Source: Acidobacteriota bacterium (GTDB lineage: Bacteria; Acidobacteriota; Blastocatellia; Pyrinomonadales; Pyrinomonadaceae). Taken from it: a DNA stretch of 64,000 nt. The notes under the pieces were generated by a model that was given only the letters and a program-made list of their open reading frames with translations, searched no databases and was not told where the DNA came from. Positions within the stretch are counted from its first letter, which is position 1. Each line of letters opens with the position of its first letter. The position numbers and the translations under genes are program-made. Shown here in pieces: positions 1 to 64,000 of this stretch. Where the stretch lies: positions 4,202 to 68,201 of the forward strand of contig JBKPAC010000100.1 of NCBI GenBank assembly GCA_046726175.1, read 5' to 3'.

Positions 1-2
1 AG

Positions 3-1451
3 GTCCTGGCGATTCATGCGCACAATCCGCTCGGGATCTCATACGCGACGGACGTTTATTCGAAATTGGCAGGTGAAAACCTGATGCCCGTCAATGCGCA
101 TGAATTTATTCGCATCGTCACGCATCCAGTCATCGAAAAGTACAAGCCGAAGATCGTTGTCGGTGGACCAGGTGCGTGGCAACTCGAGAAAGCCAATCGG
201 CTTGACGAGTTCAAGATCGACTACTTGATTGACGGCGAGATCGAACGTGTGTTCGGAGATCTTTTCCTGCGCATCATCCAAGGGGATCCAAGCCTGCCAC
301 GGATCATCAAGATTCCGAAGGACATGCAGCCGACTGTAGAAGAAATCCCCGTAGTTAGACATCGTTCGACATTCGGCGTCGTCGAGATCACTCGCGGTTG
401 CGGGCGCGGATGCCAGTTCTGCTCTCCCGCAACTAAGGTGGGTCGTTCATTTCCGCTCGAGCACATTATCGACAGTGTCAAAGTCAATGCGCGAGAAGGA
501 GCAACAGAAGTCATGGTGGCTTCAGAGGACATATTCCTCTATGAGCAGCTACCTAACTTCGAAACAAACGTCCCGGCGTTGGAAACTCTCTTCAAAAGTA
601 TTATTGCCGTTCCCGGCATTCAGACGATTCAGACCTCGCACATCACGATGGCTCCAGTCGTCAAGGATCCGTCCATCATCGAGCGGCTGACGCCGTTGCT
701 TGTTCCTTACTCGCATCTTCATCACGAAGCTTCGACTGATCCGAACAAGTGTGTAGCGGACCCGATCATCGGATTAGAAACAGGCAGTCCAAGGCTCTTC
801 AATACCTACATGAAGGGCAAGGCCTACCCTTATCGAGCTAATCAGTGGCGTGATGTGGTTGTTAAAGGAATGGAGATTCTCAACCGGCACAACTGGTTTC
901 CGTTCTGCACATTCATCATCGGGTTGCCAGGAGAAACGGACGAAGATACAAAGCAATCTCTAGACCTCCTGTTCGATCTTCGTCACGCCAAAGGAATGTT
1001 CGTGCCGACCTTCTTCGTGCCTCTGGAAAATACCAGAATGGAAAAGAAGGATGGAGCGAAACTGATCGAGATGACTGACCTGCAGTGGGAATTCTTCTTC
1101 ACTTGCTGGAAATACAATATGGAGTTTTGGCGAGGTGGCAGTCGCTCGAGCATGAAGTTCTCACTCGGAGTTCCCATCTACTACAGCATGCTCGGGAAGA
1201 AACTCTTCGGCAACGGGATCAAGTACCCGCTCTGGCGCTTCGCAGGCGTACCGGATCGGCTAATGCGAAAGCGTCTGTATTTGGACTTCACAGGCTACAA
1301 ACGGAATCCCGCAGGTATGGATCCTCTGGAGAAAGAGATCCTCCCAGCCTTCCAGACTGTGCGTGAGAAGGGGTTGAACATGATTGATGCAAGCCAGCTG
1401 CATCACATCTCGCAAACCTCGAGCGAATCCATCCACGCTTCAGGAGACTAA
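3..1451 (+). CDS. B12-binding-domain radical SAM protein (5' end cut by window edge)
   Basis: The frame is open from the window edge with no stop between 3 and 66. EITRGCGRGCQFCS carries the CxxxCxxC radical-SAM cluster motif. TAA stop at 1449-1451. Confidence 0.8.
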   Translation, partial: VLAIHAHNPLGISYATDVYSKLAGENLMPVNAHEFIRIVTHPVIEKYKPKIVVGGPGAWQLEKANRLDEFKIDYLIDGEIERVFGDLFLRIIQGDPSLPRIIKIPKDMQPTVEEIPVVRHRSTFGVVEITRGCGRGCQFCSPATKVGRSFPLEHIIDSVKVNAREGATEVMVASEDIFLYEQLPNFETNVPALETLFKSIIAVPGIQTIQTSHITMAPVVKDPSIIERLTPLLVPYSHLHHEASTDPNKCVADPIIGLETGSPRLFNTYMKGKAYPYRANQWRDVVVKGMEILNRHNWFPFCTFIIGLPGETDEDTKQSLDLLFDLRHAKGMFVPTFFVPLENTRMEKKDGAKLIEMTDLQWEFFFTCWKYNMEFWRGGSRSSMKFSLGVPIYYSMLGKKLFGNGIKYPLWRFAGVPDRLMRKRLYLDFTGYKRNPAGMDPLEKEILPAFQTVREKGLNMIDASQLHHISQTSSESIHASGD

Positions 1452-1465
1452 GCCACGAAGAGAAG

Positions 1466-1565
1466 TTAGCCGCGGATTAACGCAGATAAGACGGATCAAA
1501 CAAAGAGAGATTGACTCTTTCTTCTCTTGTTCTGATCCGTTTTATCCGCGTTAATCCGCGGCTAA
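1466..1565. repeat. Inverted-repeat hairpin element, GCCGCGGATTAACGCGGAT family (copy 1)
   Basis: The left arm ttagccgcggattaacgcagataagacggatca is mirrored by tgatccgttttatccgcgttaatccgcggctaa. It lies between two convergent gene ends. Confidence 0.85.
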
Positions 1566-1578
1566 TTCTTATCCGCGG

Positions 1579-4500
1579 CTAGAATTTGAATTTCAGAGCG
1601 AACTGTAGTTGCCTCGAAGAGCCAGAGTCGCCAGTGGCAAACCGAGTATTAGTGATCTGACCGAAGTTCGCACTTCCCACAACGCGTCCGGGCTGACCGA
1701 AGTTAGCGTGGTTGAAAAGGTCGAAGATCTCAGCCCGAAATTCAATGAGCTTGTCCTCGGTAAGCTTCGTACGCTTAATGACTGAAAAATCAATGTTGTT
1801 GAATGCCGGACCAATAACTACGTTGCGCCCGAGATTGCCAAAGCGTCCACTCGGAACTACGAAAGGCGCTATATCGAACCAGCGATTCGGAGTTCCGAGA
1901 ATCGTAATTGGACCAGTCACATCCGGTCGAACGGTATTGTTTGTTCCAGTGAAGGCGGCGTTGTTCACCACGATTGTCACCGGATTCCCCGTTTGCGACT
2001 GCACGATTGATGAAAGTTGCCATCCTTCGACCAATTGATTGCCTTTGAACGGAAGCTCGTACAAGCCGCTAACTACAAACCGGTGTCGGGCGTCGAAGTC
2101 CGACAGCCCACGGTTGCTTCGCACGTCGAAGCTGTTCTGCACAATCACGCCTTGCGAGTTGAGCGAGTTGTAATCGATTGATTTCGAGAAAGTGTACGAA
2201 GCGTTGAATTGCAGCCCACGTGCCAATCGTTTGTTTGCGGTTACCCAAAGAGCGTGATAGATCGAGTTTCCGCTACCTTCAATCTGCACGATATTGGTTA
2301 ACGTGGCCCCAGGTCGTATCGGACTGCTGCTCGACACGGTGGGAAAGGGTCTTGCGCCGCCATTAATCGGCTGATTGATGTTGCGCGCAATACGCAAATG
2401 GGTGCCCTTGTTTCCGAAGTAGCCCACCGTCAGAGCCAGGCCTGAAGTAATTTCACGCTGGACGTTCAGGTTCCAGGATTGCACATAGGCGTTGTGGTAA
2501 TCGGGATCGACGTTGTTTGGAGCAAGCCCTGCTGCAGCACTGCCCGGATTCTGGAATGAAATATTTCCAGTTGTAACGTTGATCGGCGTAGCTAACGGCG
2601 GATTCGACGTTAATGGGGTAACAACGTTCGTAACAGGTTGGTCCGTGAGTATCGAGTACGCAGCCCTCACAGAAGTCTTCCCATCCTTGAACGGATCCCA
2701 CGCAATACCTACGCGGGGTTCGAAATTCTTGTTGTTTTGAGCATAGACGTCATCAAATCCATTCGTGCCGATCTGGAAAAGCGAACGCGTCGCGGGATCG
2801 AAAATGACGAACCGATTAAATCGTTCCGTTGGAGACATGTTCCAGTCGTAACGGAAACCAAGCTCGAGCGTGAGATTGGGTCGCAATTTGTAGTTGTCCT
2901 GTACGTAGAGCCCGAGCGCTCCCTGAGCAATCGCACTTGAGCGATCGCCGAGCGTGATGTTGAACAACGTGGCATTCTGTCCACTAAGGAACGTGTTTAC
3001 ATTCGCGAAAGTGAACGTGCCGGTGTCGAGAGTGAAATTGTTGTTGTAGAACCGGCGCCACTCACCTCCGAACTTCAATGAATGCTTTCCGCGCAGATAA
3101 CTCAGTGTGTCTGAAACTACATACGTGGTATCTGAGCGTCCCTGCGGGAAAGCTGCCGGTCCACCAAGGTTGAAGTTAAACCCTGTAATGCTGATCTGAG
3201 AGATGCCGATCGGCTGGTGAACACCGTTGTTGATGTTGAAGTCCTCAGGGTTTGCCCGGAAGTTCGGGGTGAATGTGATGTGTATGCGGTTGAAACCAAA
3301 ACGCGCCTCGTTCACGACGTTTGCACCGAAGGTATGCGTTTCGTTCAACGTGAAGATTTGCCGCCGTGATTGGCGAGTGTCACCAAATCCCGGCATCGTA
3401 TTTAGCTGAAGGTTCGGTTCGCCGCGGAAATCGCGTTGAAGAGCATAATAACCGTGCAGACGATCGTTCTCGCCAATGATGTGGCTTACATCAATTGTTC
3501 CCTGGTCGAGGTTCACGGGAGCCGTGCCTGAACCGCTAAACCGGGCGACAGGTACGCCGTTAACGATGTCCACACTCGTGGCCCGCGGAATCAATGGCAA
3601 CAATTTCACTACGGTGGGATTGGTAGCACTCGCGCGTTGAGCATCGGTTAATACGTTGCTCGTCAGCGTCAATCCTTGTCGCTGTCGCAAGCCTTCATAG
3701 CTGAAGAAGAAGAACGTTCTGTTCTTCCCTTTATAACTGAGGTATGGTCCGCCTTCGCCGAAATGAGGTATATTCACCGGCCCGCCAATATTGAATCCAA
3801 ACTGGTTGCGCTTGAAAGGTGGTTTCTTCGCGTCAAAGAAATTGCGAGCATCGAGCGCCTCATTTCTCAGAAATTCAAAAAACTCTCCGTGATAGACGTT
3901 AGTTCCCGAGCTAGTTGCGATATTAACTATTGCGCCTGAGTTCCGTCCGTACTCTGCGCTGAAGGTTGAGTTATCAACCTTGAATTCCTGGACGGTATTG
4001 ATCGACGGCTGGAACGTGATTTGATTCTGGACCATGTCGTTCAGGTTGACGCCATTAATCATGAAGTTAACTGTGTCTTCACGATTTCCCGCCGTGTTGA
4101 ATGCGAATGAACCCTGACCGCGAAGCGGTGCCGTAAGAAAACCGTTTTGCGGCGGCGTAACGGAGCCAGGAATGAGAAGACCAAGGTCAACGAAGTGCCT
4201 TCCGTTCAGCGGAATCTCCTGAACAGTGCGCTGGTTGATAACCGTTCCGACCGAGGTGGTAGCGGTCTCGATGACCGGCGTGTCGGAAATTACCTGGACC
4301 TGCTGCGAGATGTCGCCAACCTCGAGTTGGAAGTTCAGCACGACGGTTCGAGCAACCTCAACCGGGACAACATCAACGGTATTGGTCTTGAAGCCCTGTA
4401 GTTTGACCTCGACGCTGTAGTTTCCGACAGGGAGCGCTGCAACTTGGTAGTTGCCAATACTGTCCGTCTGCGTGGTCCGCTCGAATGATGTAGCGCGGTT

Positions 4501-4665
4501 GCGGACAGTAACAGTAGCGTTGGGGACAACCGCTCCTTTCTGGTCCGTCACAGTGCCTTGTAACGTTGCGGATGATTGGGCAAGCGCAGTGCTTGCCGTC
4601 ACGGCCATAAAAAACGGGATAGCGAAAAGAATAATCGCGTAAACAAATATATTTCGAAGCCGCAT
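1579..4665 (-). CDS. TonB-dependent receptor with N-terminal carboxypeptidase-regulatory-like domain
   Basis: Start moved to ATG 4665, which is preceded by TAAGGAGG. Signal peptide MRLRNIFVYAIILFAIPFFMAVTASTALAQ is followed by a GTVTDQKGAVVPNATVTV CarboxypepD_reg-like segment. It is a long beta-barrel-type protein with a C-terminal ...FALKFKF. The ORF-track extension to 4950 has no support. Confidence 0.85.
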   Translation of the reverse strand: MRLRNIFVYAIILFAIPFFMAVTASTALAQSSATLQGTVTDQKGAVVPNATVTVRNRATSFERTTQTDSIGNYQVAALPVGNYSVEVKLQGFKTNTVDVVPVEVARTVVLNFQLEVGDISQQVQVISDTPVIETATTSVGTVINQRTVQEIPLNGRHFVDLGLLIPGSVTPPQNGFLTAPLRGQGSFAFNTAGNREDTVNFMINGVNLNDMVQNQITFQPSINTVQEFKVDNSTFSAEYGRNSGAIVNIATSSGTNVYHGEFFEFLRNEALDARNFFDAKKPPFKRNQFGFNIGGPVNIPHFGEGGPYLSYKGKNRTFFFFSYEGLRQRQGLTLTSNVLTDAQRASATNPTVVKLLPLIPRATSVDIVNGVPVARFSGSGTAPVNLDQGTIDVSHIIGENDRLHGYYALQRDFRGEPNLQLNTMPGFGDTRQSRRQIFTLNETHTFGANVVNEARFGFNRIHITFTPNFRANPEDFNINNGVHQPIGISQISITGFNFNLGGPAAFPQGRSDTTYVVSDTLSYLRGKHSLKFGGEWRRFYNNNFTLDTGTFTFANVNTFLSGQNATLFNITLGDRSSAIAQGALGLYVQDNYKLRPNLTLELGFRYDWNMSPTERFNRFVIFDPATRSLFQIGTNGFDDVYAQNNKNFEPRVGIAWDPFKDGKTSVRAAYSILTDQPVTNVVTPLTSNPPLATPINVTTGNISFQNPGSAAAGLAPNNVDPDYHNAYVQSWNLNVQREITSGLALTVGYFGNKGTHLRIARNINQPINGGARPFPTVSSSSPIRPGATLTNIVQIEGSGNSIYHALWVTANKRLARGLQFNASYTFSKSIDYNSLNSQGVIVQNSFDVRSNRGLSDFDARHRFVVSGLYELPFKGNQLVEGWQLSSIVQSQTGNPVTIVVNNAAFTGTNNTVRPDVTGPITILGTPNRWFDIAPFVVPSGRFGNLGRNVVIGPAFNNIDFSVIKRTKLTEDKLIEFRAEIFDLFNHANFGQPGRVVGSANFGQITNTRFATGDSGSSRQLQFALKFKF

Positions 4666-4979
4666 GGATGCCTCCTTAGAGCGTTGGGAAGAGTTCAGGG
4701 TTCTATGCAGTCTGGTACCCGGCGGAAAGAACCGGTTTGAAATCAGGTACTCAGGGGATTGAAGTTCAGCTTGCCGCATGACTTGAGTTGGATCAGCCAG
4801 GGGAGTAATTAAGCGATGAGCAAGTAAGGTGCCGCATCTCGCAGGAAAGATGCGTTGTTTTATCGAGAAAAGACGCCCGCTCGTCCCACGATCATCCGAA
4901 AACTCCAATAGGCCGATCCAAATCCGTAGATTTGGAAGCGGCCCATTCATGTTCCACGAAGCGAACGATCGCTCTCATT

Positions 4980-5870
4980 TCATGACCAACTGACCAGGTA
5001 CTCGCGTAACGTGCCATACAGCGAGGCGAATGAGTCGGCGCAGAAGAGCACCGGTTGATAGTGTGTCGGGTCGTACTGTCGCGCTATCACGGCGTCAATA
5101 TCTAACGGACGCAGCTCGGCTGCCCCCATCTCTTCGAGTTCTCCTGCCGACGAGAGAAGCCCAGTTCCATAAGCCTTAACCGCATCGCCCTCGAGCAACA
5201 CACCAAACTCAATGGTGAACCAGTAGAGACGTGACAACAGCAACAGACGATCGGCAGATGACGTACGCTTCACGGCTTCACCAAACAGTCGATTGAGCTC
5301 GGCCAGAGGTTCGCTTGCCAGAGTCACGGCATGCCCGATGATCTCGTGGGCCACATCCGGTTCGGGGGTATACAACGGAGTCGAGTGGTGGCGAATGTAC
5401 TGAGTGCAGAGAAACACACCGTTCGCCAGGTTCTCGAGAAACACTCGCGGCTCGACCAGTCCTGCGACAGGCTCAAGCCGAAAGCCGCTGATGGCTTCGA
5501 CTCGTTTGCTTACTTCCCGCAACTGCGGGATCCGTTCGGTGTCGAAATCCAAACGATTCAAGGACGCCAGGTATTCTGCGCAGGCGTGTCGAGCATGTGC
5601 CGGCTTGAGTGCTTTCCAGATCGCGCTCCATACCTGATGTTCTTCCTCACTGTAAGGCGCATCCGGAATTGGTTGCCCGGGTCGATAGCCGAGTGCAATC
5701 TTCGCGATGCGATTACGTCGCCGGCGGTACTCGGGATCTCGAAAGCCCGGATGATCCGGATCCAACTGAACGATGTTATTTCTATCTGCGATCAGCTCAT
5801 CTTCCTCAACGCCGACCATTCGCATATCCACGTGGTCAATAAGTGGCGATTGTTCTACCTGGGTTTCCAT
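4980..5870 (-). CDS. phhA: Phenylalanine 4-hydroxylase (biopterin-dependent aromatic amino acid hydroxylase)
   Basis: 296 aa. DPEYRRRRNRIA, PEPDVAHEIIGH and GLLSSxGE-type segments are typical of PhhA. Confidence 0.85.
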   Translation of the reverse strand: METQVEQSPLIDHVDMRMVGVEEDELIADRNNIVQLDPDHPGFRDPEYRRRRNRIAKIALGYRPGQPIPDAPYSEEEHQVWSAIWKALKPAHARHACAEYLASLNRLDFDTERIPQLREVSKRVEAISGFRLEPVAGLVEPRVFLENLANGVFLCTQYIRHHSTPLYTPEPDVAHEIIGHAVTLASEPLAELNRLFGEAVKRTSSADRLLLLSRLYWFTIEFGVLLEGDAVKAYGTGLLSSAGELEEMGAAELRPLDIDAVIARQYDPTHYQPVLFCADSFASLYGTLREYLVSWS

Positions 5871-5905
5871 GATTCACGCCTTTCAAAGTAGATTTTTTAA
5901 AAACC

Positions 5906-5952
5906 AAAAAAACCGGCCACCCATCCTTCCTACTGGAAGGACCGGTGGCCGG
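5906..5952 (-). terminator. Intrinsic terminator (18-position stem plus U7) 35 nt upstream of the phhA start; proposed conditional terminator of an attenuator
   Basis: On the minus strand, CCGGCCACCGGUCCUUCC-AGUA-GGAAGGAUGGGUGGCCGG is followed by UUUUUUU. The stem has 1 mismatch and 1 G:U pair. Confidence 0.8.
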
Positions 5953-5974
5953 CTTTTGGAAATTGTCTTTAGCG

Positions 5975-6076
5975 CTAAGTGGTCATCGCGCAGTGACAAG
6001 CCATCGCCCGACCGTCCCTCCAGCAGGAGAGCGGACCGTAATAATAGTAGCGATAGCTGTTGCGCTGTCTGACCAT
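5975..6076 (-). CDS. Candidate leader peptide MVRQRNSYRYYYYGPLSCWRDGRAMACHCAMTT (Tyr-codon run)
   Basis: ATG at 6076 and TAG at 5977-5975. Codons 8-13 read TAT CGC TAC TAT TAT TAC. The other two frames across the run have no start codon. No clear Shine-Dalgarno precedes the ATG. Confidence 0.5.
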   Translation of the reverse strand: MVRQRNSYRYYYYGPLSCWRDGRAMACHCAMTT

Positions 6077-6107
6077 CGTTTAAGAGGGCAACTGCCCTAC
6101 GCGGCTA

Positions 6108-6137
6108 AGAATAGTCAGGTGTGGTTGAATCAGTCAA
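6108..6137 (-). promoter_or_regulatory. Sigma70-like promoter TTGACT-18 nt-TATTCT driving the leader/phhA transcript
   Basis: On the minus strand the -35 TTGACT is at 6137-6132 and the -10 TATTCT is at 6113-6108, with an 18-nt spacer. It lies about 30 nt upstream of the leader ATG. Confidence 0.5.
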
Positions 6138-6143
6138 GGCGAG

Positions 6144-6221
6144 GGGAGCGCGGGCGTCTCGCCCGCCGGGAAGATTATAGGTCATAGGGATCCAGGAGCC
6201 GGCCGAGACGCCCGCGCTCCC
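6144..6221. repeat. Inverted-repeat hairpin, GGGAGCGCGGGCGTCTCGCCCGC family (copy 1)
   Basis: gggagcgcgggcgtctcg (6144-6161) is mirrored by cgagacgcccgcgctccc (6204-6221). It lies just downstream of the LigD-Pol gene stop. Confidence 0.85.
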
Positions 6222-6226
6222 AGTGA

Positions 6227-7231
6227 TTACGGTAACTTTAACGTCTGGCGCGCTGAGAAGAATTCGGACCAGCGATTACCGTTTTTCGCCAGTATGGACG
6301 GCACATTCTCAAGTGTGAAGTCTGTAATCTTGACCCCTCGTTCCACTTGTTTCCAGGTCAGCGGCATCGAAACAGTTGCCTTTGGTTTTGCTCGTACTGT
6401 GAGGACCGACGCCAGACTCTTTCCGCGCGCATTTTGCATGGAATCAACGTAGACCTGCGTCGGTTTACGTTTTGCTATCGATCGTTCGACCGTGGCGATC
6501 TGCGGAGCTCTTCTGGCGACTTCTCCGGCAAGCATCCTGGCGAACTCAGCAACCTTGTCGTATTCGTTTTTTGGGTTCAACGGCACGTAGATGTGCATAC
6601 CCGAAGAGCCCGACGTTTTTGGAAAGACCTGCAACCCGATCTCGTCACAGACCTCTTTTACTACCAGTGCGACCTGGAGCACATTTTCCCAGGGAGCTTT
6701 CTTCGGATCGAGATCGATGGCAATCCAATCAGGCTTGTCGAGACGCTTGATTGTGGAATGCCAAGGGTGTTGCTCGATTGATCCAAGATTAACAAAGTGC
6801 AGCAGTGAACCGGTGGTTGTATAGACCGCGTAATCAAGTTCTCGTCCTTCCTGGTTCGTTAGCCTCACAGTTTTTATAAAGGCCGGTGCACTTTCCAGGT
6901 CCTGTTGAAAGAACATCGGCGCCTTGATCCCTCTGGGCCAGCGCTGCAGGATTGCCGGCCGATCCTTTAGAAACGGCATGATGTGATCGCTTACGAGGAG
7001 GTAGTAGCAAAGAAGATCGAACTTTGTAAGCTTCTCGTCCGGCCAATAGATCCGATCCAGACTCGTTAACGATACCGACTCTCCTTCGACGTGAAGAATA
7101 AGATCGCCTTTTGGTTTCTTTAACGCGAGAAACTCTTCGACCGAGATCTCGGGACCCTTCTTCTGGGGTGTGCGCTTGACAGCGGAAGTCTTTTGCAGGT
7201 TTTTTGTGCTGCGAGTTGCCATAAGTGTCAT
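6227..7231 (-). CDS. DNA ligase D polymerase (primase-polymerase) domain protein, stand-alone
   Basis: DKPDWIAIDLDP and SGSSGMHIYVPL motifs are typical of the LigD PolDom/AEP fold. At about 334 aa it has no ligase or nuclease domain. An alternative start is ATG 7222. Confidence 0.75.
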   Translation of the reverse strand: MTLMATRSTKNLQKTSAVKRTPQKKGPEISVEEFLALKKPKGDLILHVEGESVSLTSLDRIYWPDEKLTKFDLLCYYLLVSDHIMPFLKDRPAILQRWPRGIKAPMFFQQDLESAPAFIKTVRLTNQEGRELDYAVYTTTGSLLHFVNLGSIEQHPWHSTIKRLDKPDWIAIDLDPKKAPWENVLQVALVVKEVCDEIGLQVFPKTSGSSGMHIYVPLNPKNEYDKVAEFARMLAGEVARRAPQIATVERSIAKRKPTQVYVDSMQNARGKSLASVLTVRAKPKATVSMPLTWKQVERGVKITDFTLENVPSILAKNGNRWSEFFSARQTLKLP

Positions 7232-7400
7232 TCAAGTTACCGCTGGTTCCGAGCAACCGCAACTTCCGTCAAGACCATTTCTCGACAACTTCACAATCCG
7301 ACCGTCAAAGTTTTTTATTAGCATGGACCATCCCCACAAGTGCGTCGATGCGCTTATTTTCCTTCATACGAGCTTTTTTGTGTTAACGAAAGGGAAGAAG

Positions 7401-8087
7401 ATGCGTAATGTCATAAAAGGTAGACGGGCCGTAGATGTATTAATCGTGACCGTGTTACTGGCGGTTTCACATGGGATTACTACTCCACCTACAGCTGCGA
7501 CCGGTAAAGCTGGACCAACAGGAAACTTCTCACCTGAAACGCTTCGCTTTCGAATCGATCCCAGTCAAAGCAAGTTTGTGGGCCGAGCGTTCGCGGGCGG
7601 ACTACTGTGGTTTAAGGGCCACGATCACCTGATTGCTGCTCGTGAGTTTTCTGGCGAGGCTGAGCTCACACCAAATTCCATTACTCCGGCCTCGCTGCAA
7701 TTAACAGTAAAGGCTGATTCGCTGGTCGAAACTCGAGACGTCTTTACGGACCAGCAGAAACAGATCATTAACAAAGAATTGCGAGAGATCGTTCTTGAGC
7801 CTGCAAAGTATCCCGAGATCACTTTTCGCAGTACAGAAGTGACGGGAAAACTCCAGGGTGGCCGTTACGAAGTGAAAATCGCCGGCAATTTGACCTTGCA
7901 CGGTGTCACGAAAAGAATAGTGATTCCCGCTGACGTAACGCTGACCGGGAACGATCTACGTTCCGTTGGCAAGTTCACGATAGATCGAGGCGACTTTGGC
8001 GTAAAAGCTACATCTGCGGTCCATGGTCTGGTGCGCGTGCGTGACACGATCGAATTCACGTTCGACATCGTGGGGCACCGAATGTGA
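7401..8087 (+). CDS. YceI-family (polyisoprenoid-binding-like) periplasmic protein
   Basis: Start set at ATG 7401 after GGGAAGAAG. It has an N-terminal hydrophobic segment and YceI-like segments (SKFVGRAF, HGVTKRIVIPADV). Confidence 0.7.
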   Translation: MRNVIKGRRAVDVLIVTVLLAVSHGITTPPTAATGKAGPTGNFSPETLRFRIDPSQSKFVGRAFAGGLLWFKGHDHLIAAREFSGEAELTPNSITPASLQLTVKADSLVETRDVFTDQQKQIINKELREIVLEPAKYPEITFRSTEVTGKLQGGRYEVKIAGNLTLHGVTKRIVIPADVTLTGNDLRSVGKFTIDRGDFGVKATSAVHGLVRVRDTIEFTFDIVGHRM

Positions 8088-8095
8088 GGGGGAAA

Positions 8096-8193
8096 TTAGC
8101 CGCGGATAAACGCGGATTAGACGGATCAAAAAAGCAAACGCATCTCAACTCTCTCTGCTTTTGATCGGTCTGATCAGCGTTAATCCGCGGCTG
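8096..8193. repeat. Inverted-repeat hairpin, GCCGCGGATTAACGCGGAT family (copy 2)
   Basis: ttagccgcggataaacgcggattagacggatcaaaa ... ttgatcggtctgatcagcgttaatccgcggct. It lies between the convergent yceI-like and galE ends. Confidence 0.85.
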
Positions 8194-8214
8194 GTTTTCT
8201 TCGCTGGGCTAGCC

Positions 8215-9192
8215 TCAATCCTCGTAGCCATTCGGATGGGCCAACATCCAATTCCATGCCGACTGGACGATGGAATGCAAATCCTGATATCGCGGCTGCC
8301 ACCCTAGCTCGCGCTTGATCTTTTCCGAGCTGGCGATCAGGACTGGAGGATCGCCCGGACGCCTTGGACCAATTCGCACAGGGATCTCTTTTCCAGTTAC
8401 ATCTCTCGCAACTTCAATAACCTGCCGGACGCTATACCCCGAACCACCGCAACCCAAATTGTAAATACGACTGTCCTGAGTCAACTCGAGCGCGAGAATA
8501 TGAGCTTCAGCCAAGTCAATCACATGAATGTAATCTCGTATGCACGTGCCATCCGGCGTAGCGTAATCATCACCAAAGATTTCCACATGCGAACGTTTCC
8601 CAGCCGCTGCCTGTAACGCAATCGGAATAATGTGTGGTTCCGGATCGTGCACCTCGCCACATTTTTCACTTGCACCTGCCGCATTGAAGTAGCGCAGCGC
8701 GATGTATCGCAGCCCGTAAGCGCGGTCGTACCACTTCATCGCTTTCTCAAGTGCGAGCTTCGTTTCGCCGTACGGGTTCGTGGGGTTATTTGGAGCGGTC
8801 TCGTCAATAGGTTGCTTTTCCGGTTCACCGTAAGTAGCACATGTCGAGGAGAAAACCAGCTTCAGCACCTTCGCTTGCAACATGGCATCGAGAAGACTGA
8901 GACCTCCGACGACATTATTGTGGTAATACTTCGCAGGCTCTTGAACCGATTCGCCCACCAGCGCAAACGCCGCCATGTGCACGACGGCTTCAATCTTGTT
9001 GCCGGTCAGCGTATCTCGCAAAAGTGCGGTGTCGAGGAGATCTCCCGAGACTAGTGCAGCTCCCTCGACGACAGCGCCTCGATGTCCTTTCGAGAAATTA
9101 TCGTAGACGACGACCTGGTGTCCGCGGTTAATAAGTTGTTCGGTAAGTACGCTACCGATGTAACCTGCGCCACCGGTGACAAGGACTCTCAT
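8215..9192 (-). CDS. galE: UDP-glucose 4-epimerase
   Basis: MRVLVTGGAGYIGS Rossmann start. YxxxK appears as YGETKLALEK. Length is 325 aa. Confidence 0.85.
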   Translation of the reverse strand: MRVLVTGGAGYIGSVLTEQLINRGHQVVVYDNFSKGHRGAVVEGAALVSGDLLDTALLRDTLTGNKIEAVVHMAAFALVGESVQEPAKYYHNNVVGGLSLLDAMLQAKVLKLVFSSTCATYGEPEKQPIDETAPNNPTNPYGETKLALEKAMKWYDRAYGLRYIALRYFNAAGASEKCGEVHDPEPHIIPIALQAAAGKRSHVEIFGDDYATPDGTCIRDYIHVIDLAEAHILALELTQDSRIYNLGCGGSGYSVRQVIEVARDVTGKEIPVRIGPRRPGDPPVLIASSEKIKRELGWQPRYQDLHSIVQSAWNWMLAHPNGYED

Positions 9193-9238
9193 TGGTATTG
9201 ATCCGTGAGATTGGGGTACTGGAACCTGGGGGTTTGGG

Positions 9239-9997
9239 CTAGGTCATGACAACCTTAGGTTGCGCTGAAGCCTGGTCTGATGAAACTGCATTCGGAACGT
9301 AGTACAGAATACGGCTACAGTTGTCACAGGTAATTACTTCTTCGCCGCGCCGAACTTCGGCCATTACCTGTGGACGCAATGCCATGAAGCACGCCGAGCA
9401 CGATCCGTTGCGAGCTTCAGCCACGGCAACACCGTCACGTATGCGGGCACTGATTCGGTTATAGAGGGAACTAAGCGGTTTGGAGAGACTGGAGAACACT
9501 CTCTGACGCTCGGCTCGTGCCGTCTCGAGCTGCTGGGTTCTTGCCTGTGCTTCTTCGTCAAATATACTGAGTCTTTGGGCGCGGTCTGAGTTCAGACTGG
9601 CGATTTGATCGGCACGCTCGCCCAGTGCCTTTTCTGCCTCTTCGAGAGCCTCCATCTGCTCAAGGATTTGCGTTTCAATTGCCGAAATCTGCTTGCGGGC
9701 GGCGTCTGTTTCGCGGATAGCAGCGGTGTACTCTTCCTGCCGCTTGGACGACATGAGATTCCGCTCGGCGCGTTCGGCCTTTCCACGCTGTTCGATAGTT
9801 TCTGCCTCCAGGCGTGCGCGGGTGTGTTTCGCTTCGTCTCGACGGTTTTCGAGGGCCCTAATATCAGAAGCGCGCTGATCGAACTCTTTTTCGATCTCAG
9901 CGCGCCTCTCAGGGTTAGCTTCTATTTCTCGTTCCAGTCTTCGTATGCTCGTGTCCAGGGTTTGTAAAGCGACCAACTGCTCCAATTCCGCTTTCAC
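9239..9997 (-). CDS. Coiled-coil protein with C-terminal C4 zinc ribbon (COG1579/zf-RING_7-like)
   Basis: A long heptad-rich E/R/A region ends in CSACFMALRP...CDNCSRILY, giving two CxxC pairs. GTG start with AAGGAG upstream. Confidence 0.65.
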   Translation of the reverse strand: MKAELEQLVALQTLDTSIRRLEREIEANPERRAEIEKEFDQRASDIRALENRRDEAKHTRARLEAETIEQRGKAERAERNLMSSKRQEEYTAAIRETDAARKQISAIETQILEQMEALEEAEKALGERADQIASLNSDRAQRLSIFDEEAQARTQQLETARAERQRVFSSLSKPLSSLYNRISARIRDGVAVAEARNGSCSACFMALRPQVMAEVRRGEEVITCDNCSRILYYVPNAVSSDQASAQPKVVMT

Positions 9998-10148
9998 TCT
10001 CTATTTACTCCTTGAGGGATAAGGACAATGTACGATTGCGTTCCTCACCTACCGATGATCACATATTAAGCGGCTACGGCGCAAGCGACGGTAGTAGTTA
10101 GAGGAGCGAGTTGCTGAAGGGACAGAGGAGGGTAGTAACTCACAGAAA

Positions 10149-10307
10149 GGCGGGCCCGTTATTTTCCATTTACCACTGTACATTTTCCATTTTCCATTTA
10201 ACACCGCTGTTCCAAGTTGATGTTGCCAAGGTTGGTCAGCTCAACTGCGAACGGAAATAAATGGAAAATCAAAAACGTATAATGGCAAATGGAAAATGCC
10301 GTCCCGC
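10149..10307. repeat. Long imperfect hairpin with TTTTCCATT / AATGGAAAA word arms
   Basis: The left arm ...ttattttccatttaccactgtacattttccattttccattta faces ggaaataaatggaaaatcaaaaacgtataatggcaaatggaaaatgcc. Confidence 0.75.
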
Positions 10308-10334
10308 TCCTGGGTAATACAGTTCCGCGACCCG

Positions 10335-11351
10335 TCAGATTGTCCGCACCCGCTCAGTATTTTTGACCTTTATCGGTCGTACGACGGGGATGTTGATCTT
10401 GATCTCAGGTATTGTCGGGATCTCGATACGCGGAAGCGCGATGTTCACCTCGGGAATCACAGGTAATTCAATTCGTGGAATCACGATCTGCCTCCCGGCC
10501 CGCGTAGTCGAGTTCGGAAACACAAACGAGGAATCTCCTTCTTTCGGGGTGACTCGGATGGTTTGCTGACTCTTATTTCGAATTATGGTTACGCTGACGT
10601 CGCCATCCTTTTTCTGGCTAATTATGCGTGAGACGTCACCAGCAGCCTCGACTTTCTCTCCATCGACAGAGACGATGACGTCGCCTGCTTTCAAGCCGGC
10701 TTTTGCAGCTGGTCCATCCTCGGTCACGGACGTAATCAGCAGACCCTTACCGTCTGCGATGCCGAAGTAGTCTGCCAGCTGTTTGGTCAGCGGTATTGTG
10801 CTGACGCCAATCCGACGACTCTTGCCAAACGCATAAGCGAACCCACCAAAAGAGGGTGGATTCTCCATCCGCCAGACTTCCGGAGAGCTTCGAAGCAGTC
10901 CTTCAAACCGAGGCGACTCGTCGCGTTTCGCGATTGTCGCCGTCACTTCCTGCTCGGCACCTCCGCGGCTGATCGTGATTCTGACACTCTGATCGGGAGC
11001 GATCTCGGAAATGAGCCGGCTAAGCTTTCGAGTGCTGGTCACGTTGTCACCGTCGACGCGGAGAATGACGTCATCTTTTCTGATGCCAGCCTTTTCAGCC
11101 GGACTGTCCTTAGCGACGCTTGTCACACCAACACCGCGCACCGATCGCAGTCCATAGCGTCCCATGTTTTCCTTGCTGATGTCCTCGACATTCACCCCGA
11201 GAAAGCCTTCGCCCTCAATTAGGAATGAGAAGGAGCGATTAAAGCTTTCGGCGCCCAATGGTTCGGGCGGATTCACGGGCTGCTGCGCCAGGGCGGCAGT
11301 AGCGGACAGAGTTATGGCCAGCAGGAGATAAATTGCGTGTTTTTTTGCCAT
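10335..11351 (-). CDS. Secreted protein with two PDZ domains
   Basis: Signal peptide MAKKHAIYLLLAITLSATAALAQ. Two segments match the PDZ pattern: GVTSVAKDSPAEKAGIRKDDVILRVDG and LITSVTEDGPAAKAGLKAGDVIVSVDG. Confidence 0.75.
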   Translation of the reverse strand: MAKKHAIYLLLAITLSATAALAQQPVNPPEPLGAESFNRSFSFLIEGEGFLGVNVEDISKENMGRYGLRSVRGVGVTSVAKDSPAEKAGIRKDDVILRVDGDNVTSTRKLSRLISEIAPDQSVRITISRGGAEQEVTATIAKRDESPRFEGLLRSSPEVWRMENPPSFGGFAYAFGKSRRIGVSTIPLTKQLADYFGIADGKGLLITSVTEDGPAAKAGLKAGDVIVSVDGEKVEAAGDVSRIISQKKDGDVSVTIIRNKSQQTIRVTPKEGDSSFVFPNSTTRAGRQIVIPRIELPVIPEVNIALPRIEIPTIPEIKINIPVVRPIKVKNTERVRTI

Positions 11352-11424
11352 GGTTCGGGAAATCCTCCGGACGAATTTTGGAGTTTAACGCCTGGGCGGA
11401 GGTGCGGTTCCAAAAAGAAAGGAA

Positions 11425-11480
11425 GCAGAAGCAGGAGGCAGGAGGCAGGAGGCCGGAGGCAGCCGGCAGGTGGTGGCAGC
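11425..11480. repeat. Heptanucleotide tandem repeat (GCAGGAG)n, about 8 degenerate units
   Basis: gcagaa gcaggag gcaggag gcaggag gccggag gcagccg gcaggtg gtggcag. On the minus (gene) strand this reads as CCUCC-containing repeats. Confidence 0.8.
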
Positions 11481-11485
11481 GGGAG

Positions 11486-11527
11486 CAAATGGAAAATGAG
11501 AAATGTCAAACGATCACTGATAAATGG
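11486..11527 (-). repeat. Dispersed element TTTATCA..CGTTTGACATTTCTCATTTTCCATTT (copy, minus orientation)
   Basis: The reverse complement of caaatggaaaatgagaaatgtcaaacgatcactgataaatgg matches copies at 35353, 46772, 49072 and 49177. Confidence 0.75.
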
Positions 11528-11541
11528 CTCTTTCTCCTTGC

Positions 11542-12495
11542 CTACGTCCTTATGTACACCTCCCCCTCGCCGCTGACCTCCATTCCAATCTTTCCTTCAG
11601 AGTGCGCGAGGTCGAGGTGCGCGACCGCTTCAGACACTGCCAGGAAGCGATGCACGTCGTCGGCGCCGGGAAACATCTTTTGCGCAATTTCCCACGCCGT
11701 GGCTCCTGCTTTCGGAATCAACCCAAGAACCTGGTTCTGTCGTTCCGTGATTGCCCGAATGTACCGGTTGAAGAGTTCTTCGTAATCGCGTACAGGCTCA
11801 CCGTGACCGCCGTACACGAGTGTGGGAGCGAACGTCCGCAATCGAGCGAGGCTCACCATGTACTCGGCGAGGGACGGAAACCGCTTTGAGGTATCAATTG
11901 GATCGGGCGAGAGAATCGGGTTTGGAGTAATTCGCTTCAACACACAGTCGCCCGCGATGATTGTTCGATCTGCTTCCCGCACAAACGAGCAAGACCCGGG
12001 CGTGTGACCTGGCGTATGAACAATCCGCAACGATCCGGAAGCAAAATCGAGCTCTGCTTCATCGAGCAGCGGACCGAATTCGCCTTCAGCAAATGAGTCG
12101 GCATAGAAACGAACGCCTTCGTACATTCGCCGCATTGTTTGGATCTCGTCATCTGGAACTCCGGCGCGCACGAGAAGCGACCGGTGCTCGGAATACTCGA
12201 GCCGGCCAACACGATGACCCGTCTCCCATGCATGGACCAGTACTTCCGCGTCCTTCGCCTCGTCACGGACAGAGCGCGCCAGCCCGCAATGATCTTCATG
12301 AGCATGCGTCAGAACAATCCGGCGGACGTCGGAGATTAAGAAGCCGGCCTTCCGGAGACCGGATCTGAGGGCTTCGACGGCTTCTTTGGTTTTTGGGCCA
12401 GTATCGATGAGGGTCAGTGGTTCTTCGGCGATGAGATAGACATTGACCGGCCCAATGTAGAAAGGCGTCGGCACTGAAATAGGGACGATACGCAC
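11542..12495 (-). CDS. MBL-fold metallo-hydrolase
   Basis: THAHEDHCG (HxHxDH) motif and a later HTPGHTPGS segment. 317 aa. Confidence 0.8.
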   Translation of the reverse strand: MRIVPISVPTPFYIGPVNVYLIAEEPLTLIDTGPKTKEAVEALRSGLRKAGFLISDVRRIVLTHAHEDHCGLARSVRDEAKDAEVLVHAWETGHRVGRLEYSEHRSLLVRAGVPDDEIQTMRRMYEGVRFYADSFAEGEFGPLLDEAELDFASGSLRIVHTPGHTPGSCSFVREADRTIIAGDCVLKRITPNPILSPDPIDTSKRFPSLAEYMVSLARLRTFAPTLVYGGHGEPVRDYEELFNRYIRAITERQNQVLGLIPKAGATAWEIAQKMFPGADDVHRFLAVSEAVAHLDLAHSEGKIGMEVSGEGEVYIRT

Positions 12496-12561
12496 GAGTT
12501 ATTTTTGATGGGTCAACGCGTAATTCACTTATGGTCTTGTTGGTGGAACACTTGCTTTGTC

Positions 12562-13074
12562 TTATACCTTTTGACTGCGCTTCGCGATTAGCTCTCTTAG
12601 AATTCTTTCCCGCTCCCGAGCCAACTCTCGAACAAACTCGTCTCTGTCACGAGCCTGTTGTTCCAAACGTCGGGATTTATCAGTTAAGTAGCGTTGACCG
12701 CGAATGTTTGAGTTTTGCATGGAATCGCACCACGCCCGCAGTTGTCGCGAGATGCTTTCGGCTCTCCCTCTTATATCTGCGATCTCAGATCTGAGATCCT
12801 GAACTTTTGGCAGCCGATCCAACAAATGGCTCATGGATCTAATTTCGCCAGAGGAACCGCGCGAGATGTATAGAAACGTAATTGTCTCGTTGGTTGAGCC
12901 TCGTTCGAACCCTTCTGCAATGTTATTCGAGACTGAGACAGCAGCACGTTCAAGTTGATCTTTTAAGTCATAATGCCCTTTGAAGGCGCGGTGACTCGTT
13001 AGCGCAAATACTCGGACTGCTAATTCGAGGGCGTCTTTCCAGACAGGCAGATCTTCGAAGCGTGTGTACTTCAT
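12562..13074 (-). CDS. Four-helix-bundle protein (23S rRNA intervening-sequence protein / Avd-like family) with C-terminal coiled-coil extension
   Basis: Start set at ATG 13074 (MKYTRFEDLPVWKDALELAVRVF...). NIAEGFERGS and SRGSSGEIRS motifs are typical of the family. The roughly 45-aa charged tail is not typical. Confidence 0.7.
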   Translation of the reverse strand: MKYTRFEDLPVWKDALELAVRVFALTSHRAFKGHYDLKDQLERAAVSVSNNIAEGFERGSTNETITFLYISRGSSGEIRSMSHLLDRLPKVQDLRSEIADIRGRAESISRQLRAWCDSMQNSNIRGQRYLTDKSRRLEQQARDRDEFVRELARERERILRELIAKRSQKV

Positions 13075-13156
13075 GGTGAGGAGAACCTCCAGGTGAGGCT
13101 GGATAAAGCCTGGCGATGATAGACCTGAGGAATGAGAATTCAAAGTGAAAAGTGTT

Positions 13157-13245
13157 CAGATCAAATTTCAGATTTCAAATTCCAGGTATCAGGCTCCGGA
13201 TCTCAAATTCAGATCTCAGATTTCAAATCTCAAAATTTGAAATTC
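13157..13245. repeat. Low-complexity direct word repeats (CAGATTTCAAAT-type) with a small palindrome
   Basis: tcaaatttcagatttcaaat ... tcaaattcagatctcagatttcaaatctcaaaatttgaaa. The stem tttcaaat (13221-13228) pairs with atttgaaa (13235-13242). Confidence 0.7.
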
Positions 13246-15033
13246 TCAATACACATACTTGTTCGCGGCGATCATCTCGTTGGCAATCACCTGGCGTGCG
13301 GCAATCGTATTCATCGGAGTTACTTTCGTGAAACGACGTAACGCGGCCAACAACGTTCGTAACTCATCTCCTTCTGCCATCGCCGCCAGCGTATTCTTTG
13401 CGTGTGCCTCGATTCGTTCGACCGCGTCGTTACAAAATACCCGAGTCATGTCGATATAACGTGCCGCCGCTGTTTCACCTTGTATCGACGCAATCTTCAA
13501 GGTTCGAAGAATTGCAGACTCCATCGCATACACATCCGTGATGATGTCCGCCACCCCCATCAGAATCTCCTGCTGATCCGCAAGTGCCATCATGTACTTC
13601 TGCGCCGCCGTGCCGAGTGTCATCAGCGCGACCTTTCTCGCGTTCTTTACAAGCTTCTGCTCGGTTGCGAGCAGGCTGTCATCATCATCGAACCCGGCCA
13701 TTTGCGGCGATAACACTTCATCCATCAAAGCTTGTGCAGCAGCTAATAACGGCAGTCGACCGCTCATCGCACTCTTCATCAGCCGGCCAGGTATCAACAT
13801 CCGATTGATCTCGTTAGTGCCTTCGAAAATGCGATTGATGCGCGAGTCGCGGTAGGCGCGTTCAGCAGGGTAATCAGCTGAGTAACCATAGCCGCCATAG
13901 ATCTGGACCATTTCGTCAGCGACGAAATTGCAGTACTCGGACAGTGCCACTTTAACAATCGAGCACTCCGCTGCATACTCTTCGATTGCCCGAAGCCGCG
14001 CGTCCATGTCCTTGCTGTCTCCGATGGCGCCGATTCCGGCCTCGATCATTCCCAAGGTGCGATAGATCATCGACTCGCCGACCCACGTGCGGATCGCCAT
14101 CTCACCGAGCTTCGCCTTAATAGCGCCAAAGGAAGAGATTGATTTGCCGAACTGATGACGCTCGTTCGCGTAACGCACCGACTCGTGGGTCATCAGTTTC
14201 ATTCCGCCGGTACACATCGCGCCGAGTTTGAAGCGACCAATGTTCAGAATGTTGAAAGCTATCTTGTGACCTTTACCTACTTCGCCGAGAAGGTTTTCAA
14301 CCGGCGTACGAACGTCGGAAAGGACCAGCGCCGTTGTACTCGAACCTTTGATCCCCATCTTGTGCTCTTCCGCACCGGAAGTAAGGCCTGGCTGACGTTC
14401 CACGATGAAAGCTGAGAACTTGTCGCCATCAACTTTTGCGAACACCACGAAGATGTCGGCGAAGCCGCCGTTCGTAATCCACATTTTCTCGCCGTTGAGG
14501 ACGTACTCCTTGCCATCGTTGCTGAGGCGCGCCGTAGCTTTCGCGGCCATTGCATCCGAGCCGGAGCCTGCCTCGGTCAGCGCGTAAGCGGTGATGAGTT
14601 CGCCTGTGGCGATACGCGGCAGGTATTTCTGTTTCGCAGCTTCGGTGCCAAAGTAGATGATAGGCAACAATCCGATGCCGCTTTCAGCTCCGAGCGTGGT
14701 AGCAAATGATGCCGAGCGACCGATGTTCTCACCTACTAGAGCTCCGCTCGTCTGGTCCAACCCCAGCCCGCCGTACTCTTCAGGGATGTTCGCGCCGATC
14801 AAGCCAAGATCCGCTGCCTTCTTGACCAGCTCACGCGCGAGTTTCCAGTCGTGATGTTCCAGCTCGTCGATTCGCGGAGAGACCTCGTAGTCGACGAATT
14901 GCCTGGTGGTATCGGCAATCATCAAATGCTCTTCCGTGAAATCCTCGGGAGTGAAGATCTCTTCCGGCGTACGCTCTTCGATCAGGAAAGCTCCGCCTTT
15001 AACGAGTTGTTTGGATTCGACTACGGCTGCCAT
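13246..15033 (-). CDS. Acyl-CoA dehydrogenase (long, FadE-like)
   Basis: 595 aa. LTEAGSGSD, WITNGG and QIYGGYGY motifs are typical of ACADs. Confidence 0.85.
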   Translation of the reverse strand: MAAVVESKQLVKGGAFLIEERTPEEIFTPEDFTEEHLMIADTTRQFVDYEVSPRIDELEHHDWKLARELVKKAADLGLIGANIPEEYGGLGLDQTSGALVGENIGRSASFATTLGAESGIGLLPIIYFGTEAAKQKYLPRIATGELITAYALTEAGSGSDAMAAKATARLSNDGKEYVLNGEKMWITNGGFADIFVVFAKVDGDKFSAFIVERQPGLTSGAEEHKMGIKGSSTTALVLSDVRTPVENLLGEVGKGHKIAFNILNIGRFKLGAMCTGGMKLMTHESVRYANERHQFGKSISSFGAIKAKLGEMAIRTWVGESMIYRTLGMIEAGIGAIGDSKDMDARLRAIEEYAAECSIVKVALSEYCNFVADEMVQIYGGYGYSADYPAERAYRDSRINRIFEGTNEINRMLIPGRLMKSAMSGRLPLLAAAQALMDEVLSPQMAGFDDDDSLLATEQKLVKNARKVALMTLGTAAQKYMMALADQQEILMGVADIITDVYAMESAILRTLKIASIQGETAAARYIDMTRVFCNDAVERIEAHAKNTLAAMAEGDELRTLLAALRRFTKVTPMNTIAARQVIANEMIAANKYVY

Positions 15034-15065
15034 AAAACTGATCCTTTCTCAGTGTGTGGTGAAGT

Positions 15066-16244
15066 TTAAATTCGCTCGAAAATTCCTGCCGCCCCCATGC
15101 CACCGCCAACGCACATCGTCACCATTCCGTAGCGGCCATTACGGCGTTCGAGCTCGCGCAGAATGCTCGCAGTTAACTTCGCTCCGGTACAACCAAGCGG
15201 ATGGCCCAGCGCTATCGCGCCCCCGTTTACATTGACCTTATCCGGATCGAGCCCGAGCGTCTTGATCACCGCGAGAGACTGTGCTGCGAAAGCTTCATTC
15301 AATTCGATCACATCAATGTCGTCGAGTGTCAGGCCGGCCAGCTTCAGCACTTTCGGAATGGCATAGACTGGTCCAATACCCATCTCCTCAGGAGGGCAAC
15401 CTGCGGTCGCGTAGGCAACGAAGCGTGCCATCGGTTTTGCTCCCAGCTCTTTGGCGCGAGCGTCTGACATAACCACCGCCGCCGCAGCGCCGTCCGACAT
15501 CTGTGAGGCGTTACCGGCCGTAATTGTTCCCTTCAGCTGAAAGGCAGGCTTCAGTCCGGCGAGCCCCTCGAGAGTACTGTCGCGCCTGACTCCTTCATCT
15601 TTGTCAAAAACAATCTCGCGGTGCTGTTTGCGCCCGCGCGCATCAAGCTCCTCGACGGTTACCGTAAATGGTACCGTCTCGTCCTTGAACTTATCCGCGT
15701 CCAATGCTGCAGCAGCTCTCTGGTGAGAACGCAAAGCGAACTGGTCCTGCTCTTCACGACTAACCTGGTATTTGCGCGCAACATTTTCAGTTGCCAGGCC
15801 CATGCTCAAATAGAAGTCGGGATAATGCTCAACGAGATATGGGTTGGGGCGAATGATGTGACCGCCCATCGGGATCATCGACATCGATTCCAGTCCGCCG
15901 GCGACAATGACCTCGGCGCCGCCACCTCTTATCCGATCCGCAGCCATGGCAATCGACTGCAGACCTGAAGAGCAGAAGCGATTAATGGTCATTGCGCTCG
16001 TTTCGACAGGCAGACCTGCTCGAATCGCAGCAGCTCGGGCGACGTTCATCCCCTGTTCTGCTTCAGGCATGGCGCATCCCATGATCACATCATCTACGTG
16101 TGAGCCTTCAAGACCAGGAACACGCGCGATCGCTTCTTTGATTACCGCGGCGCCGGTTTCATCAGGTCTCGTATTCTTAAGCGTTCCCTTGGGCGCTTTG
16201 CCGACAGCCGTCCTCACCGCCGACACAACTACTGCATCTCTCAT
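15066..16244 (-). CDS. Acetyl-CoA C-acyltransferase (thiolase)
   Basis: NRFCSSGLQ contains the active-site Cys. [22 protein letters not shown] and CVGGGMG motifs are present. Confidence 0.9.
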
Positions 16245-16267
16245 TTCTCAACTCCAATCACAATCTT

Positions 16268-16372
16268 TGCCGCGGATTCACGCGGATTAAACGCAGATCA
16301 GAAAACGTAAATCCGTTCACAGTCATTTGTTTTCTTTTTAGATCCGTTTTATCTGCGTTCATCTGTGGCTAA
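16268..16372. repeat. Inverted-repeat hairpin, GCCGCGGATTAACGCGGAT family (copy 3, degenerate right arm), inside the beta-oxidation operon
   Basis: gccgcggattcacgcggattaaacgcagatcag ... agatccgttttatctgcgttcatctgtggc. Confidence 0.8.
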
Positions 16373-16381
16373 ATCTCTTCC

Positions 16382-18793
16382 TCAATTCCTTAATGGCTTA
16401 CCGGTTTTCAACATGTGCGCTATTCGCTCCTGGGTCTTCCTCTGACCAACGAGACTCAGAAACGCTTCGCGCTCGAGGTCCAGAAGATACTGTTCCGATA
16501 CTCGCGTTTGATGATTGAGATCTCCTCCGGTCAACACGCGAGCCAGTCGCGTGCCGATCTCCGCATCATAATCTGAAATGTACCCCGCGCGTTTCATCTG
16601 ATGAATTCCGAGCTTCAACGTTGATAACGCCGGCATTCCGAGCGCGAGAATGTCTGTTCGCTGTTGTGGCTGCACGTAACCCCTCGCGGCCAGGGCCAAA
16701 ACCTCTTTCTTTGCGTCGGCGATCAGTCGATCCGTGTTCATCGAGATCGTATCGTCCTCATTGAGGAATCCAAGTGATCGAGCTTCCTCGGCGGACGTCG
16801 CTACCTTCGCCAGAGCGATCGTCTCAAACGCGCGCTTCACGAATGGGAATGGATCGGCATCGGACATATTTGGCGGAATAGAATCGAGAGCTCGCACCAG
16901 CATCTCTTTCGTACCTCCGCCTGCAGGGATGATCCCGACGCCTACTTCGACTAACCCGACATAGGTTTCCGCAGCCGCTCGCACGCGATCGGCGTGCAAC
17001 ACCATCTCGCACCCGCCGCCAAACACCATTTGAAAAGGAGCGACCACAACCGGCTTCGGCGAATAACGCAAGCTCATGATGGATGCCTGAAAAGCTCGGC
17101 CCATCATGTCCAACTCGTCCCAATTTTCGTCCTGGGCTTCCATCAGCATCAACATGAGATTTGCGCCGACGGAAAAGTTTGCACCCTGGTTCCCGACCAC
17201 TAATCCGACAAAGTTCTTCTCCACTTCTGCGAGCGCAAACTTCAGCATCTGCAGCTGGTCGCCGCCGATAGCGTTCATTTTCGAATGCCACTCGAGGCAT
17301 GCGACTCCATCGCCAATATCGATCAAAGACGCTCCGGGATTCTTCTTGATGACTCCCGTTCGCTCCTTCACTGACTTTAGAATCGTCACACCCAGCGGGT
17401 CGGCCAGCGGAAGATATTTGCCACTGGCAAAATCGAAGTAAAACTGCTGTCCGGTTTCCTTCTTGTAGAACGAAGTGGCGCCCGTCGCGAGCATGTTTTC
17501 GACATTGGTTGGAACGGGCTGGCCTTCATCCTTCATTCGCGCCACGGACTTCGCAACACCGATGACATCCCAGGCCTCGAATGGTCCAAGTTCCCAACCA
17601 AAACCCCAACGCAATGCGCGATCAACTTCCACGACCGTATCGGAGATCTCAGGAATTCGATTCGCAGCATAGGAGGCCGTTCGTGAGAACGTTTTCCAAA
17701 GAAAAGCACCGACGCGGTCCTTGGCCCAGACAAGCGTCTTGATCCGCTCTCCGGTGTCCTCGATGTTTTTCGCCACATCGAGTGATGGCAGCTTCACTTT
17801 TTGCGATGCACGATATTCGAGAGTCGCCGGGTCAAGAACGAGATACTCCCTCTTATCGCCCTCGCCTTTTTGCTTCTGGTAAAAACCGCCCTTGGTTTTG
17901 TTACCGAGAATGCCGCGCTCGACCATCTTCTGAAGAAACTCGGGAGCGACGAACATCTCGCGCTCTTCGTCTTCAGGAAGGGCTTCGTAGAGATTCTTGA
18001 TGACGTGAGAAAAGACATCCAAACCCACGATGTCGAACGTGCGGAACGTCGCGCTCTTTTGACGGCCCAGGACCGGCCCCGTCAATTTGTCGACTTCTTC
18101 GATCAAGTAACCGTCTTCCAGCATTGTCTTGATTGTGTGCAGAGCGCCGAAGGTGCCGATGCGATTCGCGATGAAGTTAGGTCGATCCTTTGCTGCTACG
18201 ACCCCTTTTCCAAGTCGCTGATCGAGAAAGCCATACACGAAGCAGGAAACTTCGGGCTTCGTCCAATCGGTCCGGATAATTTCGACGAGATGCAGGTAGC
18301 GTGGTGGATTGAAAAAGTGCACGCCCAGGAAGTGCTGGCGGAAATCCTCGGACATTCCTTCAGCCAGGAATCGAATCGGTATGCCGCTAGTGTTGGAAGC
18401 GATAATCGTTCCCGGCCGGCGATGTTTTTCGACTCGTTGATAGAGACTGCGCTTGATTTCGAGGTTTTCAACGACTGCTTCGATTATCAGGTCGCAGTCT
18501 TTGAGTTTTGGAAGATCGTCATCGAAGTTGCCGATCGTCACGAGCAAGGCGAGTTCCGGGGTAAAGAACGCTGCCGGTTTGGCTTTTTTGGCAGCGTCGA
18601 GACCGGCTTGCGCAATGCGATTGCGAACTGCCGGAGATTCAAGCGTCAGTCCTTTGGCCTGCTCGGCTGGAGTCAATTCACGGGGTGGAATATCGAGCAG
18701 AAGAGTAGGGATTCGGGCATTAGCAAGGTGGGCGGCTATTTGTGCACCCATGGTTCCCGCTCCGAGTACGGCTGCTCGTTCGATACGCATCAT
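16382..18793 (-). CDS. Bifunctional 3-hydroxyacyl-CoA dehydrogenase / enoyl-CoA hydratase
   Basis: Start set at ATG 18793 (MMRIERAAVLGAGTMGAQIA, a Rossmann fold) with AAAGGTGAG upstream. The C-terminal half has crotonase-like segments (GGGCEMVLHAD). Confidence 0.85.
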   Translation of the reverse strand: MMRIERAAVLGAGTMGAQIAAHLANARIPTLLLDIPPRELTPAEQAKGLTLESPAVRNRIAQAGLDAAKKAKPAAFFTPELALLVTIGNFDDDLPKLKDCDLIIEAVVENLEIKRSLYQRVEKHRRPGTIIASNTSGIPIRFLAEGMSEDFRQHFLGVHFFNPPRYLHLVEIIRTDWTKPEVSCFVYGFLDQRLGKGVVAAKDRPNFIANRIGTFGALHTIKTMLEDGYLIEEVDKLTGPVLGRQKSATFRTFDIVGLDVFSHVIKNLYEALPEDEEREMFVAPEFLQKMVERGILGNKTKGGFYQKQKGEGDKREYLVLDPATLEYRASQKVKLPSLDVAKNIEDTGERIKTLVWAKDRVGAFLWKTFSRTASYAANRIPEISDTVVEVDRALRWGFGWELGPFEAWDVIGVAKSVARMKDEGQPVPTNVENMLATGATSFYKKETGQQFYFDFASGKYLPLADPLGVTILKSVKERTGVIKKNPGASLIDIGDGVACLEWHSKMNAIGGDQLQMLKFALAEVEKNFVGLVVGNQGANFSVGANLMLMLMEAQDENWDELDMMGRAFQASIMSLRYSPKPVVVAPFQMVFGGGCEMVLHADRVRAAAETYVGLVEVGVGIIPAGGGTKEMLVRALDSIPPNMSDADPFPFVKRAFETIALAKVATSAEEARSLGFLNEDDTISMNTDRLIADAKKEVLALAARGYVQPQQRTDILALGMPALSTLKLGIHQMKRAGYISDYDAEIGTRLARVLTGGDLNHQTRVSEQYLLDLEREAFLSLVGQRKTQERIAHMLKTGKPLRN

Positions 18794-18841
18794 TCGGTTT
18801 GCTGACTCACCTTTCTTTCGGGGACACTGCGGGGCGGTCAA

Positions 18842-18870
18842 ATGATACTGAATGAATGCTCATTCAGCAA
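18842..18870 (-). promoter_or_regulatory. Promoter TTGCTG-17-TATCAT of the beta-oxidation operon overlapped by the palindromic operator CTGAATGA-ATGC-TCATTCAG (18848-18867)
   Basis: The operator has perfect 8-nt inverted arms. On the minus strand the -35 is at 18870-18865 and the -10 at 18847-18842. The same box recurs at 26510-26529. Confidence 0.6.
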
Positions 18871-18997
18871 GGTTCGGCTCACGTCTTCGCCCAGGAGTCA
18901 CAGTCTTACTACGGGGAATTGACCTGTGCGCTTCGCTCGAAGCTGTATTCTGTGGATAATCAGCCCGGACACTCTCCATCACACTTGAAATAAGGAC

Positions 18998-21001
18998 ATG
19001 ATGAAACCGAATCGTATTCTGCCGCTCATAATCGTCTTCCTATTCGTCGTTTCTTCCGTACTCGGACAAGGGCAGCAGCCGCTGACGCCGCAACAGCAGG
19101 CAGTCGCTGATTTCATCAAGGCGAATTACACCAAACGCGAAGTGATGATCCCGATGCGCGATGGCGTCAAGCTCTTCACCGCTATCTACACGCCTCGCGA
19201 CACCTCTCAGAAGTATCCGATTCTGCTCAACCGAACACCGTACAGCGTCGGACCATACGGCGAAGACAAGTTCAAGAACCTCATCGGACCGAATGAGCTT
19301 TTTCCTGAAGAGCGATACATCTTCGCTTACCAGGATGTGCGCGGCAGGTACATGAGTGAAGGCACCTTTGAAGATGTTCGACCTTACATTCCAAACAAGA
19401 CCGCAAAGCAGACCGACGAGATCAGCGATTCGTACGATACGGTCGATTGGCTAATCAAGAATGTGCCCAACAACAACGGCCGCGTCGGAGCTTACGGCAT
19501 TTCGTATCCTGGTTTTTACACGTCCGTAGTCGGAATCGATGGCCATCCGGCAGTAAAAGCAATCTCGCCACAGGCGCCCGTTTCCGATTGGTTCCACGGC
19601 GACGACGATCATCACAACGGCGCTTTATTTCTTGCGCAGAACTTTTCCTTCTTCAGGGGTTTCGGTCAGCTGCGCCCGACACCAACATCAAAGGATGATT
19701 ACGTAAAACCATTCAGCTTCGGAACACAGGATGGCTATGACTTCTATTTGAAAGCCGGTGGATTGAAAAACCTTGGCGATCTCTATGAGAAGCAGTTTGG
19801 ATTTCGAATCAAGTTCTGGGACCAGATGATGACCCATCCCAATTACGATCAGTTCTGGAAAGAGCGCAACATCCTTCCCAACCTAAGGAATATAAAAGCG
19901 GCAGTGATGACCGTCGGTGGCTGGTATGACAATGAAGACTTGTACGGAGCATTGAAGACTTACGAGCACATCGAAGCTCAGAATCCCGGCATCTACAACG
20001 TGCTCGTGATGGGGCCTTGGTTCCACGGTGGCTGGGCACGTTCAGACGGCGATTGGCTCGGCACAGCATATTTCGGAAGCAAGACTTCGCTTTTTTATCG
20101 GGACAAATTTGAGCTGGCGTTCTTCAATCATTTCCTGAAGGACAAAGGAGAGATACCTCAAATCAAGGAAGTTAATGCGTTCGACACGGGCTCGCTCGAG
20201 TGGCGTGAGTTTGCTGACTGGTCGCCAAAAGCAGCTTCAGATACACCGCTCTACCTGCTTCCCGCCGGCAAGCTGTCGTTTTCAGTTCCTGTGAAACCTA
20301 ACGCGGCATACGATGAGTACGTCAGCGATCCGATGAATCCAGTTCCGTACACACAAAAGATCACGCTGAACTATCCGCGCGATTTCATGACAGAGGATCA
20401 GCGGTTCGTCAGCGGACGACCGGATGTTCTTGTTTATCAGACCGACCCATTAACTGAAGACATTACTGTTGCTGGTGCCATCAAACCCGAGTTGTTTATT
20501 GCATCGACGGGAACAGATTCCGACTTCATCGTGAAGTTGATCGATGTCTTCCCTGATGATTACCAATATCCGGAAACGGGAAATCGCTTGCCGAATGGCC
20601 AAGCGGAAAGGATGCGGCCTCCAGATACGTCTGCTGATTGCGTATTTCAGCCGGGCGGTTATCAAATGCTGCTACGCGGCGAGCCATTCCCGGCACGCTT
20701 CCGCAATAGCTTCGAAAAACCCGAGCCGCTGAAAGTCAATACGCCGATGAAGATACCGTACGTCATGCCGGGAATCGTTCACACCTTTAAGAAGGGCCAC
20801 CGGATCATGGTCCAGGTCCAGAGCACCTGGTTCCCATTGGTTGCTCGTAATCCCCAAAAGTATTTGTCGAATTACAAATTGGGAACGGACGCGGATTTTC
20901 AGAAAGCTACGCAACGCGTATATCACAGCTCCACCAACGCATCGCGCATCGTGTTGCCGATCGTAAGGAACAGGAACGAGAGCACAAGCCAGAAGCAATA
21001 A
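18998..21001 (+). CDS. CocE/NonD-family hydrolase (S15 Xaa-Pro dipeptidyl-peptidase-like), secreted
   Basis: Signal peptide is present. YGISYPG fits the GxSxxG nucleophile elbow. Length and C-terminal domain pattern are typical of the family. Confidence 0.8.
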   Translation: MMKPNRILPLIIVFLFVVSSVLGQGQQPLTPQQQAVADFIKANYTKREVMIPMRDGVKLFTAIYTPRDTSQKYPILLNRTPYSVGPYGEDKFKNLIGPNELFPEERYIFAYQDVRGRYMSEGTFEDVRPYIPNKTAKQTDEISDSYDTVDWLIKNVPNNNGRVGAYGISYPGFYTSVVGIDGHPAVKAISPQAPVSDWFHGDDDHHNGALFLAQNFSFFRGFGQLRPTPTSKDDYVKPFSFGTQDGYDFYLKAGGLKNLGDLYEKQFGFRIKFWDQMMTHPNYDQFWKERNILPNLRNIKAAVMTVGGWYDNEDLYGALKTYEHIEAQNPGIYNVLVMGPWFHGGWARSDGDWLGTAYFGSKTSLFYRDKFELAFFNHFLKDKGEIPQIKEVNAFDTGSLEWREFADWSPKAASDTPLYLLPAGKLSFSVPVKPNAAYDEYVSDPMNPVPYTQKITLNYPRDFMTEDQRFVSGRPDVLVYQTDPLTEDITVAGAIKPELFIASTGTDSDFIVKLIDVFPDDYQYPETGNRLPNGQAERMRPPDTSADCVFQPGGYQMLLRGEPFPARFRNSFEKPEPLKVNTPMKIPYVMPGIVHTFKKGHRIMVQVQSTWFPLVARNPQKYLSNYKLGTDADFQKATQRVYHSSTNASRIVLPIVRNRNESTSQKQ

Positions 21002-21016
21002 GAGAGGAGGAACACT

Positions 21017-22153
21017 GTGTTTAGATACACAGCAATTGCGGCGCTGATCTTCGTTTGTGCGTGTGTTGCGACAGGAAAGGATTCAAGCTCCGTGCTCATC
21101 TATGATGGCGTTGCGACGCAGGTTACGCCCTGGCCGGCAAAGACCGCTGACCTATGGATTTTGACGACGGATCTGAAGCGCGCCACCGGGTATGAGATCA
21201 AGCCGCAAGGCGTGTGTCGAGGTCAGTTGTGTTTTCCACTTCCGAAAAACCGACAGCAGGAATTCGTTTCGAAGGCGAAGGGAACGACCTGGTTCAATGT
21301 CTCGGAATTTGCGAGACTCATAAAACAACCGTTCACAACGGATCAGAAAAACGCGATTTGGTATTTTGGTCCCCGGTCAGAAGAATCGAACGCGTTTGTG
21401 TCCTCACTTGAAGCTCCAAACTTCACATTGCCTGACCTAAGCGGGAAGATGCACTCGCTTAGCGACTTCCGCGGAAAGAAAGTCTTACTTGTCACCTGGG
21501 CCTCTTGGTGAGGCTGTCGCTTTGATCTGCCTGGATGGCAGTCACTCTACAAAGAACTGAAAAATAAAAACCTGGAAATCATCTCCGTAGCTGAAGACAC
21601 TGGCGGTGTCCGCGATGCTGAGAAATGGATAACGGCAGCGAAGCCTGAGTACACAGCTCTCATCGACGAAAAACAGATCATCACGCAAAAGTACAACATG
21701 GTAAATGTGCCTACGGCAGTATGGATCGACGAGCGTGGCCGGATCGTGCGTCCTGCCGAAGTGGCTTTTGTCGACGATCGCTTTAAGTCGTTTACGAATA
21801 TCGAGTCTGCTCCATACATTGATGCCATACGTGATTGGACAACGAAAGGGCAGGCCAGTAAGTATGTGATGAGCGAAAATCAGCTAAGAGAGCACATGAA
21901 ACCGCAAAGCACAGAGCGTGGGATGGCAGATGTGGAATTTGGGCTTGCGGAATATTTGTACAAACAAGGAAAGGGTACGGATGCTATTCCTCACTTCAAA
22001 GAGGCCCAGCGACTTGCACCTGACAATTGGAATTACAAACGTCAAGCCTGGGCATTGTCGGATGCAGAGCGTGACTACGGTACGAACTTCCGGAAGGAAG
22101 TGGAGAAGCTAAACGGTAAGCCCTACTACGAACCGCGCAAGTTGCCGCAGTAG
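21017..22153 (+). CDS. TlpA/redoxin-like thiol:disulfide oxidoreductase with in-frame TGA (candidate selenocysteine, W-U-G-C) and TPR-like tail
   Basis: The two ORF-track pieces (21017-21511 and 21698-22153) are in the same frame. The only stop between them is TGA 21509-21511. The read-through gives KKVLLVTWASW-U-GCRFDLPGWQSLYKELKNKNLEIISV...VPTAVWIDERGRIV, a canonical TlpA/ResA-type pattern with TGA at the first Cys of WCxxC. Confidence 0.65.
21523..21544 (+). promoter_or_regulatory. Candidate bacterial SECIS hairpin
   Basis: UGA-(U bulge)-CUGCC-[UGGAU]-GGCAG-UCA is an 8-bp stem with a 5'-side bulged U and a GG-containing loop. It starts 11 nt after the UGA codon. Confidence 0.5.
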
Positions 22154-22297
22154 AATGACAACGCGCATGGATTCCCGCGAGGTTAGTTTGAAATCATGCT
22201 GAAGAAAGTAATAAAAGCAATTGTGGCTGATGTACCCAGTGATCCCAATGCGGACTGGCTTCATAGACCGAAAGCCAAAGGTACTATTTCGAAGCGT

Positions 22298-22984
22298 TCA
22301 ATAATTCGTGAGAATCTCATGGGGCGCGAATCCCATTTGCGCAAGACGATCGCGAGTTTCGTTCTGCATTTCCATCGATCCGCAGATAAGCGCAACCGGT
22401 GAAGACAAACTGGGCAGCACATGGTCCAAAAGTGACTGCACGTAGCCGGTTGGCCCAGACCAGTCATGTCCGTCCGGCCGCGAAATCACCTGACGAAGTT
22501 CCACGCCTGCGTCTCTCCAGCTTTCGATTTCATGCTGATAACAGAAATCATCAGGAGTACGGGCACCATAAAGGACGATCAACTGCCCAAATCGTTCCTT
22601 TCGCTTTAGCACATGCCGCAACGCTGATCTAAGCGGAGCTACTCCTATTCCCATTGCTACGAACACGAGATCTCGTCCGGCATGGCTTTCGAGTGGGAAC
22701 CCATGGCCCACGACTTTCAGGAGTTCAACGCTGTCGCCACGCTCGAGTTCGAACATGCGAGTACTCGCGCCCACTCGATTCTTCACCAGCACCTCGAGCT
22801 CTGGATCGTCTGGTGCGCCGGCGAACGCAAAGTACGCAGGTTCTTCACCTTCCACATGGAGGACAGCAACTTGTCCGGGTGTGAATGAGATGCCATGGCT
22901 ATGATTCTCGCCTTCAGGCATAAGATCGAATGAGCGAATTGCGCGGGCTTGTTCGTGGATGTCGGTGATGATTAGCTTATGCAT
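22298..22984 (-). CDS. FAD/NAD(P)-binding oxidoreductase (ferredoxin-reductase-type, FNR-like)
   Basis: Start set at ATG 22984 (MHKLIITDI...). It has the two-domain FNR-like pattern (GQVAVLHV..., LVFVAMGIGVAPL). No obvious Fe-S Cys cluster. Confidence 0.65.
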   Translation of the reverse strand: MHKLIITDIHEQARAIRSFDLMPEGENHSHGISFTPGQVAVLHVEGEEPAYFAFAGAPDDPELEVLVKNRVGASTRMFELERGDSVELLKVVGHGFPLESHAGRDLVFVAMGIGVAPLRSALRHVLKRKERFGQLIVLYGARTPDDFCYQHEIESWRDAGVELRQVISRPDGHDWSGPTGYVQSLLDHVLPSLSSPVALICGSMEMQNETRDRLAQMGFAPHEILTNY

Positions 22985-23043
22985 TTGTTGACGATTCAAG
23001 TCTAGCAAAACGGGATAAGGCCGCAAAAAGTCACAGAAGATAC

Positions 23044-23134
23044 AGCCGCGGATTAACGCGGATCTTTGACAGAAATTTCTAAGGTCTGCTTCCTTCTTTG
23101 CAAGGTATCTGCGGTACCCGCGTTAATCCGCGGC
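23044..23134. repeat. Inverted-repeat hairpin, GCCGCGGATTAACGCGGAT family (copy 4) in a divergent promoter region
   Basis: agccgcggattaacgcggatc ... gcggtacccgcgttaatccgcggc. Confidence 0.85.
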
Positions 23135-23219
23135 AGCACGTTCTTTGTGCCTTTTGTGCCTCTTTGCGGCGTCCCGGTGATAGAATAAGAGCCCTTCTTA
23201 AACCCGGAGAACTAACAAC

Positions 23220-23888
23220 ATGAATCCGTCACGACTGATCTCCCATCGTCTTGTTCTCGGGCTGGCGATATCTTTTTGCGTCGGCTTCGCGGCCCTCGTG
23301 GTGGCAGCGCAATCGGGAAGGCGAACACCGAAGAAACCGGATCCAATTCCCGAAGCGTCACCTGAGCCCTCTCCTTCAGTAAAGCCAGAGACGGAGAAGC
23401 CGCGTGTAAACATCAGTGTTGGAATCGCCCCTACAGGCGGCTTTTCAAATTTGCCTGTGTACTACAACGACTCTGTCCTTGTAAGCTGCGCCGAGCGCTT
23501 GCGCAGCGCCCCATCCGCAGCAGTGCACGTGACTGGCCGGGAGATCACTCGTGGCCAAGCGATCAAACTTGCGAAATCGCAAAAGGAAGGCTTCGTTGTT
23601 TTTCTTGAATTGAAAAACGACAACATGAGCGCCACTGTCGCGAATCCAAACTATCAGGATCTTTATCTGGATTACACGGTGTTTGGACCGGACACGGCAA
23701 AGGTGGTGACTTCAGGCAAAACCTATCCGCGAGCTTACAGCAAGGGCAGTGTTATTGCGCTTCCGACAGGCAGAAACTCGTCGGCGTATGTAGAGCAAAT
23801 GCTGCAACAGGCAGCCCGGGATGCTGCGGATCGCATTCTATCGGCGCTCCACCTCGTACTGCCGAGGACTACAGCTCCTGGACCTTGA
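23220..23888 (+). CDS. Hypothetical exported protein
   Basis: An N-terminal TM/signal segment is followed by a Pro/Glu/Lys-rich linker. I recognised no motif. Confidence 0.5.
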   Translation: MNPSRLISHRLVLGLAISFCVGFAALVVAAQSGRRTPKKPDPIPEASPEPSPSVKPETEKPRVNISVGIAPTGGFSNLPVYYNDSVLVSCAERLRSAPSAAVHVTGREITRGQAIKLAKSQKEGFVVFLELKNDNMSATVANPNYQDLYLDYTVFGPDTAKVVTSGKTYPRAYSKGSVIALPTGRNSSAYVEQMLQQAARDAADRILSALHLVLPRTTAPGP

Positions 23889-23900
23889 CCACGGAACAAT

Positions 23901-24002
23901 TTAGCCACGGATTCACGGTGATAAGACGGATAAGACAGTAAGGAGGAAATTCGAATCTCTCCTCTGTTCATATCAGTTTTATCCGCGTTCATCCGTGGCC
24001 AA
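23901..24002. repeat. Inverted-repeat hairpin, GCCGCGGATTAACGCGGAT family (copy 5, diverged: GCCACGGATTCACGG)
   Basis: ttagccacggattcacggtgataagacggataag ... cagttttatccgcgttcatccgtggccaa. It lies between convergent gene ends. Confidence 0.8.
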
Positions 24003-24016
24003 TTTTTCTTCCGTTG

Positions 24017-25879
24017 TTATCCTTCGTCATAAATCCGATCAATCACTGACCGGTATTTCTCATCAATCACGCGGCGCTTGACCTTTAGCGTGGGCGTCAG
24101 CTCGCCGTTCTCGATCGTAAACTCATTCTCGAGCAACACGATTTTCTTTACACGTTCGTACTGAGCAAGCTCCGACGTGTGAGTTGCTATCTGGCGTTCA
24201 AAGAGATCAATGATGCGCGGGTGCTCACAGAGTTCTTTCCGGCTGCCAACCTTGATACCCTTCAGTTGCGCGTAAGATTCAAGCAGCTCCCAGTCCGGCA
24301 CGATTAAAGCAGCAGGAAACTTCCGCTCGTTACCGACCAAAACCACCTGATTAACAAACCTCGAGCCCTTAATCATCTGTTCGATTGGTTGTGGCGCGAT
24401 GTACTTTCCGCCAGACGTCTTGAATAGCTCTTTCTTCCGATCCGTGATTCGTAGAAAGCCATCATTGTCGATCGTGCCGATGTCACCCGTCTTGAACCAC
24501 CCATCGTCCGTGAAGACGTCGCGTGTAGCTTCTGGTTTGTTGTAGTAGCCTCGCATGATATTCGGACCGCGAACTTCGATCTCTCCGTCAGCAGCGACGC
24601 GCACCTCAACATTCCTAATCGCCTTGCCGACCGTGCCGACGCGATTCTGTCCGACGGCGCACGAACTGATCACAGGCGATGTTTCGGTTAAGCCATAACC
24701 CTGCACTATCGGTATTCCTGCACCGACATAGAGCAAACCGAGATCTTCAGACAGACTGGCTCCGCCCGAGACAAGCAGACGAATGCGACCGCCAAACGCT
24801 TTCTTCCAGCGAGAGAAGACCAGGCGCGAAGCTACTGCATGCTGCAGCTTGAGCCAGGGGGAGATCTTCTCGCCGTAAATCATTCGGCGCGCGTAATCCT
24901 TCGCAAGCTCGACGGCCCATGCGAGCAAAACTACCGTGACCTTGCCTTCCTCAGCCGCGCGTTCTTTTATGCGCGCATAGATCTTCTCGAAGATTCGAGG
25001 TACGCCGACAAGAATGGTGGGTGATACCTCGCGTAGGTTTGGTCCGATCGTCTCGAGCGATTCGGCGTAATAAACTGCCATCCCGCGATAGAGATACATG
25101 TACAACGCCTGCCGCTCGAAAATATGCGACAGAGGCAGCACGGAAAGCGCGACGTCATCTTCGCTAAATGAAAAGTGGCTTGAGGAGTCGACCAGATTGG
25201 AAACGAGATTCGAGTGAGTCAGCATCACCCCTTTGGGTTCACCCGTGGTGCCCGAGGTGTAAATCAACGTAGCAAGATCATCGGGACTGGTGCTGTGCGA
25301 AAGTTCATCGATCAATCGCGGCTTAGTCTTCAGCAATTCGCGTCCGCGACTCTCCAGCTCGTCTAAGGTTATCCATTCGTCGCTGTGCAACCCCTGCGCG
25401 TCAAAAACCACGACACATTCCACTTCAGGACATTCTTTCAACGTATCGGCCAACAGACGATGACGAGCCGCATCAGCAAGGAACAATATCCGGGCGCCTG
25501 AATCTTTGAGAATGTAACGGACTTGAGGCGCCATCAGTGTTGGATAAATCGGAACATCGACGGCGCGGGCGAAAATGCAGCCGCCATCAGTCAGCGTCCA
25601 TTCAACACGGCTCTCCGAAAGCAGTGCGACCCGGTCTCCAGGCTTCACTCCAAGTGACACCAGACCAGCAGCGATATTCCGCATGCGGGATATCATCTCG
25701 TCCGATGATAGAAGTACCCAGGCGCCGTCCTTTTTGTAGTTCAGGGTGTCAGGTCTTTTATTACGATTAGCAACCAGCTCGAATACTTCGACAAGCGTCT
25801 TTGGCTCATCCGGTGACAGTGGGACACGCGCAGGATGAGAGAGTCTGTGCTCGGTAACTTCGTATGTAACCTGGTTCAC
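24017..25879 (-). CDS. Long-chain fatty-acid--CoA ligase (AMP-dependent synthetase)
   Basis: LIYTSGTTGEPKGV is the AMP-binding motif. GYGLTETS and TGDIG...DRKK motifs are present. 620 aa. Confidence 0.85.
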   Translation of the reverse strand: MNQVTYEVTEHRLSHPARVPLSPDEPKTLVEVFELVANRNKRPDTLNYKKDGAWVLLSSDEMISRMRNIAAGLVSLGVKPGDRVALLSESRVEWTLTDGGCIFARAVDVPIYPTLMAPQVRYILKDSGARILFLADAARHRLLADTLKECPEVECVVVFDAQGLHSDEWITLDELESRGRELLKTKPRLIDELSHSTSPDDLATLIYTSGTTGEPKGVMLTHSNLVSNLVDSSSHFSFSEDDVALSVLPLSHIFERQALYMYLYRGMAVYYAESLETIGPNLREVSPTILVGVPRIFEKIYARIKERAAEEGKVTVVLLAWAVELAKDYARRMIYGEKISPWLKLQHAVASRLVFSRWKKAFGGRIRLLVSGGASLSEDLGLLYVGAGIPIVQGYGLTETSPVISSCAVGQNRVGTVGKAIRNVEVRVAADGEIEVRGPNIMRGYYNKPEATRDVFTDDGWFKTGDIGTIDNDGFLRITDRKKELFKTSGGKYIAPQPIEQMIKGSRFVNQVVLVGNERKFPAALIVPDWELLESYAQLKGIKVGSRKELCEHPRIIDLFERQIATHTSELAQYERVKKIVLLENEFTIENGELTPTLKVKRRVIDEKYRSVIDRIYDEG

Positions 25880-26493
25880 TTCGGCGAGCTGACTCCATTA
25901 AAGAAGATGTCCAGCACCTGGTCGGCCATTGGCGCAAGTTTGTAGCGTCGTTTGGAAAGAATCCAATTCGTCGCCATTTCGTCGAGTGCTCCGAAGAGTA
26001 TCTTCGCTACTATCCTGGCGTTCAGATCGGATCGGAATACTCCGGCCCGTTGGCCCTCTTCAAAAGTCTCGCGAATCAGTGCCAGATACTCGGCGAATCC
26101 GGCAGCTGAAAACTCTTCCATAAACTTGGTTGAGCCGCGTAGTTCAACCTGAAAAACGACGGCGAGGTCGCGGTCGGCGCCAAGCCGTTCGAGGTGCAAC
26201 AAAGCAATCTGTCGCAGCTTCTCGCGAGGATCGTCGATTTTTGCTAGCCGCATCTTGCCGTCCGCGATGGCAACCTCCATGCCGCGATCGAAAATTGAAT
26301 GCAGAATCTCTTCTTTGCTTTTGAAGTAGAGATAGACGGTGCCGTCAGCGACGCCCGCTTCACGCGCGATGTCCGCTACTTTGGAATTGAAATAGCCGTT
26401 GTGAGCGAAGACCTGGATAGCGGCGCGAAGTATTGCGGCGCGTTTATCACCGACCGGTGCGCGAGTTGAATTTATGGAACGAGCGGATCGCAT
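25876..26493 (-). CDS. TetR/AcrR-family transcriptional regulator (fatty-acid-metabolism FadR-like by context)
   Basis: N-terminal HTH (FAHNGYFNSKVADIAREAGVADGTVYLYFKSKEE). It overlaps the acyl-CoA ligase start by 4 nt. Confidence 0.8.
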   Translation of the reverse strand: MRSARSINSTRAPVGDKRAAILRAAIQVFAHNGYFNSKVADIAREAGVADGTVYLYFKSKEEILHSIFDRGMEVAIADGKMRLAKIDDPREKLRQIALLHLERLGADRDLAVVFQVELRGSTKFMEEFSAAGFAEYLALIRETFEEGQRAGVFRSDLNARIVAKILFGALDEMATNWILSKRRYKLAPMADQVLDIFFNGVSSPK

Positions 26494-26509
26494 ACTCTAA
26501 GGACCAGGC

Positions 26510-26529
26510 GCTGAATGAGCATTCACTCA
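26510..26529. promoter_or_regulatory. Palindromic operator CTGAATGA-GCAT-TCACTCAG upstream of the TetR/acyl-CoA ligase operon
   Basis: It matches the arm positions of the box at 18848-18867 in 15 of 16 places and lies 17 nt upstream of the TetR start codon. Confidence 0.6.
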
Positions 26530-26584
26530 GTACCCTTAGCGTAACCTTTAGAATTACGGCGCGCAAGGACGTGAAGTTAAAGAG

Positions 26585-27589
26585 TTAGTCAGAGCTCGTG
26601 GGAAGAGAGTGATCTCGATCGAGATCGCGTGGCCGGTCTGTTCGTTCGTCCGTGAGGAGGTCCCTCAAGTCTCTGCCTCCCCCACCGTCTGCCCCTTTGA
26701 CGAGAAATTCCTGTGTCGGATACGGAATCTGGATACCTCTCTCTTTGAACAGTTTCTTGATGCGATAATTGATATCGCTGCGAATCTGCGGGTGGCGATT
26801 GGGATGGCGCGTCCATACCAGGAGCCGAAACTCCAGCGCGTACGCACCAAACTTGAGAAACTGGACCTTCGGGGGTGGATCTTCGAGAACGAGCTCGACA
26901 TCCTTGGCGCTGTCCGTAAGTGTCTTTGTGACCAGATCGATATCCGACTCGTTCGAGACATTCACCGGAATCGCGATGCGCGCTCGCGGATCACCGTAGG
27001 ACCAATTGATTACGCGTTGAGTTACCAGCCTGGAGTTAGGAACGATGATGGCTATGCGGTCATTTGTGATTACCGTCGTAGTGCGTAAGTTGATGCTTTG
27101 TACATCACCTTCGTCATCGCCGATCGTGATCCGGTCTCCTATTCGAATGGGCCGTTCAAACAGAAGTATGAAACCGGAAGCGATGTCCGCCGCGATGTAC
27201 TGCAAGCCAAAGCCGATACCGACCGAGAGTGCCGTGAAAACGACGGCGATTGAAGTCAGATCCAGTCCAAACGCCTGTTTGAGAGCAACCAGAATACCCA
27301 CCGTTACCAGCACGTATTTCACGAGCCGCACGATGGTGTATCTCAGTCCTGGATCAATGGTGGTCTTGCCGGCAATCCGACGGTCCAGCAGTGAGGTAAC
27401 AGCTCGTGAAAGGAAAAGCGTCATAGCCAGTACGAGCACTCCAATCACAAGACTGCTCAGCGACACGCTCATGTTCCCGATGGTGAATCGGCGATCAACG
27501 TACTGCCAGATGCGCTTGAGCAGTTCGATGCCATCCGCTAACAGCAGCAGCGAGACATTACAGGCAGGAAGGTGCGCGAGTAGATTCAA
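26585..27589 (-). CDS. Mechanosensitive ion channel family protein (MscS-like)
   Basis: TM helices are followed by FERPIRIGDRITIGDDEGDVQSINLRTTTVITNDRIAIIVPNS, which matches the MscS beta-domain pattern. Confidence 0.8.
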   Translation of the reverse strand: MNLLAHLPACNVSLLLLADGIELLKRIWQYVDRRFTIGNMSVSLSSLVIGVLVLAMTLFLSRAVTSLLDRRIAGKTTIDPGLRYTIVRLVKYVLVTVGILVALKQAFGLDLTSIAVVFTALSVGIGFGLQYIAADIASGFILLFERPIRIGDRITIGDDEGDVQSINLRTTTVITNDRIAIIVPNSRLVTQRVINWSYGDPRARIAIPVNVSNESDIDLVTKTLTDSAKDVELVLEDPPPKVQFLKFGAYALEFRLLVWTRHPNRHPQIRSDINYRIKKLFKERGIQIPYPTQEFLVKGADGGGGRDLRDLLTDERTDRPRDLDRDHSLPTSSD

Positions 27590-27603
27590 ATCTGAAGGAT
27601 ATT

Positions 27604-27631
27604 AAATCGACAATCGGAAATCGACAATCGG
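27604..27631. repeat. Tandem duplication of the 14-mer AAATCGACAATCGG
   Basis: Two exact adjacent copies at 27604-27617 and 27618-27631. Confidence 0.85.
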
Positions 27632-27638
27632 TAATGGT

Positions 27639-28478
27639 TCAGTGACTCATAGCATAAATGAGTACATTGATTCCAACTTTGTAGGCAGGTAAACCATACT
27701 TAACTGGATAGCGCGGGTCGTTGATCCATTCCCATGCATCTCCGAGATCACAGTTGCGCGCAATGAACGCCACTAATCGACCGTTCTTATCTTCGATCCC
27801 CATGTAGTGTGGGACAATCCCGCCTTTCTCTGACGTCTCGCCGCGCATCGCATTGAAGAAGTTAGGTACTTGCACAACTTCCTCGACGTCGAGATAGGAA
27901 TGGAAGATGGGGTGGCTCAACGGCAGATCTTTGATTTCGTACTCGGGCAGGACTTTGTGAAACTGCTCCTGAACGTTCTCCCATTCGTACTCGCCCCAGA
28001 AATCGTCAAAGAAGATGAAGCCGCCGCGCAAAATGTACTCGCGCAAACGCGCAGCTTGTTCGGTTGAGAGATCGAGAAACCCTGGTTCAACGAAATAGAT
28101 GAGCGGGTAGTCGAACAGACGATCATCCATGATAGGAATTTGTTCAGGTCGCGGCGCAATTTTCAAATTGGTGCCCGCCCATTCGCGCAGCCCAACGATG
28201 AAGTTGTTGTCTGCCTCGGGATAATCGGTGGCCCATGTTCCACCGCGACGGCCGCGGAATGGCGAATCGTAGATGACGCGGGCGAACGTGTACTCGCCGA
28301 ATGATGGTCCGTTCTCGTCGGCCGTGGTGCTTTGTGACAAGCGCGGCGGAAAAGCTCCCGGGCCGCCGAAACCTCCGGGTCGCCGCTGCGCATTGCTACC
28401 GATCAAAAGCAATGAGATCAGCGGTACTGCGAAGAGCGCTTTGTGCTGTAACTTGATTCGCACTTTGCTTCTTCCCAC
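27639..28478 (-). CDS. DUF4159-domain protein
   Basis: WATDYPEADNNF and LIYFVEPGFLDLSTEQAARLREYILRGGFIFFDDFWG resemble DUF4159. It is the last gene of the MoxR/VWA cluster. Confidence 0.65.
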   Translation of the reverse strand: MGRSKVRIKLQHKALFAVPLISLLLIGSNAQRRPGGFGGPGAFPPRLSQSTTADENGPSFGEYTFARVIYDSPFRGRRGGTWATDYPEADNNFIVGLREWAGTNLKIAPRPEQIPIMDDRLFDYPLIYFVEPGFLDLSTEQAARLREYILRGGFIFFDDFWGEYEWENVQEQFHKVLPEYEIKDLPLSHPIFHSYLDVEEVVQVPNFFNAMRGETSEKGGIVPHYMGIEDKNGRLVAFIARNCDLGDAWEWINDPRYPVKYGLPAYKVGINVLIYAMSH

Positions 28479-28488
28479 TCAATTCCGA

Positions 28489-28589
28489 GTTCTTTTCGTG
28501 TCTTCGGTTTCGTGTTAATTCGTGGATCGGTTTTTGGTTCGGCGACAGATGGATCCACGAATTAACACGAAACGAAGACACGAAAGAAC
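28489..28589. repeat. Inverted-repeat hairpin with CACGAA-word arms
   Basis: gttcttttcgtgtcttcggtttcgtgttaattcgtggatc ... gatccacgaattaacacgaaacgaagacacgaaagaac. Confidence 0.85.
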
Positions 28590-28597
28590 ACTAACGT

Positions 28598-31500
28598 CTA
28601 CTGTCGCGAGCGACCGCTTGAGAGGCGTCGATAGTATTCCTCGACGGCCTTGCGATAACGCTCGGGAGCAGCACCTTCATCACGCAGTCGCAGGTTAGTC
28701 TGACCCCTTTGCTGCAATTGCCTGCTTAACTCCAACTCGAGCTGGCGCAGCGGCTCAATCACGTTAGCTTTCAACGCCGCCGCTGTTAATGCGTCACCTT
28801 CCATTCGTCCGTCGGCGAACCGTCTTAATTGCTCGACCACGTCTCCCAGCCGGCCCACTGGTCCACCCGGACCCCAATCGCGACGTAAATTCTCCGCTTC
28901 ACGCAAACGCTCGCGAAGCTCAGATGAGAGCTGCCGTTTGTCATCCCAGTTGCCGTCTGGTCCCCACTGGCCACCTGTTCGTTCCTGGCCACCTTGAGAC
29001 TGTCCGGTTTGGGGCTGTCCACCTTGAGAGCCGCTTTGTTGTGTTTGCGATTGTTGTCCGGTCTGCGAGCTTTGGCCCTGCTGCCGACTCTGAGAATCAG
29101 ATTGTTGTTGCCCAGCCTGCTGGCCATTCTGACCGCGACGAGCATTGCTCTCGTCCAAACGCCGCCGAAGCGAATCAAGGTTATCAGCGAGTTGGCGCGT
29201 GCGATCGAGAGCATCTTCAGCGCCAGACGCTCCGGCACGACGAGAATTCTGCTCCGCCGACTGCAGACGTTCTGAAAGATCATTCAGGCTACGTTCGATC
29301 GCACGTTCGTTTGAACGGGCTGAGTCGAGCTGATTGTTGTTGAGTGCTTGTTTGCTTTCTCGTATTCGATCCGCAATACGATCACGGGACAGGTTACCCG
29401 CTGCTTCGGACAGTTGTCGCGCCAATCTTTGTTGCCCGGCACTCATTCCTTGAGCTGACTGTTCGAGGTCCTGTTGTAAACCACTGACGGTGTCGGCGAG
29501 TGCATCCTTGCGTTCGGCAATTTGATCTTTCAGTTTCTGTCCGTTTGCGTTTTGACTATTCTGAGCTCCGCGCCGAGCCATGTTCTCCACGTCGTTTGCA
29601 ATTGCGCGCTGGCGAGCTGCGGCTTGTGCCGCTCGCTGACGCAGCTCGCTGACGGATTGAGAGCCTCCACCCTGAGAGGACTGACCGGACGAGCTACCAC
29701 TCTGTTGTAGACGGTTTTGCGCCTGACGCAGCCGCTCGAGCGCTTTTTCGTTCTGGGCAATAGCATCGCTTGAGTTAGTACGCGCCGAAGCCTGTGCCTT
29801 CTGCATTTCGTCTGCGGTTTGATTCAGTTGGCGGCTTACATCCTGCAGTTGCTGATCACGGCGCTCGCGCGACAGCCGCTCGAGTTCTCGAGCCGCTCGT
29901 CGCGTCTCATCGATCAACTCCTGCTGTTGACGGCTAGCTCCGCCGCTAGAACTGTTGCGAGGTCCTTGCTGTCGTCGGCGCTGTTCCTCAAGCGCTTGTT
30001 CCTGCCGGCGTGCCAGTTCTTCCAATTTGCGTTCAGCTTCACTCTTTTCGCGTTGTGCCTGCTGTCGTTGCGCTCGCTGCACGGTCTCGTACTGGTTCTT
30101 CATCTTGTCGAGCTCAAGCTCGAACAAACCAGCAAGCTCCTGCGACTGTTGTTCACTACCGCCACTACTGCCGTTATTCTGATTACCAAACGCCACTTGG
30201 ACTTCGCGAAAGATCGCATCAGCGGCGAGCAGCCTTTGCAAAGCGCGCTGTTCGGAGGGCAAAGCTTCCTTTCCGGCTTCCTTACGCAAGGGAGGGGGAG
30301 CGCCTTCCATTTCACGCGCAGCCTGTTTGAGATGCTCGGCCATTTCGGCCAGCTCTTTTTGTCCTTCGATCTGTTCGCCCAGCCGGCGACCCATTCGATC
30401 GAGAAACTCCAGGGTATCGGTTCGCAGCTTCTCCTGACCGGCGGCTACGGCTTCATAGTCGTCTTTACGTTCCTGCGGCGTGTATTTGTCGCTCTCGCGG
30501 ATTAAACGGTGAGTTGCAGCAATCAAGTCTTTTTGTCGCCGCGATAATGCGTTCTGATCCTGATCGCCTCCCTGACCCTGACCACCCTGCTGCTGCGACT
30601 GCCGGTACTGCATCTCGAAAGGCTTAATCTCGATGAAATAGATATCACTTGTTGTTTCGCTGCTAGCATCCCGAGCTTTCGCGTAGTAGGAGATGAAGTC
30701 GCCAGGTTTCAGTTTGAACTCTTCGAGAAAGAAAGTATGCGTTCCCGTTAGCACTTGCGCCGATTCGCGGCTCAGCTCCTGAAGGCTTAGCTGTTTCTCA
30801 GCGCCGCCATTGACTGAGAAATGAAGATCGATTGAGACGACGCCAAAATCATCTTCTGCACGGACCTGTGTAAAAACTTCTTCGAGGTTAGTTGCTTTCT
30901 TGTCTCTGCCCGGCCGCTCAATTGAAACTGACGGCGGCTGGTCCGTAAGTACCGTAATGTCATACTCATTTGACCCGCGATACGCTTCGCCATCCAGGCT
31001 TACGAGCTCGATGTAGTAACTCGTGTCAGCCGCAACAGTTACTTCCCCGGAAAAGTTCGCGCCCGCAGGCTTCATGTCGATCTTCCGACCATCGGCCAAC
31101 ACCATTCGCGCCGCGCGTACTTTCCCGGTAAGGTGGGCTGTCACTACGGCAACTGTTCCCTTAATTGCTGCGATATCGCCGCCGTCTTCAATAGTTTTGG
31201 AAGGAAGGCGGGTGAAAGAGGGAAAGTTGAGTACAAGATCGAGTTGTTTTACATACGGCAGATCAACAACAGTGAGCTTAAAGACATCAGAGCGGACGTT
31301 GTTTGATTCAATGAAGTACTCGAGCGAATCCTGAATGTTGAAGATCGAAAAGCGGAAATCACTGCGTGCTTTCGCAGGCTCCATCGTTTGTCCCTGCCAA
31401 TCGTCTTTTGAGCCGGCAGGGCGTGAGAAGATAGTCACCATCTGCGAATCAAAGTTGACGAGAGTTGCAAGGATGTCCTGATCGGAACTCTTCGGAACGC

Positions 31501-32104
31501 GTGCGGTACCCGGCCGCACTTTGATACTCATCGTATTTGTAGACGCCGCCAGAGTAGTTGGCGCAACCAGACGCGCTACACCTTCAGAGATCTCACGTGG
31601 CCCCCACTTAAGGACTGCCGCAAAAATCAACAAGCTCAGCAATGCCGCGCCACCGTAAGCGAGTAATCGAGATCGTTTGATTACATTTCCAAGGTTGAGA
31701 GAAGCCGCAACATCGTTTGCGTCGGAGTTGAGGTGATTAAGAATCGCCGGCGAGATTCCCCGGTGTCGATCGTGTGCGAATTCGACAGCCGCGACGAGGC
31801 GATCGTCCGTACCGGGCGAGCGTTCTTCGATGAGCCGAGCGAGACGCGCGTCGCTGATCCGCTGCCAAAGGGGTCGAATGAATGCGAAGTACACAGTAGC
31901 CAGAAAACCGGCAACAGCGGTGATGCGCAGTGCCAGCAAAGCTGTGGGGTTGAATCGGTAACGATGCGCGGCCCAGCCGGTCAGCAACAGAGTGCCGGCT
32001 ATGACACACAGGCAGGCAGCGGTTCCACGCAGGGCCAGGAGGAGTTGTCGTCGCTTGCGCGCGCGACTGAGCAGGTTGCGCAGGTTGTTACTTTCGGCAT
32101 CCAT
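28598..32104 (-). CDS. Large membrane-anchored protein (DUF4175-like N-terminus) with a very long Q/R/E/S-rich coiled-coil or low-complexity C-terminal half
   Basis: 1168 aa. There are two N-terminal TM helices. The C-terminal roughly 650 aa include QQSDSQSRQQGQSSQTGQQSQTQQSGSQGGQPQTGQSQGGQ. Confidence 0.7.
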   Translation of the reverse strand: MDAESNNLRNLLSRARKRRQLLLALRGTAACLCVIAGTLLLTGWAAHRYRFNPTALLALRITAVAGFLATVYFAFIRPLWQRISDARLARLIEERSPGTDDRLVAAVEFAHDRHRGISPAILNHLNSDANDVAASLNLGNVIKRSRLLAYGGAALLSLLIFAAVLKWGPREISEGVARLVAPTTLAASTNTMSIKVRPGTARVPKSSDQDILATLVNFDSQMVTIFSRPAGSKDDWQGQTMEPAKARSDFRFSIFNIQDSLEYFIESNNVRSDVFKLTVVDLPYVKQLDLVLNFPSFTRLPSKTIEDGGDIAAIKGTVAVVTAHLTGKVRAARMVLADGRKIDMKPAGANFSGEVTVAADTSYYIELVSLDGEAYRGSNEYDITVLTDQPPSVSIERPGRDKKATNLEEVFTQVRAEDDFGVVSIDLHFSVNGGAEKQLSLQELSRESAQVLTGTHTFFLEEFKLKPGDFISYYAKARDASSETTSDIYFIEIKPFEMQYRQSQQQGGQGQGGDQDQNALSRRQKDLIAATHRLIRESDKYTPQERKDDYEAVAAGQEKLRTDTLEFLDRMGRRLGEQIEGQKELAEMAEHLKQAAREMEGAPPPLRKEAGKEALPSEQRALQRLLAADAIFREVQVAFGNQNNGSSGGSEQQSQELAGLFELELDKMKNQYETVQRAQRQQAQREKSEAERKLEELARRQEQALEEQRRRQQGPRNSSSGGASRQQQELIDETRRAARELERLSRERRDQQLQDVSRQLNQTADEMQKAQASARTNSSDAIAQNEKALERLRQAQNRLQQSGSSSGQSSQGGGSQSVSELRQRAAQAAARQRAIANDVENMARRGAQNSQNANGQKLKDQIAERKDALADTVSGLQQDLEQSAQGMSAGQQRLARQLSEAAGNLSRDRIADRIRESKQALNNNQLDSARSNERAIERSLNDLSERLQSAEQNSRRAGASGAEDALDRTRQLADNLDSLRRRLDESNARRGQNGQQAGQQQSDSQSRQQGQSSQTGQQSQTQQSGSQGGQPQTGQSQGGQERTGGQWGPDGNWDDKRQLSSELRERLREAENLRRDWGPGGPVGRLGDVVEQLRRFADGRMEGDALTAAALKANVIEPLRQLELELSRQLQQRGQTNLRLRDEGAAPERYRKAVEEYYRRLSSGRSRQ

Positions 32105-32122
32105 TTCTGCCCTCTCTTAAAC

Positions 32123-32193
32123 ACTGGGAGCGCGGGCGTCTCGCCCGCCTATGCTATTCAAGATCAACGAAGCGGGCGAAACGCCCTCCCAGC
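32123..32193. repeat. Hairpin, GGGAGCGCGGGCGTCTCGCCCGC family (copy 2)
   Basis: actgggagcgcgggcgtctcgcccgc ... gcgggcgaaacgccctcccagc. Confidence 0.8.
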
Positions 32194-32196
32194 AGA

Positions 32197-34245
32197 TCAG
32201 CTAACCATTTTCGCCACTCTCGTACGATGAGATAACAGTGATTCAGTCACCAACAGTAAGAGAGCGACGAAAAGCAAAGGCCACCAGATTTTCTGACGCG
32301 CTTCAATTTCTTCGTTGCTCTGTTTGTTTCCTGCCTCGAAACCTTGCGGTACCCCGCCTCCTCCAGTGACGCCCGCAACGAATTCTCCGAAATCCAACTT
32401 CGCGAAATCACCTTCCGACGAGTCGAGATCGACCGCAGTAAAGTCAGGACCAGCACTGTAACGCAGCCGGTAAAAGCCGGGCTCGCGTGCAGTGACCAAC
32501 AGCTCGCCGTCAGGCGTCAGCCGCTCCTCAGAAACTCTGCTGCCCGAAGGGGTGTCAACAGGTGGCGGTGGTCCTTGAGAATCCCTGGCTACCGTAAATG
32601 TTTGGCCGAGCCCGTACCACGAGTTGCTGTCACGCCCGCCAAGGTAGCGAACCATTTGATGGACCAACGGCAAATAAAGCGGAGTCAAAGGCAGATCATT
32701 CCAGCTCGCGCCGAGTGATGAAGTAAAGACAAGCACACGGCCCTTGCCGACGTTCGATTCAATCAATGCCGGGCTGCCATCTTCGTAACGGGCCAACACA
32801 GACGATGTGGCGCGCGGTTCAGAACGGAAGTAGCCGAAGACATGAGCTCCGGTTAACCGGCCTCCCTGACGAAACACCTCAAAGATCGGGTGGTCCAACT
32901 TAACTTCAGAGATAGCTACACTGTCTCCCTGCCGCGACTGCACCACATCGCGAAGCGCAGCTGGCGATAACAGCTGGAGCGATTTGTTGAATTCATCGGC
33001 TTCAGTCTTTGGCCCCGTCGCCATCAGCAACTGGCCACCTGCTTGTACGAATTGAGAAAGCTTCTCAGCGAATGAAGACGAGAGCTGACCAGCATCATTC
33101 AAAATGATCAATGCGTAATCGGAAAGTGACGCGGGATCTACACTGCCAGTCGTCTTCAACACAAATGCGAACGGAAGATCTTCATTCATGTTGAGAGCGT
33201 TTTGTAAGTAGATACTATCGCTGCGGCCTCGTGTGGCACCTTCGACGATCAGTGCCTTCGCTTGAGCGCTGCGGCGAATACTGAAATAAAAACGATTGTC
33301 CGGAGCGAAGTCACCCGAATTGATATCGATCGTGCAGCGATTCGCTCCGTCGCCGAGGTTGAAATCCGTAAACTCCACGACTTTCGTTTCACGGCTGCCC
33401 AGGTTCAAATCGCGTTTTGCCACTGTCTGATCGTTTATCTGGAAATCAAGCACCAGGTGGTCCCGCGGAGCGTCAGAGAAGTTGCTGACGTGAACCGCGA
33501 TGTTCTCGGTGTACTTCTGACCAAACACTGCCCGTCGAGCCTCGACGCGGGTCACAGCTACGTTTGGGGTTGGATCTTTTCCTGCTACGTCCAGGGTCAG
33601 CAGTTCAATGTCGCCGCTTAGTTTGAAAGAAGCGTTTGGTTGGTTCCAGCCACTCGCCTGAAAATCAGAGATCAGGATAATTTGACGCGGCCCACTGGTT
33701 TGCAGATCTCGAAACAGTGATTCAGCTCCTCGCAGCGCCTGTTCGTAGTCGGTACCTTCCCAGCCTGGTTGCACGCTTCCCACGACTGTTCGCAATCCGC
33801 TCTTATCTGAAGTGAAGCGACTGAGTATTTCGTAAGTCTTTCCAAAGCTGATCAGTGCAAGTCTATCGCCGGTGCCGGCTCCATCGATTAGTGACAGGGC
33901 TCGTTTTTGTGCTTCTGAAAAAAGATCGTTGCGGCGCATGCTAACCGAGTTATCGATCAGAATTACGCTTGCTCGAGAAGAGACGCTTTCCCTGGCAGCA
34001 CTACGTCCGTTGAAGAATGGTCGAGTGAAAGCGAGCACAATTAAGGTGATAGCCAGACAGCGAAGAATGAGCAGCAGGAGGTTTTGAAGTGTACGCCGGC
34101 GGATGGTGCGTTGCGGCACCTGTCTGACGAACACGAGCGCCGGAAACTCGACGCGTCGCGCCCGCGTTCTCCTGACAAGGTGCACCAATACCGGCGCGGC
34201 AAGAGCCGCGATTCCTAGTAAGAAAAGTGGACTCAGAAACGACAT
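32197..34245 (-). CDS. BatA-like protein (N-terminal double-TM aerotolerance-regulator domain plus VWA domain)
   Basis: MSFLSPLFLLGIAALAAPVLVHL is an N-terminal anchor typical of BatA/TIGR02226. ILIDNSVSM provides the DxSxS MIDAS motif. Confidence 0.75.
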   Translation of the reverse strand: MSFLSPLFLLGIAALAAPVLVHLVRRTRARRVEFPALVFVRQVPQRTIRRRTLQNLLLLILRCLAITLIVLAFTRPFFNGRSAARESVSSRASVILIDNSVSMRRNDLFSEAQKRALSLIDGAGTGDRLALISFGKTYEILSRFTSDKSGLRTVVGSVQPGWEGTDYEQALRGAESLFRDLQTSGPRQIILISDFQASGWNQPNASFKLSGDIELLTLDVAGKDPTPNVAVTRVEARRAVFGQKYTENIAVHVSNFSDAPRDHLVLDFQINDQTVAKRDLNLGSRETKVVEFTDFNLGDGANRCTIDINSGDFAPDNRFYFSIRRSAQAKALIVEGATRGRSDSIYLQNALNMNEDLPFAFVLKTTGSVDPASLSDYALIILNDAGQLSSSFAEKLSQFVQAGGQLLMATGPKTEADEFNKSLQLLSPAALRDVVQSRQGDSVAISEVKLDHPIFEVFRQGGRLTGAHVFGYFRSEPRATSSVLARYEDGSPALIESNVGKGRVLVFTSSLGASWNDLPLTPLYLPLVHQMVRYLGGRDSNSWYGLGQTFTVARDSQGPPPPVDTPSGSRVSEERLTPDGELLVTAREPGFYRLRYSAGPDFTAVDLDSSEGDFAKLDFGEFVAGVTGGGGVPQGFEAGNKQSNEEIEARQKIWWPLLFVALLLLVTESLLSHRTRVAKMVS

Positions 34246-34251
34246 GGGATA

Positions 34252-34377
34252 TTAGCCGCGGATTAACGCGGATAAAACGCGGATCAGACGATAATTAGCT
34301 AAGTGTTGAATGCGTTTCTCTCCTTCAGATCTGACTGGTTTCTCTCTCTTTCAGATTCGCGTTCAATCCGCGGCCAA
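34252..34377. repeat. Inverted-repeat hairpin, GCCGCGGATTAACGCGGAT family (copy 6)
   Basis: ttagccgcggattaacgcggataaaacgcggatcagacg ... cagattcgcgttcaatccgcggccaa. Confidence 0.85.
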
Positions 34378-34383
34378 TTGTTC

Positions 34384-35352
34384 TTACTTTCCGGCTCTCT
34401 TCGACAGGAAAGAGAACAGAGCGAAATCCAACGGTCGATCCGTCGTCATCAACTCATAATCAACGTGATTTGCTGCCGCACATGTGCGCATGTCGCTGAT
34501 GTGCTTCTGAACGCGCTGGCGGTAACCGCCGACAACGACGTCAGGCAGTACCGGCATTTGTTCCTGGGTTTCTGCATCCTCGAGCAGCAGTACCGGGTCT
34601 TCAAAATCAAAGTCGATTTCGTTCTTGTCGAGCACGTGAAACGCCAGCAGATCGTGTCCTTTGAAACGCAGATGCTGAAACGCGGATTGCAGTCGTTCGG
34701 GTTGATCGTAGAAATCTGAGATGAGCACAACGATTCCGCGACGGCTCAGAATTTCAGCTAACTCGTGCAAAGAATCAGCGAGCTGTGTTTCACCTCCTGC
34801 CTCCAACATTGAAAGCTGTCCAAAGATCGTGCTGAGGTGACCTGTGCGATTTCGCGCAGGGACGTGCGTGTGAACGCGCTTGTCGAAGGCAATCAGTCCG
34901 ACGGCGTCCTGCTGTCGCCCAAGAAGGTATGCAAGTGACGCTGCGAGAAACTTCGCGTACTGGAGCTTTGTCACCCGATCAGCTTCCGAGTAGCGCATCG
35001 ACGCGCTCGTATCTATGAGAATCTGGCATTGCGTATTCGTGTCTGCGCGATATTTCTTGATGAAGTAGCGATCAGTGCGTCCGAACAAACGCCAGTCGAG
35101 GTAACGTAAGTCATCGCCGGGATTGTACTGTCGATATTCAGTGAACTCGGTCGAGAAGCCGGTGAACGGTGATCGATGCAGGCCGGACATGAATCCTTCG
35201 ACAACAGCGCGTGCAAGCAATTCGAGTGAGCCAACCCGCGCCAGCACCTCCGGATCGATAAACGTAGCTGGGCCAGGTTTCGGCACCGAAGGGACCGCGG
35301 TGTCGATCTGTGTTGGCTTAGCTGATTCTTTTTTGGTTAGCTTGCCCCACAT
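34384..35352 (-). CDS. DUF58-domain protein (VWA-like, MoxR partner)
   Basis: FxEYRQYNPGDDLRYLDWR is a DUF58 hallmark. ILIDTSASM is also present. It lies immediately downstream of the MoxR ATPase. Confidence 0.8.
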   Translation of the reverse strand: MWGKLTKKESAKPTQIDTAVPSVPKPGPATFIDPEVLARVGSLELLARAVVEGFMSGLHRSPFTGFSTEFTEYRQYNPGDDLRYLDWRLFGRTDRYFIKKYRADTNTQCQILIDTSASMRYSEADRVTKLQYAKFLAASLAYLLGRQQDAVGLIAFDKRVHTHVPARNRTGHLSTIFGQLSMLEAGGETQLADSLHELAEILSRRGIVVLISDFYDQPERLQSAFQHLRFKGHDLLAFHVLDKNEIDFDFEDPVLLLEDAETQEQMPVLPDVVVGGYRQRVQKHISDMRTCAAANHVDYELMTTDRPLDFALFSFLSKRAGK

Positions 35353-35417
35353 CTATTTATTATTTGTCGTTTGACATTTCTCATTTCCCATTTGGTCGAA
35401 ATGGCAAATGGAAAATG
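35353..35417. repeat. TTTGACATTTCTCATTTCCCATTT element plus short complementary arm (hairpin)
   Basis: ctatttattatttgtcgtttgacatttctcatttcccattt ggtcg aaatggcaaatggaaaatg. Confidence 0.8.
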
Positions 35418-35423
35418 CTTTCC

Positions 35424-36443
35424 CTAGAGCCCCGATTTTGGTTCAGGCACAATGTCGACCAACTGCTTGATCACCCGATCAGAGTCCACCTTCTCTGCTT
35501 CAGCCTGAAAGTTCAGCAAAACGCGATGGCGCAAAACTGCAGGCGCAACTGCCCGGACGTCTTCACACGAAACGTTGAAGCGACCCCGCAGGATTGCGCG
35601 TGCCTTGCCGCCAAGTATGAGGAATTGTGAAGCGCGAAGCGACGCGCCCCACGTTACCCACTTGTTGACGAAGTCAGGAGCGGCCGGCGTCGCCGGACGG
35701 CTCGCGCTCACCAGTCGAACTGCATAACGCGTCACGGTGTCGGAAGCCGGCACTTGCTTGACCAACTTCTGAAAGCCAATGATTTCTTCGGCACTCATCA
35801 GTCGCTCGAATTCGAGGTCCTGAGGCGACGTTGTCTGCTTCACCACCTCCACCTCTTCTTCTTCAGGCAGGTAACCGATTTTGACATTGAACATGAACCG
35901 GTCGAGCTGGGCTTCAGGCAACGGGTAAGTTCCCTCCATCTCAATCGGGTTTTGGGTTGCCAGCACGTGAAAAGGACGCGGCAGCTCGTAGGTCAACCCC
36001 TGAACAGTCACGTGTCCTTCCTGCATCGCCTCGAGCAAAGCGGCTTGTGTTTTCGGAGGAGTGCGGTTGATTTCGTCAGCGAGAACGATGTTCGCGAAGA
36101 TTGGACCGCGAATGAACTGCAGCGCACGGTGACCAGTTGCACGGTCTTCTTCAATGATCTCAGTGCCTGTAATATCTGCCGGCATGAGATCCGGCGTGAA
36201 TTGAATCCGCTTGAAAGAGAGATCCAGGACGCCGGCAATCGTACGTACGAGCATCGTCTTGGCCAGCCCCGGCACGCCGGTGATGATCGAGTGGCCGCCA
36301 ACAAAGAGCGACAACAGAACCTGTTCGACTACATCGTCCTGGCCGATGATTGCTTTTCTGATCTCGCGCAGCAGACGCTCGCGAACGGAACTCAGCTTAT
36401 CGAGTAATTGCTCGTCGTTGATCGTGCTAGTTTCAACCGCCAT
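35424..36443 (-). CDS. MoxR-family AAA+ ATPase
   Basis: Walker A GVPGLAKT. ADEINRTPPKTQAALLEAMQE and VLATQNPIEMEGTYPLPEAQLDRF are typical AAA_3 segments. Confidence 0.9.
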   Translation of the reverse strand: MAVETSTINDEQLLDKLSSVRERLLREIRKAIIGQDDVVEQVLLSLFVGGHSIITGVPGLAKTMLVRTIAGVLDLSFKRIQFTPDLMPADITGTEIIEEDRATGHRALQFIRGPIFANIVLADEINRTPPKTQAALLEAMQEGHVTVQGLTYELPRPFHVLATQNPIEMEGTYPLPEAQLDRFMFNVKIGYLPEEEEVEVVKQTTSPQDLEFERLMSAEEIIGFQKLVKQVPASDTVTRYAVRLVSASRPATPAAPDFVNKWVTWGASLRASQFLILGGKARAILRGRFNVSCEDVRAVAPAVLRHRVLLNFQAEAEKVDSDRVIKQLVDIVPEPKSGL

Positions 36444-36481
36444 ACGTTTCCTCTAATTGGTCCTATACGTCTTACCTGGTC

Positions 36482-39187
36482 CTATTGCCCGACGATTTTC
36501 AGGAGTAGTTCCTGCGCCTTTTCATAACGTGGTGCTGCTTCCAGTGCGCGCAACACAGCGCGTTTGGCTTCAGGCTGCCTGCCGAGCGAGTAGTAGGCCG
36601 TCGCGAGATTGTAGTTGGCTTCCGCTACGTTTGGCGGCTTCAACGCCAACGCTGCCTGGAATTCTGAGACGGCCCGTCCGTAATCTTTTGCATCCAGGCT
36701 CAGCTCTCCAGCCTGGCTATGGGCGGCGTAGTCGAACGGATTCACGTAAAAACTCAATCTCAATGTTTCGAGCGCCCGTACTCGGTTCCCCTGGGCCAGG
36801 CGCAAACGCGTTACTGACTTTAGCGCGTCCAAATTGTTCTCATCGTACTTCACTAACTGTTCAAGCACATCCGCCGCCTGCGCAACGTCGCCCTTCTTCT
36901 CCATCACACTGGCCAATAACTCATAAGGGTTACCCTCGCCAGTATAGTAGGGGAACAATTCGATAGCTCGTTTGAAGTGACGAACTGCTGCTTCCGTCTC
37001 ACCATCTGCCATCAGCAGGTTTCCCGCTCTCATGTGCAGCGCAAATGTGTCCTCGCTGGCGAGTAATTTGAGTACCTCATCTTTGTTCAAAGAGGCTGTG
37101 AGATTGGCTTCCGTTTTCAAGGCTGCCAGCAGCGGACGCGTCTTGCCTTCAAGATACTCTTTAAATGCACGATCAAACTGTTCCGGGGTTAGCTTGAATA
37201 CCTGAAGCAGCACCTCTGGCGTGTGAGCCTTGTCGCGATACAACGCGAGCATTCTGAGAATCGCATCGAATCCGAAACGATCAACTATGAACTCGCAGAC
37301 TTGTGAAGCTTGAAAGTATGCGACAGGGAGATCGTCAGGATTCCGAGGTCGTTGAAAGGCTGTGTCCAGATCCTCAATCTTGGACCACCGACCCTCAGCA
37401 AACGCGCGCAGAAACGCGGAGTTCCAATCATCTCCCCAACCAGGCCGAGCTCGACGCTCTTCGTAAACCGACAGTCCCTCTGTCAACCAACGCGGCACTC
37501 GATAATTGGTCATTTGCAGAGTGATCACATGAGTAAACTCATGCCACAGAGTGCTGCCCCAGTTGAACTCTCCTGTCTCTCGCGCAGACGGTGAATCCTG
37601 CGCTACGAGTGGACCAAAACAGACACCGAGCGCGCCGAGCCCCGGAAGACCAAGCGCGCGCACAGCAAAGTCCTCGTGGTTTTCGAACAGCTCAATGTAG
37701 ATTGGTCCCTGCGGTGTGAAGTGATACTTGGCTGTCAGCTTCGCCGCCGCCTCTTCGAGAAGATCTCCGGCGTAGATCGACAGCACATCGCTTTCTTTTG
37801 CTGACGCTTTGATAATGAATGGACCACGCTTCGTCTCTTTGAAGTCGGCCATCGTATCCAACAGGTCGAGCGTGTTCTTAGCCCACACATTGAACGGGTC
37901 GCCCTTGAAAGAAGTCTCGACAGCGGTGCGGCCTTCAGTCATTTGGCCTAATCGCAAGAGCGCCATTCCGAGGTTGAGATGAGCCGACCAAAGCCTTGGC
38001 GATAATTCGACCGCTCGACGAGCGAACTGCGCAGCTTGCTCAGTGCGCCGTGTTAGAGTAGCGAAGTGCGACAACGTGTTGAAGATTTCTCCATACCGCG
38101 GATTAATCGCGAGCGTGGCTGAGATTTCAGGTGCGGTGTCCTGATCTTGGAGGTAAAGCATCACGGCGCGCATCGAATGAGCTTCCAACGAACGCGGGTT
38201 GATTTTGAAAGCTTTATCGAGCTCGGCTGACGCTTCGGAGAATTCACCGGCTTGTAGCGCAAGACCAGCCTTGAACACACGAGCGCCGACGAAGTTTGGA
38301 TTTAATGCCAGCGCGCGGCCTATCGCCGGCAGCATTTCCTCGCTGCCTTCGAGCATTTTGTTGATCGCGAGATCGAGGTGAGCCCGAGCGCTGTTGGGGT
38401 TCACTTGGAGCGCGTCCACGTAAAACTGAGCGGCTTCGGCATAGTTGTATTTCTCGCTGAACAACTCTCCGGCTTCAAGTTGAGTTTCAAGCAGCGTTGG
38501 ATCTGCTTCGATGGCATTACGAAAGACATCGTTCGCGTCCTGAAATCTCTCGAGATGGACCAACGTTCGAGCGAGAAGGCTCAGCTCAGCGGCATTGTCA
38601 GGATCGTGTTCGCTGAAATACTTGACCACTGAGGCGAAGATTGCCTGCGCGCGATCTTCCTGACCCATTAGCCGCAACACTTCAGCACGCCGCAGATCGC
38701 TGTAGAGTTTTTTATCAATTGCAGCATTTGCTTTTTCCAGATTTGCGGCTGCGCGTTCGAGTTCAGCTACGGCTTCGGCGTAGCGACCGGTTTGGACATA
38801 GACCTCGGCCAATTGATGCTGGACGAGACCAGCATCGGCATTCTTTAGAAGAAACTTCTTTCCAGCGGTTTCGGCTTCCGTGTAGCGTCCCGTCTCCACA
38901 TAAGCACGCAGCAGATAGCTTTCCGCTTCGGCGTCATTAGGATTAGCTGTGAGGCGCGCGCTTAGAAGTTTCACCGCCTGCTCATAATCGCCCTTCTTGA
39001 GCTCCGGCAGCCCAGGTACGTCCTGGTTCTGCGTCTGCGCCCCAACGCGGGATGACAAAACCGCCGATGAAGTCGCCAGCAACAACAGTGCGACCCAACA
39101 CGCCAATCCACGAACTAACACGAAATCGGCGCTAGGATGAATTCGCCGGTGTTGGCTGCTTGATTTCGTGTTTTTTAGTGGATGCAT
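36482..39187 (-). CDS. TPR-repeat protein with embedded HExxH zinc-metallopeptidase-like domain (peptidase MA-like)
   Basis: Many TPR-like repeats flank WHEFTHVITLQ (HExxH). ATG 39187 is preceded by GGAGAAAAG. An alternative GTG at 39121 would give the signal peptide MLVRGLACWVALLLLATSSAVLSSRVGAQ. The first roughly 25 codons are encoded by a repeat hairpin. Confidence 0.7.
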   Translation of the reverse strand: MHPLKNTKSSSQHRRIHPSADFVLVRGLACWVALLLLATSSAVLSSRVGAQTQNQDVPGLPELKKGDYEQAVKLLSARLTANPNDAEAESYLLRAYVETGRYTEAETAGKKFLLKNADAGLVQHQLAEVYVQTGRYAEAVAELERAAANLEKANAAIDKKLYSDLRRAEVLRLMGQEDRAQAIFASVVKYFSEHDPDNAAELSLLARTLVHLERFQDANDVFRNAIEADPTLLETQLEAGELFSEKYNYAEAAQFYVDALQVNPNSARAHLDLAINKMLEGSEEMLPAIGRALALNPNFVGARVFKAGLALQAGEFSEASAELDKAFKINPRSLEAHSMRAVMLYLQDQDTAPEISATLAINPRYGEIFNTLSHFATLTRRTEQAAQFARRAVELSPRLWSAHLNLGMALLRLGQMTEGRTAVETSFKGDPFNVWAKNTLDLLDTMADFKETKRGPFIIKASAKESDVLSIYAGDLLEEAAAKLTAKYHFTPQGPIYIELFENHEDFAVRALGLPGLGALGVCFGPLVAQDSPSARETGEFNWGSTLWHEFTHVITLQMTNYRVPRWLTEGLSVYEERRARPGWGDDWNSAFLRAFAEGRWSKIEDLDTAFQRPRNPDDLPVAYFQASQVCEFIVDRFGFDAILRMLALYRDKAHTPEVLLQVFKLTPEQFDRAFKEYLEGKTRPLLAALKTEANLTASLNKDEVLKLLASEDTFALHMRAGNLLMADGETEAAVRHFKRAIELFPYYTGEGNPYELLASVMEKKGDVAQAADVLEQLVKYDENNLDALKSVTRLRLAQGNRVRALETLRLSFYVNPFDYAAHSQAGELSLDAKDYGRAVSEFQAALALKPPNVAEANYNLATAYYSLGRQPEAKRAVLRALEAAPRYEKAQELLLKIVGQ

Positions 39188-39240
39188 CTTTTCTCCACTA
39201 TCCACGAAACTACACGAAAATTAGTGTAATTTCGTGGATC
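39108..39240. repeat. Two adjacent CACGAA-word hairpins; the first overlaps the 5' end of the TPR-peptidase ORF
   Basis: tccacgaactaacacgaaatc pairs with gatttcgtgttttttagtggat (39108-39183). atccacgaaactacacgaaaattagtgtaatttcgtggat spans 39200-39240. Confidence 0.75.
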
Positions 39241-39265
39241 GGCTTTTGGCTATTCCTGCCGTACG

Positions 39266-40291
39266 TTACGAACCGCCGAGCTTTATGGCGCGATTCACTT
39301 TTGCTAACTCGATGAAAAGTTTCTCGAGTTGTTTCTCGTATTCCGCTTCCGGAAGGTCTCGTTTCCGCGCTATGAGTTGTTCCACTTCGCCCTCGAGCCG
39401 CGTGCGCTCGCGCAAGAGTTTTGCGGTTGCGGCGTTCGCCGCAGCCTGGGCCAGCGAGAACGAATCGAGATATGTCGCGCGCGCGAGCAGCCCATCGCCC
39501 GCTTCTGCCTTGTCATGGCCCACACCGTCTCCATTGTCTTCGAGTAGGGCATGTTCGGTTGCCAGCCTTCCGGCACGTCCATAGAACTCGGCAGTCAGCC
39601 TGTTCGCATAAGTAAAAGTCTCGAGCACGGAAACATGGCCGTCCTGATCGATGTCTGCATCGTTTGCACCAAGCGCGGCGATGAAGAACTCGGTGAATCG
39701 CGTTGCATTCTGTTCCTGCCCACTGCGAGTAGCGGTGATGACGATCCGTCCCTTTGCCGAAAGCGGTTTGATGAACTCGCCGCTGGCACTTGCCATGTTG
39801 AAGACGACGAGGCGGCGCGTCGGCAGAGCCGAGAACAGATTGTTGTAATCCGTCGCGGACAGATCTGGTCCAACGAGGTTGAATTTTGCTTCCCGGCCAT
39901 CGAATGAGCCATGTCCAATCAGGAAAACCAGCAGTGGCGTGTCGGCGTTAAGCTCTCCCCGCAACGCTGCAAATGTGCGCTTGACCTCATCGGCGGTGGC
40001 TCGCACACCTCCGGCTGCAGGATTCTCCGACAGCAGCTTTATGCGATCTTCAGCGAACCCAAACCGATCGATCAGCGCAGTACGAAGCTGAGTTGTCCAC
40101 TGCGCGAACTGTTTACCGTACGCCTCCTCTCCACTCGCTCCGTTAATGATGACCGCGTACTTGTTGCGATCCGCAGCCGGTTGGGATTTGACCGATTGAT
40201 TGTCGCCATTCTGAGCCGGCAGAGACGGTTTCTGGGCGTACACCCCGCCGAGCAAGAGAACCGAGATCAATAAGGTCAGGTAATATCGCAC
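39266..40291 (-). CDS. Peptidase C13 (legumain)-like secreted protein with His retained and catalytic Cys position occupied by Ser
   Basis: Signal peptide is present. YAVIINGASGEEAYGKQF, LLVFLIGHGSFDG and LVVFNMASASGEFI align by eye with the legumain blocks WAVLVAGSNG.., ..DHG.. and ..EACESGS. The C-terminus is a coiled coil. Confidence 0.5.
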   Translation of the reverse strand: MRYYLTLLISVLLLGGVYAQKPSLPAQNGDNQSVKSQPAADRNKYAVIINGASGEEAYGKQFAQWTTQLRTALIDRFGFAEDRIKLLSENPAAGGVRATADEVKRTFAALRGELNADTPLLVFLIGHGSFDGREAKFNLVGPDLSATDYNNLFSALPTRRLVVFNMASASGEFIKPLSAKGRIVITATRSGQEQNATRFTEFFIAALGANDADIDQDGHVSVLETFTYANRLTAEFYGRAGRLATEHALLEDNGDGVGHDKAEAGDGLLARATYLDSFSLAQAAANAATAKLLRERTRLEGEVEQLIARKRDLPEAEYEKQLEKLFIELAKVNRAIKLGGS

Positions 40292-40304
40292 TGTTTAAAA
40301 GCCT

Positions 40305-40374
40305 CTCAGTGCCCTCCGTGTCTCCGTGATGATATTGGGGAATAGGCACCACGGAGGCACGGAGGGCACGGAGA
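40305..40374. repeat. Inverted-repeat hairpin with CACGGAG-word arms
   Basis: ctcagtgccctccgtgtctccgtgatg ... caccacggaggcacggagggcacggag. Confidence 0.85.
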
Positions 40375-40379
40375 TTAGT

Positions 40380-42668
40380 TTAGGCCAGGCCTTCTCGTTT
40401 GCGGAGGAACCACTCCGCGCTTAGTAGACCAATAATAAGAACGAAGTTAATGGGCATATCCCACAATTGCTTCGTTGCTCGCTCGGAATAAGGCGTCCGG
40501 CGATAGGTCAGGTCGTCAAGAAGCGTTTGTGTGTCGCCAAGCTGGTAGTACTTCCCACCAGTTTCCGCGGCAATGCGTTTCAGTAGGTCACTGTTTTGGG
40601 CCGCGCTGTAAAACTCTCGATTGAGTTCGCTTACCAAAAATGTTGACTGCGCAGTAGCAGGCCCGTTAGTCGCGCTGGTCGCGTTCAATTCAAGTCGATG
40701 TTGGCCCAACTCGTCAGCCTTGAATTCTCCTGTATACGTATTCACGTCGTTCAAGGTCGTAAATTTCAAAGGAACGTCTACAGTACTCCCCGATGGCTTT
40801 GTTACTCGCGCTGTTGCTCGAGCATCGCTGACCGGATTGAAGCGCTTGTCTCTAATGTCCGCTACCAGACGGACGGTATCGTTAAGCGCAGCAACGTCGT
40901 TCTCCGCGGCGATCTCAACTTGTCTTGGTGATGCGCTAACTAGATAGCGCATCAACTGTCTCCAGAAGGTTTCATGTGCGTTACTTTTTGCATCCATCCT
41001 CATGCGCCACCGCCAAGTATCGGCAGCCGTGAATACGAGGCTCTGTCCGCGCCCGTACCTTTGTTGGACCAACAGCGGTACGCTGCGCGCAGAATTGTCA
41101 GTACGATACGCTTCCAACAGTATTGTTGCTCCCGGCTTTACGTTACTCAACGGCTCGGAAATCGAGATCAGTGGTAACTCAGTCCACGTTTTGGCGCTGA
41201 CTGATCGGTCGTCATTGAGTCGAGTGATCGGATGCGTTTGGCCGGTCGCAGTTAAGCGAGGCTTGTAGACCGGCGTGAACGAGTCAGCGATGTCGATTGC
41301 ACGGCCATCAAGAACGAGTGGCAACGCATCGGCGAGAGCCGTTCCCTGATATTTCCCCGCATCGAACGACAGACGACCGCCGATTGCGAGCAGTCCTCCA
41401 CCGCGCCTGGAAACAAAGGCCTCAATCTGCCGCAGCTGGTCCGACGTAAAGAAACTCGCTTCTACGCTGCCGAGAATCAATCCCTGGTACGCGAAGAGCT
41501 CTTCCTCCGTTTTCGGAAATCCCGTAGCGAGCTCGTCCTGACTAGCAATACCCTGCCGGTAGAATTTGTTCTCACCTGTGCGCTGCAACGATACGAGCGT
41601 CACGTTTTTTTCGCGAGGCTGAAGTGATTCCCGAATTTTACCGAGCTCCCAGCGAGGCTCGCCTTCGACATGCAGGACACGCAGCGGACCCTCGATGACT
41701 TCGACGAGCGATTCCTGCTTGTTGTTCTCGACAGTTACCTCACCATCGAGCGGTGTGATCTCCACGGCGTAGCGATGCCAGCCGGGGGTCGAAGGCACAA
41801 TCTCAATGCTGACCGTTTGCGTTTCATTGCCGCGAAGACTGACCTCTTCGGTCTTCACTGCGCGGCCATCTTCTTTTACTCCGATAAGAACTTTGGTAGC
41901 GCTGTAACCGCTCAAACTGACGAGCAATTCGAGATTTACTCTCGATCCGATTAGCACTCGTCGAGGTATGTTCAGACGCACGAGTTCGGCATCGATCGGA
42001 CGCGAGGTGCTGCCCACACCGACGGTAAAGACTGGAACATCGCGTGCTCGAAGGTCCCGCAAGATGGCGCTCAAATCGCGTGGCACATTGGTAGCGCCGT
42101 CCGTTGCTATCACAACAGCGGAGAGAGGAATGCCGGCTGAACGTCTGACAGTTTCACTGATTGCGCCGCCTACATCGCTGCTGCGGCCTTCGCCGTAAAG
42201 ATCGTCTCGGCTCTTCAAGCCGGTGAGCTCTGCAGCGAACCCGTAAAGCTCTGTTTTGAAGCGCTCTTCGAGTCGTTTCATAAACGGACTCTGATCAGCA
42301 AGCAGCGTTTGCTTGACTGCGTCGAGCCGACTCTGTCCGTTCGTATCCTGGAGTTTCATGCTCATCGAATCGTCAACAACCACGGCGACATAACTGCTTC
42401 GCGGAATTACTGACGACACGACAACCACCGGTCGTAACAGCATGAAGACGATTAGCGTAATCAGCGCGGTTCTTAGTAGCGCCAGTATCGCGGTGGTGGA
42501 TCTCGGGACACGAATTCGGCGGCGGATGTAGATGAAATAGATGAATGCCCCGAGCAGAATTGCGAACAGGATCAGGAGCAGGGGTCTTGGGCGCACGTCG
42601 AACCCGAAATGGCCATTCGTGAAGACGGCCCGCTCGTGCCCGAACAAGATTCGCGCCATCCGTTCCAT
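40380..42668 (-). CDS. VWA-domain membrane protein (BatB-like) with large C-terminal region
   Basis: The start is uncertain. ATG 42668 (MERMARILF...) was chosen because the longer ORF runs through a repeat hairpin. TM segments are present and VVVDDSMSM provides the MIDAS DxSxS motif. Confidence 0.65.
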   Translation of the reverse strand: MERMARILFGHERAVFTNGHFGFDVRPRPLLLILFAILLGAFIYFIYIRRRIRVPRSTTAILALLRTALITLIVFMLLRPVVVVSSVIPRSSYVAVVVDDSMSMKLQDTNGQSRLDAVKQTLLADQSPFMKRLEERFKTELYGFAAELTGLKSRDDLYGEGRSSDVGGAISETVRRSAGIPLSAVVIATDGATNVPRDLSAILRDLRARDVPVFTVGVGSTSRPIDAELVRLNIPRRVLIGSRVNLELLVSLSGYSATKVLIGVKEDGRAVKTEEVSLRGNETQTVSIEIVPSTPGWHRYAVEITPLDGEVTVENNKQESLVEVIEGPLRVLHVEGEPRWELGKIRESLQPREKNVTLVSLQRTGENKFYRQGIASQDELATGFPKTEEELFAYQGLILGSVEASFFTSDQLRQIEAFVSRRGGGLLAIGGRLSFDAGKYQGTALADALPLVLDGRAIDIADSFTPVYKPRLTATGQTHPITRLNDDRSVSAKTWTELPLISISEPLSNVKPGATILLEAYRTDNSARSVPLLVQQRYGRGQSLVFTAADTWRWRMRMDAKSNAHETFWRQLMRYLVSASPRQVEIAAENDVAALNDTVRLVADIRDKRFNPVSDARATARVTKPSGSTVDVPLKFTTLNDVNTYTGEFKADELGQHRLELNATSATNGPATAQSTFLVSELNREFYSAAQNSDLLKRIAAETGGKYYQLGDTQTLLDDLTYRRTPYSERATKQLWDMPINFVLIIGLLSAEWFLRKREGLA

Positions 42669-42727
42669 GCAAACGTTATTTGACCATACATGCCGCACCC
42701 GAGCGAGCATTTCGTTTACTGGGAGCG

Positions 42728-42794
42728 CGGGCGTCTCGCCCGCATCACCTTCAGTATCAGAGACTAAGCAGGCAAGACGCCCGCGCTCAGTGAC
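42728..42794. repeat. Hairpin, GGGAGCGCGGGCGTCTCGCCCGC family (copy 3)
   Basis: tactgggagcgcgggcgtctcgcccgc ... caagacgcccgcgctcagtga. Confidence 0.8.
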
Positions 42795-42930
42795 AGCATT
42801 TCGGTTAAGCAGCAATGCTCAAGCGGCTTCGTAGCAGCATAGATGCGCCGCTAGCGGGAATAGCAGCCCGCGGCCGGTTTTTCAGAAATGTGGAGAGGAT
42901 GGACCGTTTTTCGGTGCCTTCGAAGGAAGC

Positions 42931-43500
42931 CTAGGGGACTGCTGGCTTACGAATCTCGTAAATGACGTGTTCGACCACGCCTGAGGCGAGGATCCTTTGC
43001 TCGCGCCTATCGGTAAGAACGGCGCCGATGCGCTCGATGGCTTTGCGAGAACGAATGTTTGTCGAGCCAATCAGGAAGATCACGCTGTCCACGAATCTGA
43101 AAGCGTGTTCCAGCATCAGTTGCTTCATTTCAGCGTTGTACTTGCCACCCCAATGTGAGCGGGCCAGAAACGTCCAACCGATCTCGATCTCTCGTTTGAT
43201 TGGATCCAATCCGAAGTAGCGTGTGGAACCAATGACTGCCTGGCTCTTTCTGTCGATTACTACGAAGGCACTTCCGATTTCCAGCGCTTCTCGAAAGAAC
43301 TCTTTGAAGACTTCTTCCTTGTAACGATCGTTAGCAGGATGTTGCTCCCAGATGAGCGGATCGGAAGCAGCGGAGAATAGCGACTCCCAATCGTCAGGAC
43401 GCAGAGGTCGAATTTCGACGAGCCCTCCTACAAGATGGGGCTGCAGGTCGAACGCCTCTGTTTCTATTGCGTCTCGATGCAAACTTTCCTGACTTGTCAT
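42931..43500 (-). CDS. GNAT-family N-acetyltransferase (RimJ/RimL-like)
   Basis: 189 aa. The pattern IGWTFLARSHWGGKYNAEMKQLMLEHAF...NIRSRKAIERIGA is typical of Acetyltransf_3-like GNATs. Confidence 0.7.
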   Translation of the reverse strand: MTSQESLHRDAIETEAFDLQPHLVGGLVEIRPLRPDDWESLFSAASDPLIWEQHPANDRYKEEVFKEFFREALEIGSAFVVIDRKSQAVIGSTRYFGLDPIKREIEIGWTFLARSHWGGKYNAEMKQLMLEHAFRFVDSVIFLIGSTNIRSRKAIERIGAVLTDRREQRILASGVVEHVIYEIRKPAVP

Positions 43501-43550
43501 GCGTGTCGAATTCTATTTCTTTTCGTAGATCTTGTCTCGGATATCTCTTG

Positions 43551-43575
43551 TCTGATCCGCGTCCATCCGCGGCTA
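43551..43575. repeat. Solo half-copy of the GCCGCGGAT family (tctgatccgcgtccatccgcggct)
   Basis: It matches the right arm of the family only. I found no left arm nearby. Confidence 0.6.
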
Positions 43576-43665
43576 TCGCTTTACTCCAATCTCTAACCCT
43601 CGTAAGATCCACTCCGCACGCCGTAAATTCGTACCGCAAATCCGAAATACTGTAAGGAGGACGTC

Positions 43666-46600
43666 ATGAAACGAGCACCTCTGTCACTTCCGATCAAGCA
43701 GCTCTTTGTCTTTCTGATCACCTGCGCTCTCATTTTCGTTTGTGCCGGTCAGCAGAAAATCGCGCTTTCGCAAAAGCAAAGCGAAACAGCAAAGAAGAGC
43801 GAGACGTCCGCCGGAGCGAGCTCAAGTACAACTACGAAAAGTCCAAGCGTCCTCTACGCAGAGAAAATCAAAGAGTACACAACTGAGTCCTACTTTGTGA
43901 CAGAACTCGTTGATCACCTGCCGATCTCCGACAAGGTACCGTCGCCCGACAAAGTTTTGGGCTACGTTATCGGTACGCCGAACAAACTAACCTATTCGAA
44001 AGATCTTTATCGCTACTATCGCGCTCTCGCAGGAGCGTCGAATCGTGTACGCGTGTTCTCAGCACCGGAAAAGTCGGAACAGGGAAAAGAGCAGATCCTC
44101 GTTGCGGTCGGGGATGAAGCGGCGATGGCAAAGCTTGATCGATACAAAGAGATTACGGCAAAGCTCGCAGACCCGCGGAAGGTCACGGAAGCCGAAGCAC
44201 AGAGTCTGATTGGCGAAGGCAAGATCTTTTATTGGGCGTCGGGTTCAATCCACTCTCCGGAAACTGGTTCGCCTGAAATGTTGATGGAGCTTGCATATCG
44301 ATTGGCAGTTGAGGAGAGCCCGTTCATCCAGGCCATCCGCAAGAGTGTCATCGTGCTGATCACGCCGGTGCTGGAAGTTGATGGTCGCGACAACATGGTC
44401 GATGTTTACAACTATCGCAAGGCCAACCCGGGTAAAAACTCGCCTCCGCTGATCTACTGGGGAAAGTACGTTGCACATGACAACAATCGCGATGGACTCG
44501 GCATGGCGCTCGCGTTGACGCGGAACATGATGAAGACATTCCTCGAGTATCACCCTGCGATTCTTCACGACCTGCACGAATCGGTTCCGTTTCTTTACAC
44601 GTCGACTGGAACGGGGCCTTACAACGCTTGGCTCGATCCAATAACCGTCGATGAGTGGCAGCTCCTGGCTTATCACGAAATCGAAGAGATGACGAAGCGT
44701 GGAATCCCCGGAGTGTGGACGCACGGTTTCTACGACGGCTGGGCGCCTAACTACATGTTCTACGTAGCGAACGGTCACAACGCGATTGGACGTTTCTATG
44801 AAACATTCGGCAACGGCGGCGCCGATACGATGGATCGCACTGTTACGCAGCAGGCCCAGCGAGACTGGTACAGGCCTAATCCGCCGCAGCCGCGAGTAAA
44901 GTGGTCCATTCGAAACAACATTAACATGCAGCAATCTGCATTGTTGCTGGCCATGAATTTCGTAGCCAACAACAAGGACCGCTTCCTGAACAACTTCTAC
45001 ATCAAGAGCAAACGGGCGCTTGCCAAGGCCACGAACGAGGGTCCGGCTGCTTATGTGATACCGGGCAACCAGTCGAGATTGGTTGAGGCTGCCGATATGG
45101 TGAACCTGCTGCGACTCATGGGTGTGGAAGTTCACACCGCGCAGAAAGAAATCACAGTTAAAGATCAGAAGTTCCCGGCGGGCTCGTACGTCGTGAGGAT
45201 GGACCAGCCCTACTCGCGAATGGCTGACATGTTGATGGATACGCAGTACTACAACGTCAACGATCCGCGCCCATATGACGATACGGGGTGGACTTTGGGT
45301 GCGCTGCGCAACGTTAAGACGCTGCGTGTTACCGATAAAGAAATACTGAAAGCGTCGATGACGCTGTTGACTGCTGACGCGCGCGTCACTGGGAAGATAA
45401 CCGGTTCTGCTTCGACTGCGGGCTACATCATCAATCACAACACTGACAACACGCTGGCGACTTTTCGCTTCAAGTTGAAAGACGTGAAGATGAGCGCCGC
45501 TGAAGATTCATTCAAGATTGGTGATCAGCAATTTAATGCCGGCTCGTTCATCATCAAGACCGAAGGGAATCCTGCTGACGTTCGGAAGACTCTCGAAGAA
45601 GCCGTGACTGAGCTAGGCTTGACGGCCCTGGCGGTCGACAAACTGCCTGAAGTGAAGATGCACAACCTGGCTGTGCCGCGAATCGCCATTCTGCATACCT
45701 GGACAAATACGCAGAACGAAGGATGGTATCGAATCGAGTTCGACAGGTTGAAGATTCCCTATTCGTATATTTCTGATCAGGTTGTGCGGAACACTTCCAA
45801 CCTGAAGGACCAATACGACGTAATTATCTTTCCGCCCCTCGGTGGTTCAGCTCAGGCGATCGTCAATGGAATTCCCATGCGTGGCGATCCGATTCCATGG
45901 AAACAAACCGACGTCACTCCCAATCTCGGCATGTCGCCCGATACCAGCGACGATATCCGTGGAGGGATGGGAATCGCCGGGGTGATGAACTTGCAAAAGT
46001 TTGTGACCGACGGTGGTCTCTTCATGGTAATTACAAACAACTCGCGCATTCCGATCGACTATGGCATCACATCGGGTGTTTCAATTCAGGAGCCGCGCCA
46101 ACTTCAAGCGCGCGGTTCTGTATTCAATGCCCGGTTCACCGACCGCAAGAGTCCGATCGCATACGGATATGACGAGACGTTGCCGATCTATTTCAATCAG
46201 GCGCCACTGTTCCAGGTCGCGACCGGTGCAGGAGGTGGCGGATTTGGTGGTGGCGGCGGGGGCGGAGAAGGAGCTGGTGGTGCAGCTGCTCAACGTCCAT
46301 CGGGTCGCGGTGGTGTAAACGATCCCGACATTGTTCAGGGAATGCCACTCGCAGCGCCGGCGCCGCCAAGGCAATCGGGTGAAGATCAAATTACCGATGA
46401 GCAACGACAGCAACTCGGTCCTTTCTTTACGCCGCCGGCCCAGCGACCTCGTGTGGTGCTGAGATTTGCATCGGACGAACGTAATCTGCTCGTCAGCGGT
46501 ATGCTCGCCGGTGCATCAGAGTTGGCCAATGCACCCGCGATAGTTGATGTGCCCGTCGGCAAAGGACACGTTTTGATGTTTGCAAACAACCCGATGTGGC

Positions 46601-46731
46601 GACATCAAACGCAGGGGAGTTTCTTCCTGGTATTCAACGCGGCGCTGAACTTCGATTCACTGAATACTGAGCGTGACGCTCCGCCTCCGCGACGCGCCAA
46701 CAATTCGTCAGCGGAAGATGATCAGAAATAG
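43666..46731 (+). CDS. M14-family zinc carboxypeptidase-like large secreted protein with Gly-rich insert
   Basis: Signal peptide is present. GSIHSPETGSPEMLMELAYRL provides the HxxE zinc-ligand block. The Gly run is GAGGGGFGGGGGGGEGAGG. 1021 aa. Confidence 0.7.
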   Translation: MKRAPLSLPIKQLFVFLITCALIFVCAGQQKIALSQKQSETAKKSETSAGASSSTTTKSPSVLYAEKIKEYTTESYFVTELVDHLPISDKVPSPDKVLGYVIGTPNKLTYSKDLYRYYRALAGASNRVRVFSAPEKSEQGKEQILVAVGDEAAMAKLDRYKEITAKLADPRKVTEAEAQSLIGEGKIFYWASGSIHSPETGSPEMLMELAYRLAVEESPFIQAIRKSVIVLITPVLEVDGRDNMVDVYNYRKANPGKNSPPLIYWGKYVAHDNNRDGLGMALALTRNMMKTFLEYHPAILHDLHESVPFLYTSTGTGPYNAWLDPITVDEWQLLAYHEIEEMTKRGIPGVWTHGFYDGWAPNYMFYVANGHNAIGRFYETFGNGGADTMDRTVTQQAQRDWYRPNPPQPRVKWSIRNNINMQQSALLLAMNFVANNKDRFLNNFYIKSKRALAKATNEGPAAYVIPGNQSRLVEAADMVNLLRLMGVEVHTAQKEITVKDQKFPAGSYVVRMDQPYSRMADMLMDTQYYNVNDPRPYDDTGWTLGALRNVKTLRVTDKEILKASMTLLTADARVTGKITGSASTAGYIINHNTDNTLATFRFKLKDVKMSAAEDSFKIGDQQFNAGSFIIKTEGNPADVRKTLEEAVTELGLTALAVDKLPEVKMHNLAVPRIAILHTWTNTQNEGWYRIEFDRLKIPYSYISDQVVRNTSNLKDQYDVIIFPPLGGSAQAIVNGIPMRGDPIPWKQTDVTPNLGMSPDTSDDIRGGMGIAGVMNLQKFVTDGGLFMVITNNSRIPIDYGITSGVSIQEPRQLQARGSVFNARFTDRKSPIAYGYDETLPIYFNQAPLFQVATGAGGGGFGGGGGGGEGAGGAAAQRPSGRGGVNDPDIVQGMPLAAPAPPRQSGEDQITDEQRQQLGPFFTPPAQRPRVVLRFASDERNLLVSGMLAGASELANAPAIVDVPVGKGHVLMFANNPMWRHQTQGSFFLVFNAALNFDSLNTERDAPPPRRANNSSAEDDQK

Positions 46732-46771
46732 AAGTCGAAAGAGCTGCGAGCGGTAAGGCGGAATCAAATCC

Positions 46772-46826
46772 TTTTATCATTTCTCATTTGACATTTCTCA
46801 TTTGTCATTTCGTGTATTTTCGTGGA
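46772..46826 (+). repeat. Composite element (TTTGACATTTCTCATTTG.. plus ..TTTTCGTGGAC), left copy flanking the amine-oxidase/OMT cassette
   Basis: ttttatcatttctcatttgacatttctcatttgtcatttcgtgtattttcgtggac. Its 3' end supplies the GTG start at 46822. Confidence 0.75.
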
Positions 46827-48015
46827 CCGGCGGCAGTTTCTTAAGAATGGAGTTCTGGCAGCGGGAGGAGCTTCGCTTGCGCCGCGATTACTCTTCTCGC
46901 GGGCGACCAGCTGTTCCGCGCCAGGGAAAAAAGTACTGATTCTTGGTGCGGGTCTGGCGGGGCTTGTTGCCGGCCATGAATTGTCGCAGGCAGGCCACGA
47001 CGTAACTATCCTCGAAGCGCGAATGCGCGCGGGTGGTCGCGTTCATACTCTCCGCGAGAATTTTTCCGACGGGCTTTACGCAGAGGCGGGCGCTGCTCGC
47101 ATTCCCGATAATCACAATCTAACCCTCAAGTACGTCAAGCTGTTCAATCTGCCGCTCGAACCCATGTACCCGAATCGTCTGTCATCGCTTCGATTCGATG
47201 GCGGCACACGCAGAGAAGTCGGGATTGACGGTTTCACCGAAGCTCTCGGCGATGCGTTGGGCGCCGATCTTGGAGGTAACCCAACGAAGTGGTCCAAGAT
47301 CCAGGGTGGAAGCGATCTGCTGCCGAAAGCCTTCGCCAAAAAGTTGTCAGAAAAGATCTACTACGGCTGTGCGGTTGTGCGGATCGAACAGGACCCTAGC
47401 GGCGCGCGTGTATTCTTCAAACGAGCCGGCCGCGTCGAATCGATGACCGCGGATCGCGTTCTCTGCACCATTCCATATTCCGTGCTGCGAGGAATAGAAC
47501 TCCCGCCAACCTTCTCAGAACGCAAACGGGATTTGATCCAGAACCTCGAATACGTTTCAGTCGCAAGAGTGTACGTGCAAACCAGGACGAGGTTCTGGGA
47601 AGCCAAAGGTCTTAACGGGTTTGCTTTGACTAGAGACCTGGTGGAGATTTGGCACCCTACCTGGAGCCAACCTGGACGCCGAGGAATCTTAATGACGTAC
47701 GCTCGGTTTGCACCGGGTGATCGTATCGGCGCAATGAATCAGAACGACAGGATCAGTTCAACTGTGGACCAACTGGAAAACATCTACCCGGGACTTCGCG
47801 ATCAGTTCGAAGGTGGTTGCAGCAAATACTGGGGTGAGGATGAATGGTCCAAAGGCGCGTGGGCCGGCATTGGGCTCAGAGAACTGCTTTTTGCGTCATC
47901 GCCTGAGGGCAGAGTACATTTCGCGGGCGAGCACTTGTCTCTGTTTCCTTCATGGATGCAGGGCGCACTCGTCTCTGGCGTTCGCGCCGTTAAAGAGATC
48001 GTCGAAGCTCCATAA
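46822..48015 (+). CDS. Flavin-dependent amine oxidase (Tat-exported)
   Basis: Twin-arginine motif [25 protein letters not shown] provides the GxGxxG FAD motif. HFAGEH is present near the C-terminus. Confidence 0.8.
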
Positions 48016-48037
48016 TCCAATTCAGGAGAGATCAATC

Positions 48038-49057
48038 TTGTCCAATCAAACCGCTATTACTCCAGAACGAATCATGCAAATAGGTCTCGGGTTCTGGGGA
48101 TCCAAAGTACTGTTGAGCGCAATCGAGCTGGGTGTGTTCTCAGAACTCGCCAAAGATCCGTTGACCGTCGAACAAGTGACAATGCGACTAAAGCTCCATC
48201 CGCGTGGCACACGCGATTTCCTGGATGCGTTAGTTGGGCTTGGCATGTTGGAGCGCGAGAATGGCCGGTACCGCAATAGTGCTGAGAGCGACCAGTTTCT
48301 CGTTCGCGATAAACGTTCCTACCTCGGTGGAATGCTCGAGATGGCGAACGAGCGACTATATCCGTTCTGGGGTTCGTTGACTGAGGCTCTGCAAACCGGA
48401 CAGCCGCAGAACGAGATGAAGACCGGCGGCGCTGGACTGTTTGAAGCAGTGTATGGGGATCCAGAGCGTTTGCGGCTCTTTCTCGGTGCTATGACAGGAC
48501 TGAGCATGGGAGCATCGAAAGCGATTGCCGCGAAGTTTCCCTGGTCCAAGTACAACACGGTGGTTGACGTGGGTGGAGCCCAGGGCGGACTGCTCGTTGA
48601 GTTATGTCTTACTCATTCTCACCTGCGCGGGTTCAACTTTGACTTGCCGGTTGTTGGCCCGATCTTTCAAGAGTACGTGAAGACGAATCAGTTGGAAGAT
48701 CGGCTTCAGTTTCTGCCGGGCAGTTTCTTTGAAGACGAGATTCCTTCAGCCGACGTCATTACGATGGGTCACATTCTTCACGATTGGGATATGGACCAAA
48801 AGCGGATGTTGTTGGAGAAGGCGTATCGGGCTCTGCCCGAAGGTGGCGCTTTGATAGTTTTTGAAGCGCTTATTGACGACGCGCGAAAGGAAAATGTTTT
48901 TGGTCTGCTGATGAGCCTCAACATGCTGATCGAAACTCCGGGTGGATTCGACTACACAGGCAAAGACTGCTCCGGGTGGATGCGGGAAGCAGGCTTTCGC
49001 GAGACGCGCGTCGAGCATCTCTCCGGCCCGGATTCGATGGTTGTAGGAATCAAATGA
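48038..49057 (+). CDS. Class I SAM-dependent O-methyltransferase (family 2, with dimerisation domain)
   Basis: TTG 48038 lies 9 nt after AGGAGAG. An alternative start is ATG 48074. [10 protein letters not shown] is SAM motif I. MGHILHDW and [10 protein letters not shown] are also present. The ORF-track extension to 47813 overlaps the upstream gene. Confidence 0.75.
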
Positions 49058-49071
49058 GGTGCGTTTCAAAA

Positions 49072-49219
49072 CCCATTTGTCATTGGTCGTTTGACATTCT
49101 CATTTCATCTCGCGGGCCAGGTTTGTGTGAATTCGTGGATCCCATTGTCCATCACGATCCGCGAATTCACACGAAAGAAATGGAAAATGAGAGATGACAA
49201 ACGACGAATGATAAATAGG
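49072..49219. repeat. Composite nested hairpin: outer TTTGACATTCTCATTT / AAATGGAAAATGAGAGATGACAAACG arms, inner GTGTGAATTCGTGGATC / GATCCGCGAATTCACAC arms
   Basis: The left half (49072-49141) is a direct repeat of 46772-46826. The right half (49157-49219) is its inverted partner. Confidence 0.8.
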
Positions 49220-49351
49220 TCTCTCCTCTCTCCTCATACGTCTGGTCTCGACCGTCTTGCGCCATGAGCCGCTAAACCCTAACAGGGAACGAAGTGGTTC
49301 CTCCCCTCGTAGAACAGGTGCTAGAATGACTTTGCAGTTTGGAGGTGTGGC

Positions 49352-49639
49352 ATGGAGCCAGAGACGTCTGATGTGAGGGAGCCAATTGATCGGTGCGTGA
49401 AAGCCTTTCTGGACGCCGCCCGGTATGCCGGGGATGTTTCCTACGCCGTGCTCCCGAGAGATGTGGCACATAGTCTTGGCGACCTAAAAAAGTCCATCCT
49501 GAACGCGCTGAAATCTTGCGCCGACAAGGAAATCCAATGGATCGACGAACGCGTGGCCGGCGGCGATCGTCTGCGGGAAGAATGGCAGCAGGCTTGCCGA
49601 ACAAAAACGACGGAGGGAACCGGAGAACCGGTCAACTGA
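49352..49639 (+). CDS. Hypothetical 95-aa protein upstream of ispH
   Basis: ATG is preceded by GGAGGTG at proper spacing. The gene ends 9 nt before ispH. I recognised no motif. Confidence 0.5.
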   Translation: MEPETSDVREPIDRCVKAFLDAARYAGDVSYAVLPRDVAHSLGDLKKSILNALKSCADKEIQWIDERVAGGDRLREEWQQACRTKTTEGTGEPVN

Positions 49640-49648
49640 AAACAGCCT

Positions 49649-50497
49649 ATGGAAGTCTTACTTGCTGAGGAATATGGCTTCTGTTTTGGCGTCGAGCGCG
49701 CCGTCGAGATGGTGGAAGACGCACTGGATGAAGGCGTCCGACCTATCCGTTCACTTGGGCCTTTGATCCACAACGCACAGGAGATGGAGCGGCTGGGAGC
49801 GAAGGGCGTCTCGACGATTGATTCTCCTGCCGAAGCGGATGGCGACACGATCGCAGTTATCCGGGCGCATGGCGTAACTCCACAGGTCCAGCGAGAACTC
49901 GAAGCGCGCGCCGCAAAAGTCGTCGATGCAACATGTCCGTTTGTGACTCGGGTGCAGCATCTTGCCGAGCGCGCTGCAAAACAAGGTAGAGACGTTGTCG
50001 TCGCCGGTAATCCGGACCATCCGGAGATGATCGGCGTGGTTGGCTACGCACCGGACAATACCTACGTCGTTCGCGATGCCGATGAAGTCGCCAAGTTGCC
50101 GCAACTCCGTGCTCCTCTCGTTGTGTCGCAAACCACGATCAAGCTAAAGACATTTCTGGAAGTTGCGGAGGCTGTTCGCGCTAAGACCGACACAGAACCT
50201 CAGGTTGTAAATACGATTTGTTCAGCTACTCGTGACCGGCAGGATGCAGCTCGAGCTCTCGCAGGGCAGGTTGATGTTTTCTATGTCATCGGCGGGCGGC
50301 ATTCGTCGAACAGTGTGAAGCTGCTCGCAGTTTGTCAGGAGCAGTGTGAGAAGAGCTTCCTGATCGAAACGCCTGCAGAAATCAATCCTGATGACGTCGC
50401 AGGCGCCGAGCGAGTCGGAGTAACCGCTGGGGCATCAACGCCAAATTGGTTGATTGATCGAGTAGTGGCGAGACTTAAAGAAATAGGGACTAATTAA
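49649..50497 (+). CDS. ispH: 4-hydroxy-3-methylbut-2-enyl diphosphate reductase
   Basis: MEVLLAEEYGFCFGVERAV start. The conserved Cys contexts DATCPFV and NTICSAT are present, as is HSSNS. Confidence 0.9.
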   Translation: MEVLLAEEYGFCFGVERAVEMVEDALDEGVRPIRSLGPLIHNAQEMERLGAKGVSTIDSPAEADGDTIAVIRAHGVTPQVQRELEARAAKVVDATCPFVTRVQHLAERAAKQGRDVVVAGNPDHPEMIGVVGYAPDNTYVVRDADEVAKLPQLRAPLVVSQTTIKLKTFLEVAEAVRAKTDTEPQVVNTICSATRDRQDAARALAGQVDVFYVIGGRHSSNSVKLLAVCQEQCEKSFLIETPAEINPDDVAGAERVGVTAGASTPNWLIDRVVARLKEIGTN

Positions 50498-50502
50498 GTC
50501 AG

Positions 50503-50580
50503 AACCGAACAATTTCCGATTTTCGATTTCTGATTTTCGATTTATCGATACCAACAATCGAAAATCAACAATCGGCAATC
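50503..50580. repeat. Palindromic hairpin with CGAAAATCG-word arms centred on ATCGAT
   Basis: tttccgattttcgatttctgattttcgatttatcgata / ccaacaatcgaaaatcaacaatcggcaatcgaaaatcgat. Confidence 0.85.
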
Positions 50581-50590
50581 GAAAATCGAT

Positions 50591-51190
50591 TCACTCAAAG
50601 CTCTGAAGAGCATTCACGATCTGTCTTGCCTCTTCAGACCCGTACTCAATGACCTGCCGCCGGAGAGCATCTCGAGCCACATCCATATCTACAGGATCTC
50701 CAAGCAACGACATCAAGACTGCAGTTGGGAAGCGAGCTAAAGCTTCATTAGCGAGTTCCCGTACGAATAAATCCTCAGATCGCGCGAGTTCGCAAATCTC
50801 ACTCGGCGCAAAACGAGTGGTGAGCGCATCTGCCATGGCATCGATCCGTTTGTAGTCACGCTGTTGCCGGGCGCGGCGAACCAGTTGAACGAATACTTCA
50901 GCGGATTGAGTCTTGTCCTGGAGAACCGACGCACATGTGTCGGCGACCATTCGCATGCGTGTTTGCCGTTCCGCATCGCCAGCTTCCGCGGCTTGATCGT
51001 CAAGCGTAGCGAGGAAACGACTGAGCTCCAGATCGGCACACGAGTCGTAAGGAACATTTCGGGTCGGCAGGGAAGAGCCGTGGGGCAGTTGCAAAGCGCG
51101 CTCAACCAGCCCTCTGGTTGCTGGTCGAAGTTCCGACCAGACAGTTGCTACGCGGCCACCAAAGTCCTCAATGATTAAAGACAAGTTCAA
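50591..51190 (-). CDS. Hypothetical protein (alpha-helical)
   Basis: The frame is open for 199 codons from a TTG start. I recognised no motif, and the start is uncertain. Confidence 0.45.
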   Translation of the reverse strand: MNLSLIIEDFGGRVATVWSELRPATRGLVERALQLPHGSSLPTRNVPYDSCADLELSRFLATLDDQAAEAGDAERQTRMRMVADTCASVLQDKTQSAEVFVQLVRRARQQRDYKRIDAMADALTTRFAPSEICELARSEDLFVRELANEALARFPTAVLMSLLGDPVDMDVARDALRRQVIEYGSEEARQIVNALQSFE

Positions 51191-51239
51191 TTTCCTTCAA
51201 TAGTCTGAGTGCGATGACAATTTCAGAACGGCGTAATAT

Positions 51240-51314
51240 ACGTCGTAACTCGTGAATCGTAAATCATGAATCGCACAATCGTGAACGGCACCACGATTTA
51301 CAATTTACGATTTA
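51240..51314. repeat. Inverted-repeat hairpin with CGTGAATCGTAAAT-word arms
   Basis: tcgtgaatcgtaaatcatgaatcgcacaatcgtg ... cacgatttacaatttacgatttattaatcacga. Confidence 0.8.
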
Positions 51315-51318
51315 TTAA

Positions 51319-51540
51319 TCACGATTTGTTGTGATCCTTGATTTCGGCGATTGTGGGGAAAGGGATCTTGACGATCTCGCCGTTGGGGCATTCAACCTTC
51401 ACGCTCGGAGTCGTTAAAGCCTGCGTTGTCTTCATACTGCGGATGATCCCGCGCACTCTCTTGCCGTCGGTCGTAATTATCTCGACATTGCTCTTACCGT
51501 AGAGCGGCTGAAGCGCCGCGAGGGCCTTGCTAATTTCCAC
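51319..51540 (-). CDS. Hypothetical small protein (73 aa)
   Basis: GTG 51540 lies 7 nt downstream of GGAGGA. The longer ORF-track version (to 51759) runs through a repeat hairpin. Confidence 0.4.
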   Translation of the reverse strand: MEISKALAALQPLYGKSNVEIITTDGKRVRGIIRSMKTTQALTTPSVKVECPNGEIVKIPFPTIAEIKDHNKS

Positions 51541-51652
51541 CTTCCGATCCTCCGCGATCAGTGTTCCGAGGACTCCCACATCAGATATTGCACGTTGCCG
51601 GCGCGGATGTCTACAAGCCGTCAGAACCTTACTGGGTCGAGTCGGGTCCTGC

Positions 51653-51731
51653 AATTTCCGATTGTCGATTTCCGATTTTCGATTTGCCCCAGAGGGCAGC
51701 AATCGAAAATCGGCAATCGCCAAATCGGCAA
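51653..51731. repeat. Inverted-repeat hairpin with CGAAAATCG-word arms
   Basis: aatttccgattgtcgatttccgattttcgatttgcccc agag ggcagcaatcgaaaatcggcaatcgccaaatcggca. Confidence 0.85.
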
Positions 51732-51933
51732 TAACCTGGATTGAGTTCCCTTTTCGCATCGGTTAGGCTGTGACCGGAATGCAACCACAAGCCTGGCTTT
51801 CGCGTATAGCCCAATGACCTGCGTGGTCAAAGATTTGTCGTTGTGCCGGCTAAATAAAGAAACTAAACGCGAGTAGGTAGCCGATAGGCATTTGTCACAA
51901 TCGCACCTACCCTGCATGATTGGGTGAATTCTC

Positions 51934-52929
51934 ATGTCGCAGAATCCCGGAATTCCTCTCGATTCGTCTATGCCACAAAACGTGACGTCCTGTGCGAATT
52001 GTCACACGCCGATGCCTAGCGGGCTGCGCTTTTGCCGCAACTGCGGTTACCGGCTCGGTGAAGGAGCTGCCGAATATACAGAAACGGTACGCTTTCCGAA
52101 TGGGCAACATCCGGCAGGGGTTAGGCCAACAGCCGGGCATGACCCGCTGGTGACGTCATACGGCCTGTCGAGTGCTGGTGTGACCGCACAGTCGGGCAAG
52201 TGCCTAGCGCGGAAGCGCAAGGTCAGCGGCATGACTTGGATTTTTCTAAGTTTGCTGGGTTTCTTTCTCGTGGCAGGCGTGTTCACAGCTCTGTTTGCTC
52301 CGCGCCGCGCATTCAACCCACCCGGCATAGTCCAGTCGGCAACGCCGCGATCTTTCTTTGGAGTTGATGGTTTTGAAGATAGCGAAGCCGGGGTAACTTT
52401 CGACGATGTTGAGCCACCGGATTCGCCTGCCGACAAGGCGGGACTCATCGGCGGCGACATAATCAAGACTTACGACGGACAGAATGTTGAGGACGCCGAC
52501 CGGATGGGTGAGTTGCTACGTAACACACCAGTTGGAAAGACTGTCGATGTTGTCTACGTCCGAGACGGTGAGACGAAGACCACCAAGCTCACCACGATCT
52601 CAAGAGACGACGGCGACAGGCTCGCGAAAGCTTTCGAACGGCGGCCGGAAGGCAAAGGCTACCTTGGGTACAACGGTGGGGAAAGAGTCGAAGTTGAAGG
52701 CACAAAACTTTTTGGCGTCCAGTTGAAAAGAGTTGAGCCAAGCCGCCCAGCAGATCTGTTCGGACTCAAGCCGGATGACATCATCGTTCAGTTTGGGGAC
52801 ACGCCGATTCGGACGGATGAGGAACTCCGAGCCAGAATTCGCCGGACACTCCCCTACACGACGGTTGACATCACTGTGTATCGTGGGACTGAAAAACTGA
52901 AGATTCCGGTGAAGCTCGGCAGGCAATAG
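51934..52929 (+). CDS. Membrane protein with N-terminal zinc ribbon and two PDZ domains
   Basis: CANCHTPMPSGLRFCRNCGYRL is the zinc ribbon. One TM helix follows, then PDZ-like segments (DSPADKAGLIGGDIIKTYDG and SRPADLFGLKPDDIIVQFGD). Confidence 0.7.
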   Translation: MSQNPGIPLDSSMPQNVTSCANCHTPMPSGLRFCRNCGYRLGEGAAEYTETVRFPNGQHPAGVRPTAGHDPLVTSYGLSSAGVTAQSGKCLARKRKVSGMTWIFLSLLGFFLVAGVFTALFAPRRAFNPPGIVQSATPRSFFGVDGFEDSEAGVTFDDVEPPDSPADKAGLIGGDIIKTYDGQNVEDADRMGELLRNTPVGKTVDVVYVRDGETKTTKLTTISRDDGDRLAKAFERRPEGKGYLGYNGGERVEVEGTKLFGVQLKRVEPSRPADLFGLKPDDIIVQFGDTPIRTDEELRARIRRTLPYTTVDITVYRGTEKLKIPVKLGRQ

Positions 52930-52934
52930 CGCAC

Positions 52935-53267
52935 TTAAGAACCCGAAACATATTCTGCCATTCTCGTTTCCATATCCCGCAGAATAGCGTCTCTTGTATC
53001 TCGCTCAGTGGGTTCAATTCGCTCGAACAACGCGTACGGTGTTTCGGCCAGGAGGCGTAATTCCCACGCCTCTGCGCCTCCGTGCGAGGCCCGCGTGAAC
53101 CACAACGCGTCGAAGCCTGATAACTCCGGCTTCACACTGCTAGATAGCAGTTCTATCACTCCGGACAATTCGTCGGCCGTCTCAGCCGTCAGCAGCACGC
53201 GCTTCAGCTCCCACCCGTGCTTTATGTAGGTGGCGGTGATCTCGGCGATTAGGTCAGTCTTTTTCAT
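52935..53267 (-). CDS. Hypothetical 110-aa protein
   Basis: The frame is open. Its start overlaps the stop of the upstream gene by 4 nt (53264-53267), which suggests translational coupling. Confidence 0.5.
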   Translation of the reverse strand: MKKTDLIAEITATYIKHGWELKRVLLTAETADELSGVIELLSSSVKPELSGFDALWFTRASHGGAEAWELRLLAETPYALFERIEPTERDTRDAILRDMETRMAEYVSGS

Positions 53268-54196
53268 TCAGCTACATTCGGAATCCAAAACACCTGCCCA
53301 TTCACTTCAACACTCTTCAGCCCGCGCTTTGGCAAATCCTTTTCTTTTAAACCCAGGAATGTAAAGTGCGGCAGATCGCTCAACACCGTCTGAAACCAAC
53401 CATGACTCGCAAGAATCTCTCTGACTCGCGGATTCTCAAACTCATTCACGTCGAACGCGAGCATAGCGATATGTTGTGATGTTCCCGGTGCTGCTATCGA
53501 GTAGAGAATCGATTTGGAAAGATCTTTGCTGAAGAAGATTCCAGTCTTTTCCAATTCAAGTACCTCGGCAACCTGCTGGCCCAGGGGCAAGGTTTTCAGT
53601 CGATCGACCTGTTCACCTGTCAATCTTTGTTGTCCCAACCAGTATTCGAGCGCTGGTTCGAACCTCGTATTCCAGAGACGCACGCTATCGTCGTAATTCC
53701 GCCGACCTGCTTCAGCTCCGTCACGAGGAGTGATATCCAGCGATTCCTTCAAGGCATCTTCACGCGCTTTCAGCAATTCCTTCATCGCTGCGGGTTGCAG
53801 TTCGACATCGTCGTATCCCACATGTTCCGTGCGATAGCCTGCCTTGTTTTGAAAATTCGTTACCTGGTCTTCGCTGGTGAACACACATAACGGTGGTGGC
53901 GTCACTTTCTTGTCCGCAATAAACATCGCGCCGTAATCTTCAAGTACACGATGCGCGACCGGATCGTTAATAGGACAAATCGTTTCGAGTTTCATCTTCC
54001 GTTTCTTGAGGGCTTTCGCAAGCGCCTCGTAAAACGGAACGTGGTCATCTTTTGAAGTATCTGCTTTCGTAGCAATGGTCATGGTTGAAGTTGGTGCAGC
54101 GGGCTTAATCGGTTCTGCTGCCCCTCTCGAGGGGATGGATGAAAAGAGCGACGCAATGTAAATGAAGACTGACACCAGGCAAAGGTCTTTGAGCAT
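53264..54196 (-). CDS. Putative LAS/M15-family (VanY-like) D-Ala-D-Ala carboxypeptidase-like protein, exported
   Basis: Signal peptide is present. SQHIAMLAFD fits the H-x6-D pattern and a later DLPHF may supply the second His. The usual Gly in SxHxxGxAxD is Met here. Confidence 0.45.
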   Translation of the reverse strand: MLKDLCLVSVFIYIASLFSSIPSRGAAEPIKPAAPTSTMTIATKADTSKDDHVPFYEALAKALKKRKMKLETICPINDPVAHRVLEDYGAMFIADKKVTPPPLCVFTSEDQVTNFQNKAGYRTEHVGYDDVELQPAAMKELLKAREDALKESLDITPRDGAEAGRRNYDDSVRLWNTRFEPALEYWLGQQRLTGEQVDRLKTLPLGQQVAEVLELEKTGIFFSKDLSKSILYSIAAPGTSQHIAMLAFDVNEFENPRVREILASHGWFQTVLSDLPHFTFLGLKEKDLPKRGLKSVEVNGQVFWIPNVAE

Positions 54197-54433
54197 GCGC
54201 GCGAGCGATGATAGTAACGCTGGATCACGCTGGTCAACCGCGTCTCAATGGGCGTGACCGGCCTTGTGAGGATTCCCCCTAAATCTCAAAGGTGCTACAC
54301 TACCCCCGTCCCATTCGTAGAATTGAGCGAGTCGCTCTCCCCTAAAAGTTTCGACAAACTCCGGACAGTTGCACATGGATGCGTGCTTTTCCTCGCCTGG
54401 CACGCAAAGCCTTTTTCCCGAAAGAGGTAGATC

Positions 54434-56065
54434 ATGAATGTCCCCCAGTTTATCGCAGGCAGGTTTCGTATCGAGTGCGAAATCGGAACTGGAGGCATGG
54501 GAACTGTTTACCGTGCCACGCACCTGGGCCTGGAACGGCCCGTCGCCGTCAAGATCATCCGAAGTGAATTCGCGGGCGACCCTGACGTCACTGAGCGATT
54601 TCTGCGCGAAGCGCGTACGATGGCCCGTCTGCGACACCAGCACGCGGCGATGATCTTCGACGCGGGCAGCCTGCCCGATGGTCGCCATTTCATAGTTATG
54701 GAGTTTGTCGAGGGAGTGACACTCTCAACGGCACTCGCCCGCGACGGCCAGTTTTCTCCCGAACGCGCTGTCAAAATTGCAATTGAGATTTGCGAGGTAC
54801 TCGGAGAGGCGCACAGACTGGGAATCGTTCATCGCGATCTGAAACCGTCTAACATCATGCTCAGCGAACAAGGAGTGCGCGTGCTTGATTTCGGCGTTGC
54901 TAAGGTGCTCGCGTCATCAGCCGAATCCACTGCCACACACGCTAGTACTGGTTCTGGCAAAATCGTTGGAACTCCTCGCTACATGTCTCCCGAGCAATGT
55001 TTGGGCCACCGAGTCGGCGCGCGCAGCGACCTCTACAGCCTTGGCGTGTTGTTGTACGAGATGATCGCCGGACGCCCTCCATTCATTGATGTTTTGCCGT
55101 CAGCTGTGATGGTGAAGCAAGCAACTGCTCCTGCGCCTCCGTTGCCAAAACTGCGCCCAGATGTTTCGCGATCGCTGGCGATTGCAGTTCATACGTTGCT
55201 CGCGAAGCGTCCCGAGGATCGACCGCGCACAGCAGCTGATGCTCGCTTCATGTTGGCGAGAAGCCTCACACATCCTGAACGAACTCTGCCGGACACTGAA
55301 CCGTTGTCGTCGACTGTCGCGGCGCTGACTTCCGGACGCGATCTCGTGTTCCGTATCGGCGCTCCGCTGGCGTTAGTGTTGCTTTTCAGTGCCGGGCTGT
55401 TCGCGTGGGATTACACGACCGAGAGTGCGACAGCTCTGCAGAGCCAGGGTGCACTAGCATCGATGTCGGGAGGACAGTTCACGGCGCCGCAGCCTGCACC
55501 CTCCGCAAAAGTGCTTGACGCGGCACCACTCCAGCCTGTTCCCAAAGTGGTCACAGAACGAATTGAACTCTCAACCGAGGCTGCGCGTAAGAAGGTGGCC
55601 CAGGTCTCGAATGGTCGAGCCAGTGGAGTTCAACTGGTCGACACTGACTCGGGTCTGGCGATCGTCGCAATTCAGAATGCGAGGAAGTCGGGATCATCGC
55701 ATTTCTTCGTAATGCAGAAGCGATCCGGCAAGTACCAGGTCGCGACGCGTGGTCCGCTCGATGCGGAAGGATTTCGGCACGCATCATGGACCAGTGAGTT
55801 GCTGGACGCTGACGAGGATAGTTATCCCGAGGTGCTATTCGTCGGGAGCAACTCACCGGATCGGCGACTGGCCCGCAGACTTGTCCTGTACTCTCCGAAC
55901 GATCGAAAAAGCTATTCCATGCTTTTGACCGGAGAAGTCATAGCAAAAGGAACGCCGAAGGTGATATGGTCCACCAGCGCCGCAAAACTTGAAGCCGCCC
56001 CGTACCGAGCCGCGCTTAGACTCAAGGCCCGTAGTCTGCTGACGCAAGCAAAGAATCGGCAATAA
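54434..56065 (+). CDS. Serine/threonine protein kinase with TM helix and extracytoplasmic C-terminal domain
   Basis: GTGGMGTVYRA is the Gly loop. VAVKII, HRDLKPSNIM, DFG and GTPRYMSPE motifs are present. The TM segment is APLALVLLFSAGLFAW. Confidence 0.9.
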   Translation: MNVPQFIAGRFRIECEIGTGGMGTVYRATHLGLERPVAVKIIRSEFAGDPDVTERFLREARTMARLRHQHAAMIFDAGSLPDGRHFIVMEFVEGVTLSTALARDGQFSPERAVKIAIEICEVLGEAHRLGIVHRDLKPSNIMLSEQGVRVLDFGVAKVLASSAESTATHASTGSGKIVGTPRYMSPEQCLGHRVGARSDLYSLGVLLYEMIAGRPPFIDVLPSAVMVKQATAPAPPLPKLRPDVSRSLAIAVHTLLAKRPEDRPRTAADARFMLARSLTHPERTLPDTEPLSSTVAALTSGRDLVFRIGAPLALVLLFSAGLFAWDYTTESATALQSQGALASMSGGQFTAPQPAPSAKVLDAAPLQPVPKVVTERIELSTEAARKKVAQVSNGRASGVQLVDTDSGLAIVAIQNARKSGSSHFFVMQKRSGKYQVATRGPLDAEGFRHASWTSELLDADEDSYPEVLFVGSNSPDRRLARRLVLYSPNDRKSYSMLLTGEVIAKGTPKVIWSTSAAKLEAAPYRAALRLKARSLLTQAKNRQ

Positions 56066-56067
56066 AG

Positions 56068-56146
56068 TTCACGCAAAGACGCAAAGGGCCAAAGACGCAA
56101 AGTCTAACTTCTTTGGGTCTTTGCTTCCGTTGCGTCTTTGCGTGAA
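56068..56146. repeat. Inverted-repeat hairpin with GCAAAGAC-word arms
   Basis: ttcacgcaaagacgcaaagggccaaagacgcaaag ... ctttgggtctttgcttccgttgcgtctttgcgtgaa. Confidence 0.85.
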
Positions 56147-56193
56147 AATTCCTCTGTGCAAAATCCTCCAAGGCCCGGAAACCACCACCCGAC

Positions 56194-56823
56194 ATGAGTA
56201 ACACCAGATTCGATCAGTCTTTTTGTAAAAGGCTGACCGAACGTATCGCCCAAATCGAAAATAATACAAACGCGGAATTGGTGGTTGTTGTCAGAGCTCG
56301 CTCGGATCACTATCGACACGCCGACTATCTGCTTGGCGCCCTCCTCGCGTTCGCCGGACTTCTGTTCCTCGTCTTCTCACCGTGGGAGTTCCACCCTTAC
56401 TGGTTCGTCGTCGATGTAATTATTTTGTTTATTGCCGGCGCATATCTTTCGTCGAAGAGCAGCGTCTTGCGTCGCCTTCTTACGGGCTCAAAGTTTCGCA
56501 CCGAAGCAGTGCGAAAATCCACGGCCGCGATGTTCTACGATGCTGGTATCGCGAATACCAGTTCAGAGATGGGGCTGCTCGTTTACATGTCATTACTCGA
56601 ACGAAGGCTCGAGCTGATTGCTGATCGAGGAGTGCTCAAGGCTGTTCCTTCGCTTGAGTGGAATCAACTACTGGTTGAGATGCAGCAGGCCGGCACGAAT
56701 CCTGAACCTGAGTCTTTGGAAGTGGCAATCGAAAAGCTTGGGAAGTTGCTTGTCGAACATCTTCCGGCGACCGGAGAGAATCCAAACGAGCTGCCGGACC
56801 TGGCGCGATTTGAATTTGAATGA
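56194..56823 (+). CDS. TPM-domain-like membrane protein
   Basis: RIAQIENNTNAELVVVV resembles the TPM/YgcG N-terminal strand. Two TM helices follow. The assignment is tentative. Confidence 0.45.
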   Translation: MSNTRFDQSFCKRLTERIAQIENNTNAELVVVVRARSDHYRHADYLLGALLAFAGLLFLVFSPWEFHPYWFVVDVIILFIAGAYLSSKSSVLRRLLTGSKFRTEAVRKSTAAMFYDAGIANTSSEMGLLVYMSLLERRLELIADRGVLKAVPSLEWNQLLVEMQQAGTNPEPESLEVAIEKLGKLLVEHLPATGENPNELPDLARFEFE

Positions 56824-58370
56824 AGTTAACTCGTCTAAGGAAAAGTTTATCGACCGCCGCATTAATTGCGTTGCTGCTCTCACTGTTTGCGGTAGACGTT
56901 TTTGCCCGCGTCGGTGGCGGGCACTCGTATGGCGGCGGTGATGGCGGCGGAGATCACGGTGGTGATGCTGGAGCAATCATCTGGATACTTTTTCAGTTGG
57001 TTCGCCTGCTACTCTATCTAACGATTGAATACCCAATCATCGGAATTCCTCTCGACATCATCGTAGTTGCAAGCGTGATCTACTTCTTTGCCAGAAGGGG
57101 AAGAGCTGCTGCGGCGGGCGTTGAAATTTTTTCTTCCAAGGCAGCCGCAACGTCGACTCAGCTCGAGCACTGCCGCCCTCCGGAAACTGTAGCGCGAGAG
57201 TTTGCGCACCTGCGCAAGTTTGACCCGAACTTTTCGGAGATTGTCTTCACAGATTTCGCTTACGCGCTGTACAGCAAAGCGCACGAAGCACGAGGTCGGG
57301 GCGTCGCAGCACTCGACGAATTCTCTCCGTACTTCAGTGGCCCCGCAAGAAACGCATTATTGCAACGCAATCCGAGGGGACTGCACGAGGTTAAAGGAAT
57401 CATTGTCGGCTCGATGAAAGTGACCGGCGTAGATGGCCTCGATTCTCCGGTAGTGAGGATTGGCTTGCTGTTTGAAACGAACTACACGGAAGTGTTGAGC
57501 ACCAACGGCAAGAAATCGGAAACGAGTTTCTACGTGCGTGAACGCTGGGATCTCGAGCGGAAGCGCGATCGGCTTTCGCTGCCGCCGGGCGCGGCTACAG
57601 CGCTCCATTGTCCGAGTTGTGGCGCGCCTCTGGAGAAGGATTCGGTTGGAGCCTGTGCGTACTGTCACAAGAAGATCGAGAACGGCGAGTTTCAGTGGTA
57701 CGTGCGAAGCATCACTCTGCTAAGCAGCGAAGATCGCGGACCACTGCTGACTTCAGACGTTCCCGAAGCGGGAACTGATCTGCCCAGCATTGTGCAGCCT
57801 AATTTTTCCAGCATCGCGGCCGAGTTCGAGCGCGATAATCCGCAATTCACGTGGCAAACTTTCAAAGAGCGCGCTCGCTTGATTTTCAACGAGTTGCAGT
57901 CAGCATGGTCGTCTTTGAATTGGGAACGAGCCCGCCCCCACGAAACAGATAATATTTTTCAAATGCATCAGTACTGGATTGACGCATACAAACGGCAGGG
58001 TCTGCGCAATATCGTGGACCAGCTCATGATTGTCGCAATGCAGCCCGTCAAGGTTCAGGAAGATGCGTTCTATCACGCGATCACTGTTCGGATCTGGGCG
58101 CAAGGCTACGACTACACGATTGACCAATCCGGGAACGTAGTCAGCGGCTCGCGCAACCGGCTGCGAAGCTGGAGCGAATATTGGACGTTTATCCGAAATA
58201 AGACAGCAAAGCCTGCCGCGGCTAAGGTGGATCTCAATTGTCCGAACTGCGGAGCTCCGCTGAAAGTGAATGCCAGCGGCATTTGTGAATTTTGCGGCGG
58301 CAAGATAACCTCAGGAGAGTTTGATTGGGTACTGTCAAAGATCGAGCAGGACGAAGCCTACAGCGGCTGA
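56820..58370 (+). CDS. Tim44-like-domain protein with Gly-rich N-terminus and two zinc-ribbon inserts
   Basis: It overlaps the upstream gene by 4 nt. The Gly-rich stretch is GGGHSYGGGDGGGDHGGD, followed by a TM helix. Two modules end in CPSCGAPL..CAYCHKKIENGEFQW and CPNCGAPL..CEFCGGKITSGEFDW. Confidence 0.55.
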   Translation: MKLTRLRKSLSTAALIALLLSLFAVDVFARVGGGHSYGGGDGGGDHGGDAGAIIWILFQLVRLLLYLTIEYPIIGIPLDIIVVASVIYFFARRGRAAAAGVEIFSSKAAATSTQLEHCRPPETVAREFAHLRKFDPNFSEIVFTDFAYALYSKAHEARGRGVAALDEFSPYFSGPARNALLQRNPRGLHEVKGIIVGSMKVTGVDGLDSPVVRIGLLFETNYTEVLSTNGKKSETSFYVRERWDLERKRDRLSLPPGAATALHCPSCGAPLEKDSVGACAYCHKKIENGEFQWYVRSITLLSSEDRGPLLTSDVPEAGTDLPSIVQPNFSSIAAEFERDNPQFTWQTFKERARLIFNELQSAWSSLNWERARPHETDNIFQMHQYWIDAYKRQGLRNIVDQLMIVAMQPVKVQEDAFYHAITVRIWAQGYDYTIDQSGNVVSGSRNRLRSWSEYWTFIRNKTAKPAAAKVDLNCPNCGAPLKVNASGICEFCGGKITSGEFDWVLSKIEQDEAYSG

Positions 58371-58433
58371 CATCTAATTCGTTTCCTCTGACATCGAACT
58401 CGTTCGCCCACTGACACTGTTGGTACAACACCT

Positions 58434-59894
58434 GTGAAGCACGCTACGGAGTCTTTTGTGAAACGCAGTCTATTACTGTTCCTAATTACAGTTTGTCTTA
58501 TTGCTCAGGCTACACCGGCGGCCGCTGCGCTGCCGCAAAAGGCCGGTAGAGCTCCCGCGAAACCACGAGCGGCGGCCGCTGCGCCTGCTCGTCTGCCTGA
58601 AGTAAAGCTCGCCAACCGCGTCTTGACTAACGGTCTTGAAGTTATCGTGATGGAGGACCATGCGGTGCCGCTCGTCACGATTGAGCTGGGCGTAAAGAAC
58701 GGTTCTTACACAGAGCCTCCCGAGCTCAATGGTCTTTCTCACCTTTACGAGCACATGTTCTTCAAGGCCAACCGGGCTATCGCGGATCAAGAAGACTATT
58801 TGAAGTCTATAGGTCAGCTCGGAATCGCCTACAACGGATCGACGCGGGAAGAAGTTGTCAACTACTACTTCACGACGACGAGTCCAAACCTGCGCACGGC
58901 TCTGCAATTCATGAAAGATGCCGCCCGGTATCCACTTTTTAATTCATCCGAATTCGAACGCGAGCGGCAGGTGGTAATCGGCGAGATCGATCGCAACGAG
59001 TCCAATCCGTTCTTCTACCTTAACCAGGAGATGAACAACCGCTTATTCTTCAAATATCCAAGCCGGAAAAGTCCCCTGGGAAATCGACAGACGGTTTCAG
59101 CCGCCTCAACCGACATGATGCGGCTGATCCAGCAGCGCTACTACGTTCCTAACAATTCGGCGTTGGTGGTAACAGGAGACGTAACTCCGGACGATGTATT
59201 TAAGTTGGCTCAGGAGTTCTTTGGCGATTGGCCAAGGCGCGAGAAAGATCCCTTTGTTGAGTTTCCACTGGTAGAGCATCCACCGTTGCCAAAGAGTGAA
59301 GGCGCCGTCATCACCCAACCTGTCGAAAACGTGATTATCAATATTGGTTGGCACGGACCATCGATTGGAAAGGACGATGCGGCGACCTACGCTGCGGATG
59401 TCTTCTCTTATATCTTGACCCAACCAAACTCCCGCTTTCAGAGAGCGTTGGTTGATACGGGTTTGGTAGCAGGAGTCAGCATTGGTTACTACACGCAACG
59501 CAACGTTGGTCCAATCGCCATCGTAGCGCAGACGACGCCTGAAAACGCTCACGGTGCGCTGAAGGCTATTTACAATGAGGTAGCTCATTTCAATGACAAG
59601 GACTACTTCACTGACGAACAGCTCGAAAGTTCGAAGGCCATCCTGGAAGCAAACGATCTCTATGACCGGGAAAAAACGAGTGACTATGCTCATACGCTGA
59701 GCTTCTGGTGGGCTTCAACAGGGCTGGATTATTTTCGCGGGTACCTGGGTCGTTTGCGCGCAACCTCGAGAGCTGACATCAGCCGCTACGTCACGACCTA
59801 CATTCAAGGCAAGCCACACGTCGGCCTTGTATTGTTGTCCCCAGAGGCGCAGGAAAAGATCAAACTTCAACCGGAAGAACTAATAGGTCAATGA
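58434..59894 (+). CDS. M16-family (pitrilysin/insulinase-like) zinc peptidase, active-site subunit
   Basis: Signal peptide is present. GLSHLYEHMFF contains the HxxEH inverted zincin motif. Confidence 0.8.
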   Translation: MKHATESFVKRSLLLFLITVCLIAQATPAAAALPQKAGRAPAKPRAAAAAPARLPEVKLANRVLTNGLEVIVMEDHAVPLVTIELGVKNGSYTEPPELNGLSHLYEHMFFKANRAIADQEDYLKSIGQLGIAYNGSTREEVVNYYFTTTSPNLRTALQFMKDAARYPLFNSSEFERERQVVIGEIDRNESNPFFYLNQEMNNRLFFKYPSRKSPLGNRQTVSAASTDMMRLIQQRYYVPNNSALVVTGDVTPDDVFKLAQEFFGDWPRREKDPFVEFPLVEHPPLPKSEGAVITQPVENVIINIGWHGPSIGKDDAATYAADVFSYILTQPNSRFQRALVDTGLVAGVSIGYYTQRNVGPIAIVAQTTPENAHGALKAIYNEVAHFNDKDYFTDEQLESSKAILEANDLYDREKTSDYAHTLSFWWASTGLDYFRGYLGRLRATSRADISRYVTTYIQGKPHVGLVLLSPEAQEKIKLQPEELIGQ

Positions 59895-61339
59895 AAAGAG
59901 ATAGTGGAATAAGCCGATTGGTGTCGTCGTGGTGCGCGGGGTTGTTTTTCGCAATTGCGCTGGTGTTGCAATCATCGGCAGCGATTGCTCAAACGCATGC
60001 GTCGGGCAAGGAAGGATCGTCGCGGAAGGCCGATGCACAACTCGCCACGCAGCTACAACAGACTCAAGCGCTGCAGAATATCGTCGCCAAGCAGGCTGCG
60101 CTCGTAAGCGAGTTCGACGTAAACGGGCTCAAGGTTCTGGTAAAGAAGCGCGAAGGAAGTTTGACTGTGGCGGCTGGGTTGTTCATACGCGGCGGCTCGA
60201 GAAACATCACGGCTGAAAACGCGGGTATCGAGGCGCTGATGCTAGATGTAGCGTCTGAAGCCAGTTTGAATTTCCCTCGGCAACGGCTGCGCAGTGATCT
60301 GGCCCGAATGGGAACGCTGATCAGCTACGGAATCAATCCCGATTATTCGGCTCTGTCGTTGCGCTGCACGCGTCCGAATTTTGACAAGTCGTGGCAGATA
60401 TTCACTGACGTCATCCTGAATCCTTCGTTCTCTAAGGAAGACGTTGCATTGATTCAGCAACGCCAGGTGACGTCTCGGCGCGACGACAACGACGATCCGG
60501 ACAGTTATCTGCAACGCTTACAGGATCGAGTCGCTTATGCCGGCCATCCGTACCTCGTGCGAACAGAAGGGACAGCCGAGAGCCTAAGCCGCATAACTCC
60601 GGATGATCTGCGCCGTTATCACCAGAAGATGATGGAGACCTCGCGCTTGCTGCTTGTGATTGTCGGAGATTTGAACCCGGCTCAGGTGCGTGATGTTGTC
60701 GCATCAACCATCGGTAAACTGCCGCGCGGAAACTATCATCCTGAGCCAATGCCTCAGCTTGCTTTCGATAGGTCGACAGTTGAAGTGACTCCGCGGGCGC
60801 TACCAACGAATTACATTCAAGGTCTGTACACGGCGCCGTCACCTACATCACCTGACATGGACGCAATGCGGATTGCCAGCTCGATCTTGCGTGATCGTGT
60901 GTTTGAAGAAGTTCGCGCGAAGCGAAATCTCTCGTATGCGCCCGATGCTTTTCTGCGAACACAAGCTGCGAACAGTGGCGGGATCTATGTGACTGCCGTG
61001 GACGCAAACCAGGCAGTCAGAGTAATGCTGAACGAGATTGCGCGGTTACAGCGCGAGCCGATTAGCGCGCAGGAGATTCAGGCAGTCATTGCTCAGTATT
61101 TGACAAGCTATTATTTGGGACAGGAAACCAACGCGGCGCAGGCAGGTGATCTTGCCCAGTACGAGATACTGGGTGGAGGCTGGCGCAATTCTGTTGAAGT
61201 GATCGAGCGCCTGAAAGCTGTGACACCCGCTGATGTGCAGCGTGTGTCCCAAAAGTACATGCGCAACATCCGCTTCGTGGTGTTAGGAAATCCTCAGGCG
61301 GTCAACGCCGACGTCTTTACTGGCAGTGCCGGAGACTGA
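59891..61339 (+). CDS. M16-family peptidase-like protein lacking HxxEH (non-catalytic partner)
   Basis: It overlaps the upstream gene by 4 nt and has M16-like length and layout. GIEALMLDVA sits where HxxEH would be. Confidence 0.65.
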   Translation: MKRDSGISRLVSSWCAGLFFAIALVLQSSAAIAQTHASGKEGSSRKADAQLATQLQQTQALQNIVAKQAALVSEFDVNGLKVLVKKREGSLTVAAGLFIRGGSRNITAENAGIEALMLDVASEASLNFPRQRLRSDLARMGTLISYGINPDYSALSLRCTRPNFDKSWQIFTDVILNPSFSKEDVALIQQRQVTSRRDDNDDPDSYLQRLQDRVAYAGHPYLVRTEGTAESLSRITPDDLRRYHQKMMETSRLLLVIVGDLNPAQVRDVVASTIGKLPRGNYHPEPMPQLAFDRSTVEVTPRALPTNYIQGLYTAPSPTSPDMDAMRIASSILRDRVFEEVRAKRNLSYAPDAFLRTQAANSGGIYVTAVDANQAVRVMLNEIARLQREPISAQEIQAVIAQYLTSYYLGQETNAAQAGDLAQYEILGGGWRNSVEVIERLKAVTPADVQRVSQKYMRNIRFVVLGNPQAVNADVFTGSAGD

Positions 61340-61342
61340 GGG

Positions 61343-61416
61343 AATTTCCAATTTTTGATTGTCGATTTTCGATTTCCGACCAGAACTGCAAATCTAAAAT
61401 CTAAAATCAAAAATCT
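61343..61416. repeat. Imperfect hairpin with GATTTTCGATTT / AAATCTAAAATC word arms
   Basis: aatttccaatttttgattgtcgattttcgatttccg ... gcaaatctaaaatctaaaatcaaaaatctaaaatcc. It lies between convergent gene ends. Confidence 0.7.
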
Positions 61417-61422
61417 AAAATC

Positions 61423-62547
61423 CTACCGTCTCTCTGTCAGATACTTCCGATAAAGCTTCTCATCCAGCTTCTGCAGCATATCCGCCTGGAGCTGGGCGTT
61501 CTCTCGATCACCTAGATCGTCGTAAACGATCGCCAGATTGTAGTATCCGTCCGCACTGTCCGGCCGTAAGCGCACCGCCTCCAGGTACGACGTGATCGCT
61601 TCCTGGAGCCTGCCTGCATAGTAAAACGCATCGCCAAGCTTGTTTCGCAGATCAGCCGATTCAGGTTTGAGCCTCAATGCCTGTTGGTACGCTCGAATAG
61701 CTTCGACATTCTTACCCTGCTTTACTTTGCAGTATCCAACCTGCATCCATGCGTCAGCTCGTCGCGGGTTCTTGTTCACCGCGTTTTCGAAAAAGCCAAG
61801 AGCGTTGTCGTAGTTACCCAGCCAAAGCGACTCGAGGCCGTTCCGATAAGGCGGGTCTGCCAGGTCGGAAGCTCGATCACGGCGCAATTCTGTGAGAGCC
61901 CGAAGCCTTCCTGGAGCGAGTTGCTCGACTCGGCTGGAATCAATTGCCAGATTGATGTTCTGACCGTTCGTGACTTTTACGGTAACAACGCCGACTACTT
62001 GCCCCTTCATATTGAACACGGGGCTACCACTGTTCCCATGCGAGACAGGAGCAGTGATCTGAACGATGCGGCCAACGTTCGGCACTTCGCGGACGGCTGA
62101 AACAATTCCGTCGCTGATCGAACCCTCAAGCTTGAGCGGATTGCCGACGACGAAGATCTGTTCGCCTTCGTCGGGAAGGGCCGGCGCGAACTCAACGTTG
62201 CGATTACGGTCGGTTGGCATGTCTACGCCCAGAACGACCAGGTCGCCTTCATCGTCGACCGCCACGGCGCCAGTGACGGCGTAAGTCCTACCTTTGCCAT
62301 CAAGCGTCTTTATTTCTGCTCGCGATGCGTTCCGCATCACGTGCAGGTTCGTGACGACCTGCCCGGGGCGGACAAAGAACCCGCTGCCGGTCATTAAGGC
62401 TTCGCCTGAGAAGTCGAAGGTGGTGATAGCTACAACGGTTGGCTTTACCTGACGGACAATCTCGGGGAGATTCGACTGTGCCTTGACCGTTATTGAGCAG
62501 AGAAAAACTGCGAGAAAAAGAGGGAGAGGGGGAAATCGCTTGTACAT
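61423..62547 (-). CDS. Secreted trypsin-like serine protease fused to TPR repeats
   Basis: Signal peptide is present. TNLHV (His), DLVVLGV (Asp) and HGNSGSPVF (Ser) form the catalytic pattern. The C-terminal repeats are TPR-like. Confidence 0.75.
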   Translation of the reverse strand: MYKRFPPLPLFLAVFLCSITVKAQSNLPEIVRQVKPTVVAITTFDFSGEALMTGSGFFVRPGQVVTNLHVMRNASRAEIKTLDGKGRTYAVTGAVAVDDEGDLVVLGVDMPTDRNRNVEFAPALPDEGEQIFVVGNPLKLEGSISDGIVSAVREVPNVGRIVQITAPVSHGNSGSPVFNMKGQVVGVVTVKVTNGQNINLAIDSSRVEQLAPGRLRALTELRRDRASDLADPPYRNGLESLWLGNYDNALGFFENAVNKNPRRADAWMQVGYCKVKQGKNVEAIRAYQQALRLKPESADLRNKLGDAFYYAGRLQEAITSYLEAVRLRPDSADGYYNLAIVYDDLGDRENAQLQADMLQKLDEKLYRKYLTERR

Positions 62548-62751
62548 ATCGTTAAACCGGGGAAACTGAAATCGTTAATTACCAGAAAACTGAGTAAACT
62601 TTTCATTGATTGTCGGGCTCAGGACTTAATTGCCCATCGGGAGAGGAGTTGCGTCGGCAACTCCGGCTGAGTCTTATATTAACTCAATGGCCAAGGGTGG
62701 GTAAATAGGTAGGTGAATTGGGATGGTAAATGTCCGTTTGGCTTAGCTTTA

Positions 62752-62781
62752 TCAAAGAAAAGGCCGCCAAAGGGCGGCCTC
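62752..62781 (-). terminator. Intrinsic terminator of the 62803-63732 gene
   Basis: On the minus strand, AGGCCGCCC-UUU-GGCGGCCU is followed by UUUCUUUG, 20 nt after the stop codon. Confidence 0.75.
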
Positions 62782-62802
62782 TCAACCCGGTGTGGCAATG
62801 TC

Positions 62803-63732
62803 CTACTTCACTATCACGAAGTCTCCCACCCGGGGTCCGACGGGGCTGACGCCGATGTTAGCTGCGTCTTCCATCGTGATAAGTAACCCAAAATCCGGCA
62901 AGCTCGTTTCGGCTTTGATCTCAGCCTCATTTCGCTGGCCAGTGTTTACGATCTGGCCTAGCTTCTGAAACTTCCCATCCGGAGCAGTTGCCCAGAGGAT
63001 ATTAACTTTCCCTGCGGGTGCGTCCTTCAACTCATGGAAACGGACTTTTACCTCTGTCGGTCCGTCCTTCCGAGGAGTGATAAACACGTTGGCTCTTGCA
63101 CCAGTCAAAGCACCTGTGAAATTCACTTTGATTTTGGTGTCGTCGCCTTTCTTGAACGTAGGTATCCCCAGCAGCGGGACTTCATACGTATTTACCGCGG
63201 CCACTTCTTTGGTGGTGGCGGCGACTTTCTCGCCAGCAGGATCCACTACCCGCGGAACGACGGCGAGCCCTTCAGGCACCGTGCTACGGAAGTAAACTCT
63301 GGTTTTCGGATCGTAGGTGGTAAGTGAAGCCTCAGGTGAAGTGATCAACATGAATTTTGTTAGTGGGGTTGTTGTCGTCAGATCTCCCATACCATTAGCG
63401 ATAACCACAGGACCGAGCGACGTTATAGCGCCCGAATCGTCTATGGCATATAGCGTCATCGTTGTTGCGTCCTTTGGTACACCAGTCAGGTGCAACTTAA
63501 TCTTTGTACCAGTGTCATCGCGCATTATCGTCGCTACGCCGGTGCCCGATGTTGGTGGAGTCGGAATAAGTGTGACTGATATCTCTTTGCCTGCCGGAAT
63601 CTCGATTACGGTATAGCTTCCGTCAGGATTTTGAACGACTGTTGTTTTTGTTGGTGTTTGAGCCTGGATTTGAACGGCGGCGGTAGCGAGACTCAGAACA
63701 ATCGCCGCCAAAACTGTAACTGCGTGCTTCAT
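62803..63732 (-). CDS. Hypothetical secreted protein (beta-rich)
   Basis: Signal peptide MKHAVTVLAAIVLSLATAAVQIQAQ. AGGAGGAATAAGG lies upstream of the ATG. The composition is Thr/Val/Gly/Pro-rich with no recognised motif. Confidence 0.6.
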   Translation of the reverse strand: MKHAVTVLAAIVLSLATAAVQIQAQTPTKTTVVQNPDGSYTVIEIPAGKEISVTLIPTPPTSGTGVATIMRDDTGTKIKLHLTGVPKDATTMTLYAIDDSGAITSLGPVVIANGMGDLTTTTPLTKFMLITSPEASLTTYDPKTRVYFRSTVPEGLAVVPRVVDPAGEKVAATTKEVAAVNTYEVPLLGIPTFKKGDDTKIKVNFTGALTGARANVFITPRKDGPTEVKVRFHELKDAPAGKVNILWATAPDGKFQKLGQIVNTGQRNEAEIKAETSLPDFGLLITMEDAANIGVSPVGPRVGDFVIVK

Positions 63733-64000
63733 GCCTTATTCCTCCTTATTGTCAATCCGACTGAGCTCTCTGGGGAGAGGCTGCAGACTAATGCAAGGAG
63801 TCTAAGCGCAAGGATTATGCCTAATTCCGCCGTTGTGCATTACCTATGACAGGGCCGTGCAATCCGTGTCGCAAAGTTTATTTGTTTGAGATGGTTGAAA
63901 AGCTAAGGTGAAGATTCAGCTTCGGTTTAACCGAGTTACATGAAAATTCAGCGATGGTATGTGTGCTGGTTCCTTGCGCTGCACTGACTCACGATGCGGA

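Follow-up and report, generated by a model that had tools for sequence, protein, structure and literature searches.

A candidate tyrosine-sensing leader-peptide attenuator upstream of the phenylalanine 4-hydroxylase gene phhA in Acidobacteriota

The transcription attenuators of enterobacterial amino acid operons (trpL-trpEDCBA, pheL-pheA, pheM-pheST, hisL, leuL, thrL and ivbL/ilvL) combine a promoter-proximal mini-ORF carrying tandem codons of the sensed amino acid with an RNA that can form a 1:2 hairpin, a 2:3 antiterminator and a 3:4 intrinsic terminator, whose U-tract closely precedes the structural gene; they sense the amino acid that their target gene produces. Here we describe an element that shares all of these properties, found upstream of phhA in a 64-kb stretch of Acidobacteriota DNA (the window, meaning the whole stretch that was analysed). 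The phhA element differs from the enterobacterial attenuators in what it would sense, tyrosine, in its targets, phhA or tyrA-aroF, and in its phylum, and it matches none of the Rfam leader families in sequence or structure. Its layout is different as well: the leader ORF extends across region 2 and its stop codon falls within the antiterminator loop, whereas enterobacterial leaders stop between regions 1 and 2, and many copies are nearly leaderless and have no Shine-Dalgarno sequence.

A Tyr codon also occurs in the aroR leader upstream of aroF (DAHP synthase) in Corynebacterium glutamicum, which reads Phe-Tyr-Phe; according to the summary of Neshat et al. (2014) in PMC11802643, this leader responds to Phe limitation and Tyr availability has no effect. 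Thus aroR and the phhA element are both ribosome-mediated attenuators of an aromatic-pathway gene with a Tyr codon in the leader, but aroR has a single Tyr between two Phe and the phhA element 3-5 consecutive Tyr codons, with no sequence relationship between them; the related leader closest to aroR in logic is the FYYYF leader of a tyrA-aroF locus (L206). Control of phhA itself is described in Proteobacteria, where a DNA-binding protein encoded beside the gene, either the sigma-54 activator PhhR/TyrR or a divergent Lrp/AsnC-type regulator, induces phhA for Phe/Tyr catabolism (PMC1173090). The gene is the same, but there the control is catabolic and exerted by protein, whereas here it is RNA-based and would switch on at tyrosine scarcity, an anabolic logic. 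T-boxes need no translation: with a specifier codon and the T-box sequence they recognise uncharged tRNA directly. The Tyr-specific T-boxes of Firmicutes (for example that of tyrS) resemble the phhA element in depending on tRNA-Tyr charging and on competition between terminator and antiterminator; unlike them, the element contains a conserved ORF, whose translation we infer, and has no Rfam T-box match. Tyrosine control is usually ascribed to TyrR-type proteins or to T-boxes. The initial annotation of this DNA knew of no Tyr-codon leader controlling phhA, and our literature searches likewise returned no description of leaders with Tyr codons, of attenuators for phhA or of leader peptides in Acidobacteria, nor did we find an Rfam family. 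Leader-peptide attenuation is itself known; it is the amino-acid specificity, the target genes and the phylum that appear to be undescribed, as does RNA-based control of phenylalanine hydroxylase of any sort. In Acidobacteriota, predicted attenuators are almost without assigned function (PMC2965389).

All features discussed here lie on the minus strand. The putative regulated gene, phhA (4980..5870), encodes a phenylalanine 4-hydroxylase of 296 aa (Pfam Biopterin_H, E = 7.3e-79); an identical protein bears the source name phenylalanine-4-hydroxylase, and the motif AAAGG stands about 9 nt before the phhA ATG (5870). Transcription would start from a sigma-70-type promoter (6108..6137) with TTGACT at 6137-6132, an 18-nt spacer and TATTCT at 6113-6108, which had been read from the sequence in the initial annotation and which a consensus scan also picks up; it is also kept in the closest relative, L214. 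Downstream of the -10 box and ahead of the leader ATG, folding predicts a small 5'-UTR hairpin, GGGCA-GU-UGCCC (6086..6097), which is not universal, being absent from L214; in the alignment, the longer UTRs of many relatives contain comparable short GC-rich hairpins. The leader ORF (5975..6076) spans 33 codons from ATG at 6076 to TAG at 5977-5975 and encodes MVRQRNSYRYYYYGPLSCWRDGRAMACHCAMTT. An earlier start is ruled out by an in-frame TAA 6 nt ahead of this ATG. Within the ORF, the codons TAT CGC TAC TAT TAT TAC (6038..6055) place five Tyr in six positions, four of them consecutive, and neither strand of the 64-kb window has another run of at least four TAY codons. Both the mini-ORF and its Tyr run had been proposed before, and we read them at exactly those positions. 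The accompanying caveat, that no Shine-Dalgarno sequence precedes the leader ATG, stands for the minus-strand sequence of the window. In 17 related loci the -10 box is only 8-15 nt from the leader ATG, so that their transcripts would be nearly leaderless.

Three structures are predicted from the leader RNA. The 1:2 hairpin, or anti-antiterminator (5988..6065; -39.4 kcal/mol, z = -3.2), has an apical stem of 6034-6026 with 6021-6012 and a basal stem of 6065-6049 with 6014-5988, and the Tyr codons sit within its internal loop. Its apical stem is the proposed pairing of region 1, CCGCUCUCC (6034-6026), with region 2, GGAGGG.CGG (6021-6012), and this pairing is present in the minimum-free-energy fold. 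The 5' arm of the apical stem begins 3 nt past the last Tyr codon (6034 versus 6038; 0-5 nt in relatives), and a ribosome that stalled at the Tyr codons would have region 1 within its footprint. The antiterminator 2:3 (5931..6025) pairs 6025-6008 with 5952-5931, the latter being the terminator 5' arm, and adds inner helices of 6003-5995 with 5967-5957, holding the leader stop codon in its apical loop; at -43.6 kcal/mol (z = -4.1) it is matched in stability by 0 of 200 shuffles. The alternative pairing suggested earlier, of CUGGAGGGACGGU with ACCGGUCCUUCCAG (5946-5933), is thus possible, and the structure is longer than was then described. The intrinsic terminator 3:4 (5906..5957) lies about 22 nt past the leader stop codon and consists of a stem (5953-5913) with one internal mismatch, the loop AGUA and U7 at 5912-5906; including an A/U extension, the hairpin reaches -41.8 kcal/mol (z = -8.5). 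Stem and U-run had both been called correctly, as had the 35 nt that separate the U-run from the phhA ATG. The terminator is a near-perfect palindrome. A cmscan of 5600-6500 against Rfam at E up to 10 returns no known leader family, T-box or other riboswitch and only unrelated matches at chance level, the best being STnc400, a generic hairpin, with 28 bits against a gathering score of 80.

From these parts the following mechanism can be proposed, in which leader translation, ribosome stalling, the kinetic competition of the structures and the physiological response are all inferred and have no experimental evidence. RNA polymerase would transcribe from the TTGACT/TATTCT promoter and a ribosome would translate the 33-codon leader. 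When Tyr-tRNA is plentiful, the ribosome would pass the Tyr codons and regions 1 and 2 to reach the stop codon inside the would-be antiterminator loop; region 2 would then lie under the ribosome or pair with region 1 again, the terminator would form, and RNA polymerase would halt at U7, 35 nt before phhA. When Tyr-tRNA is scarce, the ribosome would stall in the Tyr run with its footprint over region 1, and the freed G-rich region 2 could capture the pyrimidine-rich terminator 5' arm once it is transcribed, blocking the terminator and allowing transcription of phhA, whose product would then turn phenylalanine into tyrosine. With region 1 masked, the full-length minimum-free-energy fold keeps the terminator, and therefore anti-termination would have to be kinetic. 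The same is true of the E. coli trp attenuator.

How widely is this arrangement kept? We compare loci of related phhA orthologues (63-91% protein identity), using an nhmmer sequence profile and pair counts as the measures of conservation. Among 80 related genome loci (Pyrinomonadaceae/Blastocatellia), the profile finds one element apiece in 70, in each case just ahead of phhA; 7 of the 77 loci that have enough upstream sequence are without it. It also matches 94 of 120 metagenome loci that fit the search pattern, 90 of these 94 being followed by phhA, and altogether the whole element is kept in more than 150 distinct sequences. The PhhA protein search listed the best 120 hits, all with at least 73% identity, and the range of the element outside Blastocatellia is not covered. 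The gene upstream of the element differs among loci, so the element goes with phhA and not with whichever gene precedes it. Of 64 aligned relatives, 63 have a TTGACn-N17/18-TAnnnT site no more than 110 nt ahead of the leader ATG. Leader ORFs of 27-37 codons with start and stop positions kept are present in 63 genome loci plus the window and in about 90 metagenome loci, the ATG standing 5-11 codons ahead of the Tyr run. This run has five TAY codons in 35 loci, four in 18 and three in 11. Across 550 kb of related loci, runs of at least four TAY codons are confined to the equivalent phhA leaders; none of these loci carries a second copy of the element, and neither does the window. All relatives have the hairpin CCGGCCAY...RTGGCCGG followed by a U-tract, with energies from -21 to -39 kcal/mol. 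The initial annotation had suggested looking upstream of phhA orthologues for a Tyr-rich mini-ORF with a terminator; both turn out to be conserved, together with the 1:2 hairpin and the 2:3 pairing. Such conservation across aligned sequences speaks strongly against chance.

The individual helices are supported to different degrees. Run on the plain MAFFT alignment, RNAalifold recovers only the terminator and three apical pairs, and we therefore take the consensus helices from per-sequence constrained folds. On this basis the terminator is 91% paired with compensatory changes at 13 of 20 pairs, the apical 1:2 stem 84% paired with compensatory changes at 10 of 11 pairs (64 sequences), and the whole OFF structure 88.5% paired (150 sequences). 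Counted by cell, the OFF state is 85-88% paired, with 160-250 compensatory cells versus 61-127 in controls. For the antiterminator (the ON state), pairing is 83% versus 35-58% with the partner slid, with 82 compensatory cells versus 30-41. Covariation is thus strong for the terminator and the 1:2 hairpin and modest for the antiterminator, though the pairing of the latter is conserved. When the Tyr-run footprint is masked and the terminator 3' arm omitted, most relatives fold into the same three-helix antiterminator. An RNAduplex comparison of own versus mismatched partners detects no co-evolution of region 2 with the terminator arm (-19.2 versus -18.8 kcal/mol); the 2:3 pairing rests on conserved purine-rich and pyrimidine-rich segments. 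One subgroup, with CAAUCC-type terminators, has a weak 2:3 duplex of -13 to -17 kcal/mol.

We now consider the codons themselves. In the Tyr codons, T and A are invariant and the third base alone varies, TAT and TAC being used 140 times each. Structure does not account for the conservation of these codons, which vary only synonymously and occupy an unpaired internal loop, and the clustered Tyr codons appear from the alignment to be under selection as codons. Past the Tyr run, the peptide is not conserved as protein and tracks the RNA helices. Where trpE lies directly downstream of phhA, a Trp codon stands right behind the Tyr run in 9 of 13 cases versus 0 of 114 elsewhere (Fisher p = 4e-11). 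Furthermore, tyrA-DAHP synthase operons are preceded by homologous leaders reading YYRYY, YYYCYY and FYYYF (profile E-values 1e-12 to 4e-18), the last of these in L206, and a pheA...tyrA operon is preceded by a Phe/Tyr-rich leader and then a terminator. We regard the Trp-codon/trpE association and the tyrA leaders as two natural experiments that support codon-specific sensing. The regulated genes fit this picture, as they supply the sensed amino acid: phhA makes Tyr from Phe, and W or F codons go with trpE or with pheA/aroF. The comparative tests that could have refuted an attenuator all come out in its favour. What we observe is the sequence elements and their geometry, how they are conserved and covary, and that they accompany genes for Tyr (and Trp or Phe) biosynthesis. 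On this basis we give a probability of roughly 0.85 to the reading that the phhA element acts as a ribosome-mediated attenuator of transcription, using a leader peptide to sense charged tRNA-Tyr and so control how much transcription reads through into phhA. The initial annotation's proposal of a Tyr-sensing attenuator is to this extent supported, by comparative evidence only: the conserved parts, the synonymous TAT/TAC exchanges, the Trp codon with trpE and the tyrA leaders. With rather less assurance, though we think it the better bet, we extend the idea to a family of aromatic-amino-acid attenuators, at least in Blastocatellia, built on one RNA scaffold whose specificity is reprogrammed by the leader codons: YYYYY for phhA alone, YYYW/YYYWW for phhA-trpE, YYRYY/FYYYF for tyrA-aroF and an F/Y mix for pheA-tyrA.

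A conserved RNA could also be switched by a trans-acting factor, such as a TRAP/PyrR-type Tyr-binding protein, uncharged tRNA as in a T-box or a small ligand, leaving the ORF incidental. The strong sequence conservation of the RNA structure and the lack of a Shine-Dalgarno sequence in the window leader would suit such a factor, and a terminator/antiterminator switch works with any factor that stabilises one fold. It is difficult, however, to see why an incidental ORF would keep its start codon, reading frame and stop codon in more than 150 sequences, why its Tyr codons would change only synonymously in an unpaired internal loop, or why its codons would match the operon, W appearing where trpE is present and F where tyrA-aroF or pheA is; the Rfam search at E up to 10 also gives no T-box or other riboswitch match. 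We consider a trans-acting factor unlikely.

The ORF might instead matter for its product, a functional small Tyr-rich peptide (for instance a precursor or substrate linked to the hydroxylase), next to an ordinary, partly leaky terminator. The ORF is indeed conserved, it adjoins an aromatic amino acid hydroxylase gene, and automatic gene calls exist, one by the JGI gene caller for the equivalent ORF in L214 and another for a different short ORF in L209. Yet outside the Tyr run the peptide accepts non-conservative changes wherever the RNA helices change (GRDGQAMGC, RRGEAAMGC, QEERHGESC, GGTVRRWAV), all three codon positions are constrained within helices, relatives retain the alternative pairing with the terminator arm, and the scaffold also precedes tyrA, which is not a hydroxylase, all of which leaves a functional peptide very unlikely. 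Finally, the dispersed palindromic repeat at 6144-6221 and the near-palindromic terminator could suggest a mobile palindromic element, or a chance ORF beside the terminator of the upstream LigD-like gene. This explanation we can practically discard, as the conservation data already contradict it: there is one element per locus, which invariably precedes phhA or tyrA regardless of which gene lies upstream and how that gene is oriented, with its own conserved promoter and no second copy in the window.

If the attenuator reading holds, PhhA makes tyrosine in these bacteria, and an enzyme induced by tyrosine starvation would be an anabolic Phe-to-Tyr enzyme in Pyrinomonadaceae, not a catabolic one. 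Phenylalanine hydroxylase is already known as a route of tyrosine biosynthesis in some bacteria (PMC7311316). It need not be the only route here, since MAGs of Pyrinomonadaceae and Blastocatellia have annotated proteins of the TyrA family; for the same reason, a view of PhhA as the sole Tyr route in Pyrinomonadaceae is unsupported. The element would then be the first tyrosine-specific leader-peptide attenuator, filling in a missing amino acid in the list, and would provide a clean natural series in which leader codons track operon content, an extension of the mechanism to Acidobacteriota and many copies translated from nearly leaderless transcripts. As the arrangement is kept in well over a hundred related soil Acidobacteria, it would also affect the inference of amino-acid pathways and auxotrophy from soil metagenomes. 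The element is easy to annotate, and doing so would clear many "hypothetical 33-aa protein" calls.

Turning to the surroundings of phhA, the genes next to it in the window encode a LigD primase-polymerase and an outer-membrane receptor, and neither is a regulator; the absence of an adjacent phhB, raised as a caveat in the initial annotation, does not bear on the RNA switch. The dispersed palindromic repeat lies just upstream of the element. In loci without the leader, phhA is found directly behind trpA, trpG or DAHP synthase genes.

All of the parts that the initial annotation had listed for a tyrosine-sensing attenuator are present within 270 nt upstream of the start of phhA (phenylalanine 4-hydroxylase), on the minus strand. 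Sequence reading and a consensus scan give a promoter with TTGACT (6137-6132) and TATTCT (6113-6108) separated by an 18-nt spacer, followed by a leader ORF of 33 codons (MVRQRNSYRYYYYGPLSCWRDGRAMACHCAMTT; ATG at 6076, TAG at 5977-5975) that has an in-frame TAA 6 nt upstream of its ATG and carries the codons TAT CGC TAC TAT TAT TAC at 6055-6038. The Tyr codons lie in an internal loop of a long imperfect hairpin between regions 1 and 2 (6065-5988; apical stem CCGCUCUCC/GGAGGG.CGG). Further on, a near-perfect terminator hairpin of regions 3 and 4 (5953-5913) runs into U7 (5912-5906), 35 nt before the phhA ATG at 5870, and the phhA product matches Pfam Biopterin_H (7e-79). Folded separately, the 1:2 hairpin reaches -39.4 kcal/mol (z = -3.2), the terminator -41.8 kcal/mol (z = -8.5) and an alternative structure at 6025-5931 -43.6 kcal/mol (z = -4.1, none of 200 shuffles being as stable); the latter joins 6025-6008 to the terminator's 5' arm (5952-5931) and 6003-5995 to 5967-5957.

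In the proposed mechanism, a ribosome short of Tyr-tRNA would stall in the Tyr run and cover region 1, which starts 3 nt downstream; region 2 would then pair with the emerging region 3, no terminator would form and phhA would be transcribed, and the PhhA made would convert Phe to Tyr. When Tyr-tRNA is replete, the ribosome would pass regions 1 and 2 and reach the leader stop codon, which falls about 22 nt short of the terminator, in what would be the antiterminator loop. Region 2 would be occupied or re-paired with region 1, 3:4 would form and transcription would end at the U-tract. If the leader went untranslated, both 1:2 and 3:4 would form and termination would again be expected. Strong comparative evidence supports this reading of the element as a Tyr-sensing leader-peptide attenuator, as originally proposed, and we put its probability at roughly 0.85; that evidence is comparative only, with no experiment, and the mechanism is inferred.

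Conservation upstream of phhA in relatives had been named as a check on the proposal, and it is borne out. Querying a genome collection with the PhhA protein gave 80 loci (PhhA identity 63-75%), all from Pyrinomonadaceae/Blastocatellia (Acidobacteriota) MAGs, and in about 65 of them a mini-ORF with a YYYY(Y) run precedes phhA. The element's sequence profile matches 70 of the 80 loci, with a single match in each that is invariably directly 5' of phhA; three of the ten loci without a match have insufficient upstream sequence. Scanning metagenomes for three TAY codons, a spacer and terminator arms returned at least 120 loci, among which at least 94 are true family members, and at least 90 of the members listed have phhA within 400 nt on the same strand. 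In the window and 550 kb of loci, these leaders are the only places, on either strand, where at least four TAY codons follow one another. The closest relative among the matches listed, L214 (PhhA identity 84%), has the same synteny as the window (LigD Prim-Pol, 33-aa ORF, phhA, TonB-like outer-membrane protein) and differs from it in loops. Upstream of the element, other loci carry a different gene or one on the opposite strand, which argues that the element belongs to phhA. The 33-aa leader ORF of L214 (1304-1405) already stands in public gene calls as a hypothetical, unannotated gene, as does another short ORF (L209:2385-2504); where appropriate, genes of this kind could be relabelled as leader peptides.

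The individual parts are equally constant. In 63 of 64 sequences a TTGACn-N17/18-TAnnnT promoter is located no more than 110 nt from the leader ATG, with the -10 box 8-59 nt from the ATG; in 17 loci this distance is at most 15 nt, so that the leader mRNA is nearly leaderless, which accounts for the general lack of a Shine-Dalgarno sequence before the leader. Leader ORFs span 27-37 codons (median 32) and hold 3-7 Tyr in total, with consecutive TAY runs of five in 35 sequences, four in 18 and three in 11. Their Tyr codons are unpaired in the folds, use TAT and TAC 140:140, and have invariant T and A positions in the alignment. Variation at the third base only marks selection that acts on the identity of the codons and not on RNA pairing. 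Conservation 3' of the Tyr run is confined to the RNA helices, and the peptide changes non-conservatively with helix changes (for example GPLSTGRDGQAMGC, GSLSARRGEAAMGC, WCSPQEERHGESC). Every sequence has a CCGGCCAY...RTGGCCGG terminator hairpin with a U-tract (-21 to -39 kcal/mol), 77-95 nt past the Tyr run and 19-41 nt past the leader stop codon. The window also has a small GC hairpin (6097-6086, minus strand) in the stretch from the -10 box to the leader ATG. Many relatives have one where the 5' UTR is longer, and it is missing from L214 and the nearly leaderless group; it may stabilise the 5' end, its function being otherwise undetermined.

Covariation was counted as compensatory cells. 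For the OFF state (1:2 hairpin plus terminator), 85.4% of cells are paired in 64 sequences versus 80.2% after shuffling, with 160 compensatory cells versus 61 in the control (0 of 500 shuffles as high); in 150 distinct sequences the values are 88.5% versus 34-55% with the 3' partner slid, and 250 versus 71-127. The three-part antiterminator of the ON state was taken from per-sequence folds with the footprint of a ribosome stalled on the Tyr run forced unpaired and the terminator 3' arm omitted. Here 82.9% of cells are paired versus 37-56% slid, with 28 compensatory cells versus 14 shuffled (64 sequences), and 83.2% versus 35-58%, with 82 versus 30-41 (150 distinct sequences); on these counts the antiterminator covariation is real but modest. 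Region 2 showed no co-evolution with the terminator arm, own pairs scoring -19.2 and mismatched pairs -18.8 kcal/mol. The 2:3 pairing depends on two conserved segments, one rich in purines (region 2, GGAGGGACGGUC...GGGCUGUC) and one rich in pyrimidines (region 3, GACAAGUUUCC...ACCGGCCAYCnnUCCUUCC). Because the full-length minimum-free-energy fold keeps the terminator even with region 1 masked, anti-termination would have to be kinetic, as in the E. coli trp attenuator.

The codons of the leader also follow the content of the operon, which is evidence that they themselves are sensed. In five related loci (L010, L015, L018, L019, L027), trpE, encoding anthranilate synthase component I (Pfam Chorismate_bind and Anth_synt_I_N), lies directly 3' of phhA on the same strand, and exactly these have a Trp codon directly after the Tyr run (YSYYYW, YYYYW, YAYYW); L033 also has trpE, with its leader cut off. 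Some leaders carry YYYWW. Among all loci whose sequence extends 500 nt or more beyond phhA, the Trp codon follows the run in 9 of 13 with trpE versus 0 of 114 without (Fisher p = 4e-11, which overstates the independence of cases, the loci being related to one another). A subgroup of other loci (L002, L035, L057, L086) carries Trp, and in some cases Cys as well, within the run (YYWYY, YYWCY, YYWYW, YYYWYY) and has no adjacent trpE. These remain unexplained and could reflect drift through TGY/TGG or Trp sensing for genes elsewhere.

Similar leaders precede other genes of the pathway. One metagenome member (L090:3231-3384, minus strand; leader MMNRNTSRYYYCYYRPLF...) precedes not phhA but a tyrA-type gene for a bifunctional chorismate mutase-prephenate dehydrogenase (CM_2, PDH_N, PDH_C), followed by DAHP synthase. 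Tracing TyrA homologues to their contigs uncovered leaders not used in building the profile, before tyrA-DAHP synthase in three further settings (profile E-values 4e-18 to 8e-13): L201-L203 (L201:2829-2981; core ...NRYYRYYRPLF...), L204/L205 (L204:2832-2984; ...SYRYYRYYRPLF...) and a Pyrinomonadaceae MAG (L206:1519-1681; ...PHFYYYFVSF...). At L209:654-870 a mini-ORF (...RFYYLAFMYCFSF...) with hairpin and terminator lies upstream of pheA (CM-PDT)...tyrA-DAHP synthase. Codon types in these tyrA/pheA-operon leaders are YYYCYY, YYRYY, FYYYF and mixed F/Y; other tyrA genes, inside aroA-tyrA-aroF or pheA-tyrA clusters, have no leader directly in front. Together, the phhA leaders and the homologous or analogous tyrA/pheA leaders form a putative wider aromatic-amino-acid attenuator family in Acidobacteriota.

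Where the leader is missing (seven loci), the gene directly before phhA is often one of aromatic biosynthesis on the same strand: trpA (L065:2164-2946), a trpA-like gene (L059, by sequence inspection only), a GATase/trpG-type gene (L056:2285-2845) or a DAHP synthase gene (L037:1071-2099), none with a Tyr leader. This placement behind trp-operon or DAHP synthase genes points to a predicted anabolic role for PhhA in Blastocatellia. PhhA need not be the sole route to Tyr and may serve as a second or back-up one, since annotated TyrA-family proteins also occur in MAGs of Pyrinomonadaceae and Blastocatellia.

Membership of the T-box class or of any Rfam leader family can be ruled out, as Rfam release 15 holds no family matching the element region at E-values up to 10. 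In its logic and its parts the element instead matches the classical leader-peptide attenuators (trp, phe, his, leu, thr and ilv), and it shows each of their defining features that is open to testing in silico. A full-text literature search found no Tyr-codon leader, phhA attenuator or characterised Acidobacteria leader peptide; subscription journals were mostly uncovered, and an earlier description is not excluded. The nearest described case is aroR of C. glutamicum, a Phe-Tyr-Phe leader upstream of aroF that responds to Phe and not Tyr (PMC11802643). So far, the control described for phhA is exerted by proteins (PhhR/TyrR and AsnC-type regulators) and serves catabolism (PMC1173090). What is new within the known mechanism is the Tyr specificity, the phhA and tyrA targets, the occurrence in Acidobacteriota and the often nearly leaderless transcripts.

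Between the stop of the LigD-like gene and the leader promoter, the window carries an 18-bp perfect inverted repeat (GGGAGCGCGGGCGTCTCG ... CGAGACGCCCGCGCTCCC; 6144-6221), and the same 18-mer recurs at 32126-32143 and 42721-42790 (5 matches versus 0.17 expected). It looks like a putative dispersed palindromic element of REP or MITE type. In several related loci (L001, L005, L023) a long palindromic insert (GGAGTGCGCTGRCTTGWCAGCGC ... GCGCACTCC) between attenuator terminator and phhA start, probably another mobile palindromic element, stretches the spacer to 130-185 nt.

Follow-up and report, generated by a model that had tools for sequence, protein, structure and literature searches.

The gene at 21017-22153 does contain an in-frame TGA, which almost certainly specifies selenocysteine (Sec) at the active site of a ResA/TlpA-like redox protein predicted to be exported. 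Our reading of the gene, to which we assign a probability of about 0.9, is that it specifies a probably exported, periplasmic thiol-disulfide oxidoreductase of the ResA/TlpA type, belonging to the catalogued WAxxUGC selenoprotein family, with its UGA read as Sec via a SECIS element. The family is already known, and the gene, correctly spotted in a preliminary description of the sequence, is an ordinary member of it. By the window we mean the whole 64-kb stretch of DNA that was analysed; the features discussed below are collected in the table.

The preliminary description had noticed that two open reading frames, 21017-21511 and 21698-22153, share one frame and are separated by a TGA at 21509-21511, and re-translation gave the same result, with this TGA (codon 165) as the sole internal stop. 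The protein around it reads ...KKVLLVTWASW-[TGA]-GCRFDLPGWQ..., in which the W-A-x-x-U-G-C motif of the NCBIfam model NF041054 appears as W161-A-S-W-[TGA]-G-C167, the U being the in-frame TGA. A scan of the window for other genes with an in-frame TGA returned no second candidate selenoprotein, and a promoter and terminator scan gave nothing above shuffle expectation.

Features of the selenoprotein gene and its product (positions in the window; aa, residue numbers)
Feature	Position	Strand	Basis or remark
Shine-Dalgarno-like GAGGAGG	21004..21010	+	6 nt 5' of the GTG start; direct sequence reading
Selenoprotein gene, complete	21017..22153	+	378 codons, GTG start, TAG stop, 1 internal TGA
Predicted signal peptide, ~aa 1-20	21017..21076	+	Arg3, then hydrophobic core; lipobox-like VCAC in this sequence only
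N-domain, aa 25-118	21089..21370	+	without Pfam model or PDB fold match; within the NF041054 profile
Invariant C-x4-C (C67-R-G-Q-L-C72) in the N-domain	21215..21232	+	C67 and C72 invariant
Thioredoxin-fold ResA/TlpA-like domain, aa 130-262	21404..21802	+	Pfam, PDB sequence matches, Foldseek
Sec codon UGA, residue 165, site of the N-terminal nucleophilic Cys	21509..21511	+	TGA in 80/80 orthologues, TGC/TGT in Cys forms, alignment to ResA
U-G-C redox centre (UxC)	21509..21517	+	one residue shorter than CxxC; HMMER alignment to 4nmu
SECIS hairpin, as folded in the window sequence	21523..21544	+	3 bp, bulged U21526, 5 bp, loop UGGAU (21532-21536); -9.7 kcal/mol
Conserved SECIS core	21526..21542	+	6 aligned pairs, 21526/21542 being U.U in the window; RNAalifold consensus
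Conserved Pro232 (VNVPT)	21710..21712	+	invariant; aligned with the cis-Pro of the ResA fold (...lPTSFLID)
C-terminal all-helical TPR-like tail	21806..22150	+	sub-gathering TPR matches; AF2 helices

The TGA lies inside a recognizable redox domain. The Pfam models AhpC-TSA (7e-19, 68.4 bits) and Redoxin (1.4e-13, 51.3 bits) both score over gathering and span residues 132-247, across the TGA, and sequence matches in the PDB to ResA (3.6e-15), TlpA and DsbE place the U opposite the first Cys. The TGA therefore does fall at the N-terminal redox Cys site, as originally proposed, aligning with the first Cys of the ResA WCxPC. AF2 models were available for the Cys orthologue P0001 and for the N-terminal half of the window protein, and with the former Foldseek retrieved ResA/DsbE structures at a TMt of 0.74-0.83 and a probability of 1.00. 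The preliminary description had also recognized a WCxxC redoxin pattern, of which the TlpA/ResA/redoxin fold stands, while the centre proves to be UxC, one residue short of CxxC: the HMMER alignment to ResA 4nmu contains a one-residue gap (WCG-C vs WCKPC), and in place of a canonical C-x-x-C active site there is U-G-C here and C-x-C in the Cys forms. C167 is invariant. Scores against the ResA/TlpA equivalog models lie far under their cut-offs (75 vs 170; 49 vs 230).

An 81-sequence set was built from the window gene and 80 orthologous loci, each from a genome of a different Acidobacteriota species. These loci span Blastocatellia, Pyrinomonadaceae, Acidiferrales and Terriglobia from soil and sediment genomes, and the Sec form is present in all 80 retrieved, with the TGA at the identical codon in every one. 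No locus has an in-frame stop within the 50 codons beyond the TGA, and the entropies of the three codon positions are 0.39 / 0.29 / 1.27 on its 3' side vs 0.48 / 0.29 / 1.19 on its 5' side, with third-codon-position variation equal either side. More distant full-length homologues (P0001, P0002, P0074, P0086, P0088, P0092 and P0110) have Cys opposite the TGA, encoded by TGC or TGT where the DNA was retrieved (P0001, P0002, P0074, P0086 and P0088, in loci L081-L086). In a survey of clusters, 34 Cys-form clusters carry CxC behind W-[AGS]-[ST]-W, mostly as W-A-S-W-C-x-C-R, and 20 N-terminal fragments terminate precisely at WxxW. Two checks suggested at the outset thus came out in favour of the proposal, namely that homologues are not truncated at this point, the TGA being followed by an open, conserved frame in 80/80 loci, and that Cys homologues carry TGC or TGT opposite it.

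The hairpin UGA(U)CUGCC-UGGAU-GGCAG-UCA, which starts 11 nt 3' of the TGA and has an energy of -9.7 kcal/mol when folded alone, had been put forward as a SECIS element, and this identification is upheld by its agreement with the bacterial SECIS (bSECIS) criteria and by a stem that is conserved with synonymous compensation. The published criteria (PMC13188914) comprise a loop of 3-9 nt, a stem of 4-16 bp, a G among the first two nucleotides of the loop, a distance of 16-37 nt between UGA and loop and an MFE <= -7.5 kcal/mol; the hairpin falls within all of them, with a loop of 5 nt, a stem of 5 bp plus 3 bp, a G at loop position 2, a UGA-loop distance of 20 nt and the energy given above. Across the 81 sequences, the region from +12 to +38 reaches an MFE <= -7.5 in 61. 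The fold energy of the single sequence is ordinary compared with shuffles (z = -1.06), so support for the hairpin comes from comparison across sequences. RNAalifold independently recovered the core stem 21526-21531 / 21537-21542 from the 81 sequences, with 97% of it paired, a value reached by none of 500 shuffles. The pair 21527-21541 is C-G in 49 sequences, U-A in 30, and C.A and U.G in 1 each; it has undergone ~12 independent joint C-G/U-A switches on an NJ tree, and its mutual information (MI) of 0.79 is the second highest among all column pairs. Each switch from C-G to U-A takes two synonymous changes, Leu CUG/UUG and Gln CAG/CAA. Variation on both sides occurs in only 2 of the 6 core pairs, and just two pairs covary.

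The stem consists of the codons of a conserved peptide, L-P-G-W-Q, which is found in the Cys forms too, so that much of the pairing potential is imposed by the protein. Gly is replaced by Val in two Sec-form loci, with the loop G-U kept; the loop of one Cys form reads G-C, and a C.A mismatch occurs at the covarying pair in 2 of 5 Cys forms. The preliminary description likened the hairpin to the E. coli fdhF SECIS, and this is borne out in part: the bulged U, the GG loop and the 11-nt spacing are present here, but the bulged U is not kept in the orthologues. The bulged U21526 and the 3-bp lower stem (21523-21525 / 21542-21544) are confined to this sequence and a few relatives, and the corresponding position is mostly paired elsewhere (U-A in 47, C-G in 15). 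No Rfam SECIS family was matched at gathering level in the whole window, nor permissively in 21480-21600; the Rfam snoRNA and lncRNA matches that did appear were set aside as chance.

Three other explanations of the TGA deserve consideration. Gene callers annotate the locus as if the TGA were a genuine stop, which would make it either a pseudogene or a pair of genes, the first for an N-terminal protein of 164 aa and the second, restarted downstream, for the C-terminal part. C-terminal fragments of 205-220 aa number in the hundreds in public databases, which also contain N-terminal pieces finishing ...WASW, and TGA is a normal terminator in this genome, closing 14 of the 36 other Pfam-supported genes in the window. 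However, such a stop would split the thioredoxin fold right at the catalytic Cys and leave neither half functional, and all 80 species keep the arrangement with purifying selection in frame straight after the TGA. The earliest in-frame ATG, GTG or TTG lies 62 codons on, at 21698, yet conservation begins with the codon right after the TGA, and the Cys forms are single full-length proteins. On these sequence comparisons, the 80/80 TGA, the Cys forms and the frame conservation effectively refute a genuine stop, and we consider it very improbable. A sequencing or assembly error would require a change of only one base from TGC or TGT, in a window that probably derives from a metagenome assembly. 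The probability of such an error is negligible against the identical TGA in 80 assemblies of other species and its recurrence in a Logan assembly of run SRR35145553, which is 100% identical to 20798-21734 and may come from the same sample.

The UGA might also be decoded as Cys or another standard amino acid by an opal suppressor resembling tRNA(Sec), namely a tRNA-Cys of the selC* type, or by an allo-tRNA of the acidobacterial kind; the protein would then contain no selenium. Possible nonsense suppressors, the 8/4 or 9/3 tRNAs, have been reported in Acidobacteria, as has a SelC* tRNA-Cys mimicking tRNA(Sec) in deltaproteobacteria (PMC5389517). The Sec machinery was, moreover, not seen in the 64-kb window: ARAGORN found no tRNA there, tRNA-Sec included, and Pfam or NCBIfam scans found no SelA, SelB or SelD among its ~40 largest ORFs, in agreement with the earlier statement that the window lacks sel genes. 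The 80 loci likewise gave no tRNA-Sec with ARAGORN, the single tRNA recovered being a tRNA-Val. Set against this, the TGA is kept in 80/80 species although a Cys codon is one mutation away and is used by distant homologues; selection has held TGA over TGC/TGT throughout, and a Cys product is therefore hard to square with the data. The hairpin also conforms to the SelB-type SECIS model, curation treats the family as selenoproteins, and selenoproteins are on record from Acidobacteria (PMC1794560). We accordingly regard decoding as a standard amino acid as improbable and retain Sec as the residue encoded at codon 165.

If Sec is inserted by the standard bacterial mechanism, the SECIS hairpin, with its apical loop N-G-G-N-U, would bind SelB loaded with Sec-tRNA(Sec), and SelB would bring this tRNA to the ribosome as a competitor of RF2. 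By homology, Sec165, at the site of the ResA/TlpA nucleophilic Cys, would attack a substrate disulfide to give a selenenylsulfide intermediate, which Cys167 would resolve by forming an intramolecular Se-S bond inside the U-G-C. A membrane electron donor, probably of the CcdA/DsbD type, would then return the oxidised centre to its reduced state; no such donor was seen in the window.

Export is predicted from the N-terminus, and the orthologues have AxA-type signal peptides. A lipobox follows the PROSITE-style pattern [LVI][ASTVI][GAS]C behind a signal peptide. A relaxed version of the pattern matched 1 of 81 sequences, the window's own F-V-C-A-C16, so the lipoprotein-like signal suggested initially is a property of this sequence, with its lipobox-like VCAC, and lipoprotein attachment was rejected as a family feature. 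The N-domain was modelled by AF2 with a pLDDT of ~90 or higher over most of the stretch (block means), and a Foldseek search of the PDB gave no significant match to its fold (best E = 0.32). Within it, all loci that cover the region have C-[RK]-x-x-[LA]-C-[FIVY]-P, which makes 80 of 81 sequences, L076 being cut there. The TPR-like tail of the preliminary description is all-helical in the AF2 model of P0001, with helices from ~residue 257 to 367; its matches to TPR_1 and TPR_2 (E ~8e-4, 19.7 bits) stay under the Pfam cut-offs of ~27-28 bits.

The gene neighbourhood is unconserved across the 80 loci. The neighbours in the window, encoding an S15 peptidase, FadB, an FNR-like protein and an AMP ligase, are not conserved beside the gene, the peptidase being shared with one locus only (L001), and the closeness of the peptidase gene, which lies 16 nt upstream, is thus no sign of a functional operon. 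An M16 pair in the window (58434-61339) was rejected as orthologous to the M16 genes flanking the gene in another clade, at 20-26% identity. In ~19 related genomes, about a quarter, the gene stands behind coxI-coxIII-coxIV on the same strand; cox genes were not found in the window. ScoI and CoxB are targets of TlpA, and the cox adjacency suggests that the protein may likewise help cytochrome oxidase (Sco/CuA) to mature, as TlpA does. A more specific proposal, which we offer as speculation and think unlikely, is that the N-domain could represent a novel module for redox chemistry or substrate docking that works with the unusual U-x-C selenosulfide centre, and that the Blastocatellia protein could be a dedicated reductant for the assembly of an aa3-type oxidase (Sco/CuA).

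The value of these observations lies mainly in annotation, because standard gene callers cut the gene at the Sec codon and, as a result, public sets hold 205-220-aa fragments named "TPR repeat protein" together with N-terminal stubs. The window gene ought to be annotated as a single 378-aa selenoprotein. That every one of the 80 retrieved species genomes has kept the Sec form implies that abundant soil and sediment Acidobacteriota depend on selenium. Functional work on the family could reasonably begin with the UxC centre, the N-domain or the cox linkage, none of which would surprise a selenoprotein specialist.

Family membership follows from the match to NF041054 (WAxxUGC_long), an equivalog defined as "ResA-like WAxxUGC motif-containing protein", at 320.4 bits vs a cut-off of 300 (E = 1.6e-95, with the query U replaced by C), residues 49-373 aligning to profile positions 9-351 of 354. 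The margin is only 20 bits over the cut-off, and planctomycete Cys forms score 291-325, about equal to the window gene, so that the model fails to split Sec from Cys forms. The family was published in 2008 as "Prx-like (UGC-containing)" and also appears in a 2026 review, with MDE0950781.1 as an example; it is commoner in non-marine samples. "WAxxUGC" and "NF041054" were not found as names in the literature searched, where the family goes under "UGC", and that literature contained no experimental demonstration of selenium incorporation for any member.

Compared with NF041054, the window gene has the same full-length match, the same W-A-x-x-U-G-C and the same three parts (N-domain, thioredoxin fold and helical tail), and differs in nothing of substance, its score being modest (320 vs 300). 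The architecture, called unusual in the preliminary description, is therefore the defined one of the family, in the literature since 2008. The pfam00578/TlpA-like thioredoxin fold, the UGC motif and the occurrence of Sec and Cys forms are shared with the published UGC-containing Prx/TlpA-like family, with which the long 380-aa form would be identical as judged by motif and domain. With the periplasmic CxxC thiol-disulfide oxidoreductases ResA, TlpA and CcmG (DsbE) (PDB 1st9, 4nmu, 1jfu, 4txo; cd02966, PF00578/PF08534) the protein shares the thioredoxin fold, the W before the nucleophile, the cis-Pro loop and a predicted exported location; unlike them, it has Sec for the first Cys in a UxC with one residue deleted, and adds a ~100-aa N-domain (C-x4-C) and a ~115-aa helical tail. 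Its SECIS resembles the bacterial consensus (bSECISearch) and that of E. coli fdhF in being a coding-region hairpin right after the UGA with a small G-G loop at the same 20-nt distance, whereas the fdhF bulged U is not conserved among its orthologues. SELENOF (Sep15) is described as a thioredoxin-like selenoprotein with a redox pair split by a single residue, C-G-U (PMC9304195), which parallels the one residue between Sec and Cys in U-G-C. The Sec/Cys order is reversed, however, and SELENOF is a eukaryotic, ER-resident protein with a 3'-UTR SECIS.

Translation of the candidate region gives 378 codons in one frame with a single internal stop, within the peptide KKVLLVTWASW-[TGA]-GCRFDLPGWQ. Each of the two open reading frames in the preliminary description is one half of this frame, and every coordinate there is correct. 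The next in-frame restart codon possible in the window lies 62 codons 3' of the TGA. TGA ends 14 of the 36 Pfam-supported genes in the window and is thus an ordinary stop in this genome, so a changed genetic code would not account for decoding at 21509, which must depend on a mechanism specific to that site. As had been stated, sel genes are absent from the 64-kb window (selA, selB, selC and selD were looked for).

Coordinates of the selenoprotein gene, its elements and an associated gene order (window positions unless a locus is named)
Feature	Position	Strand	Remark
Selenoprotein gene	21017-22153	+	GTG start, TAG end, internal TGA 21509-21511
Shine-Dalgarno-like GAGGAGG	6 nt before GTG start	+	read from sequence
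N-terminal domain	21089-21370 (about aa 25-118)	+	pLDDT about 90 or higher (AF2 model)
Invariant C-x4-C in N-terminal domain	21215-21232	+	conserved in every orthologue
Hairpin UGA(U)CUGCC-UGGAU-GGCAG-UCA	21523-21544	+	11 nt 3' of TGA
Conserved helix	21526-21531 with 21537-21542	+	RNAalifold consensus
coxI-coxIII-coxIV, then selenoprotein gene	L007 (orthologous locus) 439-2955, gene at 3001	same strand	

An orthologue scan with one genome per species (GTDB) gave 80 loci, all from Acidobacteriota MAGs (Pyrinomonadaceae, Blastocatellia, Acidiferrales and Terriglobia), at 57-81% best-segment amino-acid identity to the window protein. In 80/80 loci the TGA stands at exactly the codon that matches codon 165, in the context TWASW-TGA-GCR. 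Such conservation effectively excludes an assembly error as well as a genuine stop or a pseudogene, and window 20798-21734 has an identical counterpart in a Logan assembly, perhaps from the same sample, that agrees with the TGA. Truncation of homologues at the same point, raised earlier as a sign of a genuine stop, is not what the loci display, as the frame is open and conserved past the TGA in all 80, with a second in-frame stop within 50 codons 3' in none. Variability by codon position (0.39/0.29/1.27 bits after the TGA versus 0.48/0.29/1.19 before) is the same on both sides, indicating that purifying selection on the frame runs through the stop. More distant full-length homologues carry Cys opposite the TGA, encoded by TGC or TGT in the DNAs retrieved (L081-L086), as expected of Cys-containing orthologues; these are two proteins of about 60% identity and several from planctomycetes at 42-44%. 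A tRNA(Sec)-like suppressor that reads UGA as Cys has precedents elsewhere, and Acidobacteria have odd tRNAs resembling suppressors (PMC5389517), yet this would leave unexplained why every species keeps TGA instead of TGC or TGT, and we consider it very improbable.

In a library clustered at 50% identity, the family comprises 127 clusters at E <= 1e-30. Among the best 150 matches, 34 are Cys forms with CxC after W-[AGS]-[ST]-W (mostly W-A-S-W-C-x-C-R), and a further 20 are N-terminal pieces that stop exactly at W-x-x-W, the point where a gene caller cuts a selenocysteine (Sec) form short. Database entries P0004-P0120 and P0124-P0270 are mostly either C-terminal fragments of 205-220 aa, many of them under the name 'tetratricopeptide (TPR) repeat protein', or N-terminal stubs whose last residues are WASW, a systematic mis-annotation caused by the Sec codon. 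In one close homologue at 59% identity (P0003, GCA_009772195.1; L087 1499-1501), the Sec codon is replaced by TGG (Trp), a single-base difference from TGA, and the SECIS hairpin is intact; the change is either an error in base calling or an inactivating mutation of recent origin.

The hairpin described earlier is present at its reported place, and its single-sequence fold is unremarkable (z = -1.06), so that the evidence for it must be comparative. RNAalifold on 81 ungapped sequences (the window plus the 80 loci) returned one helix, +17..+22 with +28..+33 counted from the T of TGA, in which 97% of cells are paired versus 91.7% for shuffled partners (0/500 shuffles as high), while slid registers pair 26-70%. 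Three pairs are invariant, partly because codons for Leu, Pro, Trp and Gln in the conserved peptide LPGWQ make them up. At pair 21527-21541, 49 sequences have C-G, 30 have U-A, 1 has C.A and 1 has U.G; changes at either position are synonymous (Leu CUG/UUG, Gln CAG/CAA). A neighbour-joining tree of the downstream protein requires 12 changes at each position and 13 for the pair, so the two switch jointly about a dozen times. Their mutual information (MI) of 0.79 bit is exceeded only by two adjacent bases of one codon, and no other synonymous site correlates with either of them to a similar degree, which speaks against an artefact of GC content. One pair further out, 21526-21542 is U-A in 47, C-G in 15, G.U in 5 and mismatched in 14; in the window it is U.U, and a bulge plus three extra pairs are used instead. 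The bulged U, likened earlier to fdhF, is therefore a local solution that the family as a whole does not share.

Against the published criteria of a bacterial SECIS model (PMC13188914), the window hairpin agrees on 4/4; it has a loop of 5 nt with G at loop position 2, then G, a UGA-to-loop distance of 20 nt and an energy of -9.7 kcal/mol. Two Sec-form loci with Gly changed to Val keep G-U in the loop. Of the five different DNAs that encode Cys forms, two are mismatched (C.A) at 21527-21541 and one has G-C in the loop; the sample, though small, points in the expected direction. Loop positions 21532 and 21535 (+23 and +26, at the third position of the Pro and the Gly codon) also covary strongly (MI 0.74; A..A, C..G, A..C, U..A); they are too near each other to pair, and either shared ancestry or a preference in SelB contacts could underlie this.

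When the stop is replaced by Cys, residues 132-247, which straddle the TGA, match Pfam AhpC-TSA (7e-19) and Redoxin (1.4e-13), and TPR matches in the tail fall below threshold. NCBIfam NF041054 ("WAxxUGC_long, ResA-like WAxxUGC motif-containing protein"), an equivalog model, matches the full length at 320.4 bits versus a curated cut-off of 300, and W-A-S-W-U-G-C is the motif it names. By sequence, the protein is nearest among solved structures to ResA, TlpA, DsbE and related exported proteins with a thioredoxin fold. The redoxin-type active site proposed earlier holds in that the TGA aligns opposite their first, nucleophilic Cys, but a one-residue gap (WCG-C versus WCKPC) makes the redox centre UxC, not UxxC. 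The AlphaFold model of P0001, a Cys orthologue 61% identical, is confident (pLDDT 85.7), and its central domain superposes on ResA/DsbE with TM 0.74-0.83 relative to the target (Foldseek); TlpA-ScoI and TlpA-CoxB complexes are also among its structural matches. For the N-terminal domain, which is modelled with confidence, there is no Pfam model, and Foldseek gave no significant PDB match (best E = 0.32).

The conserved TGA, the Cys forms, the constrained hairpin and NF041054 bear out the selenoprotein reading of the preliminary description, and the gene is a routine, already known member of a catalogued family. "Prx-like (UGC-containing)" was listed as a selenoprotein family (pfam00578, motif UGC) by Zhang and Gladyshev (2008), with 46 Sec and 855 Cys sequences in GOS data, and was commoner in non-marine samples (PMC2398784), and the family is also covered in a review of 2026; its long form has a dedicated model in the NCBI annotation pipeline (NF041054). 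Selenocysteine use in Acidobacteria was reported in 2006 (PMC1794560). No experimental work on the family was found in the literature searched.

The gene neighbourhood is not conserved overall across the 80 loci. In about 19/80, coxI-coxIII-coxIV (aa3-type cytochrome oxidase) precede the gene on its own strand, as immediate neighbours in L007, L008, L009, L016, L033 and L079 and with cox upstream in about 13 more. This order fits, without proving, a part in the maturation of cytochrome oxidase like that of TlpA; cox genes are absent from the window. There, an S15-family peptidase gene ends 16 nt before the selenoprotein gene, an arrangement found in no other locus, the peptidase recurring only in L001, about 0.8 kb upstream. 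In another clade (L047, L048, L049, L050, L054, L060, L065, L067, L068, L073, L078 and others) the gene lies between two M16-family peptidase genes, followed by ferrochelatase (hemH); the M16 pair of the window (58434-61339) was rejected as orthologous to these at only 20-26% identity. MAGs titled 'uncultured Heliomicrobium sp.', 'Heliobacteriaceae' or 'Clostridia' (L023, L033, L042, L043, L048, L050, L053, L065, L067, L073, L079) carry the gene at 60-67% identity, nested among Acidobacteriota, some with the cox or M16 neighbourhood, and their taxonomic labels look wrong. Elsewhere in the window, a fatty-acid beta-oxidation cluster (13246-18841, -; acyl-CoA dehydrogenase, thiolase, FadB-like 3-hydroxyacyl-CoA dehydrogenase/enoyl-CoA hydratase) runs divergently to the peptidase-selenoprotein pair, and next to a BatA/VWA/DUF58/MoxR-AAA 'aerotolerance'-type operon (28598-36443, -) there follows a TPR plus peptidase-MA protein of 907 aa (36482-39205). 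Four sizeable ORFs lack an NCBIfam match: 43666-46731 (+, 1021 aa), 39266-40291 (-, 341 aa), 62803-63732 (-, 309 aa) and 23220-23888 (+, 222 aa); of these, the first, second and fourth were scanned with Pfam, also without a match.

The gene combines a conserved Sec codon and a constrained SECIS-type hairpin with Cys/Sec alternation at the ResA/TlpA nucleophile and a signal-peptide-like N-terminal segment common to all orthologues. SelB with Sec-tRNA(Sec) would bind the hairpin and insert Sec165, and the putatively exported protein may then reduce or isomerise substrate disulfides via a mixed selenenylsulfide, which Cys167 would resolve to leave a Se-S bond inside U-G-C. The centre would be regenerated by a CcdA/DsbD-type electron donor in the membrane, none of which is encoded in the window. 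The single-residue spacing of U-G-C recalls the CxU centre of eukaryotic SELENOF (PMC9304195).
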